DNA of 64,000 nt from positions 32,001 through 96,000 of the forward strand of contig CALSPG010000007.1 in the NCBI GenBank assembly GCA_943788175.1, written 5' to 3'. Below are positions 1 to 64,000 of this stretch, one piece after another. Under the pieces are notes generated by a model. The model was not told where the DNA came from and ran no database searches. It worked only from the letters and a program-made list of their open reading frames with translations. Both the position numbers and the translations under genes were made by a program. This DNA comes from an uncultured bacterium (lineage in GTDB: Bacteria > Fidelibacterota > Marinisomatia > Marinisomatales > UBA1611). Positions within the stretch are counted from its first letter, which is position 1. Every line of letters begins with the position of its first letter.

Positions 1-38
1 CCTTCGCCTAGATCTGGTAATACAATTTTTTTTAACAT
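1..38 (-). CDS. aceF: Pyruvate dehydrogenase E2 (dihydrolipoamide acetyltransferase), N-terminal fragment running off the window
   Basis: Minus strand from 38 reads MLKKIVLPDLGE(G), a lipoyl-domain start, 1 bp after the aceE stop. Confidence 0.8.
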   Translation of the reverse strand, partial: MLKKIVLPDLGE

Positions 39-39
39 A

Positions 40-2691
40 TCATACCGTTATTGGGTTGGGTTTAGTTGAATCTATATTATATTTTTTCATCACCTCATTA
101 GCCACGCTCATCTTTATTTTCCCCTCATTTACCAATGCGCGAATTGCTGTTAGAACAATATAATATCGATCGACTTCAAAAAAGTGTCTAAGGTTTTCCC
201 TCGTGTCACTGCGTCCAAAACCATCTGTTCCAAGTGAATAAAAAGAACCAGAAACAAACGGTGAAACTTGCTCTGTGGACATTTTTACATAATCAGAAAC
301 CGCAACAGTGGGAACAAGGTTTTTATTTAAAGACTTTTCTATGTGTGATTGTTTAGGTTTTTTACCAGGGTTCATTAAGTTCCATCTTTCTACTTCTTCA
401 GCTTCTCTTCTTAATTCAGTAAAAGAGGTTACGTTCCAAATTCCCGCTTCAATACCCCAATCATCGTTTAAAAGTTTTGAAGCTTCAATAACCTCATTCA
501 ATAATGGTCCACTACCAAGTAGCCTTATTGTTGGGTTTTTTGTTGAATGTAATTTATACATTCCTTTGATAATGTTTTTTTCAATGCCTTTGGGCATTGT
601 TGGGTGTACGTAGTTTTCATTTTCTAGAGTTAGGTAATAAATAACATCTTTTTGTTCATAAAACATTTCTTTTATTCCGTGTTGAACAACAACAGCTATT
701 TCATAAGCATATGCCAAATCATACGCCTTAACATTCGGTGTTACGGCTGCTGCTATATGACTATGTCCATCTTGATGTTGCAACCCTTCACCATTTAATG
801 TTGTTCTTCCAGCTGTACCTCCAAGTAAAAATCCACGAACACGCATATCACCAGCTGCCCAGATAAAATCCCAAACTCTTTGAAAACCAAACATAGAATA
901 ATAAATATAGAAAGGTATCATGTTTTCACCGGTGGTCTGATATGACATTCCCGCAGCTATGAAAGACGATATAGCCCCAGCTTCGTTGATACCTTCTTCA
1001 AAAATTTGTCCATTGATAGCTTCTTTATAATATAAAAACTGATCTGAATCAACAGGTTCATATAGTTGACCCCTGTGTGCATATATACCAAGCTGCCTAA
1101 AGAGTGGGTCCATTCCAAATGTTCTTGCTTCGTCAGGGATAATAGGAACAATGTTTTTCCCTACTTTTTTGTCTCTACATAGAATTGTTAATAACCGAAC
1201 AAACGCCATTGTTGTTGATATAGCTCTTTCGCCAGTGCCATCTAACAACTCTTGGAAAATTTTTACATTTGGGGGTGTCATTTTTTTGTTTCTAACAACC
1301 CTACTTGGTAGTGATCCACCAAGTTCTATTCTTCTGTTTTTTAAATACTTTATTTCTTTGCTGCTTGATGCTGGTTTAAAAAATGGCGCCTTTACAGCTT
1401 CTTTATCAGTTAAACCAACATTGAAACGATCTCTAAAATAAAGAAGTTCATCTTCGTTTAGCTTTTTTTGATTGTGCGTTATGTTGCGACCTTCGCCTGC
1501 CGTACCCATTCCATAACCTTTAATCGTTCTAGCAAGTATTACCGTTGGTTTTCCTTTGTGCTCAGTTGCTTCTTTATATGCAGCGTACATTTTAACCGGG
1601 TCATGACCACCAAGTTTCATTGAAATCAACTCATCATCACTTAAGTGAGACACAAGATCTAATGTTTCAGGGTATTTACCAAAAAAATGTTTTCTAAAAT
1701 ATGCGCCACCCTCAACAACATATTTTAAAAGGTCACCATCGATAACTTCATCCATTCTTTGTAATAGTTTTCCAGAGATATCTTTTTCAATTAATGCATC
1801 CCAATCAGAACCCCAGATAACCTTTATAACATTCCAACCCGCGCCACGAAAAGCTCCTTCAAGTTCTTGGATGACTTTAGAGTTACCACGAACCGGTCCA
1901 TCTAACCTTTGAAGGTTACAGTTTACAACAAAAATTAAATTATCTAACTCTTCTTTCGATGCAAGTGTTAATGCACCTTTTGACTCTGGTTCATCCATTT
2001 CACCATCACCTAAAAAAGCCCAAACCTTTCTATCTGTTTTTTTGTATATCCCGCGGTCAGTGATATAACTAAGAAACCGAGCTTGATAAATAGCCATAAT
2101 AGGACCGAGCCCCATTGACACTGTTGCAAATTGCCAAAAGTCTGGCATTAAATATGGGTGTGGGTATGACGAAAGTCCGCCAGGTGTAAGCTCTCTTCTA
2201 AAACTTTCTAAGTTTTTATCACTAAGACGTCCCTCAACATATGCTCTGGCATACATTCCCGGTGAACCGTGTCCTTGAAAAAAGATTAAATCTCCTCCGT
2301 TCGGATGGTCTGGTCCTTTAAAAAAATGATTAAAAGCGACTTCATATAAATTTGAAGAAGATGCATATGTTGAAATATGGCCACCAATTCCAGGTGTGTT
2401 TGTGTTTGCTCGAACTACCATAGCCATAGCATTCCAACGAATAATTGATTTTATTTTTCTCTCAACGTCTTTATCACCAGGGTATTCTGGCTCATCTTTT
2501 GGTTGTATAGTGTTAATAAATGGTGTGTTCGTATTAAAAGGAAGCCTTGCTCCTTTTGCTTGGGCATAATCAATAAGTTCTTCTAATAAAAAACGTGTTC
2601 TGGCATGACCATGTTCCTCTAGGGCATCGTCAATCGAGTCTAACCACTCTTGCGTTTCTTGTGGGTCTGTATCTTTGTAGTGTTTTGACAA
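40..2691 (-). CDS. aceE: Pyruvate dehydrogenase E1, homodimeric AceE type
   Basis: 883 aa; DTDPQETQEWL N-terminus, GGHISTYAS, TPP motif GDGEMDEPES, GEGLQHQDGH. Confidence 0.98.
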   Translation of the reverse strand: MSKHYKDTDPQETQEWLDSIDDALEEHGHARTRFLLEELIDYAQAKGARLPFNTNTPFINTIQPKDEPEYPGDKDVERKIKSIIRWNAMAMVVRANTNTPGIGGHISTYASSSNLYEVAFNHFFKGPDHPNGGDLIFFQGHGSPGMYARAYVEGRLSDKNLESFRRELTPGGLSSYPHPYLMPDFWQFATVSMGLGPIMAIYQARFLSYITDRGIYKKTDRKVWAFLGDGEMDEPESKGALTLASKEELDNLIFVVNCNLQRLDGPVRGNSKVIQELEGAFRGAGWNVIKVIWGSDWDALIEKDISGKLLQRMDEVIDGDLLKYVVEGGAYFRKHFFGKYPETLDLVSHLSDDELISMKLGGHDPVKMYAAYKEATEHKGKPTVILARTIKGYGMGTAGEGRNITHNQKKLNEDELLYFRDRFNVGLTDKEAVKAPFFKPASSSKEIKYLKNRRIELGGSLPSRVVRNKKMTPPNVKIFQELLDGTGERAISTTMAFVRLLTILCRDKKVGKNIVPIIPDEARTFGMDPLFRQLGIYAHRGQLYEPVDSDQFLYYKEAINGQIFEEGINEAGAISSFIAAGMSYQTTGENMIPFYIYYSMFGFQRVWDFIWAAGDMRVRGFLLGGTAGRTTLNGEGLQHQDGHSHIAAAVTPNVKAYDLAYAYEIAVVVQHGIKEMFYEQKDVIYYLTLENENYVHPTMPKGIEKNIIKGMYKLHSTKNPTIRLLGSGPLLNEVIEASKLLNDDWGIEAGIWNVTSFTELRREAEEVERWNLMNPGKKPKQSHIEKSLNKNLVPTVAVSDYVKMSTEQVSPFVSGSFYSLGTDGFGRSDTRENLRHFFEVDRYYIVLTAIRALVNEGKIKMSVANEVMKKYNIDSTKPNPITV

Positions 2692-2734
2692 AATAATATT
2701 GAATATTAAGAGCTAAATCTAATACATTTATGTG

Positions 2735-4159
2735 CTAGACATCTATTTCTTTCCAATCCCCTTTTTTCATTTTTAGCGACAAAATGATAGCCATTAGGAA
2801 TAAATAAATTGCAAAGGCTATAAAGGGGCTTTTAAACCCGCCACCCAAAACAACGCCCGTATAGTAACTGAAGGGGAGCATAAACCCCCATATAAGTGAA
2901 GATTCTACCAATGCTGGAAATAGGGTGTTCCCAGCACCTGTCAAAGCTAAAAAAAGTGTAAAACAAATTGCATCAATAAACTGTAAAAAACCAATCAACC
3001 TGAGTCCCCACACCCCAAGTTGAAGAATGTTTGGGTCGCTTGTAAATAATAATAGTATAAACTTTGGAAATAAAATAAATATAATTCCCATTGTGCCCAT
3101 AATGTATTCAGCAATCCTAAGCGACTCTTTAATACTTTGTTCTGATTTTTCTATTTCCTTAGAACCCATGTATTTTCCAACAAGGGTGGCACAAGCCTGA
3201 CCAACTCCCATTGCAGGCATAAACGATGCATGCATTACCGTAAACAATAATTGTGTTGTTGCTAACTCAACAATTCCAATTATTGACATTATTTTGTAAA
3301 AAAAAGAATAACCAACAGCTATCATCATTTCTTGACTTCCCATTGGAACAGATAGTTTGATTTGTTTTTTTAACATCTCAACGTCAAAACCAAGATTTAT
3401 AATCCCTTTATTTTCTATTATTATTTCCTGTTTTTTTAAATAATAAGAATAGTGAAACATCATCCAAGCTGAGGAAATTAAAGTGCCAATTGCCGCGCCA
3501 GTAACACCCATACCATCAAAATCAGCCCAAAACCACAAAGAGGACAAGTCAAAAAGACCATTGGTTTTTACGCTTAATGCTTGGGCAAGTCCTTCTTTTC
3601 CATAGATTAGACCAGCGTTTAGGTATGCATTAATTACATTGCTTGTTATTGTAACACTTAGGTGAACTTTCGTTTTTTCAATACCGGTATAAAACCCTTG
3701 AAAGACAAAGCTTATAGCATTAAAAAAAACACCTGCAGATGAAATACTTAAATAACTTATTGCGATTGGAGCTGTTGTGCTATCAGAAATAAAAAAAGGA
3801 ATAATCCAATATCCATATACCCAACCAATAATTGAAATTGGAATTGAATATATTGAAGCTAGCAAAAGCCCATTATTTAGAGCTTTTATGCATTCTTGTT
3901 TTTTGTTTTGGCCTAAGCGTCTAGATGTAATCGTTTGAACAGAGGTTCTAATTCCAAGAACAATACTTAGTGCTCCCCATGATAACATACCTCCCATACC
4001 GGTTGCAGCAAGCGCTTCAGGGCCAAGGTGACCAACCATCGCTACATCTACCAAACTCATAATTACACGGCTTAAATTGCTTATAATTACGGGAAAAGCG
4101 AGAAACCAAACGGCTTTAAATATTTTAAAGTCTCCTGGAAATAAAAGTGTTTTTAACAC
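2735..4159 (-). CDS. MATE family efflux transporter
   Basis: 474 aa, many hydrophobic segments; LAFPVIISN...VDVAMVGHLGPEALAA and MGVTGAAIGT MATE motifs. Confidence 0.9.
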   Translation of the reverse strand: MLKTLLFPGDFKIFKAVWFLAFPVIISNLSRVIMSLVDVAMVGHLGPEALAATGMGGMLSWGALSIVLGIRTSVQTITSRRLGQNKKQECIKALNNGLLLASIYSIPISIIGWVYGYWIIPFFISDSTTAPIAISYLSISSAGVFFNAISFVFQGFYTGIEKTKVHLSVTITSNVINAYLNAGLIYGKEGLAQALSVKTNGLFDLSSLWFWADFDGMGVTGAAIGTLISSAWMMFHYSYYLKKQEIIIENKGIINLGFDVEMLKKQIKLSVPMGSQEMMIAVGYSFFYKIMSIIGIVELATTQLLFTVMHASFMPAMGVGQACATLVGKYMGSKEIEKSEQSIKESLRIAEYIMGTMGIIFILFPKFILLLFTSDPNILQLGVWGLRLIGFLQFIDAICFTLFLALTGAGNTLFPALVESSLIWGFMLPFSYYTGVVLGGGFKSPFIAFAIYLFLMAIILSLKMKKGDWKEIDV

Positions 4160-4162
4160 TGT

Positions 4163-4447
4163 CTATGTAACAATATAATTGAAAACCGTTTTGATTTGGT
4201 TTTCTTCTAAATATCGTTTCGTTTTACTACAAACAGGAGCAGTGGTAGCGAGAAATTTTTTTGTGCTTTTTTGTGCTTGTATAGACTTTGCAATATCAAC
4301 GATTTTTATTCCGTCTTTCATAATAATTCGAGACTTTATATTTTTAACTATGTAAATATTTTTGTTTAAATCTATTGCTAGTTTTGATCTTGGTGGTGCG
4401 CCGACAGTAAGTGGATTAATTTCTTTTAATTTAATAATATTATTCAT
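4163..4447 (-). CDS. Hypothetical protein (94 aa)
   Basis: ATG-started ORF filling the gap, 3 bp upstream of the MATE gene and divergent from psuG. Confidence 0.65.
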   Translation of the reverse strand: MNNIIKLKEINPLTVGAPPRSKLAIDLNKNIYIVKNIKSRIIMKDGIKIVDIAKSIQAQKSTKKFLATTAPVCSKTKRYLEENQIKTVFNYIVT

Positions 4448-4494
4448 TGCGTTCTTTTTGACATTTAACGTGAGAAGTTTATGTATTTTTTAAT

Positions 4495-5391
4495 ATGAAA
4501 TTTACTTTATCCAAAAGTGTAAAGCATGCGATAAATAACAACAAGCCGGTTTTGGCTCTAGAGTCTACTATAATCGCCAGTGGGATGCCGTATCCACAAA
4601 ACATTGAATTTCAAAACAAAGCAGAACGTATTTGTGCTAAGCTGGGTGTTGTACCTGCTACTATTGCCATCATTAAAGGTGTTGTGCATATTGGGCTTGG
4701 TTCAAAAGAATTAAACTTCATAGCAACAAACTCATCTGTTAAGAAAATATCAAAAAGAGAAATTGGTATTTGTTTAGAAAAAAACATTTCTGGAGCAACA
4801 ACAGTCAGTAGCACTTCTCACCTTGCTCACTTGGCAGGTATTAAGGTTTTTTCGACAGGGGGAATTGGTGGGGTTCATCGAGGCTACAAAAAATCACTTG
4901 ATATGTCACAAGACCTTTTTTCCTTAAGTCGAACTCCAATAGTGGTTGTCTGTTCCGGTGTTAAATCTTTTTTAAATGTGGAAAAAACAATAGAGGCCCT
5001 CGAAACATTTGGTGTAACAACGGTTGGATATAAAACAAACAGCTTTCCACTATTTTATTCTTCAAAATCTAAAAACAAACTCCAATATAGTTTTGACACC
5101 GTGGGTGGTTTAATTGGCACGTATAGGGAAAACATTAAAAATAAATTACAAAGCTCCCTCTTGGTTCTAAACCCCGTACCAAAAAAAGATGAAATCATAG
5201 AAGAAAAAATTAAAAGCATTGTTTCTAAATCAATTTCTAAAATGGATAAACTCGGAATTGTTGGAAATAAAACAACTCCTTTTTTGTTAAGTGAAATCGC
5301 AGAAAAGACAAAAAACAAGAGTCTAGAAACAAATATATCTCTTGCGTTAAACAATATAAAGCTTGGAGCAACAATAGCTCTTAAAATGTAG
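4495..5391 (+). CDS. psuG: Pseudouridine-5'-phosphate glycosidase
   Basis: ALESTII.SGMPYPQN, GATTVS, TGGIGGVHRG and TTPFLL motifs of PsuG/IndA. Confidence 0.93.
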   Translation: MKFTLSKSVKHAINNNKPVLALESTIIASGMPYPQNIEFQNKAERICAKLGVVPATIAIIKGVVHIGLGSKELNFIATNSSVKKISKREIGICLEKNISGATTVSSTSHLAHLAGIKVFSTGGIGGVHRGYKKSLDMSQDLFSLSRTPIVVVCSGVKSFLNVEKTIEALETFGVTTVGYKTNSFPLFYSSKSKNKLQYSFDTVGGLIGTYRENIKNKLQSSLLVLNPVPKKDEIIEEKIKSIVSKSISKMDKLGIVGNKTTPFLLSEIAEKTKNKSLETNISLALNNIKLGATIALKM

Positions 5392-5432
5392 GTGTTTGAC
5401 ACTTTGGCACTATAATTAAGATGGAATAAAAA

Positions 5433-5678
5433 TTGAAAGAGTTAATTATGAATAACTTGAAACAACTAATGCTAAACCACCCGACTTTATCAATCTTACT
5501 GATTCTGCCTTTTTCACTAATGTTTGTTTTTGCCTTATTTGGTTTAATTATTAACGTTTTACTTCCTTTTATATTTGCTTTGTGGATAGCAAATTGGGTT
5601 TATGGGGTTATTGTTGGCTCTTCAATGGTAAAACCGATGTACGAACCTTTTTGGGTCGTGAGGTCAAAAAAACTTTAA
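5433..5678 (+). CDS. Small membrane protein, unknown function
   Basis: 81-aa ORF (possible start at 5448) with a long hydrophobic stretch; fills the gap between psuG and the convergent gene. Confidence 0.6.
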   Translation: MKELIMNNLKQLMLNHPTLSILLILPFSLMFVFALFGLIINVLLPFIFALWIANWVYGVIVGSSMVKPMYEPFWVVRSKKL

Positions 5679-5684
5679 CCAGAT

Positions 5685-6191
5685 TTAATTCTTATTTTCT
5701 AAAACACCAAAACATTTAACACTTACACCAACATAGTGCCAAAGAGTTGCTGTTATAGCACAACACTCTGAAAACACAACACCTTCCTGTGTTTCAGTGG
5801 TTTTAAACCTTTTAGGACCGAGTGTTTGAACGGTGGTTTTTTTAAGTTTAGATGTTTTTTCATAAACCTTAGACATATCTGGAAACATTGGAAATTCTTC
5901 GTGTGGGGTTCGACCTCGAAGAAAAAACAAACCAGACCTATTAATGTGGTCGGTTATTAAAACGTTGTGCTCTATTCCTCTTATTCTATCATACATATGA
6001 ATTTCTTTTATGTTGTATGTTTTTTTTAAGCCTAAAACATTGGAGGGAGACAATGAAAACTTGTTAAACCTGGTTGGTTTTATAAAAACATTGTTCTTTT
6101 TTTCGTTTATGGTATGTCCAAATAAGGTTTTGTGAAAAACACTGTTAAAACCAAATGTTTTTGGGTTACTATTAAAATAATAGAATTTCAA
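5685..6191 (-). CDS. Hypothetical protein, degenerate purine-nucleoside-phosphorylase-like
   Basis: ITDHINRSG...FPMFPDMSKVY and GPKRFKT resemble the PNP DHIN...FPDMS..Y and GP.FET motifs; only 168 aa; 3 bp after yggS. Confidence 0.55.
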   Translation of the reverse strand: MKFYYFNSNPKTFGFNSVFHKTLFGHTINEKKNNVFIKPTRFNKFSLSPSNVLGLKKTYNIKEIHMYDRIRGIEHNVLITDHINRSGLFFLRGRTPHEEFPMFPDMSKVYEKTSKLKKTTVQTLGPKRFKTTETQEGVVFSECCAITATLWHYVGVSVKCFGVLENKN

Positions 6192-6194
6192 ATT

Positions 6195-6881
6195 TTAATA
6201 ATCTCTGGAACCAAAAAGACCTGTTCCCACTCGAACCATCGTTGAACCCTCTTCTACTCCCAACTCAAAATCGTTTGTCATTCCCATCGACAATTCTTTA
6301 AGAATGTTTCTTCCAAGTTCTTGGTTTATTTTGTCTTTTAAATCACGAAGTGCTGAAAATGAGTTTTTGATTTTTTTTTCATCTAATGTATTGGGACCAA
6401 TTGTCATTAAACCTACAATTTCTAAATTTTGTAATGAAAAACAAGAAATCAACTCATTGGATATAGTAGGTGAAAAACCGTTTTTTTGAGGCTCCCCACT
6501 TGTGTTTATTTCAATTAAACACTCTGTTTTTTGAGTTCTTTTTTGAGAAGCGTTGTTTATCTTGTTTGCTGTTTTAAAAGTATCGACACTGTCAATAGTA
6601 TCAAAAAGATCAAGGCACTTATTTATTTTATTCGACTGAAGGTGACCAATAAACCTTTTTTTTAATGTTTTAAAACCTTGGAAGTCAACAAACTTGTTTT
6701 CGGCTTCTTGAACCCTGTTTTCACCAATGCTAGTAACACCCAGACTGTAGCACTTCTCTATTTGTGATATATCTCTAGTTTTTGTCGCCGCTATTAACTC
6801 AACTTTTTGTTTAAAGGATGATTTTTTTTTAGCAACCTCAATTTTTTCTAGAACTATTTTTAATTTATGTTCAAGGTCCAA
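6195..6881 (-). CDS. yggS: PLP homeostasis protein, YggS family
   Basis: IGENRVQEA, FIGHLQSNK, GLMTIGP, LSMGMTNDF, GSTMVRVGTGLFG. Confidence 0.96.
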   Translation of the reverse strand: MDLEHKLKIVLEKIEVAKKKSSFKQKVELIAATKTRDISQIEKCYSLGVTSIGENRVQEAENKFVDFQGFKTLKKRFIGHLQSNKINKCLDLFDTIDSVDTFKTANKINNASQKRTQKTECLIEINTSGEPQKNGFSPTISNELISCFSLQNLEIVGLMTIGPNTLDEKKIKNSFSALRDLKDKINQELGRNILKELSMGMTNDFELGVEEGSTMVRVGTGLFGSRDY

Positions 6882-6883
6882 CT

Positions 6884-9385
6884 TTATTCTGTGTTTGGTT
6901 TTTCTTCTTCGGTTTCTTCTATGGTTTTTGGTTCTGTGTTCTCTTCAGTTTTCTCGGCTTCTTCCATCACTCTTGTGATCGATGAAATAATGCTTCCATC
7001 ATCTAATTTAACCAAACGAACACCTTGTGTTACTCGACCAATTGTTCTAATTGCACCAACGGGTTGACGCATCAACACCCCCGCATCAGTAATAACAATT
7101 AAATCATCTGAATCTACAACTTCCATTATTTTAACCATTTTACCCGTTTTATCAGTGCATCGCATTGTTAAAACACCTTTTCCGCCACGAGTTTGTGTTC
7201 GATATTGTATAACATCCGTTCTTTTTCCATACCCTTTTTCTGTTGCAACAAGAATCGTACCTTCTCTTTTAACAATTAACATACCGACAACATAATCATC
7301 TACTGAGCTAAGTTTAATTCCCCGAACACCCATTGTTTTTCGTCCACTAGGTCTAACATTCGTTTCTGAAAAACGAATTGATTTACCTTCATGTGTTCCT
7401 AATAATATATCGTGGTCGCCATTTGTTATTCGCGCTTCAATTAGTTGGTCATCTTCTCTGATTTCAATAGCGTATATACCACCTTTTCTCGGTTTTCCAT
7501 ACGCTGATAGAACTGTTTTTTTAACAACACCTTTTTTAGTTGCCATTACAATAAAGTGATCATCTTTAAACTCACTTACACTAACAAAGGCTTCTACTCT
7601 TTCTGTTGGGTCACAACCAATAAGGTTAACAATCGCTCGGCCCCTTGTCGCTCTCCCACCCTGTGGTATGTCATACACTTTCAGCCAAAAACATTTTCCT
7701 CTATCTGTAAAAAACAACATATAGTTATGTGTGTTTGCAATAAAAAGATGTTCAACAAAATCTTCGTCTTTACTACCAGCACCCTGTACACCTCGACCAC
7801 CTCGTCGTTGTGTTTTATATGTGTTAAGCGCTGTCCTTTTTATATAACCCTGATGAGTAATCGTTAAAACAACCTCTTCTTCAGCAATCATATCTTCCAT
7901 TGAAAAATCAGAATCGACCGGTATAATTTCAGTCCTTCTTTCATCTCCATAGTTTTCTTGAACCTCCAACAATTCACTTTTTATAATATCCATTCTTTGG
8001 TTTTTGTTTTCAAGAATACCCTTAAGGTTTGAAATAATTTTTATTAACTCTTTATACTCTTCAAGTACTTTATCAACCTCCAACCCTGTTAAACGTTGCA
8101 ACCTCATTTCTAATATTGCTTGAGCTTGTATTTCTGAAAGGTTAAAGTTGTTCATTAAGCCTTCTTTTGCAACGTTGGGGTTTTTACTCGCTTTAATTAA
8201 CTCAATGACAGCGTCGATATTATCCAGAGCAATTTTTAAACCCTCTAATATATGAGCCCTTGCCTCAGCTTGCCTTAACTCAAACTCTGTTCTCTTCACA
8301 ACCACTTCATGTCTAAAATCAACAAAGTGATTTAAAACCTCTTTTAACGGCATGATTTTTGGAACACCATTAACTAAAGCAAGTAAGATAATTCCAAACG
8401 TGTCTTGCAGTTGTGTAAATTTATAAAGTTGGTTTAAAATAACTTCAGGAACGGCGTCTCTTTTTGTTTCTATAACAACGCGAATTCCATCTTTATCAGA
8501 CTCATCTCTTAAGTCTGTAATACCAACAATCTTTTTATCTCTAACAAGGTCTGCTATTTTTTCTACTAAGTTTGCTTTATTACACTGGTATGGTAATTCA
8601 GTTATAACAACACTGTCTTTTCCTGACTTTGAGGATTCAATGTGCGCGCGAGCTCTTATTTTAATTTTGCCGCGGCCCGTATTATAAGCACTACTTAATC
8701 CGTCCATTCCCATAATTAAACCAGCTGTTGGGAAATCTGGCCCTTTGATGTGACCCATCAACTCTTCAGTGGAAATATCTGCGTTATCAATCATTGCAAT
8801 TAAACCACTAATTACCTCTGTTAGGTTGTGTGGTGGTATTTTTGTTGCCATACCTACAGCAATACCTTCAGATCCGTTTACCAGTAGTGTTGGAACAGTT
8901 GTTGGTAAAACGGTTGGTTCTTTTAATGTTTCGTCAAAGTTAACTGTCCAACTAACAGTTTCCTTATCAAGATCTTTTAACATCTCGCTTGTAAGTTTTG
9001 TCATTCTAGATTCCGTATAACGCATTGCAGCTGCATTATCACCATCAACAGAACCAAAGTTTCCTTGACCATCTACAAGTTCGTATCTCATTGAAAACGC
9101 TTGTGCCATTCTTACTAAAGCATCATAAACCGAAGAGTCGCCGTGCGGGTGGTACTTACCTAGAACATCTCCAACAATTCTAGCTGATTTTTTATAAGGC
9201 CTATTCCAAGAAGAACCGAGTTCGCTCATTCCATATAAAATTCTTCTATGAACAGGTTTTAAACCATCTCTAACATCTGGAAGTGCTCTTGAAACTATTA
9301 CAGACATGGAGTAGTTTAAATAACTCTCCCTCATCTCATCTACAATGTCTCTAGGGAGGGTATTGTCTCTATTTATATCAACCAT
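6884..9385 (-). CDS. gyrA: DNA gyrase subunit A
   Basis: [24 protein letters not shown], GyrA-box QRRGGRG. Confidence 0.98.
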
Positions 9386-9395
9386 TTTAAATCCT

Positions 9396-11618
<2,223 letters not shown>

Positions 11619-11632
<14 letters not shown>

Positions 11633-12731
11633 TTATTTGTAAATGGTGTTTATTAACCTCATTAAACTCTAGAAAGAAATCGTTTTCTTTTATGTTTACG
11701 ATATTGGTTGTTGTTATTATTGTTTGTGTTTTTTTTTCTTTGTTTTTAAATCTTTCCACAAATCTTAATAATTTTTTACTTCTTTCTTTATCTAAATTAG
11801 CAAACATATCATCAATTAAAAAAATCGGTGTTTTTTGTGTTTTTTGTGACAGAAAAAGCTGTTCTGTTATTTTTAAGAGCGCAAGAAAAAGTTTATGTTC
11901 TCCTTGTGATCCGTGGTTTTTAATTTGTTTCTGATCCCAAAAAAAGAAAACGTCGTCTCTATGGGGACCAAAAGAAGTGTGTTTCTTTTTAATATCAGAA
12001 TCTTTTTTTTCAATGAGTTTAAGATTGTATTCTTCCTCGTCTTTAGTTTTTAAGTCATATTTGATGTCTAGGTTTAAATTTTGATCAAACTTTTTTACGG
12101 TGTTTATAAAAAAAGAAATAAATTCATTCATTAGGGACTTTCTTTTTAACCAAAGAGAAAAACCTTTTTGGATTAACGGTTTGTTCCAAATTTCTAATTC
12201 TTTTTGCTTTTTAATTGTGTTTTTTTCTGTTCTTAAAAGAGAGTTTCTTTGTTTTAATATTTTATTATATGATAACAGTTCGTTTAAATAACTATAAGAA
12301 CAAATAGAAAAGATTTTATCAAAATAGTTTCTTCTGTTTAGGGGTGAACCTTTTGTTATTTCTTCTTCTTCTGGGGAAAAAATAACAACATTGTTTAGGC
12401 CTAATAATTCTTTTCTTTTTTTAATCGGTTTTTTATTTATTGTTATTTTTTTTAAGCCAGACGTGTCTTGGGATAAAGTAACTTCGTTTTTAGAGTTGTC
12501 TTTGTTTTTAAAAAAACCTTTAATAAAAAAATTTTTATCACCTTTTTTTATTAAGTCAACTTTATTATTTGTTCTAAAACTTTTACCGTAAGACAAACTA
12601 TGAATAGCCTCTAAAATTGATGTTTTACCGGAACCATTTTCACCCCAAATAATTGTTAGACCTGGATTAAAATTTATATTTGTTTTCTTGTGGTTTCTGA
12701 AAGAAATCATCTCAAGTTTGTTGATTTCCAT
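11619..12731 (-). CDS. recF: DNA replication and repair protein RecF
   Basis: SFRNH, Walker A GENGSGKTSILEAI, GPHRDD, GSQGE, LIDDMFANLD. Confidence 0.95.
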
Positions 12732-12746
12732 TTAGATGTTTTTTTT

Positions 12747-13853
12747 TCAACTATTTAATCGAACAGGCATTAATAACATCGTTTTGTTTTCTTCTTCTTC
12801 ACTACCTGTAAACAATGTTGCACTAATAGGTGTGTTTAATTTTATTATAACCTCTTCACCTGAAATATGACTAATAACATCTTTAAGATATTCACCATTA
12901 TATCCGATGATTAAATCATCTCCTTCATACTCACCTATTATTTCTTCCTTAGCTCTAGAACTTGATTCAGGATCCTCGGTGTGAATAATAAAAGAGTTGT
13001 TAGAAACATTAAAAGCAACTTGGTGTGTTGATTTGTTTGAAAAAATCGATACTCTTTTAATGGCTCCTAAAACACTTTTTTTGTCTACTTTTAAAATTTT
13101 AGTGTTATCCGTTGGTATAACGCTTTCATAGTCTGGAAAAACCTCATTTATGGTTCTAGAAATTATTGTATCTTGATTTATTGTCGCTGTCATATGTGTT
13201 TCACCAATTGATAATAAAATATCATCGTTTGATAAAAAGGTAGATAAATATGATAAGAATTTTTTTGGTACCACAATATCACCAACAAACGTATCTACTT
13301 TATAATCATCTTTAATTGTTTTTACCAACCTGTGTCCGTCTGTTGCAACAGCGGTTAAACCTGTACTATTAAACCGGAAAAGAACACCGGTTAAAGAGGG
13401 TTTTAAATCATCTTTACTTACAGCAAAAAGCGTCGAGTCAATAATGTTTCTAAAAACATTCCCAGATATACTTAATCTGTTTTTTTCTTCTACTTTTGGC
13501 ATTGTGGGAAATTCTTCTTTTTGTTTTCCCATTAAATCATAAGATCCAGAATTTGTTTTTATTTCTATTTTGTTTTTTATATCTGCTATTATCGTAATTC
13601 TAGTTTCTGGTAATTCATTTGTTATATCATATAGTTGCTTTAGTGGAACAGCTGCTGAACCCTCTTCTTCAATACTGACAGATATTTCTAAATCGATAGT
13701 TAGCTCAAGATCAGTAGTTCTAAGAGTTGTTTTATCATTTGAAGCTGTAATTAAAACACAACTTAAAATTGGAAGTGTTGATCTTGTGGGTGTTGCTTTA
13801 GATAGTTTTTGAAGAGCTTGTTGTAATTCGTTTTTAGATGTGGAAAATTTCAT
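12747..13853 (-). CDS. dnaN: DNA polymerase III beta sliding clamp
   Basis: 368 aa; LPILSCVLI, TTDLE, VATDGHRL, FPDYESVIP, C-terminal LLMPVRL. Confidence 0.97.
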   Translation of the reverse strand: MKFSTSKNELQQALQKLSKATPTRSTLPILSCVLITASNDKTTLRTTDLELTIDLEISVSIEEEGSAAVPLKQLYDITNELPETRITIIADIKNKIEIKTNSGSYDLMGKQKEEFPTMPKVEEKNRLSISGNVFRNIIDSTLFAVSKDDLKPSLTGVLFRFNSTGLTAVATDGHRLVKTIKDDYKVDTFVGDIVVPKKFLSYLSTFLSNDDILLSIGETHMTATINQDTIISRTINEVFPDYESVIPTDNTKILKVDKKSVLGAIKRVSIFSNKSTHQVAFNVSNNSFIIHTEDPESSSRAKEEIIGEYEGDDLIIGYNGEYLKDVISHISGEEVIIKLNTPISATLFTGSEEEENKTMLLMPVRLNS

Positions 13854-13984
13854 AAAACCTAAAATTTATTGTGTTAACAAAAAGATAAATACATAACTGT
13901 ATTTTAACTTCATAAAATACTTATAAGGACTCTTTTTTAAAAGATATTATGTCAACATTATGGAATAAGAAGAAAAGTAAAAAC

Positions 13985-14199
13985 AGTAATTAATATTATT
14001 TATAGCGGTGTATTTGTGGATAACAACAATAACTATCTAATATAAATTATTATTATTTAATTTAATTAAAAGACTTAAAGAATATTATAAAGTCTTTCAT
14101 TGTGGATAAAAGGTATAATTTGTTAAGAAAAACAAGTTATTGTTTTTCAAAATAAAAATCCACACTACATAATTAAGATGTGGATAACAATGTGGATAA
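13985..14199. promoter_or_regulatory. Putative oriC: DnaA-box cluster and AT-rich unwinding region upstream of dnaN
   Basis: Four perfect TGTGGATAA boxes at 14015-14023, 14101-14109, 14179-14187 and 14191-14199 in a 346-bp AT-rich intergenic region; trio-like run next to the first box. Confidence 0.85.
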
Positions 14200-15480
14200 C
14201 TAACTATTTATCTTTATGTATTTTTCTTTTTTTGCTTTTTCTATCCAAGAGTTATACCAATTCATTTTTTTATTATTCAACGCCATCATTTCAATTTTTG
14301 GCCAATGGTCTTCTATTTTTGGTTTTCCACCTTCTTTGATTCTTTCTAACCAAAGTAAATGAAAACCGTAAGAAGTGTTAATTGGGGGGCTGCATTCACC
14401 TTTTTTAATATAACTCAAAGCTAAACCAAATTCTTTTATTGGGTAACTGCTTGGAATTATCCAACCGAGGTCTCCACCAATACCAGCGGTTTGATAGTCT
14501 TTTGAATGTTTTTCAGTAAAAAACTTAAAATCTTTTAAAGTATTACAAGAGTCTTTTAATTGAGTTGCAAAATTAAAGGCTCTTTCTTCATCTTTTTTCT
14601 GTATTTCAGGACTAATTAATATATGTCTTACCCTTGCTTTATCACCTTTTCTCTCAAAAACCTCTAATATGTGAAAACCGACATCTGTTTCAATTGGTTC
14701 GCTTATTACATTCTCTTTTATTGTAAAAGCGGTCTCTTCAAATTCTTTTAAAAGAGATCCTCTCTTTACCCAACCAAGGTTTCCTCCTTTATCTTTAGAA
14801 CCTGGGTCCATTGAAAAGTTTCTAGCAAACTCTTCAAAACTCTCACCTTTGTTTATTTTAGCTTTAATGTTTTTTAATAAAAGAACAGTTTCTTTTTTTA
14901 AACTATCACTGGGGGTTGGTTTAATTAATAAATGTCTTAGTTTTGCTTCTGTTGGGAAAACAGGAAGACTGTCTCTATAGACTTTAAAAAAAGACAAAAC
15001 CTCATCTTTAGATATTTTTACTTTTGATAATAGTTTTTGTTGATATTTTTCTGATATTATTTTGTCTTTCATGTCATACCAAAACTCAGAACGAAAAGAT
15101 TTAATGCTTTGACCCAGCATTTTTTCTGCTGCTTTTTCCCCACCAGCTTGTAAAACAATTCCATTAACCTGCTGGTCTAACGCTTGGTTTATTTCGTTTT
15201 CTGTAAATTCGACAGTAGTATCTTTTTCAGCTAGTTTTAATAATATTTTTTGATCAATCATTGACCCCAAAACAACAGATCTTAATTTTAAGAAACCGTT
15301 TATATCTTCATTTGGGTTTATGTTTTGTTGAATCGCCATCATGTTTACCATTTGGCTTAGGTCGCTTTTTAAAATAATTTTATCTTCCACAACAGCAGCC
15401 ACACCATCAACAATCAAAACATTGTTTTGACTGTTTAAAATATTTAAAACAAGTACTAAAACTAAAATTAAAAAATTCAC
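14200..15480 (-). CDS. surA: SurA-like periplasmic chaperone / parvulin PPIase
   Basis: Signal peptide, VDGVAAVVEDKIILKSD N-domain, two rotamase domains (RHLLI...FEEFARNFSMDPGSKDKGGNLGW; RHILI...GGDLGW...YGFHL). Confidence 0.85.
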   Translation of the reverse strand: MNFLILVLVLVLNILNSQNNVLIVDGVAAVVEDKIILKSDLSQMVNMMAIQQNINPNEDINGFLKLRSVVLGSMIDQKILLKLAEKDTTVEFTENEINQALDQQVNGIVLQAGGEKAAEKMLGQSIKSFRSEFWYDMKDKIISEKYQQKLLSKVKISKDEVLSFFKVYRDSLPVFPTEAKLRHLLIKPTPSDSLKKETVLLLKNIKAKINKGESFEEFARNFSMDPGSKDKGGNLGWVKRGSLLKEFEETAFTIKENVISEPIETDVGFHILEVFERKGDKARVRHILISPEIQKKDEERAFNFATQLKDSCNTLKDFKFFTEKHSKDYQTAGIGGDLGWIIPSSYPIKEFGLALSYIKKGECSPPINTSYGFHLLWLERIKEGGKPKIEDHWPKIEMMALNNKKMNWYNSWIEKAKKEKYIKINS

Positions 15481-16265
15481 TTACTAACCTCCGGAGAAAT
15501 ATAAATATCTGCGTTTACATACAAACTATCTAAGACCTTTTTTAAAAAAACAACCTCTTTGTTTTTAATGATCCTTTGTTGTATTTCATCATAAACAACC
15601 TCAAGACCCTTTATTGTTCCCTTTTTGTTTTTTTTTAAAATTTCAAAAACGTGGTAAGAAGATCTTATTTTTTTTGGTCCAACAACATCCCCAACAACGT
15701 GGCTAAAAACAAAACCTATTAAATTATCACCAACGAGACTTTTTTTAACTGTTTTTATTTCTGGTTTATATTTGTACATATATTCTTCTAAAAGAGAACC
15801 TTTTTTATTTGATTTTAATAGTTTTTTTAATTTTACAGCATCATTCTTTGTGGGCAAAACAAAGTGTTTTAACCTAATTTCATCTTCATTTCTTATAAAA
15901 GATTTTTTATGGGTTCTATAATAGTTTGACACTTCCTTTTTTGAAATAGTAATTTGTTTTTTTGCTTCTAGCTCTAAAAAAGAACCAATAAGTAAATCCT
16001 TATAAAAATCTTCTTTTTTTTCTATTAAAAGAAAGTCTTTATCTAGGTTTGCGTTTAGAGCGGCTTCATATAGCAACGTTTTTTCAACCCAGTTGTTTGT
16101 AAGATGTAGAACAGAATTAGAACTAACTAAATCACCATCGGTCTTATCTATAATGTTTTTCTTTGTTAAAATGTTCTCACCTACACGTGCAACAACACCC
16201 TCTTCAATGTCTTTATTTGAAGAACAGGAAAAAACAGTAATAAGTAGAAGCGTAAGTATAATCAT
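15477..16265 (-). CDS. PPIase-like (PrsA/SurA-type) lipoprotein
   Basis: Lipobox VFSC, VVARVGENILT, degenerate rotamase region; overlaps the surA start. Confidence 0.7.
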   Translation of the reverse strand: MIILTLLLITVFSCSSNKDIEEGVVARVGENILTKKNIIDKTDGDLVSSNSVLHLTNNWVEKTLLYEAALNANLDKDFLLIEKKEDFYKDLLIGSFLELEAKKQITISKKEVSNYYRTHKKSFIRNEDEIRLKHFVLPTKNDAVKLKKLLKSNKKGSLLEEYMYKYKPEIKTVKKSLVGDNLIGFVFSHVVGDVVGPKKIRSSYHVFEILKKNKKGTIKGLEVVYDEIQQRIIKNKEVVFLKKVLDSLYVNADIYISPEVSK

Positions 16266-16286
16266 TAGGTATTAACCGGGTAAAAA

Positions 16287-19200
16287 TTAAACAAAAAACA
16301 AGTTAGTTGAACTATTGATGTTTTTATACCAATCAAAACCATCTAAATAAGAAAAAACCAAGGAAAAACACTCGTTATCTTCTTCGAATTTTCTGTTTTG
16401 AATGTTTTTATTTTCAAAGGACAAAACACTGTTGATAAAGGTTTCTCCAACTTTTTCTTGGTCTAAAATAAAAACAACACTGTTTTTATTAATGGAAAGG
16501 CTCTTAACAATGGAATTTTTAAGAGATATTTTTAACCGCGATAAATTTAAATAATTAACGGTTTCTTTTGGTGGTTTTCCGTAGCGATCAATTAGTTCGT
16601 TTTGAATATCTAAAACCCTGTCAGCGCTAGTAGCTTTATTAATCTTTGTATAAAAAGAAAAACGCTCTGTTTCACCTTTTACAAAAAACAAAGGAATTAA
16701 CGATTTTCCAAAAAAGAAGACATCTACATCTTTGCCCGGTTCTTTTTTGTTTAATTTTTTACCAACAGATTTTTTAAGAAGACTGTTGTAGTGCTCTAGT
16801 CCAACTCTTGAGATTTGACCACTTTGTTTGTAACCAAAAACAGCACCACCACCCCTTATGTCGAGGTCGTTTGTTGCTATATTGTACCCAGAACCCAAAG
16901 AGGTGTGCCGCTCTATTGTTTTTAATCTTTTATATGCTTTTTCACTTAATTTTGTCTTTTTTGGAACAAATAAATAACAACTAGCCTGGCGCGAAGACCT
17001 ACCAACACGTCCCCTTATCTGATATAGTTGACTTAAACCAAGGTTTTGAGGGTTGTTAATAATAATACAATTAGCGTTTGAAACGTCTAAACCCGACTCT
17101 ATAATTGTACTGCAAACTAAAACAGATATTTTACCGTCAAAAAAACCAAGTAAGTTTTTTTCAAGGTCTTTACTGCTTTGTTGTCCGTGTATAAAATCAA
17201 CCTTTTCGCTTGGGAAAAGTTCTTGGATTTTTTCAACATAATACTCAATTGATTCTACGTTGTTATGTAAAAAATATACCTGCCCGCCCCTTAAAAGTTC
17301 TTTTTCAATGATTTGTTCTGTTCTTTTCCAAGAAAAAAACTCAACAAAAGTACTTATTGGTTTTCTTGTTGTTGGTGGCGTTTCTATTCTACTAATATCT
17401 CGAATTCCAAGCATTGATTGTTGAAGTGTTCTTGGTATTGGTGTAGCAGACATCGATAAAACATCCACGTTGTTTTTTAATGCGCGAATACTTTCTTTAT
17501 GTTTAACCCCAAACCGGTGTTCCTCATCAATAATAAGTAAACCAAGGAATGGCATTACCACATCATCAGATAATAAACGGTGTGTGCCTATAACAAGGTT
17601 TATCTTACCAGTTAAGACCTGCCCAAGAACCTCTTTTTGTGTTTTTCTTGTTTGAAATCGCGAAAGTAAAGCAACAGACACACCCAAAGGCTCAAGTCTT
17701 TCTTTTGTTGTTATGTAGTGCTGATCAGAAAGAACGGTTGTTGGACAGAGCAGCACCACCTGCTTTGAAAACGCAACAACACGAACGATAGCCCTTAAAG
17801 CAACCTCCGTTTTACCAAAACCAACATCACCACAAATAAGTCTATCCATTGGTTTTTTGCTTTTTAAGTCAAAAAGAACATCTTTTATTGCTTGTTTTTG
17901 ATCTATCGTTTCTTTGAAAGGAAAAGATTTTTTAATTGCACGCTCAAACTCGAGACTCTTTATATAGCTAAAACCACGCGGTCTTTCTCTTGAATTATAA
18001 ATTTCTACCAACGAATCAGAAACAACCTCAACTTCTTTTTTTGTTTTTGATATGTTTTTTTGCCATTCTTTTCCACCAAGTTTGTTTAGGGTTGGTTTTC
18101 CACCAACATTAACATATTTATGAACAAGGTTTGCTTTGTTTATTGGTACAAAAAGAGTTCCACCGTCTTTATAAACCAGTTTAATATATTCTTTTTCATA
18201 ACCGCTTGGGCCCCGAACCACCAAACCACCGAACTTACCAACACCGTGAGACACGTGAACAAGTAAGTCACCAACAACAATGTTTGATAAGTTGTTTATT
18301 AATAATGGTTTGTGCGACTTGTTTCCTCTGTGTTTTTTTAAATCAGGAACAAAGTATAAGTTTTTTGATTTTATTTTTATAGTTGTATTTATCAAACCCC
18401 TTTGTGTTGAAAAACCAAGTTTCTCCAAGTTGTTTTTTCTACTGTTTTTCGTAATAAAAACCACCACGTTTTCAATTCCAACCTTGTTTCCAAAAACCAA
18501 TAATTCTTTTTTGTTTTTTATGGTGTTGGTTTTTTTTTCAGATAAAAAACTTAGCTTTTCATGACCAGGGTTTAATGTGTATTTATTATTGTTGTTTTTT
18601 AAGTTTATTACAAGGTCCCAATCGAAAAAAGCAAACAAACTCTTCCCCATTTCTACTGGCTCACCAAGTAAATCGTAAAAAACAAAACCCTTTGTGTTTT
18701 TAGTTGATCGCTGACTGTCAATATTAAAAAAGGTTATTTCTTCCACGACATTAAAGGCAAAAACCACACGCAATGGTTCTTGTGTGTTTTCAGGGTAAAT
18801 ATCAACAATTTCACCGCGAAGAGAAAACTCTTTCGGGTTGTACACGTAATCAACCTTTTTATATCCAAAAGAAAATAGTTTTTCACAAAAACTATCTCTA
18901 TCAAGTTGTTGCCCCACCTCTAAAACAAGTTTTCTAAACACTGTTTTTTTATTTATGTTTTTAACATGAGCAACACTTTCTAGACTTGTACAAACACCGC
19001 CCTCCGGTTTCGATAAACCAACCAAAGCTTCAGACCTAAAAAAGTTGTGTTGTGTTTCAAAACCGGGAACAATAGCATTTTTTGACTGTTCTGGATAATA
19101 AAACAAAGAACCACTAAAAAACTCTTTTTGTCGTAAAAAACTTGAAGCAAACCCACTATCTGCTAAAACCAAAACACGAAACCCCTTCTTGTTTTTAGAG

Positions 19201-19298
19201 AGTAGGTTTAAAAAAACAACCAATAGGTCTGGCTGTAGCCCCGTTATTGTTCCACCCCTCAACAAATGTTCAAACTCTTTATTAAATATATGTTTCAC
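16287..19298 (-). CDS. mfd: Transcription-repair coupling factor (divergent N-terminus)
   Basis: EFSLRGEIVDIYP, CarD-like VHVSHGVGKF, DRLICGDVGFGKTEVA, IDEEHRFGV, SATPIPRTL, QIRGRVGRS. Confidence 0.95.
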   Translation of the reverse strand: MKHIFNKEFEHLLRGGTITGLQPDLLVVFLNLLSKNKKGFRVLVLADSGFASSFLRQKEFFSGSLFYYPEQSKNAIVPGFETQHNFFRSEALVGLSKPEGGVCTSLESVAHVKNINKKTVFRKLVLEVGQQLDRDSFCEKLFSFGYKKVDYVYNPKEFSLRGEIVDIYPENTQEPLRVVFAFNVVEEITFFNIDSQRSTKNTKGFVFYDLLGEPVEMGKSLFAFFDWDLVINLKNNNNKYTLNPGHEKLSFLSEKKTNTIKNKKELLVFGNKVGIENVVVFITKNSRKNNLEKLGFSTQRGLINTTIKIKSKNLYFVPDLKKHRGNKSHKPLLINNLSNIVVGDLLVHVSHGVGKFGGLVVRGPSGYEKEYIKLVYKDGGTLFVPINKANLVHKYVNVGGKPTLNKLGGKEWQKNISKTKKEVEVVSDSLVEIYNSRERPRGFSYIKSLEFERAIKKSFPFKETIDQKQAIKDVLFDLKSKKPMDRLICGDVGFGKTEVALRAIVRVVAFSKQVVLLCPTTVLSDQHYITTKERLEPLGVSVALLSRFQTRKTQKEVLGQVLTGKINLVIGTHRLLSDDVVMPFLGLLIIDEEHRFGVKHKESIRALKNNVDVLSMSATPIPRTLQQSMLGIRDISRIETPPTTRKPISTFVEFFSWKRTEQIIEKELLRGGQVYFLHNNVESIEYYVEKIQELFPSEKVDFIHGQQSSKDLEKNLLGFFDGKISVLVCSTIIESGLDVSNANCIIINNPQNLGLSQLYQIRGRVGRSSRQASCYLFVPKKTKLSEKAYKRLKTIERHTSLGSGYNIATNDLDIRGGGAVFGYKQSGQISRVGLEHYNSLLKKSVGKKLNKKEPGKDVDVFFFGKSLIPLFFVKGETERFSFYTKINKATSADRVLDIQNELIDRYGKPPKETVNYLNLSRLKISLKNSIVKSLSINKNSVVFILDQEKVGETFINSVLSFENKNIQNRKFEEDNECFSLVFSYLDGFDWYKNINSSTNLFFV

Positions 19299-19306
19299 GT
19301 GAAACG
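19291..19306. promoter_or_regulatory. parS site (ParB-binding palindrome)
   Basis: TGTTTCACGTGAAACG, 15/16 match to TGTTTCACGTGAAACA; overlaps the mfd GTG start. Confidence 0.88.
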
Positions 19307-19308
19307 GG

Positions 19309-21158
19309 TTATGTTTTTAACAGGTAAATCATTAATGCTGATACATCTGACGGTGACACGCCTGATATTCTACTCGCTTGCCCAAATGTTTGCGGCTTAA
19401 CAATATTGAGTTTTTCTCTTCCCTCTATCGAAATACCTTTAAACTTAGAATAGTTTATGTTTGGTTTGATTTTAAGGTTTTCGTTTGCGCTTTGTTTTTT
19501 TATCTCTAACAAATGTCTTTTTATGTACCCATCATATTTTATTTCTGTTTCTATGTCTTCCAGGGCTTCAAGAAAAGACCATTTTTTAGATTTAAAGTTC
19601 TTTGGCATAAGGTTTGTTTTTTTAAGTGTGTCCCGAAGGTTGCTTTCTGGTCTTTTTATGTATTCACTTATCGGCGTTGCTTGTTTTAGGTTGAAAAACG
19701 AAAGGTCTTTTGTTTGAATGGATTTTTCACTAATTCGTAAAACCGTATTTCTATCGACCAGTCTTTTTTCAATTATTTCTTTTTCGTCTGTGTTTAATAG
19801 GTTGTGATTGGTGGCGGTTTTATATAGTCTTGTTTCTGTGTTTGAATATCTCAACATCATTCGATATTCTGCTCGACTGGTAAACATTCTATATGGCTCA
19901 TCTGTATCTTTTGTGACGAGGTCATCAATTAGCACCCCAATGTAACCTTCAGACCTTTTTATGGTTAACTCTTTTTTGTTTAGTGTTTTGTTTGCGGCGT
20001 TTATTCCAGCTATAAGTCCTTGAGCTGCGGCTTCCTCATAGCCCGATGTTCCGTTAATTTGACCAGCAAAAAACAACCCAAAAACCTCCTTGGACTCCAA
20101 GGTTGTTTTAAGTTGAGATGGCGCGATGCAGTCATATTCAATAGCATACCCGGGACGTAAAAACTCAACATTTTTAAAAGCAGGAATTGTTTTAAGGCTT
20201 TCAGTTTGTACCGACTCTGGTAAGCTAGTAGAAAAACCATTTATATATATCTGGTCAGACCTATACCACTCTGGTTCTAAAAACAATAGATGTGATGGTT
20301 GATCCGAAAAACGTTTTACTTTGTCTTCAATTGAGGGGCAGTATCTCGGCCCAACTCCCTTGATTTCTCCGTTGTACATTGGTGAGAGGTGGGCTTTTTT
20401 TTCAATAATTGCGTGTGTTTTTTCGCTTGTCCTAACAGTGTGGCAAGGTTCGTTTTTTGGAGAAAATTTTGATGTAAAATAAGAGAAAGGTGTTGGGTTT
20501 CTGTCGCCAAAATCCTCTGTTGTTTTTTCCCAGTCAATACTAGACTTTAAAACCCTTGGCGGTGTACCTGTTTTGAGTCGCATAGTCCTAAACCCAACCG
20601 TCCTTAAATATTCAGTCATACCGATCGATGCTGATTCACCCATTCTACCCGCTAAAACCTTTCTATCTCCAATATGAATCACCCCAGATAAAAACGTTCC
20701 ACACGTTATTACGACAGCGTTTGAAAGGACCCGGTCTCCACTTCTTAAAACCACACCAAAAACAGAATTGTTTTTAATTAATAGCGATGTGGCTTCCCCC
20801 TTTATTATGGATATGTTTTTATCATTTAGAACAGTCTCAGATATGTTTTTTTCATATATTCGTTTATCTACTTGTGCTCTTGGGGACCAAACAGACCTGC
20901 CTTTTGATTTGTTTAGTATTTTAAATTGCAACCCAGAAGTGTCAGCTGTTTTTGCCATTAAACCACCTAGATATCAATTTCTCTGACAATCTGCCCTTTT
21001 GCTATTCCACCGATAGCAGGATTACAAGACATTCTACCAATACTTTTTTCATCCATTGTAATTAGAGATACTTTACAGCCAATTTTTGAAGCAATTTTAG
21101 CCGCCTCCACCCCTGCATGACCACCACCAACAACAACAATGTTCTTTTTTTGTTTCAC
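19309..21158 (-). CDS. mnmG: tRNA uridine-5-carboxymethylaminomethyl modification enzyme MnmG, with a 1-nt frameshift near 20970 (probable sequencing error)
   Basis: ORF 20967-21158 ([24 protein letters not shown]) joins ORF 19309-20958 ([36 protein letters not shown]) as EID-x-LGGLMAK if one base is restored. Confidence 0.93.
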
Positions 21159-21166
21159 GTGAAACT
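21151..21166. promoter_or_regulatory. parS site (ParB-binding palindrome)
   Basis: TGTTTCACGTGAAACT, 15/16 consensus; spans the mnmE stop and the mnmG GTG start. Confidence 0.88.
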
Positions 21167-22502
21167 ATTTCCCAACACAAAAACCTGAAAAAACACTATC
21201 GAGTACATCATCTGAGGTGGTTTTCCCGAGAAGATTGTCAAAGTAACCTATAGCCACTTTTATGTGGTGCGCTAAAAGCTCGAGGTTTTTTTCTTTGTTT
21301 GTAATAAGTGGTTTAAGCTCGGACTGTATTTGTAGGAGTACGTTCTCCTGCCTTTTTGATGTTAAAAAAAGGTTGTTGTTTTTTGCTGTAATCTGAAAAA
21401 TAAGACCCTCAATTTTTAAAAGAAGATTACTAATACCTTGTTTTTCTTTTGCAGATATAAAAACAAAACCAGGGTTTTTATCTTTAAGTGTTTTTAATAG
21501 GTCGCTATCTAAGAGATCAATTTTGTTTAAGATATGGATTGTGTTTTTATTGTTTATGGTTTTGTTTTGTTTTGATACAGAATTAAACAAAGAAAGAACA
21601 ATATCTGCATTCTTTATTTCATTTTTAGTTCGTTCAATTCCTTTTTGTTCAACTAGGTTTTTGGTTTTTCGTATTCCAGCGGTATCTACAAACACCACAT
21701 TGTTTTTATTGAGGATAAGCCCTTCTTCGATTGTGTCTCTGGTTGTACCGGGAACAGCGGTTACAATTGCGCGTTCATGTTTAAGTAAAGTGTTAAATAG
21801 AGTTGACTTACCGGTGTTGGGCTCACCGCATATTACTACACGCGCACCAGATGTCAAGATCTTAGATGTTTGCCCAGATGATAAATAGTGGTTAACGTTT
21901 TTTATTGTTTTCTTTAGTTTCTTGTGAACCTCAGTAGTTGTTGTTTTTTGATTTTCTGTTTCCGAGATATCTAATTCATATTCCAATAAAGCAAGAGCGC
22001 TAACTAAAAAATTTTTGGTGTTCTGCAACTCATTTGTTGCAAAGCCGGACACACTGTTGAGTGATAGGTTTACACCTGAAGCTGATGTTGAATTAATAAG
22101 TAAAAGAACGCTCTCAGCTTGAACAAGATCTATTTTACCGTTCAAGTAGGCTGTTTTTGTAAACTCGCCGGGTTCTGCTGGGCGCACCCCCATCTCTAAC
22201 AGTTTTTTTGACAGTGTGTTAATTATGGTGGGGTTACCATGTGTGTGAATTTCAACTAAATCTTCACCGGTATAAGATTTAGGTTTTTTATAATAAGTAG
22301 AGATTGAATTGTCAATTAAATCATTGTTTTTATTATATATATTAACCAGTAAGTTTTTTGCGTGTTTTATATCTTTTTTTTTCTTCTTTGATAGTTGCAG
22401 TAAAGTATCAAGAGCCTTCTCACCGTTAATTCTAATTGTGGCTGTTGCAGATCTACCCATCGGTGTAGAAAGAGCAAAAAAAGTTTCTTTAGTTGTTAAC
22501 AA
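21165..22502 (-). CDS. mnmE: tRNA modification GTPase MnmE
   Basis: SYTGEDLVEIHTHG, GEFTKTAYLNGK, GEPNTGKSTL, GTTRD, DTAGIR, C-terminal FCVGK. Confidence 0.96.
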   Translation of the reverse strand: MLTTKETFFALSTPMGRSATATIRINGEKALDTLLQLSKKKKKDIKHAKNLLVNIYNKNNDLIDNSISTYYKKPKSYTGEDLVEIHTHGNPTIINTLSKKLLEMGVRPAEPGEFTKTAYLNGKIDLVQAESVLLLINSTSASGVNLSLNSVSGFATNELQNTKNFLVSALALLEYELDISETENQKTTTTEVHKKLKKTIKNVNHYLSSGQTSKILTSGARVVICGEPNTGKSTLFNTLLKHERAIVTAVPGTTRDTIEEGLILNKNNVVFVDTAGIRKTKNLVEQKGIERTKNEIKNADIVLSLFNSVSKQNKTINNKNTIHILNKIDLLDSDLLKTLKDKNPGFVFISAKEKQGISNLLLKIEGLIFQITAKNNNLFLTSKRQENVLLQIQSELKPLITNKEKNLELLAHHIKVAIGYFDNLLGKTTSDDVLDSVFSGFCVGK

Positions 22503-22743
22503 CTTTCCAACCTTCTTTTTTCTTTATATAGTAGTCGCTTACTGGTTGTGTTTTTATTAAAACCACCTTTTGTTTTTTTGATTTATTTATACTTAAAAAC
22601 TGAATATTTTTTGCAAAAAACAAACAAGCTCTATCTATTTTATGTATTACAAGTTCATAAAAAACAGCGGTTAACAGTTTGTTTTTTTTATACGTTTTTT
22701 TATCTATAATAAAACTAAATAATAGCGATGAAAACGACCTCAC
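22489..22743 (-). CDS. Hypothetical protein (uncertain)
   Basis: 84-aa ORF overlapping the mnmE start; the frame stays open upstream to about 22930; no recognisable motif. Confidence 0.3.
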   Translation of the reverse strand: MRSFSSLLFSFIIDKKTYKKNKLLTAVFYELVIHKIDRACLFFAKNIQFLSINKSKKQKVVLIKTQPVSDYYIKKKEGWKVVNN

Positions 22744-23006
22744 CTTACCTTGTTTTTCTCTTGTTTTCTTTTGATTTATGCATTGTGGTTCTGTTTTTTT
22801 TGATACCCGGTATTTTTGTAAAAAAACAATTCTCCGGTTGCTGGTATTATATTTATGTTTCTCAAAAGTTATTCTTCTTTTAAAGTTTTCTCTTTTCTGT
22901 TTTTTTTGTTTTTGATGGGATTGTTTGATTCTTTAAACAACCAAAACAAAAAAAACCCTCTATGTTTTGTCACGAATCATAAAGGTAATAAAAACAATGT
23001 TATACC

Positions 23007-24689
23007 TTACGAAACAACAGGGTTTTTCGCTTGCGTGTTCCCTGTTAGTTTTTGTTGCGCTATTGTTAGCACATTAAACAAAGTATAATACAGGTTAAGT
23101 CCAGATGGAAAACTGTTAAACAGAAGAAAGAAAAATCCCATCATAAAATATTGCATAATTTTTTGTTGTTCTGCTTGTGGGCCTGTAGTTGCTTGTGGTG
23201 TCATCATTTTTTGCTGTGCAAACATTGATAGCGCCATCAATATTGGAAGGGCGCAAACATAGTCACCGTATAAAGGTACTTTGAATGGGAGGTAAAAAAT
23301 CACATCTGGTGCTGAAAGGTCTTTTATCCAAAAAATAAAAGGTTCTCCCCTTAATTCTATCGTTGACCTAAACACTGTAAATAAAGCAAACAAAAGTGGC
23401 ATCTGCAGCATCATTGGGAAACACGATCCAAGTGGGTTAACGCCTTTTTTCTTATAAAGCTCCATTGTTGCTTGGTTAAGCTTTGTTGGGTTGTTTTTAT
23501 ATTTTTCTTTTAATGATGCTATTTCTGGTTGGATTGCTTGCATTGCTTGTGTTGATTGATAACTTTTTTTCGTTAGTGGATAAACAATCAACTTTATTAA
23601 AATTGAAAAAATTATTAGAATTACCCCATAGTTAGGTATAAAACCATGCATGGTTTTTAAAACCCACAATACACCTTTTGATATTGGCCTTACTATCGCC
23701 CAGCCAAAGTCCATTACAGACTCAAGGTTAACACCAAGGTTTTTAATTCTATCATATTCTAGTGGGCCTAAATAAAGAGATGTATTAGCAACCCTGTTTG
23801 ATTCAAGGGATGCATAAACGCTGTAAAGTTCGTCTTTTGAGAAAGAAGCCGATATTGCTGAGCTAATAAATTGACCCCCCGAGTCGTCAAACAAGGAAGC
23901 AATAAAGTATTTACTTCTTGTTGCCACCCAACCCGTTTGTCCCTTATAGTCATTAGAAAAGGTTTCATCTTTTCCTACTTTTACATCTACCAGCTCATCG
24001 CCCTGATAAACATATGAGTAAAAGTAAGTACTTTCACTTACGCTGTCTTTTTCTGTTGGTGGTAAGCCCCCAACCCAACCTAAGGTGTATGTATTGCCAA
24101 GTGTGTTAGCTGCTATTTCTGTAATGTCGGTATCTATATCTATCACAAACCTGTCAGGGTGAAAGGTTAATGCTTTTGTTATTTTTCCTTTTCCCAGGTT
24201 ATTTGTATAGATCAGGGTCTTTGAATTGTCTATATAAAAATTATCACCTTTAAATTGTTGTACCCACCCACTATTAATATCTACAAGTTCACCATTAAAA
24301 TTTTTAAAACTGATTAACAGGTTGTTCTTATTGTTGTTTGAAGAAAGGTTGACAAAACTACTATCACTTTTCAGGTGGTCTTTTATTTCGAAAGAAGTAA
24401 TTGAGCCTCCATTTTTTGAACTAATGGTTGCTATGTATAAATCGTTTTCAATCTTAACAAGGTTTTCAACGCTAGATTCGTCTAGAATGGTTAAGTCGCT
24501 GTTTCCTTCTTGGTTTAACGCGCTTTCATATTCCCGATAAACCACGGGTTGCTCTGTTGTTTCAGTGGAATTATTAAAGGTTTCTTCAATTGGGTCGACA
24601 TCAGGAGAAACTAGCTTTATGTAATAAGGTGTAACAATAAGCACCAACGTAATTAATAAAAGCGCTGTAATTGTGTTTCTATCCATCAT
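23007..24689 (-). CDS. yidC: Membrane protein insertase YidC
   Basis: N-terminal TM, periplasmic domain, DFGW, NYGVILIIFSILIKLIVYPL, GVNPLGSCFPMMLQMP, FPSGLNLYY. Confidence 0.96.
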   Translation of the reverse strand: MMDRNTITALLLITLVLIVTPYYIKLVSPDVDPIEETFNNSTETTEQPVVYREYESALNQEGNSDLTILDESSVENLVKIENDLYIATISSKNGGSITSFEIKDHLKSDSSFVNLSSNNNKNNLLISFKNFNGELVDINSGWVQQFKGDNFYIDNSKTLIYTNNLGKGKITKALTFHPDRFVIDIDTDITEIAANTLGNTYTLGWVGGLPPTEKDSVSESTYFYSYVYQGDELVDVKVGKDETFSNDYKGQTGWVATRSKYFIASLFDDSGGQFISSAISASFSKDELYSVYASLESNRVANTSLYLGPLEYDRIKNLGVNLESVMDFGWAIVRPISKGVLWVLKTMHGFIPNYGVILIIFSILIKLIVYPLTKKSYQSTQAMQAIQPEIASLKEKYKNNPTKLNQATMELYKKKGVNPLGSCFPMMLQMPLLFALFTVFRSTIELRGEPFIFWIKDLSAPDVIFYLPFKVPLYGDYVCALPILMALSMFAQQKMMTPQATTGPQAEQQKIMQYFMMGFFFLLFNSFPSGLNLYYTLFNVLTIAQQKLTGNTQAKNPVVS

Positions 24690-24795
24690 AGTGTAGACCT
24701 TTTATATTGATATAAAATCAAAAAAAGTATGATTATATAGTAAGGGTGTGTGAGTAAGTATGTAAAGTAGTGGAAAGCAGCTTTAGGTTATTCAC

Positions 24796-24930
24796 CTAAG
24801 CAGAAAGGACCTTACGTCCTTTTTTTCTTCTTCTACGCAAGACAGCTCTTCCTCCAACAGTTGCCATTCTGGAGCGAAATCCGTGCTTGTTTTTACGTTT
24901 ACGTTTACTTGGTTGATATGTTCTTTTCAT
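24796..24930 (-). CDS. rpmH: 50S ribosomal protein L34
   Basis: [44 protein letters not shown]; the real start is the ATG at 24930. Confidence 0.97.
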
Positions 24931-25065
24931 AGTGTATACTTTATTTAAAAAGCCGAGAAAGATACGAAAGATGAATGTATAAGACAAATTTTATAAAATT
25001 TTTATTTTTTAACAAAACTTCTTAGTGGTAGTAAAAAATTCAAGTAATTTAAAAGGCGGAGCAAA

Positions 25066-25085
25066 TGTGGATAACTTGTGGATAA
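25066..25085. promoter_or_regulatory. Tandem DnaA boxes upstream of dnaA
   Basis: TGTGGATAA at 25066-25074 and 25077-25085, ending 9 bp before the dnaA ATG. Confidence 0.85.
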
Positions 25086-25094
25086 ATAAAAAAT

Positions 25095-26432
25095 ATGGTT
25101 AAAGATACTTGGGGAAAGATAAAAAACGAACTAAAAGAGCAGTTACCGGCGCACACAATTAGTACCTGGTTTGAACCGATTTGCCCAATAGCTTTTGATG
25201 AAAAAGAATTAATTCTTGAGGTTCCTAATCAGTTTTTTTACGATTGGATCGAATCTCACTATAGGCAAAACATAGATAGGGCTCTCGAAAATCTCGAAAT
25301 AAAAGAGGTTAATACAAAGTTTATCATATCTGCAGAAACGCAAAATGTAGAACAGGGTGAAAAACAAGATCACACACCTTCAAAAAAGTCACATCTAATA
25401 CCTATTTTAAACTCAGATCATGTTTTTGAGACCTTTATTGAGGGTTCAAATAACCAATTCGCTAAGACAGCTGCTGAAGCAGTAGCAGAAAACCCCGGGA
25501 AACAATCTTTTAATCCACTCATTATATATGGTGGCACCGGATTGGGGAAAACACACCTTTTGCATGCAATCGGTAATCGGGTAATAGAAACCCAACCCGA
25601 AAAAAGAGTGGTTATAGCAACAAGTGAAAAATTCACCTTGGATTTTGTTAATGGTTTAAGAAAAAACAGAACAGTGGAGTTTGCCAAACAATATAGAAAC
25701 GCAGATTTACTGCTAATAGATGATATTCAGTTTTTTAAAGGTAAAGAACAAACGCAAGAACAGTTTTTTCATACATTTAATGAGTTGTATCAATCTGGAA
25801 AGCAGATTGTGTTAACTGCAGATAGGTATCCAGGTGAGATGCAAGGGCTACAAGATCGCTTGTTGTCTCGTTTTCAATCTGGGTTGTCTGTTGATATCCA
25901 ACCACCTGATTTCGAAGTGCGCGTAGCTATTCTTATGGATAAGGCAGAGCGAAACGGGGTAGACCTTCCTTACGATGTTATTGAATTTATCGCAACACAC
26001 ATGCGAACAAATATACGCGACCTAGAAGGAACGGTGATACGGTTGCTTGCAAGGTCTTCTTTAATGAATCAAGATATTGACCAATCTCTTGTGAAAGACG
26101 TTGTTAAAGAGAGGGTTGGAGAACAGGCAAGTAGAGATTTATCTATGGAAGACGTTGTGCGAAAAGTGGTCGAAATTACCGGTGTTGACGAAAACAACAT
26201 TGTTGGGAAAAGTAGAAAAAAAGAAATAGTGGAGGCGAGGCAAACAGCGATGTTTCTTTGCAGAAGTTTGTTAGATGCTTCCTTAAGCAGTGTTGGTTTG
26301 TTTTTTGGAGGGCGCGACCACACAACGGTCATGCACGCGATTAAAACAATTGAACAAAAAAAGACAAAAAAAACAAAGGTTAATCAAAACATTAATCAAA
26401 TCACAAGCGATTTCAACACGGATTTTTTTTAA
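25095..26432 (+). CDS. dnaA: Chromosomal replication initiator DnaA
   Basis: FNPLIIYGGTGLGKTHLL, LLIDDIQF, QEQFFHTFN, domain IV GGRDHTTVMHA. Confidence 0.98.
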   Translation: MVKDTWGKIKNELKEQLPAHTISTWFEPICPIAFDEKELILEVPNQFFYDWIESHYRQNIDRALENLEIKEVNTKFIISAETQNVEQGEKQDHTPSKKSHLIPILNSDHVFETFIEGSNNQFAKTAAEAVAENPGKQSFNPLIIYGGTGLGKTHLLHAIGNRVIETQPEKRVVIATSEKFTLDFVNGLRKNRTVEFAKQYRNADLLLIDDIQFFKGKEQTQEQFFHTFNELYQSGKQIVLTADRYPGEMQGLQDRLLSRFQSGLSVDIQPPDFEVRVAILMDKAERNGVDLPYDVIEFIATHMRTNIRDLEGTVIRLLARSSLMNQDIDQSLVKDVVKERVGEQASRDLSMEDVVRKVVEITGVDENNIVGKSRKKEIVEARQTAMFLCRSLLDASLSSVGLFFGGRDHTTVMHAIKTIEQKKTKKTKVNQNINQITSDFNTDFF

Positions 26433-26519
26433 AAAATTAGATTTATGGTGTAAATACTTTAATTGTTTCAAAATTAAAGCTGTAAAAAGTTAAAAACTGT
26501 GTAATTGACAATCTATTTC

Positions 26520-26548
26520 TTGACCAATGTAAAAATCTTAATTATATT
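26520..26548 (+). promoter_or_regulatory. Putative sigma70 promoter of the large surface-protein gene
   Basis: TTGACC - 17 bp - TATATT; a GGGAGG Shine-Dalgarno precedes the ATG at 26652. Confidence 0.5.
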
Positions 26549-26651
26549 ATTTGTGGGACCTGTGTAAGTTTTTTTCATTTAAGTCTACCCCGGGTTCCTC
26601 CACAAACCACGAAATTTGAGTTATTTACTATAATCTAGGGAGGAAATTAGT

Positions 26652-29600
26652 ATGTTCAAAATGGTAACTATGTTTATGATTGTTTCTTTTTTTACAGCAT
26701 ATGGAAACAATGTTGTTTTAAATGAGAGCAATATTCAGATAAGCAAAACATCTAAAAAAGATGTAAAAAAGGTAGAGTATCAAAAGCAGAATTTATATGG
26801 TGCTGATAGAACAGTAAAGCGGCAGCTGTCTTCAAATTTAAAAGTCAAAAAAAAATTAAATAACAAAGTCAATCTTAAAGATGGTAAAGGGCAGGTGTCA
26901 GCCGCACAATTAAACCAGTCGGCTAAGCCAAAAGAGGGCGCAATAATTAAAGAAAGATATGTTTCGAATAAAAAACTTAATGTTGGTCCGAGAAAATCTA
27001 TATCAGAAAGTCAGATTTCTAGAAACACTCGTGACCATGAAACGTTGTTTTTCTCAGAATATGCTGAGGGTACTAGTTATAATAAATATTTTGAAATTTA
27101 TAATGGCACAGGGTCTGATGTTGACTTGTCTGGTTACGCATTTCCAAGTGTGTCAAATGACCAAGATGATGCGCAAACGTATGACTTCTGGAACACCTTT
27201 AGTGACGGTGCAACAATAGCTGATGGTGATGTTTATGTTGTTTGTAACGGACAGGCTGATGCATCAATTCTTGTAGAATGTGATCAGACTTGGGGTTATT
27301 TTCCTAGTGGGGACGATGCGATTGGATTGGTTCAGGGTACAGCGGACAGTTATACAGTCATTGATGTAATTGGAGATAATTTTACTTCATTAGATTATGA
27401 GAGAGGCCCTTGGGATGTTGCTGGAACTTCAAATAGCACGCAAAATAAAACAATAGTTAGAAAACCGAGTGTCGCTGCTGGAAACTCAGATTGGGATGCT
27501 TCTGCGGGAACTAATGTGGATGATTCTGAATGGATTGTTTATGATAGCAATACCTGGACTAACTTAGGTTCACATGAAGTAGAACAAGAAGATGGTCCTT
27601 ATTTATCAGAGGGTTTTGAGGGAGATGTTTTTCCACCAACTGATTGGGATATGGTTTCATTTGACGATTATGGATATTCAACAACCGCAGGTTGGGCTGT
27701 GGGTGATGCCTCGACGTCGTGTTTTTCTGGGGCGTGTGGTCCAGGTAGTCCAAACTCTGGAGATGCAGCGGCATACTACGATGTATATTCCTATTACTAT
27801 GATGCAAATTCAATGTTGATCACCCCTTCTATTGATTTGTCTGGGGCTACAGCGCCGAAACTTTCTTTTTATCTTTGGGATGAGTATCATAGTTCTTCGT
27901 ATGGTTACCCATTAGAGGTTTTCATTTCCACAGACGGCGGAGCTTCATTTGGAAGCGCTGTTTATCAAGCACCGACAGCTTCTTTCCCTAACTTTGTAAC
28001 AGATGGCTGGGAAAAAATTGACGTTGATCTTTCTGGTTATGTTGGTCAATCAATACATATTGGTTTTAAAAGCACCAGCGATTGGGGCTCTGACAACCCA
28101 CATTTAGATGACATTGTAGTAGAAGAACCACCTACATACCCAATTGCAGGAGTTTCTACTGAGATTATTGACTTTGGGGTAATTAAAGTGACAGATACTA
28201 AAACAGAAAGTTTTAGCGTAAATAATACCGGTGGGGCGGCATTATCATGGACGGCGTTAAGCGATGGTTCTTTGTTTACAATTAGCTCTTCTTCGGGGTC
28301 TGTTGATCCTGGCGCTATGGCTGATATATCTGTAACCTACACACCTACTAGTGCTGGCGTAATTGACACTGCTTACGTTATTATTACGCACGATGCTGAG
28401 TTAGTCCGGATTCTGTTTTTCTAATTGGTTCAGCTCACAACGACCTTTATCGCACTAGTTTTGAAGAGCCGTGGTCTGTAGCTACAGACACAAGGCCTTC
28501 TTCTCCACCAGGTTGGAGCCACATAAAAGTTAGTGGCGAAGGCGGTTGGGGCCAATACAGTACCATCAGCGCTACAGATGGTGGTAATGTTGCTCGTGCT
28601 TACTACAGTGGTACTAATGATGATGACGTCGATTTGGACGGTGTTGCTGATAACCCTGGAGAACATTTACTTATTTCACCAGCGTTAGATCTTTCTTCTG
28701 GTAGCACAGGTTTTAAATTAACCTTTGATGCACTTTCTTCTTCTTACACTGAAACAAGATTAGAAGTTCAGATATCATCACAAAATACAGACGCTTCATC
28801 AGGTTGGACAACTCTTGGTAGTTATGTTTATGGTGATAATTTAACAACTTCAATGTCTGAACAAGCTATTAGCCTTAGCGATTACAGTGACGGAACTTAT
28901 TATATCGGTTTTAGGATGTTTGATGAAAATGGATACTATATATATGTTGATGATGTTAAGGTTGAGCCGCTCCCAGAAACAGCTGAGCTTTCGGTTGCCG
29001 CTACTGATTTACCATATCCTGCAACACCAATAGGCTCTACTGTTTCAGAAACAATCACGATTACTAATACCGGAGCTGTAACTCTTACGGGAACAATTAC
29101 TTATCCAGATGGATTCACAGGCCCAGCTGACTTTAGCACTGATGATAATGTAGATGTTGCAATTTCTTACTCCCCAACAACGGCAGGACTTCACTCTGGT
29201 TCGGTTGTCATTACTTCTAATGGTGGCGATGCATCTATTTTAGTAACTGGAGCTGCTGGTGGCTCTGTAGCAACATGGGATATCGATTACGATGGTGATG
29301 GATATGAAGATTGGCCATTAGGTTGGGATTGGGTTAACTATGATGGTGGTACCCAAGAGTGGGATTTCATGGACTATTCAAGAACTGGTACTGGAAACGC
29401 TGGTGTTAGATATGAGGGGTCTGCTCTCTCTAATGATGACTGGCTTATTTCTCCACAACTAGATGTTGTTGCGGGTGATAAATTTGTATTTTTTGCTAGG
29501 GGTCTTTCTTCTTTCTATACTGAGAGTTTTAACGTGATGCTTTCAACTACAGGAGCAAATGATGTCACTTCTTTTGATGTAACCCTTTTAAGTGATGCTG

Positions 29601-32394
29601 CTATGAGTACTGATTATGTTTCGTTTGAAATTGATCTATCTGCTTATGTAGGAACTCAACCAAGAATAGCTATTCAATACACTGCTTTGGATCAGTATTA
29701 TTTCTTTGTTGATGACATTGCTACTTCTGCGACATATGTACCTAGTGGACCAGCTTTAACGGATTACTATAGTAGTGTTGACTATGGTAATATTCTTGCT
29801 GGGGGAACAAGCTCGTTTAATTGGGATTATGTTAATGGTGGTGGTGCTGACCTTGAAGTGACTGCTGTTGATTTTTCGAATACTTCTTTTTCATTGCCAT
29901 CGGATATTAGTTTACCTGTGGTCACTGTACCTGGTGCAGTAGGTGGGTTTGATGTTGTTTTTTCTCCTCCTGCTGATGTTGATGCTAGTTATTCAGGAAC
30001 TATGACAGTAACTCACAATGGTGGGGATCCTATTGTTGTTAATGTTAGTGGTTATGGTTTGTTTGCTACATATGTTGAAAACTTTGATAATTTAAGTGAA
30101 GGAACAGATTTGCCTTCTGGTTGGACTTCAATGGATGATACAGACGCAAATAGTTGGGTAATAACAGCGACCGGTGGCACGTCAAACTTTTTATTTCACA
30201 GTGATGGAATATCAGGTATAGCAACACAGTATGATACTGTTGTGACAAGCGCTATATCTCTTCCTGCGGTTGTCGATTATCATTATGAATTAGAATTTTC
30301 TGATTATGTGAATTATGGAACCTGGTCTAATTATTCTGGTATTCATATTTCTCAAGATGGAGGATTAACATGGACAGAGATTTACGAAAGCGATTATATT
30401 GATGGTTGGGATACGGGTTTAGTGTTAGACTTGACAGGTTTTGATGGTGGAGATGTACACTTGGCTATTGTTTATGTAGGTGCTTATGATCACGCATATG
30501 GTGTTGATGATTTAATAATTAGATCAAAGCCCGACCCTATTATTCCAATATTATCAGCTTCGAGTTTTATGGTTTTTCCAGCGACAGCAATTGGTGAGCA
30601 AAGCACAAAGTGGCTCTATTTTCAAAATACAGGTTCTGGAGATTATTCTGGAACAGTTACTTATCCAGGTGGTCTTAGCGGCGAAACTAGTATAACTGGA
30701 CTAGCTGAAGGCACGGAAGACTCTATTGCTGTAGCCTATATGCCAACAACGCAAGGTATTATGACAGGATCTATAGTTTTTGATGGGTCCTCATCAGGTG
30801 CAGCTGAAGTCTCTGTTCCTGTTGAAGGTAATGCAGGTGTTCAAGGCGCAACATTTGAAGATAGTTGGATAGGTTGGGATGATTATAGTTTGGTAGGTTA
30901 TCCTTCCACAAGTGGGACTCCAGATACTTGGTTGTGGTTTGGAGGAAGTGGACACTCTGGCCCTAATTATGCAGGCGTATACTCTCACACTGGTAACTGG
31001 GGTGGTGTGAATGATTTCTTAGTTTCGCCTAAATTAGAAGTTGAATCAGGTGATATGCTCTCGTTTTGGGCAAAGGGTGGATATGGTCTTGATTGTGCTT
31101 ATGGAACAACCTTAGGTATTAACACAGACTCTGTAGTTGTTTGGGTAAGTACTGAGATGCCAATAATGGGAATGAATAACGATGGTATTGATACAGGTTT
31201 TGTGAATACGGATGCATTTACAGCTATAGGGGGGGGGACACCTTCTTGTGATACCTGGGATGCTCATAGCTACGACTTGTCTAACTATGCAGGTGATGCT
31301 TGGGTTTTAATCCAATCTGCAAAAGCAGGGTGGATGTTAAAAATAGATGATGTAGCCTATCCTGATATGTACAAGAACCCAAACCCTGTTCTTTATGTTG
31401 GAAAAGAGTATGATTTTGGTGTTACTCAACCCACGATGGTGATTCTGTCCGCTAATTACTCTAAGGAATACTGGTGGTCAGTAGACCTTGTAATAGATTC
31501 TATGGACTTTGATGAACGGCGATGTACTTTCGACGTTGCATATGCAGATAGCACTTTCCCAATTACAATTACTACCTGGCGGCGTTGATAGTATAGATGT
31601 GTATTGGATGCCAGAAATGGAAGGACGTCAGACGGATACATTAAGGTATTTCTCCAGTAATTACACGGTTGGTCAGTTCTGATGCTTTTGGTTTTGGAAC
31701 AGACCATTCTGTTTTCACTGCTGATGCGTTTAACGCTCCACCTGGTGCTGTAATGCTTCTAACGCCAGATCCTACAGCTACTCCATTAGTAACGATAGAT
31801 GCAAATAACGCTACTGGTAGTACTGATTTTTTCTGGACAAATACATCAGATCCTGACGGTACTCCAATAGAGTATATTTTTGAAATAATGGTACCTGGTG
31901 ATACGCTAGATACGCTACTAAGCTCAAATAGTTTTAGCTTAGATCACTCTGAAGTTGTAGAGTTGATGGAAGAATTGTCAGTGACAAGTTTTGATGCCAC
32001 GTGGGATGTACATGCTTATGATGGTTTTGAGGCTACTGGTTCTTCTAATGGTCCATGGACACTATCATTTGATGCTGGGTGGGTACTTGGAGGCTTAGAC
32101 AATAATACAATACCAGATGTCTTTGCACTGCATAATAACTATCCAAACCCATTTAACCCGATTACAAATATTAGATATGATATTCCTGAAGCTAGTGATG
32201 TCAGAATAGATATTTATAATATTGCGGGTGAAAAAGTTAGAACATTGGTTTCCAGAGAGCATCAACCTGGTAGATATAAAATACAATGGAATGCGACAAA
32301 CGAATTTGGTTCGCCAGTCGCCACCGGTATGTATATCTATAAGATTCATGCGAAGGACTTTGTTTCTGTGAAGAAATTATTACTGATGAAGTAA
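26652..32394 (+). CDS. Large (~1,900 aa) secreted adhesin-like protein: lamin-tail domain, cleaved-adhesin (choice-of-anchor J) and ASH/Ig-like repeats, C-terminal FlgD/T9SS-type sorting domain; split by indels
   Basis: ORFs 26652-28424, 28634-31588 and 31669-32394 read through with one missing base near 28401 and several extra bases at ~31430-31680; motifs FFSEYAEGTSYNKYFEIYNGTG, NDDWLISPQL, NYPNPFNP...GMYIYKI. Confidence 0.8.
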
Positions 32395-32419
32395 TATTCT
32401 TTTAATATAGTCTTTATAT

Positions 32420-32447
32420 AAATAAGGGGCTCAAGGGCCCCTTATTT
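32420..32447 (+). terminator. Intrinsic terminator hairpin after the surface-protein gene
   Basis: AAATAAGGGGC-TCAAGG-GCCCCTTATTT inverted repeat followed by T-rich sequence. Confidence 0.75.
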
Positions 32448-32522
32448 GTTTATACTTGTTTGTGGTTTAGTGTTAAAATTAATATATAAAATTAAATATC
32501 TCTTTTATAGCAAGGAGCAACA

Positions 32523-32954
32523 ATGCAAAAAAACAGTTTAAATAAAGTAATTTTAATTGGAAACTTAGGTCAAGACCCAGAAGCAAGGTTTACACCACAA
32601 GGCACAGCGGTCACAAATTTGAGTCTTGCAACAAATGAAGCATGGAAAGATCAAAATGGTGAAATGCAAGATCGTACAGAATGGCATCGAGTTGTTTTAT
32701 ATGGAAGACCAGCAGAAACAGCAGCTGAATACATGAAAAAAGGACAAATGGTTTACGTAGAAGGACGCCTCAATACGAGAGAGTGGGAAGATAAAAACCA
32801 AGTTAAACGAAAAACAACAGAAATAAGATGTGACAATTTTACAATGCTTGGTAGAAGGTCAGACAATCAAGGTGGTGGAGCTCCAAGTGCGGGTGCCATG
32901 AATACAGCGCCCACCCCAAGTACCAGTACAGACGACGACGACCTCCCTTTTTAA
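32523..32954 (+). CDS. ssb: Single-stranded DNA-binding protein
   Basis: [29 protein letters not shown], acidic tail DDDDLPF. Confidence 0.98.
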
Positions 32955-32981
32955 GTAAGCATAAAAGAATAATATTTTTGT

Positions 32982-33707
32982 ATGGAGAATATTGGTTTAC
33001 CTAAATCCATAAAACCAAGACCATTCTGGGTACAATATATTTCTACTTACATTGTATTTTTTTTGTCTCTATTTATTGGGAAAATCAAAGTAAATGGTAG
33101 ACACAATATTCCCAAAGAAGGTTCCTTTGTTCTTGCATCAAATCATTTTGGGTATTTTGATCCTTTTGTATTAGTACACGCAATTCGACAGCCCATTGAC
33201 TTTATTATGCAAAAAGAATTGGGAATTGAACTACATTTTCTCTTCGCACCGATGATATATGGCGCTATTCTCACAGATAGAAATAAAGTAGGGCCATCAA
33301 CAATAAAAGACTCATTAAAGTCGATTAAAAAAGGAAAAATATTAGGGATTTTCCCAGAGGGTGGGATAACAAGTACGGTGCTTACAGAAGCAAAACCAGG
33401 CGCTGTTTTTATCGCAAGTAAAGCAAACACTAAAATTTTACCCGTTTCTATTAGTGGGGGAGATCATGCTTGGGATAATATGTTAAAAGGTAATAGTTCT
33501 ATAATTACTATTAACATCGGAAAACCTTTTGGACCAATTGAAATAAAAGGTTCAAAAGAAGAAAAAATGAATAAATTAGAAAGTTATAGTAGAGAGCTTA
33601 TGTGCCGGATAGCCGCATTGCTTCCTGATCATAAACACGGTGATTTTACTGGTGATGAAACTATTAACAGATACCGTAAAGAAGACGGCTTTCGTTTTTT
33701 TAACTAA
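32982..33707 (+). CDS. Lysophospholipid acyltransferase (PlsC family)
   Basis: NHFGYFD (HX4D) and IFPEGG motifs. Confidence 0.88.
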   Translation: MENIGLPKSIKPRPFWVQYISTYIVFFLSLFIGKIKVNGRHNIPKEGSFVLASNHFGYFDPFVLVHAIRQPIDFIMQKELGIELHFLFAPMIYGAILTDRNKVGPSTIKDSLKSIKKGKILGIFPEGGITSTVLTEAKPGAVFIASKANTKILPVSISGGDHAWDNMLKGNSSIITINIGKPFGPIEIKGSKEEKMNKLESYSRELMCRIAALLPDHKHGDFTGDETINRYRKEDGFRFFN

Positions 33708-33712
33708 TTGTT

Positions 33713-35113
33713 TTATTTAAAATCAGCTAAGATACTACTGATGCAACATGTTAGTTTTTTTGCAAATGGTATATGTAAAAATTCATTCGGTCCATGAGCA
33801 TTTGATTTTGGACCCAATACACCCGTAATTACAAATTGTGCCTTCGGAAATTGTTCGCCTAACATAGCCATAAAAGGAATAGTACCACCCTCGCCAATTG
33901 AGCCAGGCATCTGTTTAAAATATGAATTGGAAGCTTTTTCTATAGCCTCCAATAACCAAGGTTCTGTTTCTGGCGCATTCCAACCTTCTGCCGCTTCTTC
34001 AAAATCCAGCTCAACTGTAGCTTTGTAAGGTATGTTTTTTTCTAAAACTTTTTTAATAGCATCTACTCCTTCTTGAGGATCAACCATAGGCGGAATTCGC
34101 ATAGATAACTGAAGGGTTGTGTACGGTCTTAAAACATTTCCAGCGTTTGCGGTTGATGGTAACCCATCAGAACCAACTATAGATAGAGCTGGTTTCCAAG
34201 TTCGCCTCAAAACACCTTCTACTATATCATCTGTGGAAGGTTCCATTTCGTCTTTCCATGGAAATTCTTTCACGAGCTCATCTCCAAGAATTGAGACTAG
34301 TTTTTCCGTTTCTTTAATACGGTAGTCTGGTATATCTGTATGAAGTTCTTCTACTAAAACATTCCCGGTTTTTTCATCTTCTATTTTAGAAAGTAGGCTT
34401 CTTGCAATTCTAAATGATGAGGGTACATGCCCACTAGCACCACCAGAATGTATTCCTTCTTTTAATACTTCCACTTTCATCTTTAAACCAATCAAGCCAC
34501 GCAAAGATGTTGTTGTCCAAAAGCGTTTATAATCACCGGCCCCCGAGTCTAGACAAACAACTAGGTCTGGTGTTCCAATTAGCTCTGAACAAAGTTCCAT
34601 GTAATGTGGTAAATCAGGAGACCCGCTCTCTTCTGAAAATTCAATTAGAACTAAGATTCTAGGGTGGCTAATATTTTGTTCTTTTAGTGCATTCACACTT
34701 GCTACCGATGCAAAAAGTGCATATCCATCATCTGCTCCCCCACGACCATAAAGCTTTTCGTCTTTTATTACAGGTGTCCAAGGTCCCAACCCCTCATCCC
34801 AACCTTCCATTTCTGGCTGCTTATCTAAATGGCCATACATTAAAATATTTCCTTCTGTTGTACCTGGAATATCTAACATTATAAGAGGCGTTCTGTTTGG
34901 AGATTTTTTAACTATTAACTCTGACCCTTCTGGTTTGTTTTTTTCTGTCCAAGCCACTGCTAACTTTAAAACTTGTTCCATATGACCGTGTTTTTCCCAA
35001 TCCGGATCAAAAGATGGAGATTTGTTTGGTATTTTTATGTATTCAACTAGTGTTGGTACAATTTTATTATCCCAAAAATTTGTAATGTATTTATTTAAAA
35101 TATCTGAATTCAT
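33713..35113 (-). CDS. M20/M25/M40 family metallopeptidase (dipeptidase-like)
   Basis: YGHLDKQP, LYGRGGADDG, EESGS, GEGGTIPF, NAHGPNE. Confidence 0.92.
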   Translation of the reverse strand: MNSDILNKYITNFWDNKIVPTLVEYIKIPNKSPSFDPDWEKHGHMEQVLKLAVAWTEKNKPEGSELIVKKSPNRTPLIMLDIPGTTEGNILMYGHLDKQPEMEGWDEGLGPWTPVIKDEKLYGRGGADDGYALFASVASVNALKEQNISHPRILVLIEFSEESGSPDLPHYMELCSELIGTPDLVVCLDSGAGDYKRFWTTTSLRGLIGLKMKVEVLKEGIHSGGASGHVPSSFRIARSLLSKIEDEKTGNVLVEELHTDIPDYRIKETEKLVSILGDELVKEFPWKDEMEPSTDDIVEGVLRRTWKPALSIVGSDGLPSTANAGNVLRPYTTLQLSMRIPPMVDPQEGVDAIKKVLEKNIPYKATVELDFEEAAEGWNAPETEPWLLEAIEKASNSYFKQMPGSIGEGGTIPFMAMLGEQFPKAQFVITGVLGPKSNAHGPNEFLHIPFAKKLTCCISSILADFK

Positions 35114-35114
35114 T

Positions 35115-37091
35115 TTATTTTAGTAGTAATAGTTTTTGAGTATAAAAACTCTGTTCATTTTCAATGACAAAAATATATGTTCCGGAAGGAACTTCCTGTC
35201 CTAAGTTATTCAACCCGTTCCATGTTAAATAGTGAGTACCTTTTTTAATGTTCCCCTCGAATAAATCGATTACTGATTGACCCATAAGGTTAAATATTTT
35301 TGCTGAAATTATATTATCACCACTTGTTTTATAAGGTATCTTGATATTATTATTAAATGGGTTTGGGTATGCTGTTTCTAATTTAAATTTATTTAAGACC
35401 GCATCTTCTTTGGGTGTGCTAAGAACAGACTCAAATGAAATTGATTCTATATTAAACCCACCTTGAACAATTTGAAGTCTAATAAACTGATTTTCGTTTG
35501 AAATCTCCACATTAGGTATTGTTAAATCAGACCAATTATACCAACCTCCGGTAGAAGTTGGTACGTTAAGTACACTTATGTTTACTCCATTGATTTGGAT
35601 AAAAAACATACCACCATCCCCATTAGAGGCAACAGAAACATTTATATTGTAATTTCCAGGCGTGACATTTTCAACCGTGTAGCCAAGCCATTCTCCAGTT
35701 TCTGTCCAACCAATATTGTAAGGATACCCATTAGGGTTTGTGTTACTTTCAACATCAACACCATCATTTCTATAGCTCCAGCCATCATTGTAGCCACCAT
35801 CACCATTATTGTACCAATTATCATCTGTATATGATATTCCCCAATTTCCCACATCATAATGGACTGCTGCGATTGTTCCTGGAATTGAGTGAGCTCTATA
35901 CGGCTTTGAAACTGATCCATATTCAGGGTCGGTTAAGCAAGAAATAACACCCTCATTTACATGACAATTTTCAATTTTTAAATTTTCTGTAAGAGTAGAC
36001 AAAGCATACTCTGCTTCTTGTGAAGTAGGGGGAACAGTATTTCCTTCGAAATAGTTTAATAAATTATTGTATTCTGGCGAAATAATGGCGGAATAAGGAC
36101 TAGTTATTTTATCAGCTTTTTTATGGCACCAAAAATTCCAACCTATGTTATTTTCTTCTAGTAATTTAATCAAAGTCTCATAATACCAAGAGTTAGAATT
36201 TTCTCCTGATTCGCCCATCCATAATGGAACATTATAGGTGTTACGCATTGACAAATAAGATTGAATAGTTGATATATCTGTCTCCCCCCAATATTTATGA
36301 AAGGAATAGGACATATTATTATCCCAGGGTGGAGTAAGTCCAGAAAAATCAGTTCCATACCAATTCCCTTCAACAAAAACGATATGGTTTTGGTCTACCT
36401 CTCTTATAGCTTGCGTAATATCTATGTAGAGTTGTTTGAATTCAGTTAGGCTTACCCCTCCTGGTAAAACAGGCTCATTGATTAAGTCATACCCACCAAT
36501 AAGTGTATTGTCAGAATAGTAGTCCGCTATTTCTCTCCAAATTTGAACTGTTAATTCTTTTTTATCCTCTTCAAGCCATAATCTAGCTATACCATCGCTA
36601 TCGCTAATTGGACCGCCATTTTGTGCGCCTGGCGCACAATGCATATCAAGAATAACGTACATATTATAAGGCTCACACCAGGAAAGAAGTGTGTCTACAA
36701 TTTCGTATCCAATTGGCGTTGATCCATCTTCCGTGTGAAACTGTTTGTAGTGAAATGGAAGCCTTATATGGTTAAAACCCCATTCAGCAATCTGATCAAT
36801 GTCGGCCCTGGACACGAAATTTTTTCTATACTCATCCCAAAACTCGTTTGATTTTTCTTCTCCAATTAAATCTACAACATGGTTCTCTATTTGAGTTGGA
36901 GATTCGAAACCTTCTATCCAGGCTCTATTTATAAGCATATACCCTTCAGGGACCAGCCAACCGCCTAGCCCAAAACCTCTTAGTAATATTGGTTCGCCGT
37001 TGCCTTCTACAATTTCTTTTCCAGCAGTGTGTAAAAACCCCTGAGAAAAAGATAAACCAGATAAAATTAAAATTATTTTTATTAATCGCAT
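35115..37091 (-). CDS. Secreted GH5 endo-beta-glucanase with CBM6-like module and C-terminal sorting domain
   Basis: LRGFGLGGWL, GFNHIRLPFHY, INEP (acid/base), WMGESGEN (nucleophile); IGWTETGEWLGYTV CBM6; YPNPFN tail. ORF can extend to 37100. Confidence 0.9.
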   Translation of the reverse strand: MRLIKIILILSGLSFSQGFLHTAGKEIVEGNGEPILLRGFGLGGWLVPEGYMLINRAWIEGFESPTQIENHVVDLIGEEKSNEFWDEYRKNFVSRADIDQIAEWGFNHIRLPFHYKQFHTEDGSTPIGYEIVDTLLSWCEPYNMYVILDMHCAPGAQNGGPISDSDGIARLWLEEDKKELTVQIWREIADYYSDNTLIGGYDLINEPVLPGGVSLTEFKQLYIDITQAIREVDQNHIVFVEGNWYGTDFSGLTPPWDNNMSYSFHKYWGETDISTIQSYLSMRNTYNVPLWMGESGENSNSWYYETLIKLLEENNIGWNFWCHKKADKITSPYSAIISPEYNNLLNYFEGNTVPPTSQEAEYALSTLTENLKIENCHVNEGVISCLTDPEYGSVSKPYRAHSIPGTIAAVHYDVGNWGISYTDDNWYNNGDGGYNDGWSYRNDGVDVESNTNPNGYPYNIGWTETGEWLGYTVENVTPGNYNINVSVASNGDGGMFFIQINGVNISVLNVPTSTGGWYNWSDLTIPNVEISNENQFIRLQIVQGGFNIESISFESVLSTPKEDAVLNKFKLETAYPNPFNNNIKIPYKTSGDNIISAKIFNLMGQSVIDLFEGNIKKGTHYLTWNGLNNLGQEVPSGTYIFVIENEQSFYTQKLLLLK

Positions 37092-38296
37092 TCTTCGCAT
37101 TTATTAAAACATATTAAATTTAGAACTTTATCGGCAGATTCTGTAACTACTATTCGATCATTGTATTGGCCCGTGCCGCAATTACTAGGCACCGTTTCCC
37201 AACCACCAGACCAGGTAGTAGGGAAATACCCATTTCTAAATTTATAAGTAAAAGTAGATTTTTTTGGTAATGATAAACTAACAGACCAGATATCAGTCCC
37301 TTCTTGAGGAAACATTCGTATACCACCAGGGGAGCCAGACCCAATAGTTCCACCTGATATCCAAACCCCTGTTCCTCCAACATTAACGTTTTTCATATCA
37401 ACAGAGACTGTCACCATCACATCATTTTCTACAGTTGTTTTTTCATAAACCTTTACATAATCAACCATCATCTCCAAAGGGAATCGTGTCGCGTCAACGC
37501 CTTGAACACCTCCCCAATCACCACCAACAGCTAGGTTTAAAATAATATAGTGAGGGTTATCAAAAGGCCACTTAGAAATGTCACCATCACTATCATTATA
37601 GACAAAAAAGTATGGATCATTATCAACCAAAAACCTTAAATAATTTGGAGTCCACTCTAAGCTATAAACATGAAAGCTATCTGTGGCTGTATTAATTATT
37701 GTTGAACCTGATTTTTGGGTGTTTAAATTATGGTTAAATGTTTCGGTATGAATCGAGCCATGAATTATATCATCCTCGTAACCTACGTGTTCCATTATAT
37801 CTATTTCACCACATTGTGGCCAACCATCTGTGCTAATATTTTCGCCAAGCATCCAAATTGCCGGCCAAGAGCCGCGCCCCTTTGGTAGCTTAGCTCTGAT
37901 GTCAAAACGACCATATGTTTTATTGAATTTACCAGCTGTGTTTATTCTTCCGGATGTATAGTCGGAATTATAGTCGTTCCCCTGGTAGTCTTTATCAAAA
38001 TAACCCGGTTCCACAAGAGCTCGAATAACCAAGCACCCATCTTTAAAATATAAATTTGTATCTCTGTTTGTATAGGCCTGCAGTTCGTTATTTACCCAGC
38101 CTGGTCTCCATTTTAAAATATTCCACTTATTATTATCTAACACTGGGCCATTAAATTCTTCATTCCAAATAAGACTCCAGGTTGAATCAGACTCTTCAGG
38201 TACAATATTATCATTAGCATTTTCACTTTCAGAATCATTACACCCAAAAATGAATATTAAAAATATGATATATAAAAATTTTGAAAAATTAAACAT
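37082..38296 (-). CDS. GH16 laminarinase-type lipoprotein with a C-terminal Cys-containing module
   Basis: Lipobox IFGC; WVNNELQAYT, YTSGRINT, WPAIWML, GEIDIMEHVG (beta-bulge motif), NLAVGGDWGG. Confidence 0.9.
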   Translation of the reverse strand: MFNFSKFLYIIFLIFIFGCNDSESENANDNIVPEESDSTWSLIWNEEFNGPVLDNNKWNILKWRPGWVNNELQAYTNRDTNLYFKDGCLVIRALVEPGYFDKDYQGNDYNSDYTSGRINTAGKFNKTYGRFDIRAKLPKGRGSWPAIWMLGENISTDGWPQCGEIDIMEHVGYEDDIIHGSIHTETFNHNLNTQKSGSTIINTATDSFHVYSLEWTPNYLRFLVDNDPYFFVYNDSDGDISKWPFDNPHYIILNLAVGGDWGGVQGVDATRFPLEMMVDYVKVYEKTTVENDVMVTVSVDMKNVNVGGTGVWISGGTIGSGSPGGIRMFPQEGTDIWSVSLSLPKKSTFTYKFRNGYFPTTWSGGWETVPSNCGTGQYNDRIVVTESADKVLNLICFNKCEECD

Positions 38297-38300
38297 TATA

Positions 38301-39386
38301 CTATTTAACGAATAAAACCTTTGCGTTTTTGATTAACGTTCCATTATTTATTTTTAAAATATATGTACCAGAAGAAACATTTTCTCCTTTATTGTTCTTG
38401 CCGTTCCAAACAATATTTTTTTCTCTATTGGTATGGTGTGTCCAATTCGACTTGTAAATAATATTTCCATTAATATCATATACATTAAAATTAATTAAAG
38501 AGTTTTCATTTGTTTTGATGGGTATAGAAACACGCCCATTAAAAGGATTTGGGTAGGGAGGTTTTATTTGAAATAATTGTGGTAATTGATTATCGCTTAA
38601 TTTAAGTGGGTCCCCATTATAACCTGTATCTCCAGGTTTTGTTAAACATAAAATCATATAGCCGGATTGGAACACAACATTTGCATATGTGAAATCTGCA
38701 TTGTTTCCGTCAAAAGAGTGCGATGCTTTGCTCCAACGATCTCGGTCATAATCATCAAAATCATCTTTCCATAACTCTATGAAATTATTATTTGTTCCTG
38801 CATTTCCTGTGCCTGGTACATAGGCATAATATTTAACCCAATCATAAAGTGCATACGAAGGCAGTGTTGTCTCATCAAAAGACCCGGCCCAGCTCACGGA
38901 AGTTGGTTGCCAGATGTTCATCATTAATTGTTGAGGATGATAAAGTGAATCAACATAGAAATTATTTATATACCGAATAAGCATATCATCAACAAAAAAG
39001 GCAATGTAGTCTGGGGTCCACTCAATAGCATAATCATGAAAGTTTTCTTGTGGGTTAAAACTAACAACTGTTTGATCTGGGAGGTCCCATTGGTTTTGTA
39101 TAATTAAATTCGTTGTTACCTTATTATCATACCTACCGAGTAATTCAATATCTATTTCATTCCAGTGTTGCGCTCCAACTAACCCCTCTGCCCAATAATC
39201 CCTATATAAAAAGAAAGAATTTACAACTCCGCTTCCAGGTGCTGCTTTCATTCTAGTCTCAAAACGACCATACTGAAATGTTTGGTCTGTTCTTAGTTCA
39301 CCTCCGCGATAAGGTTCTGCAACTAAAATACTTAAAATAGTGAAGGATGATACAAAACATAATTTCATTATAGAAATTTTTTTCAT
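38301..39386 (-). CDS. GH16 lichenase-type (circularly permuted) beta-glucanase with C-terminal sorting domain
   Basis: Signal peptide; YRGGELRT, YGRFETRMK, WNEIDIELLG (no bulge), then WKDDFD...ILCLT; YPNPFN tail. Confidence 0.88.
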   Translation of the reverse strand: MKKISIMKLCFVSSFTILSILVAEPYRGGELRTDQTFQYGRFETRMKAAPGSGVVNSFFLYRDYWAEGLVGAQHWNEIDIELLGRYDNKVTTNLIIQNQWDLPDQTVVSFNPQENFHDYAIEWTPDYIAFFVDDMLIRYINNFYVDSLYHPQQLMMNIWQPTSVSWAGSFDETTLPSYALYDWVKYYAYVPGTGNAGTNNNFIELWKDDFDDYDRDRWSKASHSFDGNNADFTYANVVFQSGYMILCLTKPGDTGYNGDPLKLSDNQLPQLFQIKPPYPNPFNGRVSIPIKTNENSLINFNVYDINGNIIYKSNWTHHTNREKNIVWNGKNNKGENVSSGTYILKINNGTLIKNAKVLFVK

Positions 39387-42300
39387 TAAAGTATAAAACT
39401 CGATTTAAGACAACTAACTTTTATTTCTTTTATCTCTCCTGATCTAGAAAACAATTTTTTACTGATTTCAGCGGGTAGAATATTTCCTGAGATATTTTCT
39501 GTAGTTTGATTATTAAACGAAACAGATAAGTTGTAACCTTGTTCAGATAGTTGATATATGATTGGAACTTGACAATATGTAAAGGCAAGTTGCTGTGGCT
39601 TAAGACTGTATTCACAGAAATTATGATTTATATCAACATATGAAAAAACAGCATCTTCTTTTAAAAATTCAGATAATTTTAGAAGATTGGTTTGGAAAAC
39701 AAGTTTGCCATTTTTTAGAGAGCATCCTAATTCTCCCATCCGTGTAATAATTTCTTCCTTGACTTGTCCTGTCATTCCTGGTTGCTGAGCACCCCTATTA
39801 TATGGAGTATGAGAGTAAGGGTCGTAAGGGAAAGCTCCGTATTGTTCAGGAGTTTTATCTGAACTAAGACCAGCTCTTATTTTGTAATATAAATCACCGA
39901 GTTTTTTTATTATCGAAATATCCTCTTTCGTATTGACAGCTTCAAAAAACAATTCTTGGGTAGCTAATAACAATTTAGAAACCATGTGCCAATATATAGA
40001 TCCAATTCCTTCATAGGCATACATAGTTCCTGATCTACCGGTGTAGTTTTGGTGATCAAAAATTTCAAGATAATAGTTTAAAACCTTATTTTTTTCTTTT
40101 TGAATATCTTTAGCGTACTTTTCAACATTTGACAAACGGTCTAGTTTTTTTTCAAGAAAATTTGAATTAATTAGTGATTCATTAAATCGATAGTTACCAA
40201 CATCGTCTATATAAAGTATTTCAGTGTTTTTTTGTTCTATTAGGTTTTTGAAAAGATTACAATCATCAACAATATTATCTGGAATTATATTTTTATCTAA
40301 AAATCTTTTTAATTTTTTTCGCGGATAAAGCATAAAACTATTTTGTTCTGATTGGTACATGTCACTTTTAAAAAGAGAAGAAAGAATATTTATCGCCTCT
40401 TTTGGCTTAACCTGTCCAGAACTTAGAGCGGACACCTGTCCTTCAAGCATCGGGAAAAGAGCTGAGACATTTATTTCATTCGTTTTATCTATGTTAATAG
40501 TATTGTAGGCAGAATAAAGATATTTATTTAGGTTGTTTTTCATTGAGCTTTCAAAATAACGTAAAACCAAATTGTTAAAATCTATTAAATCAATGATTTT
40601 TAATTTTTCACTGTTTTTTGATATCTGGTTATATGTTTGTGACCTATAGCGTGAAAAAGCTTCTTGTAATTCAACAACAAAGTTTTTTCTGCTGGTAGGT
40701 CCGATTTTACCTTCTAGGCTAGATTCATAACTCTCAAAAATATTTTTAATAGTTTTAAACCACATTACTACTTCAGAAGAAATTTCAACCTCAACATTAT
40801 TTACATCAGAAAGGACCTTGTTTAAAAACAGTATATGTCGATTTAAGTAGTAAAGTGTTACCATTGAAACACCATAACCCACTAAGGCATTGTTAGCATC
40901 GTTCCATTCAGGTCTTTGTGCATTCAGCCAGATACCACCATCGGGGATGAAATTTGATAATTTTGATAATTGTAGTATCAAAAGTTTTTCCGCCATTGTA
41001 ACATGGACCACTTTATTTTTATCAATGACTAACTTAGCATCTGTTCCAAAGTCTTCAATTTTATTTATGATGACTTGATGAAGTTCGTGATCAAATTCTA
41101 TCGTGTCTTTGGGGTTGTTTAGGATTTCATTAGAGCTTTTAATTTTATAAGGAACGTTAGCCGAACTAAATATTTTAGAGTTGAAATAACGTAAAATAAA
41201 GTCACTATTTATTTCCCATTGAGATTCAAGCAGTTTTAACAGATATATAATTTGATGATCATTCCAGTATCCAATGTGACTCCACGTATCTTCCTCATCC
41301 ACAACCTCCCAATCAATCCCTTCTTTATTTATTCTGTATGGATTATATCCGTCAGTTGTGCATGCATTTAAAAATTTGCATATTATTGATTCAAGAGACT
41401 TTGGATAACTTATAGAAAGACCTTCCCAGTTTTGAAAGATATCTCGCCAGTTCCCTTCGTGGTAGTATAAAACAGAATTCCCATCATTTACTTTTATATT
41501 AAACTGATTCCAAGGTCTGCTTGGGTCGCCATGCCTTCTGCCAAAAGTGAGAGGCAAGTATTCGTAACACAATCTTAAAAGAGAAGAATTTTCTCTGGTT
41601 TCCCCAAAATGGATTAGGTCAGTTAAATTACTCTTTTCATCAAGTTGACTTAGGTCTTCTTTAACAGCATTATATTCATTTTTATTTCTTGTCTTTAAAA
41701 AATCAATAAAATCATTTTTATTTATATCATAGTTTTGAACAAAAATCCCACCACGCATTATGTTAAAGAGGACATTCGATGTATGATGTAAATTATTGTT
41801 AGTAGATGAAGTGAGCTGAAAGCCATCTGAGCTTCCTATATATTTCATTAATGAAATATGATTTTCTTTTATGCTTTTATCAATCTCGTTACTTATAGTG
41901 TTTATTGATTCATTTAGATGGACAATGTTTTTATGATTTTGATTTACATCTAATACTATATCCCAATTAGCTTTTTGGTCTGGTTTTAATTTTTTTCGAG
42001 TATTTATAAAATAAGACCCCGGCACTCCAGTTATAACATCTTCATTGTTATTTGCATTCTCAGGAAAAAGAAGCGTTGCTTTAAAATTAATTTCACTTCG
42101 AAACCATGCGGTATTAGCAGTTAGGGATTCTCCTGGGTCTGGCCTATCCATTATCAAAGACCCAAGAGAGAAGATTGCGAGGTTTGTATCTCGAATAATC
42201 TCTGAATGTTTATAGGCATTTGATAGGTTGCTTAAAGATTGTTGTGTTTGTACATCAAGTCCTGAAGGTAAAATATTTTGAAGGCCATCAATTATTTCAA

Positions 42301-42748
42301 ACTCAAACTCTTCTTCTGAGTTATTTACTAATGCTGTTCTTTTTATAAATCCAAATTCTCTACTAGGTAACCATTGGTATCTAAAAGAAAGTTTTAAATC
42401 TTTATTTATTTCTTCATAAAGAATATTATCGCCGAGAGCATCCTTGTATAGATTTCTTTGAACATTATGTTTTGCGGGTAAATAAGAAAGGGGAGACCAG
42501 GTATCAACTTTTTCATTACTTTTATAAATATTAATTTTTGTGCATGGACCAGTTGTGTTCAAACTAGTATGAATTAAGTTATCTGTAATATATGGAAACA
42601 GGGCATGATCCGCCTTTTCTCTTCCGGCGGTAAGTGCGCCATTGCTTGAAATAAACATCCAATGGTTGTCGCTGCTTGTTAAGCTCATTAAGAAAGGGTC
42701 CATCCGGTCAACATTTTTTATTTTATATGCTGGTTTTTTCATTGTCAT
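39386..42748 (-). CDS. GH149 beta-1,3-glucan phosphorylase
   Basis: ~1,120 aa, no signal peptide; YLPLTFGRRHGDPSRPWN, EGNWRDIFQNWE, GYWNDHQIIYL, GAQQPGMTGQVKE. ATG at 42748 is the likely start. Confidence 0.85.
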   Translation of the reverse strand: MTMKKPAYKIKNVDRMDPFLMSLTSSDNHWMFISSNGALTAGREKADHALFPYITDNLIHTSLNTTGPCTKINIYKSNEKVDTWSPLSYLPAKHNVQRNLYKDALGDNILYEEINKDLKLSFRYQWLPSREFGFIKRTALVNNSEEEFEFEIIDGLQNILPSGLDVQTQQSLSNLSNAYKHSEIIRDTNLAIFSLGSLIMDRPDPGESLTANTAWFRSEINFKATLLFPENANNNEDVITGVPGSYFINTRKKLKPDQKANWDIVLDVNQNHKNIVHLNESINTISNEIDKSIKENHISLMKYIGSSDGFQLTSSTNNNLHHTSNVLFNIMRGGIFVQNYDINKNDFIDFLKTRNKNEYNAVKEDLSQLDEKSNLTDLIHFGETRENSSLLRLCYEYLPLTFGRRHGDPSRPWNQFNIKVNDGNSVLYYHEGNWRDIFQNWEGLSISYPKSLESIICKFLNACTTDGYNPYRINKEGIDWEVVDEEDTWSHIGYWNDHQIIYLLKLLESQWEINSDFILRYFNSKIFSSANVPYKIKSSNEILNNPKDTIEFDHELHQVIINKIEDFGTDAKLVIDKNKVVHVTMAEKLLILQLSKLSNFIPDGGIWLNAQRPEWNDANNALVGYGVSMVTLYYLNRHILFLNKVLSDVNNVEVEISSEVVMWFKTIKNIFESYESSLEGKIGPTSRKNFVVELQEAFSRYRSQTYNQISKNSEKLKIIDLIDFNNLVLRYFESSMKNNLNKYLYSAYNTINIDKTNEINVSALFPMLEGQVSALSSGQVKPKEAINILSSLFKSDMYQSEQNSFMLYPRKKLKRFLDKNIIPDNIVDDCNLFKNLIEQKNTEILYIDDVGNYRFNESLINSNFLEKKLDRLSNVEKYAKDIQKEKNKVLNYYLEIFDHQNYTGRSGTMYAYEGIGSIYWHMVSKLLLATQELFFEAVNTKEDISIIKKLGDLYYKIRAGLSSDKTPEQYGAFPYDPYSHTPYNRGAQQPGMTGQVKEEIITRMGELGCSLKNGKLVFQTNLLKLSEFLKEDAVFSYVDINHNFCEYSLKPQQLAFTYCQVPIIYQLSEQGYNLSVSFNNQTTENISGNILPAEISKKLFSRSGEIKEIKVSCLKSSFIL

Positions 42749-42749
42749 A

Positions 42750-44099
42750 CTAGATATGTTTATCAACTATTGTAATTATTGATCTTTTAGGAATTGTGAA
42801 AACAGATCTTATTTGATCCCTGTTGTATTTAATTTCAACATCACCATCATTTTTATTCAGTATAATAGTTTGAGTTGAACCTCCATCCTTTTTAATAGAA
42901 GATAGGACTTCTATGTTTTCGTTTGTGTTTACAGAGTTTACAATTTTGTCGCCAGGCATTATAAATCTTGAAAAGTGACCAATGTAGTAATACGAACTTT
43001 GGTATAGTAATTCTTGAGACTTTGTATCAACAATTATCGGAGCACTACAATAGTTTCCAACGTGATTTGGGCCTCCTTTTTCATTTAAAATTAGATTCCA
43101 ATCTATCCACGCCACTGTCCACCTGTTTAAATCATTAATTATTGAAGTAGCATATCGCTCCCCTAAATCCCAAGAACCAATATGGGGACCACCTTCTTGA
43201 CATCCTTCTGTAAAAATCAATTGTTTGTCTGGAAATTCATCGTGGACTTGTTGCACATTATCAAAATGGTCACCACAATACCAGTGAAATCCTGTGCCCC
43301 ATACATATTTTGCTGCTTTAGGGTCACTCAAAACTGTTCTAGCTCTTTTGACCATTATATCTCTGTTATGGTCCCAGATTATAACTTTTTTATTTAATAG
43401 ATTGTGTCTTTCGAGCGATGGGCCTAAATGGTTTTTGATAAAATCTCTTTCTTCCTCTGCTGTGTATAAGCATGAGTCCCATGTTTGCTTGGCTTCAGGT
43501 TCATTTTGAACAGACAAACCCCACATCGGGATTCCTTCGTTTTCGTAGTGTTCTATAAACTTACAATAGTAGTCAGCCCAGATATCTCTATATTCATCTT
43601 TTAGTTTTCCACCGAAATTCATTTCACCGGTTGTTTTCATCCAAGCTGGTGGACTCCAAGGGGAGGCCATTATTCTAATTTTATTTTTTCTCTTTTGGAG
43701 TGCATCTTTTATTAGTGGGATTAAAGATATTCTATTTCTAGCTAATGAAAATGTATTTAGCTCTGGATCATTCTCTTTTTCAACATGGGCATAATTACCC
43801 AATGAAAAATCACAACTATTAATATGCGTTCTAGCCATACTGTACTTATTCCCATCATCTCCAAAATAAGCTTCAATGATTTCTTCTTTTTTACTCTGAT
43901 CTAGTTCTTTGTATATGCTAGATGAGGACTCTGTAAAGGAACCCCCAAAACCCAAAATTTCTTGGCGAACTTTATGGGTTTCTACAGTTAGCTCTGAACT
44001 TATATTAGCATTTTTATTAGATATTTCTTTTGGTGATATTTGAAAAATTCTATCAGATGAGTTTTTTGAAGTAATAAAGAGTTTTAGGTTGTCGTTCAT
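42750..44099 (-). CDS. GH30 glycoside hydrolase (probable beta-1,6-glucosidase for laminarin side chains)
   Basis: GFGGSFTE, SCDFS, ASPWSPPAWMKT, VQNEP, FTEGC, GGPNHVGN. Confidence 0.9.
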   Translation of the reverse strand: MNDNLKLFITSKNSSDRIFQISPKEISNKNANISSELTVETHKVRQEILGFGGSFTESSSSIYKELDQSKKEEIIEAYFGDDGNKYSMARTHINSCDFSLGNYAHVEKENDPELNTFSLARNRISLIPLIKDALQKRKNKIRIMASPWSPPAWMKTTGEMNFGGKLKDEYRDIWADYYCKFIEHYENEGIPMWGLSVQNEPEAKQTWDSCLYTAEEERDFIKNHLGPSLERHNLLNKKVIIWDHNRDIMVKRARTVLSDPKAAKYVWGTGFHWYCGDHFDNVQQVHDEFPDKQLIFTEGCQEGGPHIGSWDLGERYATSIINDLNRWTVAWIDWNLILNEKGGPNHVGNYCSAPIIVDTKSQELLYQSSYYYIGHFSRFIMPGDKIVNSVNTNENIEVLSSIKKDGGSTQTIILNKNDGDVEIKYNRDQIRSVFTIPKRSIITIVDKHI

Positions 44100-44106
44100 C
44101 TTTTAC

Positions 44107-45465
44107 TCATTTTTGTGATTTAAGAAAGTTTTGGTACCAGTAGTAGCTTTCTTTAGGTACTCTTTCAAGTGATTCGAAATCAACCCAAATCAAACCAAAC
44201 CTTTGACTATAGCCCTCTGCCCATTCAAAATTATCCATTAAAGACCAGGCAAAATATCCAGTACATGGAATGCCTTCATCAACAGCTAATAGTATTTGTT
44301 CAATATGTGAGCGGTGATATTCTACTCTTTTAATATCGTTAACTTTATTATTCTTATCTGGGGCATCTCCATAAGAGCATCCATTTTCAGTAATCATAAT
44401 TTCATTAACGTTATATTCATCTTGTAATCTTTTTAATAGATCGTAGATACCTCTTGGGTATACTTCCCACCCAAAATCTGTTTTTGGCCCCATGGGTATT
44501 TTGTGATTTTCATTTAGTTTTTCATCAATACTTTCATCTCTAATAACCGCTCTACTATAATAATTAACACCCAAAAAATCAGTTGGTGTAGATATTATTT
44601 TCAAATCTCCTTCTTGAATAAAGTTTAGATCAGATTGTTTGATAGCTTCTTTTTCTAATAAACGATCAAATAATAATTCTGGATATTTTTGTTTATATAA
44701 TGGATCAAGGTATAGCCGATTAAATTGAGCATCATAAAAAGCACATTCTTTTTTATCATATTCACTGTCAGAAGCCGGGATGGCTGTGTTTAGATTTAGA
44801 GTAATACCTACTTTTGCATTTTTAACATTACTTTTTATTTCTGGAACTGCTTTTCCATGAGAAAGTAATAGGTGATGTGCTGTATGAAGACTCTTCGCCC
44901 ACTCATTTTTTAACCCAGGTGGCTTTCTGCCTTCTACATAGCCTAAAAAACTTATGCACCATGGTTCATTATGAGTAATCCAGTTAGAAACACGATCACC
45001 TAAGCCCCTGCTTAGATAGTGGCTATATTTTACAAACTGCTCTACCATATCACGGTTTGTCCACCCGCCTAAATCTTCTAAGCCTTGCGGTATGTCCCAG
45101 TGGTTAAGAGTTACAAACGGTGTTATATCATTCTCTAGTAGTTCATCAACTAAGCGATCATAAAAATCCATCCCTGGCTGATTTACTTTATCCTCTGTTC
45201 CAATTGGGAATATTCTTGGCCAAGAGATTGAGAACCTGTATGAATCAACACCCAGGTCTTTCATTAGTTTTATATCTTCTGGAAATCGATGGTAATGGTC
45301 ACACGCAATATCTCCATTGTCACCATTTTTAACTCTTCCCTTTGAATGGCTGAACACATCCCAAACTGATGGGCCACGCCCATGCAGGTCGTGTGCCCCT
45401 TCAATTTGATAACTCGAAGTGGCAATCCCCCATCTAAAATCATTTTTCTTCTTAGTTTTTTTCAT
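44107..45465 (-). CDS. GH1 beta-glucosidase
   Basis: WGIATSSYQIEGA, ACDHYHR, YRFSISWPRI, THNEPW, ITENG, WSLMDNFEWAEG. Confidence 0.95.
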   Translation of the reverse strand: MKKTKKKNDFRWGIATSSYQIEGAHDLHGRGPSVWDVFSHSKGRVKNGDNGDIACDHYHRFPEDIKLMKDLGVDSYRFSISWPRIFPIGTEDKVNQPGMDFYDRLVDELLENDITPFVTLNHWDIPQGLEDLGGWTNRDMVEQFVKYSHYLSRGLGDRVSNWITHNEPWCISFLGYVEGRKPPGLKNEWAKSLHTAHHLLLSHGKAVPEIKSNVKNAKVGITLNLNTAIPASDSEYDKKECAFYDAQFNRLYLDPLYKQKYPELLFDRLLEKEAIKQSDLNFIQEGDLKIISTPTDFLGVNYYSRAVIRDESIDEKLNENHKIPMGPKTDFGWEVYPRGIYDLLKRLQDEYNVNEIMITENGCSYGDAPDKNNKVNDIKRVEYHRSHIEQILLAVDEGIPCTGYFAWSLMDNFEWAEGYSQRFGLIWVDFESLERVPKESYYWYQNFLKSQK

Positions 45466-45513
45466 AATAGTATTTACTTTTAGTTTGTTATGTCGTTAAG
45501 TCATCTAGGAGAA

Positions 45514-45882
45514 TTAACTTAGATTAATTCTTTTATGTTTTTCTATTGGGCCTTGTATTAGGTCTTCAGATTTGCTTCGTTCAATTACTGTTCCACCCGC
45601 TTTATTTCTTTCTTTTTTATTTTTCCATTTGTAGTCTGTTTTAAACCAAGGAACCCAATTGTCCTTAATGGGATTGTATGTACACAGCAGGTCGTAAATA
45701 CCTCCTTTGGTTGGCCAACGAGGTATTGTTGGTTGGTCAGGTTCAAAATTTTTAACCCAGGATATGAAGTTTTTTTGATAAATAACCAATCCATCTCTTT
45801 TCCTATTTGATGACTCACCTCTGCAATTTTCGGAAATGGTAGACATAATTAAAACAATAATTAACTTTAAAGAGATAATCAT
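45514..45882 (-). CDS. Hypothetical protein (122 aa)
   Basis: ATGA overlap with the upstream GH16 stop; lies in the run of same-strand locus genes. Confidence 0.55.
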   Translation of the reverse strand: MIISLKLIIVLIMSTISENCRGESSNRKRDGLVIYQKNFISWVKNFEPDQPTIPRWPTKGGIYDLLCTYNPIKDNWVPWFKTDYKWKNKKERNKAGGTVIERSKSEDLIQGPIEKHKRINLS

Positions 45883-47150
45883 GGTTTTTTCTTATATACT
45901 CTAAAATGTTCTATTTCCATCTTGGTTGGGAATGCGTTGTCATCAATACCTTTAATTCCTCCCCAATTGCCACCGATAGCTATGTTCAATATAAAATGGA
46001 ATTTTTCATCAAAAGGCCATCTTTCCCAGGGTTGATTGTTTTTAGAGTAGGAGAATATTAATTTATCATCTACAAAAGTCTTAATCTGTTTTTCATCCCA
46101 TTCTAGTATGTAGTTTTTAAAGGTACTGATTACATCGTCAACGACGATGTGTTTTGTTTGGTCGGAATTAGAAAGGTCCCCATGGTGTGCAATATTATGA
46201 ACCGAAGAAACAATATGGCCTTCGTCAAAACCTACATGTTCTAGTACATCTATTTCTCCGCTATTTGGCCAATTACCATGCTTCCAATCGGTAGGTAGTC
46301 CCCAAAAAGCAGCCCATGTTCCAATTCCTCTTGGAAGTTTTGCTCTTATTTCAAATCTGCCATATTTCCAGCTCTTTTTTGTTTTTATTCTAGAACTAGT
46401 GTATTTAGATCCATAAAAATCTTCTTTTAATGCCTCAATGATTAGCTTCCCGTTTTTAATTCTAACATTCTTCAGGTCATCCGTGTAATACTGAGCCTCA
46501 TTATTCCCCCATCCTCCTCCTGTAACCCAGTTTAACTCTTTGTCAATTCTAGTTATAGGTTGTTTGTTTTTAGATGGTTTAAGCTTTTTATTTCTATAGT
46601 ATGTTCCTTCAAGCCCAGGCATCCCATTTTTAGTTGTGAGGTTGGGCCCCGAGATTAACCTTTTGGTAAAATTTTCACTTTCCCAGCCTAAAATCATTGC
46701 TTCGCCACCACTGTCTTCAAAATATTCGATTACTATTGGATATTTTTTGTTACCTTGAAGCGTTATTGTGCCTTTATTTTCTGTTGCAGGCTGAGCTTTC
46801 CAGTTATTGATTATGTTTTTGCCGTCGATAAAAAGCCGAACACCGTCATCTGATATTGTATAAAAAGTATATTTTGAGCTTTCATCTATTTTAATTTGAC
46901 CTTCCCAGCGAACTGAAAAATTATCACTTGGGAAGTCTTTTGGTGCGAAATATGGTGAGCTTATACCATACTCTTTGAATGAAGGTGCTCCTGTCCCAAT
47001 GTCGAACGCCCAGCTTGAAAGATCAATGTTTTTATTACTAAACTCATCTGACCAAACTAGGTTCCAGTCGTTAATGTTTTTGTTTTCTTCTTTGCATGAG
47101 TTCAGAAAAAAGGTTAGGGCAATCAAAAGCAAAGTAGATAAAAGGTGCAT
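45879..47150 (-). CDS. GH16 laminarinase-type lipoprotein with an inserted PA14 domain
   Basis: Lipobox LNSC; WSDEF...FDIGTG, PA14 motifs DNFSVRWEG and SDDGVRLFIDG, then GWGNNEAQYYT, GEIDVLEHVG. Confidence 0.9.
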   Translation of the reverse strand: MHLLSTLLLIALTFFLNSCKEENKNINDWNLVWSDEFSNKNIDLSSWAFDIGTGAPSFKEYGISSPYFAPKDFPSDNFSVRWEGQIKIDESSKYTFYTISDDGVRLFIDGKNIINNWKAQPATENKGTITLQGNKKYPIVIEYFEDSGGEAMILGWESENFTKRLISGPNLTTKNGMPGLEGTYYRNKKLKPSKNKQPITRIDKELNWVTGGGWGNNEAQYYTDDLKNVRIKNGKLIIEALKEDFYGSKYTSSRIKTKKSWKYGRFEIRAKLPRGIGTWAAFWGLPTDWKHGNWPNSGEIDVLEHVGFDEGHIVSSVHNIAHHGDLSNSDQTKHIVVDDVISTFKNYILEWDEKQIKTFVDDKLIFSYSKNNQPWERWPFDEKFHFILNIAIGGNWGGIKGIDDNAFPTKMEIEHFRVYKKKP

Positions 47151-47171
47151 AGCTTTATAAAATTGTAGAAA

Positions 47172-48182
47172 CTATACTTTAGTACTATTTCGTATAATAA
47201 TGTTTACAGGTATCATTGAAACTTGCCCAATAATCTCCTCTTTTTCAGATACCATATTCTCTATAGTTCGAATTGCCTGTTTCCCTAAATTTGCAAAATT
47301 TGTAGATATAGAAGTCAGTTCAGGGGTAATGGATTCACAAAAAGATAAATTATCGAAACCTGCTATTATAAAATCTTCTGGTATTTTGTAACCATGTTCG
47401 TTCGCAGCTTTCATAAACCCAAAACAAGAATGGTCATTGCAGCCAAATATTGCAATTTTGCTTAGTCCTTTATTTTTAAAATCAAGGAAGGCTTCACTCC
47501 CGGACTGACTTGAAAAATCACCTTCAAACCTCCACACAAGATCAAGAGATTCTCTTTCATTAATATGATCTATAAAACCATTTTTCCGGAAGGATGAATC
47601 CATCGCGTTTCTTGGCCCGGTGATTACGCCCACGTTTGTATACCCAACTTCTTCAAAATGCTTTGCTATCATATACCCGCCGCTGTAAGAATCAAAAGAA
47701 ACTGTATTTACTTTTAAATTTTTTCCTGAGATTAAAGATACAATTGGATAGGTACCTACACCTTCCTTTATTGCGGTATAGCTTTCTTTTTCGAGTCCAG
47801 GAAGAAAAAGACAAAGACCACTATATTTTTTACTCAATTTAATAATAAAGTCCACAGGGTCATCTTGCCAATTGTAATTATCATCTACTCGAGCATCAAT
47901 ATTTATGAAAACAATATCTGATTTTGAATCTCTCGTTGCTTTATGAAGTCCATGGAAAAGTGAGGAGTAAAACTCACCTTGTCTTATTTCGGTTATTAGG
48001 GCGATGGTTGTTTTTTCAGAGGCATCAGACTCTCCGATGAACGGGTATCCTAGTTTGCGAGCTGCGGCATAAATTTTTTCCTCATTAATTGAGTACTTTC
48101 TTTTTTTGCGTCTAAGCGCTCTTGATACAGTGGCTATTGATAACCCAGTATCGTCAGAAACTTGTTTTAGAGTTGCTCTCAT
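47172..48182 (-). CDS. LacI family transcriptional regulator
   Basis: TLKQVSDDTGLSIATVSRAL HTH; CND...IPEDFIIAGFDN...PELTSI sugar-binding domain. Confidence 0.93.
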   Translation of the reverse strand: MRATLKQVSDDTGLSIATVSRALRRKKRKYSINEEKIYAAARKLGYPFIGESDASEKTTIALITEIRQGEFYSSLFHGLHKATRDSKSDIVFINIDARVDDNYNWQDDPVDFIIKLSKKYSGLCLFLPGLEKESYTAIKEGVGTYPIVSLISGKNLKVNTVSFDSYSGGYMIAKHFEEVGYTNVGVITGPRNAMDSSFRKNGFIDHINERESLDLVWRFEGDFSSQSGSEAFLDFKNKGLSKIAIFGCNDHSCFGFMKAANEHGYKIPEDFIIAGFDNLSFCESITPELTSISTNFANLGKQAIRTIENMVSEKEEIIGQVSMIPVNIIIRNSTKV

Positions 48183-48415
48183 TTATATTTCTTATTTTTT
48201 AATTTTATGATTTATTGCCCTGTTAAAAATATGCTGATATTTTAAATATTGCAAATTTTTTTCATTATTTTGAAAAAAAATATGAAAAAATATGAAAAAA
48301 TATTGCATTTTTGGTAGAATGTGGATTATGTTTTAAACATCATAAAATATTCTTAGTCTAATTTATGTCATCAAGGTAAGAATACTTTTTTAAATGAAAA
48401 AAGAAGGAAAGTAAT

Positions 48416-51400
48416 ATGAGCAAAAAGATATCGTTTTTCACTCTAATCTTTGTCCCTTTATTATCATTTGGTCAAATGCAGATAAATAGTTTCGATTCTG
48501 AGCCAGCTGATAGTACATACTGGGGATATGAAATTTCAGAAAATGCTGACAGTACAAAGAGTTTTGTAAATATCAGCTATATAACAGACCAAGCTGCCGA
48601 AGGGTCAAGTGCAATGCAACTTGAATATAGTGGTCACAACAGTGAGTCATGGGGTGGTTATGCAAAAATTGAGCATTATGCTCGTCAACCACTTCCTCCG
48701 GATACAACTGGTGGTGGAGGAACTGGACCTGGTATAGTTGATGGTTCTTCTATTATTTTTTCTGGCACTTTTGGTGGAAGTCAGGTAGATACTACAACGA
48801 TGACCTACACCAATCCTACTGGTTCAGAAAGCTGGGCTGGTTTTGCTAATGAAGACACTACATTTTACCCTTTTAGTTTCCCTGGTGGGGGGGCTATTAC
48901 TTTTATGGGTTCTACCGCTGGAACAGATGTTGATGTTAATTTTCGTTTTGAATATCAACCTCATCCAAATGTAGATCCATCGTATAATACAGCTAGTATA
49001 ACTATTTCTGGAACAGACCGACAGCCTTATACTGTCCAAATTCCTCCTCAAGGCAGCAACACTTACAGCTCATTTTTGTTATATGTGAACACTCTGGATG
49101 CTCCTGTAACAATTACACATGTCCATGTGCATGAGGGAATTATTTTTTCTGGCACTTTTGGTGGAAGTCAGGTAGATACTACAACGATGACCTACACCAA
49201 TCCTACTGGTTCAGAAAGCTGGGCTGGTTTTGCTAATGAAGATGCTTCAGTATTTCCATTTTCATTTCCAAATGGAGGACATGTTCAGTTCATGGGTTCT
49301 ACCGCTGGAACAGATGTTGATGTTAATTTTCGTTTTGAATATCAACCTCATCCAAATGTAGATCCATCATACAATACTGCGAGTGTAACTGTATCTGGAA
49401 CAGATCCACAGGCTTACACGGTTGAAGTCCCATCGCAAGGTGCAAACACATTCAGCTCATTTTTGTTATATGTGAACACTCTGGATGCTGCTGTAACAAT
49501 TACACATGTTCATGTGCATGAGAATCCTCCCCCAATGACAGACATTATTTTTTCTGGCACTTTTGGTGGAAGTCAGGTAGATACTACAACGATGACCTAC
49601 ACCAATCCTACTGGTTCAGAAAGCTGGGCTGGTTTTGCTAATGAAGATGCTTCAGTATTTCCATTTTCATTTCCAAATGGAGGACATGTTCAGTTCATGG
49701 GTTCTACCGCTGGAACAGATGTTGATGTTAATTTTCGTTTTGAATATCAACCTCATCCAAATGTAGATCCATCATACAATACTGCGAGTGTAACTGTATC
49801 TGGAACAGATCCACAGGCTTACACGGTTGAAGTCCCATCGCAAGGTGCAAACACATTCAGCTCATTTTTGTTATATGTGAACACTCTGGATGCTGCTGTA
49901 ACAATTACACATGTTCATGTGCATGAGAATTCAGCACCTTCTTTAATTCAAAATAATCAAATTGCTGGTGACTTAACTCAGCAAGATTGGCAGTCAACAC
50001 GGCAAGAAGATGGAACAACTATTTTTTCTATGCAGCGTGAAAATGGAGAGCTTTGGGACTGGTCTGGATATGATAGTATTTCTTTTAAATTTAATAATAC
50101 TATTCCTGCATCAGAGGCAAATAGAATACACCTAAGGTTGAATCTAAGTGATTACGCGGGGGTAGACAGTGTCTACACTGGTTTAGGTGAATATTATTAC
50201 TCTTTCAATTATATTCTAGATAGTGAGCCTGGTTGGAATACGGTTACCATACCATTAGTTAGAAATGACGACTGGAATGGTGGTGGTTTTAATTTAACGG
50301 GCTGGGCTGGTGACACTGATAATTCTGAACTAGACACCTACGCAATAGGTGGTTTCCATCTTGAGTTTTCTGTAGGTGGAGGTGGTGAAGGTGATGTTGT
50401 CAATGGCACTATTCTTCTTGATGATTTTAAGTTAGTTGGTTACAAAGGTGTTGATCTTGTAATCTTTAATGGAATGGCTTCTCCTCCAGAATGGGGCAAC
50501 TCATTTACTTGGGGAGGTGCACAGATATCCGTAACCGAAGGTGGTGGATATATTCCAGGGACTAATGCGCTTACGTATGTTCAGCAAGAATGCTTGGACA
50601 GGTGGTGGTTTTAACATGACTCCTCCTGTCGATCTTCGTGGTGGTGGCGAGTGGAATAGTGATTCAATTTCTTTCTGGATGCAATCAGAAGCAGATGCGC
50701 CTCAGTTAAGATTACAGTTTGAAGGCGGGACTGGTAAAGTTGGAGGAAATTTCACCCCAATAGCAGTTGGTGGTTGGAATCATTATAAGCTTGCACTAAA
50801 AGATTTTGCTTATGTAGATAACACCGCAGACTTTGATACTAGTGCTATTACTGTCTTTCAGATTCTTTCTGAAGGCAATGGTGCAGCAGGGAGAACGTTT
50901 CACTTTGATAATATGTGGACAGGGAATCCTGATATTGATGTAGTTGCTCCGGTTGCTCCTGAAAATGTAAGCGGGATACCAGGTGCTAATTTCAACTTAG
51001 TAACGTGGACAGATATTGATGGAGAAGAAGGTGAGATGTATCATGTTTTTGGTAGTACAAACCCAATTACTGAACTTAATGCTGAAGGTGTTGAATCTAT
51101 TGCAACAAATGTTATCGAAGGCGCTCAAACAGCAACTCATTATTTGGTGTCTCCCTTAGAAGATATGGACGTTACTTATTACTATGCTGTGTTATGTGTT
51201 GATGCCGCTGGTAATATTGGCGCTCCCGGAATAACGAGCTCTCCAGTTACAAATCAGGCAAAAGGAATTCCTACAATATCTCTCGATGTCCCTTCCAATT
51301 TTATTGCTGATGGAGACTTGGGAGAGTGGACAAACAGTGGAATTATGCCTTTTGTAATTAATCCAACAACTGGTGGTGTTTGGTCAAATGTTGATGATGA

Positions 51401-52223
51401 GTCAGACTTAAATGGAACTGTTTATTTAGCAATTGACGATGACTATTTATATTTTGCCGCAGATGTCATTGATGATGATTATCACTTTGGTGAAGGTAAT
51501 TGGTGGGATCAAGACGCTCTTCAATTGTTTCTAGGTTTATATGATTCAAGGGGTCCAAAACATTCAGCAATAAAAAGAGGTGAAGAGCCTGATTATGTAA
51601 TTTATGCGAATGAAAACACATTGCAATTAGACAATCCTGGAAATGTGAGTATAGGTAACTCTGATGAAGAACATTATCACTTTGAAATGTTCGATCCAGA
51701 TTATGTTGTAGAGGGTAAGATTTCTCTAGATACTCTTGCTGCATTATCAGGAGACCAAAGGTTTCATCCAGCTAATGGAATGAAAGTACCAATTGATATT
51801 TACTTTCATGATAATGATAATGGAACTTGGGAAGGTAATGTTGGTTACTCAACGCTTTCGAATGATCAACAGTGGAATAATCCAGGTGAGTGGTCATTTA
51901 CATGGATTGGTGATCGGTCTACAGTACTAGGAAACGATAATGAAGCACCGATTGCTCCTGAAGTATTCGCGCTTTACCCAAATTATCCTAACCCATTTAA
52001 CCCTGTTACAAATATCAACTTTTCACTTCCTGAGAACCAGAAGGTAAATCTTGGTATTTACAGTGTTACAGGTAGATTAGTTGAAAGCTTATTAAATGAA
52101 GACAGGGTCTCTGGTTTCCATTCAGTACAGTGGAATGCGGGAAGACATGCTTCAGGCGTTTATTTTTATCGATTAGATGCTGGGGCTAATTCAAAAACTC
52201 AAAAAATGATTTTATTAAAATAA
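48416..52223 (+). CDS. Secreted multi-CBM surface glycan-binding protein (CBM11-like, 3 tandem repeats, FN3-like, CBM9/DOMON-like, C-terminal sorting domain); +1 frameshift near 50589
   Basis: ORFs 48416-50614 and 50541-52223 join as QQDAWTGGG if one A is removed; IADGDLGEW...DDDYLYFAADVIDD is CBM9-like; NYPNPFNP...SGVYFYRL tail; no catalytic GH motif seen. Confidence 0.75.
48752..49930 (+). repeat. Three tandem ~387-bp intragenic repeats (129 aa each)
   Basis: Copies start at 48752, 49139 and 49544; copies 2 and 3 are identical by eye over 387 bp; copy 1 differs mainly in two patches. Confidence 0.95.
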
Positions 52224-52237
52224 ATTCATTTATTTTT

Positions 52238-52275
52238 TAAAAAGAAAGGCAGGATTTTTCCTGCCTTTCTTTTTA
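52238..52275 (+). terminator. Strong intrinsic terminator / stabilising hairpin
   Basis: Perfect 17-bp inverted repeat TAAAAAGAAAGGCAGGA-TTTT-TCCTGCCTTTCTTTTTA. Confidence 0.88.
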
Positions 52276-52328
52276 CTTCAAACTGCGGAACTAATTTATA
52301 TTTACACACACCTTTTTAGTAAAATTTT

Positions 52329-54983
52329 ATGATTAGATATATTATTTATATTGCGATGACTTGCGGAATCTTTGCTCAAACCACTGGTAAAATTTCTGGC
52401 ATAATAAAAGACAAGTCTGATTCTTCGCCCTTGCCAGGAGCAAACGTATATCTTGAAAATTCTTCTTTTGGAAATGCATCAGATGGAAATGGAAGATTCA
52501 CATTAATTAATATTCCGCCAGGGAAATACAATCTCAAAATTGATATGATTGGTTACAAGTCTATAAAAATGGAAAATATTTCTGTTTCCGTTAATAGAAC
52601 CTTTTCATTAGAAGTGGATCTTGAACAGACTGTGATTGAGGGTGAGGTTGTTACAGTTGAAGTTGCTAGGTTTTCTCAAAAAAAAGATCAAACAGGGACA
52701 ATTAAAAATATTTCAGGAGATGAAATAAACGCACTTCCAGTAGAGAATGTTGGGGCAGTAGTTAATATGCAAGCAGGTGTTGTAAACGGGCATTTTAGAG
52801 GCGGTAGAAATACTGAAGTTACCTATATGGTTGATGGCATACAGGTAGATGAAACATTTGGTGGATCAAGCGCAACAGTAGATATTCAGCCTGAAGCTGT
52901 GCAAGACTTAGAGGTTGTCACGGGGACATTTAATGCTGAGTATGGTAGAGCTATGAGCGGAGTGGTGAATGTTGTGACAAGAGATGGCGGGTCTAAATTT
53001 GAAGGTTCTGCATCATTGGGTGGTTCTTCATATTTTACGGATAATAATGATATTTTTATTGGACTTGACCCATCTGTCAATAAAAGCCAAGACATTAAAT
53101 TTAGTTTAGGTGGTCCTCTCGTAGGAAATAAGATAACTTTTTTTAGTAATGTAAGAGTGCAAAGTAATAATGGACACTTAAATGGTCTTAGGTTGTTTGA
53201 AGTAGATAATTTTTCAAATTTTTACACGGATGACTCACTGCTCTGGTTTTCAGAGAAATCGGGAGACAGTTCGTATGTGTCTATGAATTCAAGTAATAAT
53301 TTATCTGCTCTATTTAAGTTGAGTTTTAATCTTTTTAACGGTATCCGTTTTTCAACACTATACTCACACAGTGACGATAGTTGGCAGGGCTATGATCATT
53401 CTTTTAAATATAACCCAGATGGTAGGTCAACTGATCATAAAGTCACAAATTATTTTGCTTTTCAATTAAACCAAATGTTATCTCAAAAATTATTTTATGA
53501 ATTGAAGTATTCTGTTGTAGATAATGACTTTGGTAGTTACGTATATGAAAACCCATTAGACAGTAGATATGTACATGATCGTTATTATGATAGTTATGGT
53601 CCAGGGTTTTTAACAGGTGGTCAATCAAAGGACCATACGACTAGATCAATGACAGATCAGACTTTTAAATTGGATGTTAACTGGCAAGCTAATCACACGC
53701 ATAGTATTAAAGCAGGCCTTCACTATTTTAATCATGATTTAAAGAATGAGCGGTACGAAATAAGGAATAAATTTTATAATTCGGGTAGTGATTCTTCTTA
53801 TGTACCTGAAATTTTTGGAGATTCATCTGCTTATGCAGATGTTTATAACATTTCCCCAAAAGAAGTAGCATTTTATGTTCAAGATAAAATGGAATTTGAT
53901 GACATGGTTATTAATATTGGACTGCGTTATGATCAATTTGACCCTGAAAGTGTATACCCTTCAGATAGAAGAAACCCAGCAAATCAGCTAATTTTACCAG
54001 ACTCTATGATGAGTTTGTATCCTCAGGCTCCGGTTATTTCTCAAATTAGTCCAAGGGTTGGTTTTGCATATCAGTTAGGTGGTCAAGCTGTTCTGCATTT
54101 TAGTTATGGTCATTTTTTCCAGATGCCTCCTATGTATGCTATGTATGAAAATAATAGTTTTTTGGTTGACCCAAATAATTTTGTTACAAGGATGGGTAGC
54201 ACATTATTAGAACCAGAAAAAACAATTACCTATGAAATAGGTTTGTGGCAAGAATTAAATCAAGTGATGGCTCTAGATGTAGCACTTTTTTATAGAGATA
54301 TTTATAATTTATTAACTACTAAAACCATTTCAACCTATAATCAGGTAAAGTATGGATTATTTTCTAATAAAGACTATGGAAATGTTCGTGGGCTTGAGTT
54401 AAAGCTAGACCTTGCACTAGGTCAATTGAAAGGTATGGTAAATTATACATTACAATATACTAGGGGGAATGCTGATTCCCCTGGGCAAACATTTGACAGG
54501 GCTGGTAATAATCAAGACCCGGTAAATAGATTTATTCCAATGGGCTGGGACCAAAGGCATACACTGAACGGGTCTTTAATATATGGAACTGAGAAATACG
54601 GTGGTTCTATGACAGCATATTATAATTCGGGTTCTCCTTATACTTTCACGCCACAAAGTGAAAGCGTTTTATCTAGAATCAATTTGTACCCCAATAATGA
54701 TTATAGGCCTGAGAAATATTCTGTTGATTGTTCATTTTACTATCGCTTCAAACTGCCTGGTGGTTATAATGCCAATTTGGATTTAAATATTTATAATTTA
54801 TTTGATAGGTTAAATGAAGAGTGGGTCAATGAGCAAACCGGGCGCGCCTATACCGCAATAATTAAAGAAACAGATATTGCTGGGCATAGAAGTGATTTTA
54901 ATGATTATGAAGATCGTATAGAAAACCCATCGATGTATTCTTCACCTAGAATGGTAAAAATTGGTATCGGAGTTAATTTCTGA
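52329..54983 (+). CDS. TonB-dependent receptor
   Basis: Signal peptide, N-terminal CarboxypepD_reg-like domain (TTGKISG...PLPGANV), plug HFRGGR...YMVDG...FNAEYGRAMSGVVN, C-terminal GVNF. Confidence 0.93.
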   Translation: MIRYIIYIAMTCGIFAQTTGKISGIIKDKSDSSPLPGANVYLENSSFGNASDGNGRFTLINIPPGKYNLKIDMIGYKSIKMENISVSVNRTFSLEVDLEQTVIEGEVVTVEVARFSQKKDQTGTIKNISGDEINALPVENVGAVVNMQAGVVNGHFRGGRNTEVTYMVDGIQVDETFGGSSATVDIQPEAVQDLEVVTGTFNAEYGRAMSGVVNVVTRDGGSKFEGSASLGGSSYFTDNNDIFIGLDPSVNKSQDIKFSLGGPLVGNKITFFSNVRVQSNNGHLNGLRLFEVDNFSNFYTDDSLLWFSEKSGDSSYVSMNSSNNLSALFKLSFNLFNGIRFSTLYSHSDDSWQGYDHSFKYNPDGRSTDHKVTNYFAFQLNQMLSQKLFYELKYSVVDNDFGSYVYENPLDSRYVHDRYYDSYGPGFLTGGQSKDHTTRSMTDQTFKLDVNWQANHTHSIKAGLHYFNHDLKNERYEIRNKFYNSGSDSSYVPEIFGDSSAYADVYNISPKEVAFYVQDKMEFDDMVINIGLRYDQFDPESVYPSDRRNPANQLILPDSMMSLYPQAPVISQISPRVGFAYQLGGQAVLHFSYGHFFQMPPMYAMYENNSFLVDPNNFVTRMGSTLLEPEKTITYEIGLWQELNQVMALDVALFYRDIYNLLTTKTISTYNQVKYGLFSNKDYGNVRGLELKLDLALGQLKGMVNYTLQYTRGNADSPGQTFDRAGNNQDPVNRFIPMGWDQRHTLNGSLIYGTEKYGGSMTAYYNSGSPYTFTPQSESVLSRINLYPNNDYRPEKYSVDCSFYYRFKLPGGYNANLDLNIYNLFDRLNEEWVNEQTGRAYTAIIKETDIAGHRSDFNDYEDRIENPSMYSSPRMVKIGIGVNF

Positions 54984-57900
54984 TGAAATTGTTATTGTTA
55001 TTGTTATTGTTTTCCCAGTTGTTTTTTTCATTAATCTTCGCCCAGGGTCGACCTTATGCAGGCCCAGAAGACCCAGCGGGAGATCCTTCAGCTGAGCGTG
55101 AAGGGTATATGACAGGTAACAGGGTATTACTTTATTTTAAAAATACAACAGAGCTTTCTGATTGGCCAGCAACAAATGCTTCGAGGTGGCCAAATAATAA
55201 TGATGGTGTAAAGATGGTAGACGGGATAGGGCTCTTGGTTGGAGCTAAAGTATACATTAAAGATGATGGAGATGCTTCCACCGTGGACACAATCCCACTT
55301 ACTGACCCAATAGATATATTTACTCAGGATAAACACACATTACATTATTTGCAAACTAGTTACCGTGAAGAAATGGATCGGGACCCTACCGGCACTGTTG
55401 AATGGGGTTTTTATCCTGTTTTTGGATATTTTAATGAATCTGGAGAATATCCAGCTGTCTCAAATATCGAAGATTCATGGCCTTCCAGTGGTTGGCCGTC
55501 TGCTGGTTTAGAAAAAAAATGGCAAGGGGAATGGAATGGTAGATTTGGCCGAGGCGTTAAATATGCTGATCAAGAAAGTTATTATGTTGTTAATGATGCT
55601 CAAGATTTAGAATATCTCGGACCTGAAGACTTTGTTAAATATTACCCAAGGCCTGGATATAATATAGGAGATATTAAGCCGGATGTCACAAAGCAACGTG
55701 GCGAATCTTGGGGTGGTTTAGGGCTGCGTGTTGCTGTTCGTGGTTTTCAATGGAATAATCCTCAAGCTAGAGATGCTATTTTTTGGGAGTATTCAATCGC
55801 CAATGTATCTGACTACGATCTAAGAGATGTAGCTTTTGGATACTGGGTTGATAATGGGATTGGTAATGATGCTTCAGATGATATTGGCTTTTTTGATTAT
55901 GAAATTGATATGTCCTATTCTTGGGATATTAATGGTGTTGGTTCCGGTGGGCTTCCAACGGGGGTAATGGGTTTTGCATACCTAGAAAGTCCAGGCTTAG
56001 CTTATGATATGATTGATAACGATGGTGATGGATTAGTAGATGAAAAAAGAGATGTTGAAGCAACTGCCATTGTTGGTGCTACAGATGGAATAACAGACCT
56101 GAATGCTTTTTTAGATTATTATAAATTAACAGCTGATGATTTAAAACCTCATTGGGATGCTGACGAAGACCAAGATTGGGAGGATGGTGAAGATTTAAAT
56201 GGTGATGGTATATATCAACTTGCTGAGTTTTATGGAGATGATATTGGGATAGATGGCGTAGGTCCTGGAGAAATAAATTATACTGGCCCAGATGCTGATG
56301 GGTCAGAGTGTAATCATAGGCCTGATTTTGTTGAGGGTGTTGGCTGTGAGCCTAATTTTAATACAACAGATGTATCTGAATCTGATATGGTTGGGCTTAC
56401 ATCTTTTAGGATGTTCCCAATTCCAAGTCACGCGGCTTCAAATGAAACGCAGTGGTTTAAAAATGATGCAGTTATGTGGGATTTAATTGGTGGAGACACA
56501 TTAGAAGAGTTTGAAGGAAATATTTCAAACTTAGTTGAGGTTTTTGCATCGGGTCCTTTTCCATTATATCAAGGACGAGTTGAAAGAATTTCAATGGCTG
56601 AACTACATTCCTATGATCCTCTAGCGGGGCTTAACAGTCCTGGACATGAATCTCCAGCGCTTTACGAGCTTAAGAGGATTGTTCAGGTGATTTATGAAAA
56701 AGACTATCGATTTGCTCAGCCACCAAGAATGCCCACTATTTCAGCTACGGCTGGCGATAGTGAGGTTATTCTAACTTGGGATGATATTGCGGATACAAGG
56801 ACTAGGGACCCCTTCGTTGGAAACATTAATGATTTTGAGGGTTATAAGGTTTATAGGGCAACAGATAAATACATGGCTGATCCAGAAATTATTACAGATG
56901 GTTATGGTACTCCAACATTTAAGAAACCAATTTATCAATGTGACTTAATTGATGAATTTAGTGGTTTTACTGATTTTGGTCTCGTCAATGGTACAGGTTA
57001 TAATCTTGGAAACAACTCTGGAATCACACATATTTTCGTAGATAATACAGTTCAAAATGGGCGTACGTATTATTATGCTGTTGTTGCTTATGATTTTGGA
57101 GCGCCAAATATTGGACCGGGGATTTCACCATCAGAAAATAACACAGTCATTGAATTGGATGAGTATGAAAATATTAGGTCTATAGGTAAAAATATTGCCA
57201 TTGTCACTCCTCATCAAAAAGCAGCTGGGTATATATCTCCTGAAGTTGAGGTTGAAGAACGTTCTCTTCTCGGGTCTGGTATGGTCTCTCCTTTAATTAG
57301 AGCGCAAGGGAGCCTCAAAAAAGGGCATGAATATTCAATATCTTTTGGTATTGATACAGTATCTACTATTAGTGGATATGATAAGGGAATTCAATATACA
57401 ACTAGTGAAATCAATGTTTATGACCTTACTGATAGTGTTTTGGTTTACAGTGAAAACCCAACAAAATTTATAGGGAACAATCTTTTATATAGAGATACAG
57501 TTAATTATTGGACCCTTAATCCAAATGCAAATATATCTTCAGATGTATTTGATGGTCTGCAGTATGAAGTGAGTGATTATGTTGAAATCCCTGAGTACAG
57601 TTATCAAAATTCCGGATGGATAAATGGTAATGGTATAATGAGAGTTACTCCTTCATTATCAGAGGGTATTAAAATGCCATGGAATTACAAGGTTGTATTT
57701 ACTGATGATGATAATACATACGTTGGCGTGGCAACATCTGGAACGGTTAGGGATGAAAATGGTGCTTCAATAGGTTCATCTAAAATATCAAATCAGGCAG
57801 TTAATTTTTATGTTCAAAACACTTCATTTATTAATGAGTCAGGTGGTTATGACTTAATGGATGTGGTAATACATGATGTTAATGACAATGATATCTTTGA

Positions 57901-58435
57901 CTTGTACGAAGATAGGATTTTTATAGGAGCAACAGTAGGGACAAGGTGGCGAGCTACTGCTTTTGTCTTGGATTTTCAACTTTCAACTGAGACAACAATC
58001 CCAAAAGATGGGGATGTGTATCAAGTAGATTGGAATCGGCCATTTTATATAACGGACTCTATTCATTTCACTGTTAATTATTCAGAAGATTTAGACATTG
58101 AAGCCTTATCTAGCTCTATGGACAATATAATGGTAGTACCAAATCCATATGTAATGTCAAACATGATGGAGGAAGCAGTTACTAATCCTTTTTTAAATCA
58201 AAGAAGAAGAATTGTTTTTACAAATATCCCATCTCAGTGTTCTATTAAAATTTTTACAGTAAGTGGTGTTTTGGTGGATGAAATAAATGTAAATAATCCC
58301 CCAGAAAATGGTCTTATACAATGGGATATGCTTACCAGAGAAAGTTTAGAAATAGCTGCAGGGATGTATATATATCATGTCGAGGCAACAGAGACGGGCG
58401 ATACTAAAATTGGCAAGTTTGCGGTAATAAAATGA
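54983..58435 (+). CDS. Large secreted TBDR-associated protein with acidic Ca-binding-like repeats, FN3-like domain and C-terminal sorting domain
   Basis: Signal peptide; DNDGDGLVDE and EDLNGDG repeats; FEGYKVYR...NGRTYYYAVVAYD; VVPNPY...IFTVSG...GMYIYHV...KFAVIK tail. Confidence 0.8.
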   Translation: MKLLLLLLLFSQLFFSLIFAQGRPYAGPEDPAGDPSAEREGYMTGNRVLLYFKNTTELSDWPATNASRWPNNNDGVKMVDGIGLLVGAKVYIKDDGDASTVDTIPLTDPIDIFTQDKHTLHYLQTSYREEMDRDPTGTVEWGFYPVFGYFNESGEYPAVSNIEDSWPSSGWPSAGLEKKWQGEWNGRFGRGVKYADQESYYVVNDAQDLEYLGPEDFVKYYPRPGYNIGDIKPDVTKQRGESWGGLGLRVAVRGFQWNNPQARDAIFWEYSIANVSDYDLRDVAFGYWVDNGIGNDASDDIGFFDYEIDMSYSWDINGVGSGGLPTGVMGFAYLESPGLAYDMIDNDGDGLVDEKRDVEATAIVGATDGITDLNAFLDYYKLTADDLKPHWDADEDQDWEDGEDLNGDGIYQLAEFYGDDIGIDGVGPGEINYTGPDADGSECNHRPDFVEGVGCEPNFNTTDVSESDMVGLTSFRMFPIPSHAASNETQWFKNDAVMWDLIGGDTLEEFEGNISNLVEVFASGPFPLYQGRVERISMAELHSYDPLAGLNSPGHESPALYELKRIVQVIYEKDYRFAQPPRMPTISATAGDSEVILTWDDIADTRTRDPFVGNINDFEGYKVYRATDKYMADPEIITDGYGTPTFKKPIYQCDLIDEFSGFTDFGLVNGTGYNLGNNSGITHIFVDNTVQNGRTYYYAVVAYDFGAPNIGPGISPSENNTVIELDEYENIRSIGKNIAIVTPHQKAAGYISPEVEVEERSLLGSGMVSPLIRAQGSLKKGHEYSISFGIDTVSTISGYDKGIQYTTSEINVYDLTDSVLVYSENPTKFIGNNLLYRDTVNYWTLNPNANISSDVFDGLQYEVSDYVEIPEYSYQNSGWINGNGIMRVTPSLSEGIKMPWNYKVVFTDDDNTYVGVATSGTVRDENGASIGSSKISNQAVNFYVQNTSFINESGGYDLMDVVIHDVNDNDIFDLYEDRIFIGATVGTRWRATAFVLDFQLSTETTIPKDGDVYQVDWNRPFYITDSIHFTVNYSEDLDIEALSSSMDNIMVVPNPYVMSNMMEEAVTNPFLNQRRRIVFTNIPSQCSIKIFTVSGVLVDEINVNNPPENGLIQWDMLTRESLEIAAGMYIYHVEATETGDTKIGKFAVIK

Positions 58436-59478
58436 TTAAATATTTACTCATTCTTTCGCTCTTAATTTTATCTAGCATTGACGCTCAAATGATTCATCGA
58501 TATGGAACAACAACTGGAAATTTTTTAGAAATAGGAGTTGATAGCGAAGGCAGTGCTATGGGTGATGCTTTTGTAGCAGTTTCTGATGATATTTCTTCTA
58601 TATATTGGAACCCGGCAGGATTAGCTAGTTTAAATATGCCAAAATTAGCATTTATGAGTCAGCCTTGGATTGCTGGAATTAACATGTCTTTTACAGCTGG
58701 CGCATTCATCATTCCTAATTTAGGTAATATTGGTTTTGGCTTAACGCAAATGAATTATGGTGAAATGGATGTTACTACATTAGAATATCAAGGTGGTACA
58801 GGTGAGAGTTTTACGGCTTCTGATATTGCGGCATCGTTAACATTTTCACGGAAATTAGTTTCCTGGTTTTCTTTCGGTTCAACAATAAAATATGTAAGGT
58901 CTAATATTTGGCATAGTTCTGCTAGTGCGGTTGCTATTGATCTTGGAGTATTAGTTAATACAAATTTCTTTTCCTTTACGGGAAAAGATGAAGATGGTTT
59001 AAATATCGGGATGAGTATTTCAAATTATGGAAGTCGTATGCGGTTTGATGGTATAGATATTTATCAACCAATTGATATTTCTGAATATGAGGAGGGAAAT
59101 TATGGAGATGTCCCGGGACAATTCAGACCATCTGATTGGGAATTACCTTTGATTTTTAGGATTGGAGTTGCTCTAAAACCAATAAAAAATAATATTTCAC
59201 AACTTACACTTTCTGCAGATGCATTGCATCCTAATAACAATTCTGAGTCTATTAATGTTGGATGTGCTTTAGATAATACAATACCAGGCGTAGGTGTTTT
59301 TAGCTTAAGAGCTGGTACAAAAGCTTTATTTATGGATAAGACCGAATATGGTTATACCGCAGGCTTGGGTTTTAAGCTTTTTTATGTAGGAAATAAATTT
59401 GTATCTGTTGATTATGCTTATAAATCAATCGGTTTATTAGGCAATGTTAATGTATATACATTGGGATTTTCATTTTAG
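58432..59478 (+). CDS. PorV/PorQ-like (UPF0164) outer-membrane beta-barrel
   Basis: FLEIGV...AMGDAFVAVSDDISSIYWNPAGLA signature; alternating beta-strands; DYAY...LGFSF end. Confidence 0.85.
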   Translation: MIKYLLILSLLILSSIDAQMIHRYGTTTGNFLEIGVDSEGSAMGDAFVAVSDDISSIYWNPAGLASLNMPKLAFMSQPWIAGINMSFTAGAFIIPNLGNIGFGLTQMNYGEMDVTTLEYQGGTGESFTASDIAASLTFSRKLVSWFSFGSTIKYVRSNIWHSSASAVAIDLGVLVNTNFFSFTGKDEDGLNIGMSISNYGSRMRFDGIDIYQPIDISEYEEGNYGDVPGQFRPSDWELPLIFRIGVALKPIKNNISQLTLSADALHPNNNSESINVGCALDNTIPGVGVFSLRAGTKALFMDKTEYGYTAGLGFKLFYVGNKFVSVDYAYKSIGLLGNVNVYTLGFSF

Positions 59479-59484
59479 TATCAT

Positions 59485-60957
59485 ATGATGCTCCGGATCT
59501 TTTTTGGAGTCCTTTTCCTTCTCCTATTAACTAATTGTTCTAATAAAGACATATCAAAGCCAAGCCTTGATATTCTTGCACAGGTTGGTGATAAAATAAT
59601 TACGAAACAAGATTTTATTAGAAGATCTGAGTACACAATAAGACCAGATTATTGTAGACAATCAAATTATATACATAAAAAAATTATACTTAATTCGCTT
59701 ATTGCTGAAAAAATAACTTCTATTGAAATGGAAGATAAAGAGGATGTTTTACTAAATAGTCAGAATTTTCATTATTATTTGCAAGGTAGAAAAGAACAAG
59801 CGATGAGAAAATTATATTATTATGAAAACTTTTATAAAGGTGCCAAAGTTCCTGATAGCATAGTTAACGAAAAATATAAATTAGCAGGCAGAACAATAGA
59901 TATTAGTTATATCAACTTGCCAGATATCAATACGGTACAGAAAGTTAAACAGCTTATTTCCCAAAACATTACAATTGAAGAAATTTATTTTTCAATATGG
60001 GGAGATACAATACCAACTAAAAAAATTAATTTTTTTGATAAGGAACCCGATATCATTCACGAAAAATTATTTGTGATAGATAATAAAAAAAATCAAACAA
60101 TTGGTCCCTTTGAAGTTGAAGACGGCAGCTTTTTAATCATGAAAATTAACGGTTGGTCCGATACAAAATTTATATCTGCAGTTAATCAAGAAAAAATATG
60201 GGAAGATGTAGAAAAATTGGTAAAAGAAAAAGAAGCGAAAACTAAATATTTGAGTTTTGTTAAAAAAATGATGTCTGGCAAAAGTATTCAATTCAACAAA
60301 GATGTTTTTGAAGACTATGCACACAAAGCTTCTAAAATCTATTTACAAGACCCAATGGATAAAAAAGATGCAATTAATAAAATGTTATGGGATGAAATAG
60401 AAAATCCTAAAAAAATTAGTCTCCAAAACAATCCAAACATAAAACCAGGCGATGTTATTATGATATTTGATAATGAAGAAATAACAGTCGAAAAATTAAA
60501 CCGCCTAATAAAATCCCACCCTTTAGTTTTTAGAAAAAGAAAAATAAGTGAAGGTAGATTTAGACAGGAATTAAAATTAGCTCTAGCTGATTTAATAAGA
60601 GATGTTGAGCTAAATAAAAAATGTTATGATCTAGAACTTCATAAGGATATTAGAGTTAAAACAAATGTGGATATGTGGCATGATGCTTATTCAAGCAAAA
60701 GGTTTATGTCTTCTCTAAAACTTGCGGCAAAATCAGAAAGAAAGAACAAATACAATTTTGATAACAATGTAATAAACTATTTACAAAATAAACATTCGAA
60801 TATTATAAAAATTAACACAGATATGTTTGAAAATATTACTATAACATCGACAGACATGCTTGTTTCAGAAAGAGGCCTTGCCTATCCTTTTATTGTTCCT
60901 TCATTTCCAGTTATTACATCTGATGATCGGTTAGATTATGGCTCAAAATTAAATTAA
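59485..60957 (+). CDS. Foldase-like (SurA/PrsA-type) lipoprotein, probably degenerate PPIase
   Basis: Lipobox LTNC; LAQVGDKIITKQDF...LNSLIAEK SurA_N-like start; GPFE..DG..IMKI rotamase-like segment. Confidence 0.65.
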   Translation: MMLRIFFGVLFLLLLTNCSNKDISKPSLDILAQVGDKIITKQDFIRRSEYTIRPDYCRQSNYIHKKIILNSLIAEKITSIEMEDKEDVLLNSQNFHYYLQGRKEQAMRKLYYYENFYKGAKVPDSIVNEKYKLAGRTIDISYINLPDINTVQKVKQLISQNITIEEIYFSIWGDTIPTKKINFFDKEPDIIHEKLFVIDNKKNQTIGPFEVEDGSFLIMKINGWSDTKFISAVNQEKIWEDVEKLVKEKEAKTKYLSFVKKMMSGKSIQFNKDVFEDYAHKASKIYLQDPMDKKDAINKMLWDEIENPKKISLQNNPNIKPGDVIMIFDNEEITVEKLNRLIKSHPLVFRKRKISEGRFRQELKLALADLIRDVELNKKCYDLELHKDIRVKTNVDMWHDAYSSKRFMSSLKLAAKSERKNKYNFDNNVINYLQNKHSNIIKINTDMFENITITSTDMLVSERGLAYPFIVPSFPVITSDDRLDYGSKLN

Positions 60958-60966
60958 AGAATTCTA

Positions 60967-62757
60967 ATGAAATTTATTTTAATAGTCTCCATTTTTTTAA
61001 ATATTGCTTATTGCAGGCAATACAGGGGTGCAGAATTGCGAACGACAGAATCTTTTCTTTATGGTAGGTTTGATGCTTGTTTTAAGCCAGCTCAGGGCGA
61101 TGGTTTAGTTTCATCTTTTTTCACTTACAATGATGACAACCCTAATACACCTTGGGCGGAGATAGACGTAGAGGTTTTAGGTGTTTATAATAATGTTGTT
61201 GATTTTAATACAATAACAAGGGGTCAAGATTCACATATTAGACAGCACTATGTGGATTTTAACCCACACCTGAATTTTCATACTTATAGCTTTGAATGGA
61301 CACCCGATTATGTAGCCTGGTTTATTGACAATGATGAGGTCTATAGGCAAACAGGGTCTCATGTAGACTCTCTTTATGTATCACAAAAAATTATGATGAA
61401 TATTTGGAATCCAGTATATACGGATTGGGTTGGCTCTTGGGACTCTGAAATCTTACCAAGATTTTCTTATTATGATTATGTTAGTTATTCAGCATATACG
61501 CCCGGGACAGGGGATAATGGTACCGAATCTAATTTCACATTTTCTTGGAAAGATGATTTTGACACTTTTGATGATAATAGGTGGGAAAAAAGTGATGATC
61601 ATACCTGGGGAGGGAATCAATCCCTTTTTATTGATGAGAATATTTATTTTGAAAATGGTAATCTAATTTTATGTCTTACAGATGAAGATAATATTGGGTA
61701 TGTAGATAATTACCCACCCAAAGTTCTTTGGGCCAGACAAAATGAAGATATTTTAACTATTCGGTATAGTGAAGAAATAGATGAGTCCAGCGGTGTTGAA
61801 TTAAGCAATTATAGTTTATCAGGGGTTACATTTACAAATGCATTAATGCATAATGATCAAAGAACTGTTGATCTAACAATGGATCAATTCATCTTAAGCT
61901 CTACTGCTATGGGGATATTTAATGCTCAGGATGATAGTGATAATCTTGCCAGTACAAATATAGTTTGGATTGATATTCCTCAACCTTTGGGGGATACTAT
62001 AAAGATTAATACTGGAGGTGGCCCTGCTGCTGATTTTTTACAAGATCAGATTTGGGGCCCGGATAAAGAATATGGGCATGTTGCAGGTAATTTTCAATTC
62101 GCTAGTGATGATGTAGACATTCAAAATACTGAGAATGATGATATTTATAGATCATCATTAAACAGGGTAGCTCTCTATAAAATTAGAGTTAAACCCGGGG
62201 TCTATTCATTGGGACTATCCTTTTCCGAAAATCACTATGACAATGCGGGAGAAAGAGTTTTTGATATTTTTGTTGAAGGCAATCTCAAGGTAGATGGGCT
62301 TGATGTTCTTGATCATGTCCCAGCTTTTTCTTTATATAATATTAGTCTTGATAATATTGAAGTTCTAGACGGGGTCTTAGATATTCATCTATCTGCAGAT
62401 ATATATGGTGTGGGATATGCTGCTGCCGGAACATTTATTAATAGTATTGAGGTCATGCTTGAAAGTTCACTTTCAAATGACACAAATGTGTTGAATAAAT
62501 TTTCATTGCAAAAACCATATCCAAATCCATTTAATAATCAAATTTCGATTCCCATAATTAGCAATATTAAAAGCAAAGCACTTATAGAAATATTCGATGT
62601 AAATGGTAGAAAAGTTGAAACCATATATAATGGGATAATTTTACAAGGGAAGACTGAATTTAAATGGGATGCAAAATTTTACTCGTCTGGGACTTATTTG
62701 ATATACTTACTTATAAATGGAGAGAAATCGTATGAAAAAATCATGCTTATTAAATAA
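60967..62757 (+). CDS. GH16 lichenase-type (circularly permuted) glucanase with Ig-like, malectin and C-terminal sorting domains
   Basis: YRGAELRT, WAEIDVEVLG, WKDDFD...ILCLT; malectin INTGG...LSFSE...GERVFDIFVEG; YPNPFN tail. Confidence 0.88.
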   Translation: MKFILIVSIFLNIAYCRQYRGAELRTTESFLYGRFDACFKPAQGDGLVSSFFTYNDDNPNTPWAEIDVEVLGVYNNVVDFNTITRGQDSHIRQHYVDFNPHLNFHTYSFEWTPDYVAWFIDNDEVYRQTGSHVDSLYVSQKIMMNIWNPVYTDWVGSWDSEILPRFSYYDYVSYSAYTPGTGDNGTESNFTFSWKDDFDTFDDNRWEKSDDHTWGGNQSLFIDENIYFENGNLILCLTDEDNIGYVDNYPPKVLWARQNEDILTIRYSEEIDESSGVELSNYSLSGVTFTNALMHNDQRTVDLTMDQFILSSTAMGIFNAQDDSDNLASTNIVWIDIPQPLGDTIKINTGGGPAADFLQDQIWGPDKEYGHVAGNFQFASDDVDIQNTENDDIYRSSLNRVALYKIRVKPGVYSLGLSFSENHYDNAGERVFDIFVEGNLKVDGLDVLDHVPAFSLYNISLDNIEVLDGVLDIHLSADIYGVGYAAAGTFINSIEVMLESSLSNDTNVLNKFSLQKPYPNPFNNQISIPIISNIKSKALIEIFDVNGRKVETIYNGIILQGKTEFKWDAKFYSSGTYLIYLLINGEKSYEKIMLIK

Positions 62758-64000
62758 CAAATTAATAAAAACAATAACTTCTATTTTTTTATTTCAGATT
62801 ATGTCATGTAGTTCTATTGATGGTGAAGTAAGCAAGTTAGTTTCATCTATGACTCTTGAAGAAAAAATTGGTCAAATGACGCAGGTTGATTATCGTTACT
62901 TAGCAGATAAGGCTGACATTGGAAAATATTTTTTGGGATCAATTTTAAGTGGTGGTGGCTCTACGCCCCCCACAAACCAGCCATCATCTTGGGTTGATTT
63001 ATATAACAGTTTCCAGGAGAGGCTCTTAAAACCAGGCTTAAGATTCCATTAATATATGGTATTGATGCAGTTCATGGTCATAATAATGTTCTAGGTGCAA
63101 CTATGTTCCCTCATAATATTGGTCTTGGTTGCGCTAATGATAAAGCATTAGTACAAGAAATCGCCGCTGCGACTGCTGCTGAGGTAAAAGCAACTGGTCT
63201 AGATTGGACGTTTGCGCCTTGTGTTGCGGTAGCCCAGGATGAAAGGTGGGGAAGAACCTATGAAAGTTTTTCTGAGGATTCTGAAATAGTAACTGAACTG
63301 GGAGTTGCCTCCACAATAGGATATCAAGGTAGAACGTTAAATAAGAATTCAGTACTTGCTTGTGCAAAACATTTTGTAGGAGATGGTAACACTGTCTTTG
63401 GAACCGGGACGAACTGGTATAAAATTGATCGTGGAGATGTTGTTTTAGATGAAGAAGAATTAAGGAGTAAATATATTAAACCATTTCAAGAGTCTATAAA
63501 AATGGGCGTAGGTAGTATTATGGTTTCATACAATAGCTGGAAAGGGAAAAAACTCCATGGCCATAAATACCTAATTAATGATGTCCTTAAAAAAGAATTA
63601 AAATTTGATGGTATAGTTGTTTCTGATTGGGCTGGGATCAATGAGCTAGATAAAGATTATAAAACATGTATCATTCAATCTATTAATGCTGGGATAGATA
63701 TGAATATGGTTCCCGGTAGCCTGAACCCTGATGATAATTCGTACGATGATTTTATAAGGTTAGCAATAGAGTCCGTTAAAGAAGGTTCTATTCCAATGGA
63801 AAGGATTGATGATGCTGTATCAAGAATATTAAAAATAAAAAAGAAACTAGGACTTTTTGATAAGCCAATTAAAGCTCCAAAAAATACGGATGTAGTTGGT
63901 TCAAAAAAGCATAGAGATTTAGCTAGAAAGAGTGTTCGGAAATCTTTAGTGCTATTAAAGAATAAAGGAGATATTCTTCCTTTAAATAAAGACAGTGGTA
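62732..64000 (+). CDS. GH3 beta-glucosidase, partial, with a 1-nt frameshift near 63017
   Basis: MTLEEKIGQMTQ, GSILSGGGS; the shifted frame continues LKIPLIYGIDAVHGHNNV, RWGRTYES, CAKHFVGDG, VSDW to the window end. Confidence 0.9.

Follow-up and report, generated by a model that had tools for sequence, protein, structure and literature searches.

Gene organization of the cassette and its surroundings

The window analysed here is a 64,000-nt stretch of a Marinisomatota genome. As judged from ORF calls and translations, it contains four coupled genes, all on the + strand, within a beta-glucan locus. The first gene (52329..54983, +) encodes a TonB-dependent transporter of 884 aa, hereafter the receptor, recognized by Pfam PF13715, PF07715 and PF00593. 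The second (54983..58435, +) encodes an unnamed secreted protein of 1150 aa, hereafter the large protein, with a signal peptide ending in AQ and no Pfam match. The third (58432..59478, +) codes for a PorV/PorQ-family outer-membrane barrel of 348 aa (NF033709), and the fourth (59485..60957, +) for an accessory lipoprotein of 490 aa, likely of the SurA/PrsA type with a degenerate parvulin domain, as judged from its C18, its Atlas neighbours and its relatives. The receptor and large-protein genes are joined at TGATG (54981-54985), the large-protein and barrel genes at ATGA (58432-58435), and a gap of 6 bp (59479-59484) precedes the lipoprotein gene. This arrangement of four contiguous genes in a beta-glucan setting, described with its overlaps and gap in the first-pass annotation, was confirmed by the ORF calls and the sequence. 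The lipoprotein gene is followed after only 9 bp by a gene for a GH16-malectin protein with a C-terminal domain (CTD) starting at 60967, indicating that the operon extends beyond the four genes.

The GH16-malectin-CTD gene and a following GH3 gene occupy 60967..63999 (+; Pfam). Upstream of the receptor lies a CBM9 protein with an ordinary CTD (48416..52223, +), called as two ORFs. Its relatives are single ORFs, and the split probably reflects an assembly error of one base near 50589, because contigs of three other runs are one base shorter there. The left arm of the locus (35115..48182, −) carries GH5-CBM6-CTD, three GH16, GH149, GH30 and GH1 genes and a LacI regulator (Pfam, NCBIfam). The beta-glucan cluster as a whole thus holds four GH16, GH5-CBM6, GH149, GH30, GH1, GH3, LacI and the CBM9-CTD protein, and no other outer-membrane importer was found in this locus by Pfam. 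In the stretch that separates the CBM9 gene from the receptor gene, a perfect 16-bp inverted repeat resembling a terminator (52239..52274, no strand assigned) was read by eye from the sequence, and is absent from the list of the automated scan. Promoter-like sites were not in excess (66 observed versus 69 in shuffled sequences). Two RNA runs cover the region evenly, in a DNA-like manner; a third gave contigs over parts of all four genes, one of which spans the receptor/large-protein junction. Such contigs cannot demonstrate transcription or a single transcript, and were left out of the evidence.

The receptor consists of a CarboxypepD_reg-like domain (residues 22-110), a plug (118-212) and a beta-barrel, with plug and barrel both intact by Pfam. 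No SusC/RagA model was among the 8 NCBIfam families listed for it at E<=0.01, and no characterised transporter family of NCBIfam exceeded the cut-off. TonB was found in the genome.

For the lipoprotein, C18 is invariant in 46 aligned rows, and a loose lipobox test was passed by 30 of 38 sequences, compared with 15-28 of 99 for the remaining three genes. Atlas neighbours carrying Rotamase scored 0.94-0.96, distant relatives match SurA_N_3 and the EpsD PPIase, and the family profile matches a Rotamase_2 protein at E 0.0036. The lipoprotein itself gave no family match in Pfam or NCBIfam and no PDB match by profile, its alignment with the SurA of the window was not significant (hhalign probability 1.4%), and its single-sequence fold reached pLDDT 32. 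It was present at 40 of the 58 loci that could be judged, and is missing from the three other cassettes of the genome. In two subfamilies the receptor, large protein and barrel are accompanied by a SurA-like chaperone, placed differently in each. Of the proposal of a dedicated foldase, the SurA/PrsA-like character is likely, as indicated by relatives, and the dedication falls, the gene being optional.

Domain structure of the large protein and its probable link to type IX secretion

The large protein is not a lipoprotein, because its first Cys occurs only at residue 443 or later and its signal peptide ends in AQ; 94 of 99 relatives have [AGS]Q close to the N-terminus. Its family comprises 1533 clusters at 50% identity (E<=1e-10). 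The structural model (pLDDT 92.1, pTM 0.81) is mostly beta, indicating that the protein is not SusD. No score in the Atlas search exceeded 0.80, and a SusD chain was missing from three fold-search lists, an absence that makes no test.

Residues 29-579 (55067..56719, +) form a galactose-mutarotase-like beta-supersandwich with an acidic insertion, as identified by VIA-align. The best match was 9ju0 (Z 18.6, rmsd 3.2, 257 aligned), and similarity was observed to GH15, GH94, GH65 and GH116 chains (Z 13-19), aldose epimerases (Z 11-13), polysaccharide lyases (Z 12.8) and a GH174 fucanase (Z 13.1). The insertion, residues 336-470 (55988..56392, +), is rich in loops, the model showing hardly any secondary structure there. 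It carries the conserved motifs DNDGDG at 345 and DLNGDG at 404, with D345, D347, D349, D394, D420, D463, E466 and D468 near-invariant, and is predicted to bind calcium. An FN3-like domain with conserved insertions follows at residues 580-745 (56720..57217, +), as suggested by the strand pattern, a weak match to 3mpc (E 0.049) and FN3 arrays in Foldseek. Residues 750-1030 (57230..58072, +) contain two further all-beta regions, seen as strands in the model and barely covered by the fold searches. After residue 579 the model holds just two short helices.

The C-terminal residues 1039-1150 (58097..58435, +) fold as a divergent type IX secretion system (T9SS) CTD, like those of PorZ and PorU. The match to PorZ (5m11) was Z 13.4, rmsd 2.0 over 93 aligned residues with 25% identity, and that to 6za2 was Z 11.3. 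The type A CTD model TIGR04183 gave 21.9 bits against a cut-off of 23, and the domain diverges from the ordinary CTDs of the genome. Neither a type B CTD nor a PorP/SprF-family match was listed by Pfam or NCBIfam for the large protein or the barrel; CHU_C was detected in 1 of 18 relatives (E 0.007). The description of the large protein as a non-lipoprotein with acidic repeats, a (weak) FN3-like domain and a PNPY-type CTD was therefore correct, the last being VVPNPY at residues 1051-1056. With a signal peptide at one end and a CTD fold at the other, it has the build of T9SS cargo. SprA (SprA_N) and PorU exceeded their cut-offs in the genome, PorU being encoded elsewhere than in the cassette, and SprA was found in 150 of the 151 genomes of the phylum, in agreement with the T9SS-like export proposed. 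GldM and GldN gave no match in the genome, the control searches being equally silent.

The barrel scored 192 bits on NF033709 (cut-off 90) and stayed below the equivalog cut-offs for PorV (82.9 versus 250) and PorQ (91.8 versus 220). The best PorV candidate of the genome is a separate gene at C9:29438 (PorV score 183). In a tree of quick mode, with long branches and phylum labels taken from submitters' titles, 63 cassette barrels lay far from the other paralogues of the genome; the tree shows this separation alone. Within the genome, 9 of 12 divergent-CTD proteins versus 2 of 73 ordinary-CTD proteins were encoded at most 30 bp from a PorV/PorQ-like barrel gene, by a cut-off picked post hoc after the data were seen.

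Conservation and covariation of the trio

Of 78 related loci, 61 carry all three of receptor, large protein and barrel, with gaps of at most 400 bp in 55 of these 61. In all 17 loci lacking the full trio, the contig ends no more than about 300 bp from the side where a gene is missing. The gene orders receptor-large protein-barrel, receptor-barrel-large protein and large protein-receptor-barrel all occur. In a set of 20 more distant loci, all 20 had the barrel and 19 had the receptor; among 60 further loci of the phylum, partly overlapping the first set, barrel and receptor were each present in 58. No case of large protein plus barrel without receptor was detected among loci with sufficient flanking DNA. 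The trio linkage is far above chance. One barrel is shared by two, three or more large proteins at several loci (L046, L070, L071, L138, L145).

The survey also bears out the supposed link to glycan enzymes in most loci. Using ten profiles of our own, CAZymes were detected in 49 of the 78 trio loci and in 36 of the 44 that extend over 17 kb or more; Pfam shows GH89 or GH59/GH35 in two of the 8 profile-negative loci of at least 17 kb. Enzymes that act on beta-glucan, alpha-mannan, galactosides and N-acetylglucosaminides surround members of one and the same subfamily (43-75% identity). The module is not restricted to glycans as had been supposed: three paralogous cassettes of the genome have non-CAZyme neighbours (amidase, FG-GAP, M43 peptidase or arylsulfotransferase), and for one such non-glycan subfamily the CAZyme profiles matched at 0 of 43 loci, which are short and closely related.

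SusD (PF07980, PF14322) gave no match in the window or in the genome, which is 92% complete, under conditions where the Bacteroides thetaiotaomicron control matched, in line with the SusD-less cassette originally proposed. The large-protein family occurs in 127 of 151 Marinisomatota genomes and in several related phyla. A SusD_RagB match was found in 26 of the 151, of which 22 also carry the large protein, indicating that the lineage has not wholly given up SusD and that its replacement, taken at first to be lineage-wide, is incomplete.

Covariation was analysed on 100 paired triplets, a shallow alignment of about 82 effective rows, with 25 neighbour-swap controls. Of the large-protein/barrel pairs ranked highest, the CTD accounted for 19 among the first 50 and 29 among the first 100, whereas in the controls its share was on average 8.2 and 15.4 and at most 12 and 23, respectively. 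CTD-barrel covariation thus exceeds all 25 controls, supporting the idea that the large protein has its own PorV paralogue; 'dedicated' does not hold in the one-to-one sense, because some barrels serve several large proteins. Between receptor and large protein, the FN3-like domain supplied 20 of the top 100 pairs versus a control mean of 21.7, and the top z of 10.2 was below the control maximum of 11.3. An FN3-receptor signal seen at first (27 of the top 100) was gone once the neighbour-swap controls were applied. Receptor-barrel pairs covaried without pattern. Receptor and large-protein pairwise distances show a correlation of 0.96, a value that shared descent alone could produce. Complex prediction for the receptor barrel (220-884) with large-protein fragment 574-876, from 95 paired rows, scored 0.00 twice and is evidence neither way.

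A proposed role in outer-membrane uptake

We lean slightly toward a model in which the barrel holds the large protein by its tail at the cell surface, and the large protein performs SusD-type sugar capture for the importer. The large protein would very likely be exported by Sec and pass through SprA, as its signal peptide, the CTD fold and the T9SS genes suggest. It would then likely be kept on its cognate barrel, as PorZ is on PorQ and PorU on PorV, to which fold, adjacency and covariation point. With moderate confidence, it may further join the transporter and pass on substrate cut by the secreted GH16 and GH5 enzymes, the pointer here being gene linkage alone. Its N-terminal supersandwich would on balance bind rather than catalyse, judging from the fold. 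The lipoprotein might serve as an optional SurA/PrsA-type folding helper of the module, a role for which we see even chances. Contact of the large protein with the receptor and binding of glycan are what we infer; for the contact claimed initially, covariation gives no support, and gene linkage is what speaks for it. The overall view that SusD was replaced is thus supported in part.

The closest known systems each share some of these features. As in SusC/SusD (RagA/RagB) loci, a transporter followed by a surface partner stands at the centre of a gene cluster with a regulator and a varied set of CAZymes. Unlike SusD, the partner here is twice as long, mostly beta and without lipobox, and its C-terminus is a T9SS CTD; the constant third gene encodes a PorV/PorQ-family barrel, and no SusC or SusD model matched. 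PorZ and PorU have the most similar CTD folds, and their uncleaved CTDs are retained on cognate PorV-like barrels, PorQ and PorV, respectively (PMC10202324, excerpted text). These pairs process cargo rather than serve uptake, the excerpt describes no TonB-dependent transporter among their parts, and the remainder of the large protein is unrelated to them. In type B systems (SprB-SprF, PG1035-PorP), the cargo gene is likewise linked to its own barrel, and according to excerpts of two accounts the cargo is secreted and anchored by the linked 14-stranded barrel (PMC12618676, PMC9143113). The barrel here is of the PorV/PorQ and not the PorP/SprF family, the CTD is nearer to type A, and 'TonB' does not occur in PMC9143113. 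In the Bacteroidota BamA-BamG-BamH complex, a FadL-family barrel beside a larger barrel holds a surface protein above it, and peptidyl-prolyl isomerase subunits are present (PMC12578637, in part). For the trio this is an architectural analogy only: that complex serves to assemble outer-membrane proteins, with BamA as its large barrel and BamH as a lipoprotein.

Several observations were counted against the capture model: the missing receptor-large protein covariation; loci at which a single receptor and barrel go with several large proteins, a pattern foreign to a one-to-one lid; the supersandwich being catalytic in aldose epimerases and seen among lyases and GH174; and the non-CAZyme cassettes, SusD in 26 of 151 genomes, GldM/GldN without match and the CTD below the type A cut-off. 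The first two would fit an independent surface unit, in which large protein and barrel act as a glycan binder or adhesin (SusE/F-type, or as SprB on SprF) and the co-expressed transporter is lidless, covariation tying the CTD to the barrel and large-protein copies standing in tandem by one receptor. Lid-less glycoside TBDTs are indeed described in Gammaproteobacteria (PMC13543919, in part). We consider such a unit unlikely, with the pair never found without receptor where flanking DNA suffices, and with receptor adjacency surviving changes of gene order while the surrounding CAZymes vary; the distance correlation of 0.96 points the same way, though shared descent may suffice for it.

The supersandwich raises the question of a barrel-tethered surface enzyme, resembling an epimerase, a lyase or a novel hydrolase, that alters substrate at the transporter. 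In aldose 1-epimerase (GalM), a conserved catalytic His and Glu lie in the sandwich cleft, and in GH15, GH65, GH94 and GH116 enzymes a catalytic (alpha/alpha)6 barrel follows the supersandwich domain. Resemblance to aldose 1-epimerases, polysaccharide lyases and the GH174 fucanase, together with the near-invariant carboxylates E198, D205 and E335, would suit such an enzyme. The best matches (Z 15-19), however, are the N-terminal domains of GH15, GH94, GH65 and GH116, of which the catalytic barrel has no counterpart in the mostly-beta model. In addition, no His of the supersandwich is conserved across the wide family, H542 being present in 72% of only 43 rows, and a single subfamily standing amid enzymes for four glycan types fits a binder better than a single chemistry. 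We therefore regard an enzyme as quite improbable. The T9SS component PorF is a TonB-receptor-like barrel, and the receptor, with no characterised transporter family above cut-off and a SurA-like chaperone beside the trio in two subfamilies at differing positions, might by analogy be an assembly or anchoring part of a surface scaffold or private export route, but this is very improbable given its intact plug and barrel, the presence of TonB, the SprA route already in 150 of 151 genomes, and a locus without other outer-membrane importer yet with GH3, GH30, GH1 and GH149 for oligosaccharides.

Under the capture model, the module would be a general transporter accessory, of which the subfamily in the window is the glycan-linked one. 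Extended to the phyla around Bacteroidota (Marinisomatota, Calditrichota, KSB1, Ignavibacteriota), we tentatively propose, at slightly less than even chances, that most nutrient importers consist of a TonB transporter, a PorV-like barrel side by side with it and an exchangeable T9SS-secreted lid on an uncut tail. No description of the receptor-large protein-barrel trio was found in the open-access literature searched. Polysaccharide utilisation loci are recognised by SusC/D as their hallmark (PMC13543919, in part), so that trio-based loci would go unnoticed or be labelled incomplete. Relatives of the large protein, whose family is large and yet without a Pfam name, occur in records that carry the labels Melioribacter roseus and Caldithrix; both genera include cultured members, which opens the capture idea to experiment. 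If the large protein is a capture partner, it would provide a marker to find and type the uptake loci of abundant bacteria in the sea and in sediments, would account for possible laminarin uptake by SAR406, and would tie type IX secretion directly to import. If the three-part importer reading is true, lidded outer-membrane transport would have a second general architecture, and nutrient uptake would be a core role of type IX secretion.

Gene organization of the glucan-locus cassette

The four-gene cassette lies within a beta-glucan locus, and its open reading frames and junctions were borne out exactly, as described in the first-pass annotation, by ORF calls and by reading of the sequence: a TonB receptor (gene 1, 52329-54983), a large protein of 1150 residues (gene 2, 54983-58435), a PorV/PorQ-family barrel (gene 3, 58432-59478) and a lipoprotein (gene 4, 59485-60957). 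The locus carries four GH16 genes, GH5-CBM6, GH149 (assignment over the cut-off), GH30, GH1, GH3, a CBM9 protein and a LacI regulator. A GH16-malectin-CTD gene starts 9 bp past gene 4, and thus the operon is longer than four genes. The genome (2.27 Mb, 92% complete) has Candidatus Neomarinimicrobiota (Marinisomatota) as its nearest named relatives.

The CBM9-CTD gene (48416-52223), whose product has three repeats, each about 130 aa long and nearly identical to the others, was read as two overlapping ORFs with a break near 50589. The base at 50589 is absent from contigs of the sequencing runs X1, X3 and X18, and one extra base near the GH3 start (63014-63016) is present in all four runs; as the run contigs differ by one base there, both breaks are probably assembly errors. 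Beside dnaA, three successive ORFs (26652-32394) with lamin-tail and Ig-like domains and a CTD on the last may represent a single large secreted protein broken by frame breaks.

Pfam gave no match for gene 2, nor for at least 16 of 18 relatives, and the family comprises 1533 clusters at 50% identity (E<=1e-10). The model predicted from a 77-sequence alignment (pLDDT 92.1, pTM 0.81) is mostly beta. By structure comparison, residues 29-579 match a galactose-mutarotase-like supersandwich, as in the N-terminal domains of GH15, GH94, GH65 and GH116 (best matches Z 18.6-19.3, rmsd about 3.2, about 255 aligned, 8% identity); an acidic stretch, roughly residues 336-470, is inserted in this region. For residues 1039-1150, the PorZ CTD was a match at Z 13.4 (rmsd 2.0 over 93 aligned residues) and the PorU CTD at Z 11.3. 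The middle of the protein appears FN3-like on weak evidence, residues 750-1030 being barely covered by the fold searches.

Gene 3 scored 192 bits on the model for the PorV/PorQ family, above its cut-off of 90, and fell short of both the PorV and PorQ equivalog cut-offs; the best PorV candidate of the genome is a separate gene (C9:29438). Gene 4 itself matched no family in Pfam or NCBIfam. Its Cys18 is invariant in the alignment, its Atlas neighbours carry Rotamase domains, and more distant family members match SurA_N_3 and EpsD; judged from these relatives, gene 4 probably encodes a degenerate SurA/PrsA-type chaperone. The proposed foldase role is thus plausible in type, but the lipoprotein is not constant, being present in 40 of 58 judgeable loci of the close set (the best 78 of at least 498 confirmed loci) and absent from all three further cassettes of the genome.

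Conservation and linkage to CAZymes

The predicted conservation of the trio (genes 1-3) was confirmed by the neighbourhood survey: all three genes were detected in 61 of the best 78 of at least 498 loci, and in all 17 misses a contig edge lies beside the missing gene. Receptor (T), large protein (L) and barrel (P) occur in the orders T-L-P, T-P-L and L-T-P. A barrel adjoins gene 2 as its own, but 'dedicated' was too strict, as in some loci one barrel serves two or more large proteins. Such tandem arrays (L046, L070, L071, L138, L139, L145) suggest exchangeable partners. The locus records are titled, by their submitters, Neomarinimicrobiota, Calditrichota, KSB1, Ignavibacteriota, Rhodothermaceae and some 'Cytophagia' or 'Bacteroidetes' bins. 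All 20 of a hand-picked set of more distant loci have the barrel and 19 have the receptor; in 13 of the 20, a SurA-like gene sits between the large-protein and barrel genes. In 151 evenly drawn phylum genomes, the large-protein family was detected in 127, SprA in 150 and SusD_RagB in 26, the last together with the large protein in at least 22 among the matches listed. Family f3 genomes (G023, G031, G039 and others; 0.8-1.1 Mb) have SprA in 9/9 and the large protein in 0/9.

Our ten CAZyme profiles gave matches in 49 of the 78 close loci (again the best 78 of at least 498), with GH16 in 28 of the 78; of the 44 long loci, 36 were matched. Pfam detected GH2, GH5, GH9, GH27, GH30, GH38, GH59, GH63-like, GH89, GH92 and GH97 near close loci, and GH130, GH53, GH13, GH31 and sugar ABC genes at distant loci. 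In a control subfamily, of which the loci are short and closely related and for which the profiles came from the first set, 0 of 43 matched. The expected CAZyme linkage holds for most of the close loci, but other cassettes stand outside glycan loci: the module is general, and the branch in the window is the glycan-linked one. A second conserved locus type (L131-L146) consists of LacI, an uncharacterized 650-aa protein, a CTD protein, the trio interrupted by a SurA-like gene, and then a sugar ABC transporter and GH130; its substrate is possibly mannan or a mannoside.

Secretion genes, paralogous cassettes and CTD classes

SprA and PorU, expected if the large protein is exported, were identified in the genome, together with one TonB. 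GldM and GldN gave no match, in a search whose controls gave none either. Genes for MotA, MotB, FliF C-terminal and FliG are consecutive at C7:109586-114060 (L005:15587-20000), about 10 kb beyond the glucan locus, and FlhA and flagellin were not found by profile search, in which controls matched; by gene content, a flagellar-type motor without flagellum could be a candidate for the missing T9SS motor.

Contig C5 carries three further receptor-large protein-barrel cassettes, one of them doubled (C5:524848-536792), with one receptor, two large protein-barrel pairs, several frame breaks, and PKD repeats in the second large protein. Amidase, FG-GAP, M43 peptidase and arylsulfotransferase genes surround these cassettes, and one of the three also has a GH18 gene at a distance of 3 kb.

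The T9SS CTD was detected on 85 ORFs, 12 of which are divergent, with scores below 45 bits against a profile built for the genome's ordinary CTDs, a cut-off picked after the scores were seen and a profile made from the same cargo. A PorV/PorQ-like barrel gene lies within 30 bp of 9 of the 12 divergent ORFs vs within 100 bp of 2 of the 73 ordinary ones (Fisher p 3e-8), counting five gene 2 paralogues among the nine and one barrel added by eye first and later matched at E 5e-7. By this pattern, divergent CTDs come paired with their own barrel. Divergent-CTD proteins that each adjoin a PorV/PorQ-like barrel include an M6-like protease (C9:30844) and, close to SprA, a protein of 701 aa.

Proposed mode of action and relation to known systems

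The large protein would be exported via SprA, retained on its cognate barrel as PorZ is on PorQ and PorU on PorV, and positioned beside the transporter by analogy with BamA-BamG-BamH, where the supersandwich would capture glucan fragments. This whole chain, drawn from observed gene content, linkage, family matches, predicted folds and a covariation contrast, is in our judgement slightly on the probable side. In the accessible portions of the papers, the CTDs of PorZ (on PorQ) and PorU (on PorV) are uncut (PMC10202324), type B cargo is retained on PorP/SprF (PMC9143113; PMC12618676), and BamA-BamG-BamH gives an architectural precedent for transporter-side placement (PMC12578637).

Covariation was analysed in 100 paired triplets, equivalent to about 82 effective rows. 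Short-range, hairpin-like pairs were enriched among the top within-protein pairs (30% vs 6%), which indicates some signal in the method. In 25 controls, the large protein was exchanged between near neighbours. Among large protein-barrel pairs, the CTD accounted for 19 in the top 50 (control maximum 12) and 29 in the top 100 (control maximum 23); the strongest, R1119-K303, reached z 12.3 (control maximum 10.2), and barrel A81 paired with I1130, V1133 and I1143. The proposed tether to its own barrel thus has direct computational support. For receptor and large protein, no covariation rose above the 25 controls in the 100 triplets. As the signal was seen for CTD and barrel only, the lid step, association with the receptor, is left to gene linkage; the binding step we infer.

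The missing receptor signal would also suit an independent surface binder next to a lid-less transporter, which, given the conserved linkage, we regard as unlikely. A tethered enzyme is a still weaker prospect: in GH15, GH94, GH65 and GH116 enzymes a catalytic helical barrel follows the shared N-terminal domain, and this barrel is absent from the gene 2 model. A non-importing scaffold is the least probable reading, gene 1 being a TonB-dependent transporter with both plug and barrel.

As a transporter with a tethered partner, the trio is proposed to work like SusC/SusD, but the defining tests place it outside that family: the SusC/RagA model gave no match on gene 1 in the family-model search, the genome (92% complete) has no match to SusD profiles, as anticipated, and by sequence and predicted model gene 2 is indeed not SusD-like, being neither lipoprotein nor helical. 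With T9SS the trio has the cognate-barrel principle in common; the transporter as partner is its own feature, not described for such systems in the accessible portions of the cited papers. The words PorV, type IX, Marinisomatota and Ignavibacter are absent from a 2026 glycoside-transporter review (PMC13543919). As far as their accessible text goes, the Melioribacter roseus genome paper reports a SusC/D/E operon without mentioning the trio (PMC3534657), and that of Caldithrix abyssi does not mention it (PMC5317091). Searches of openly accessible articles yielded no description. This apparently undescribed trio is a real and widespread outer-membrane module.
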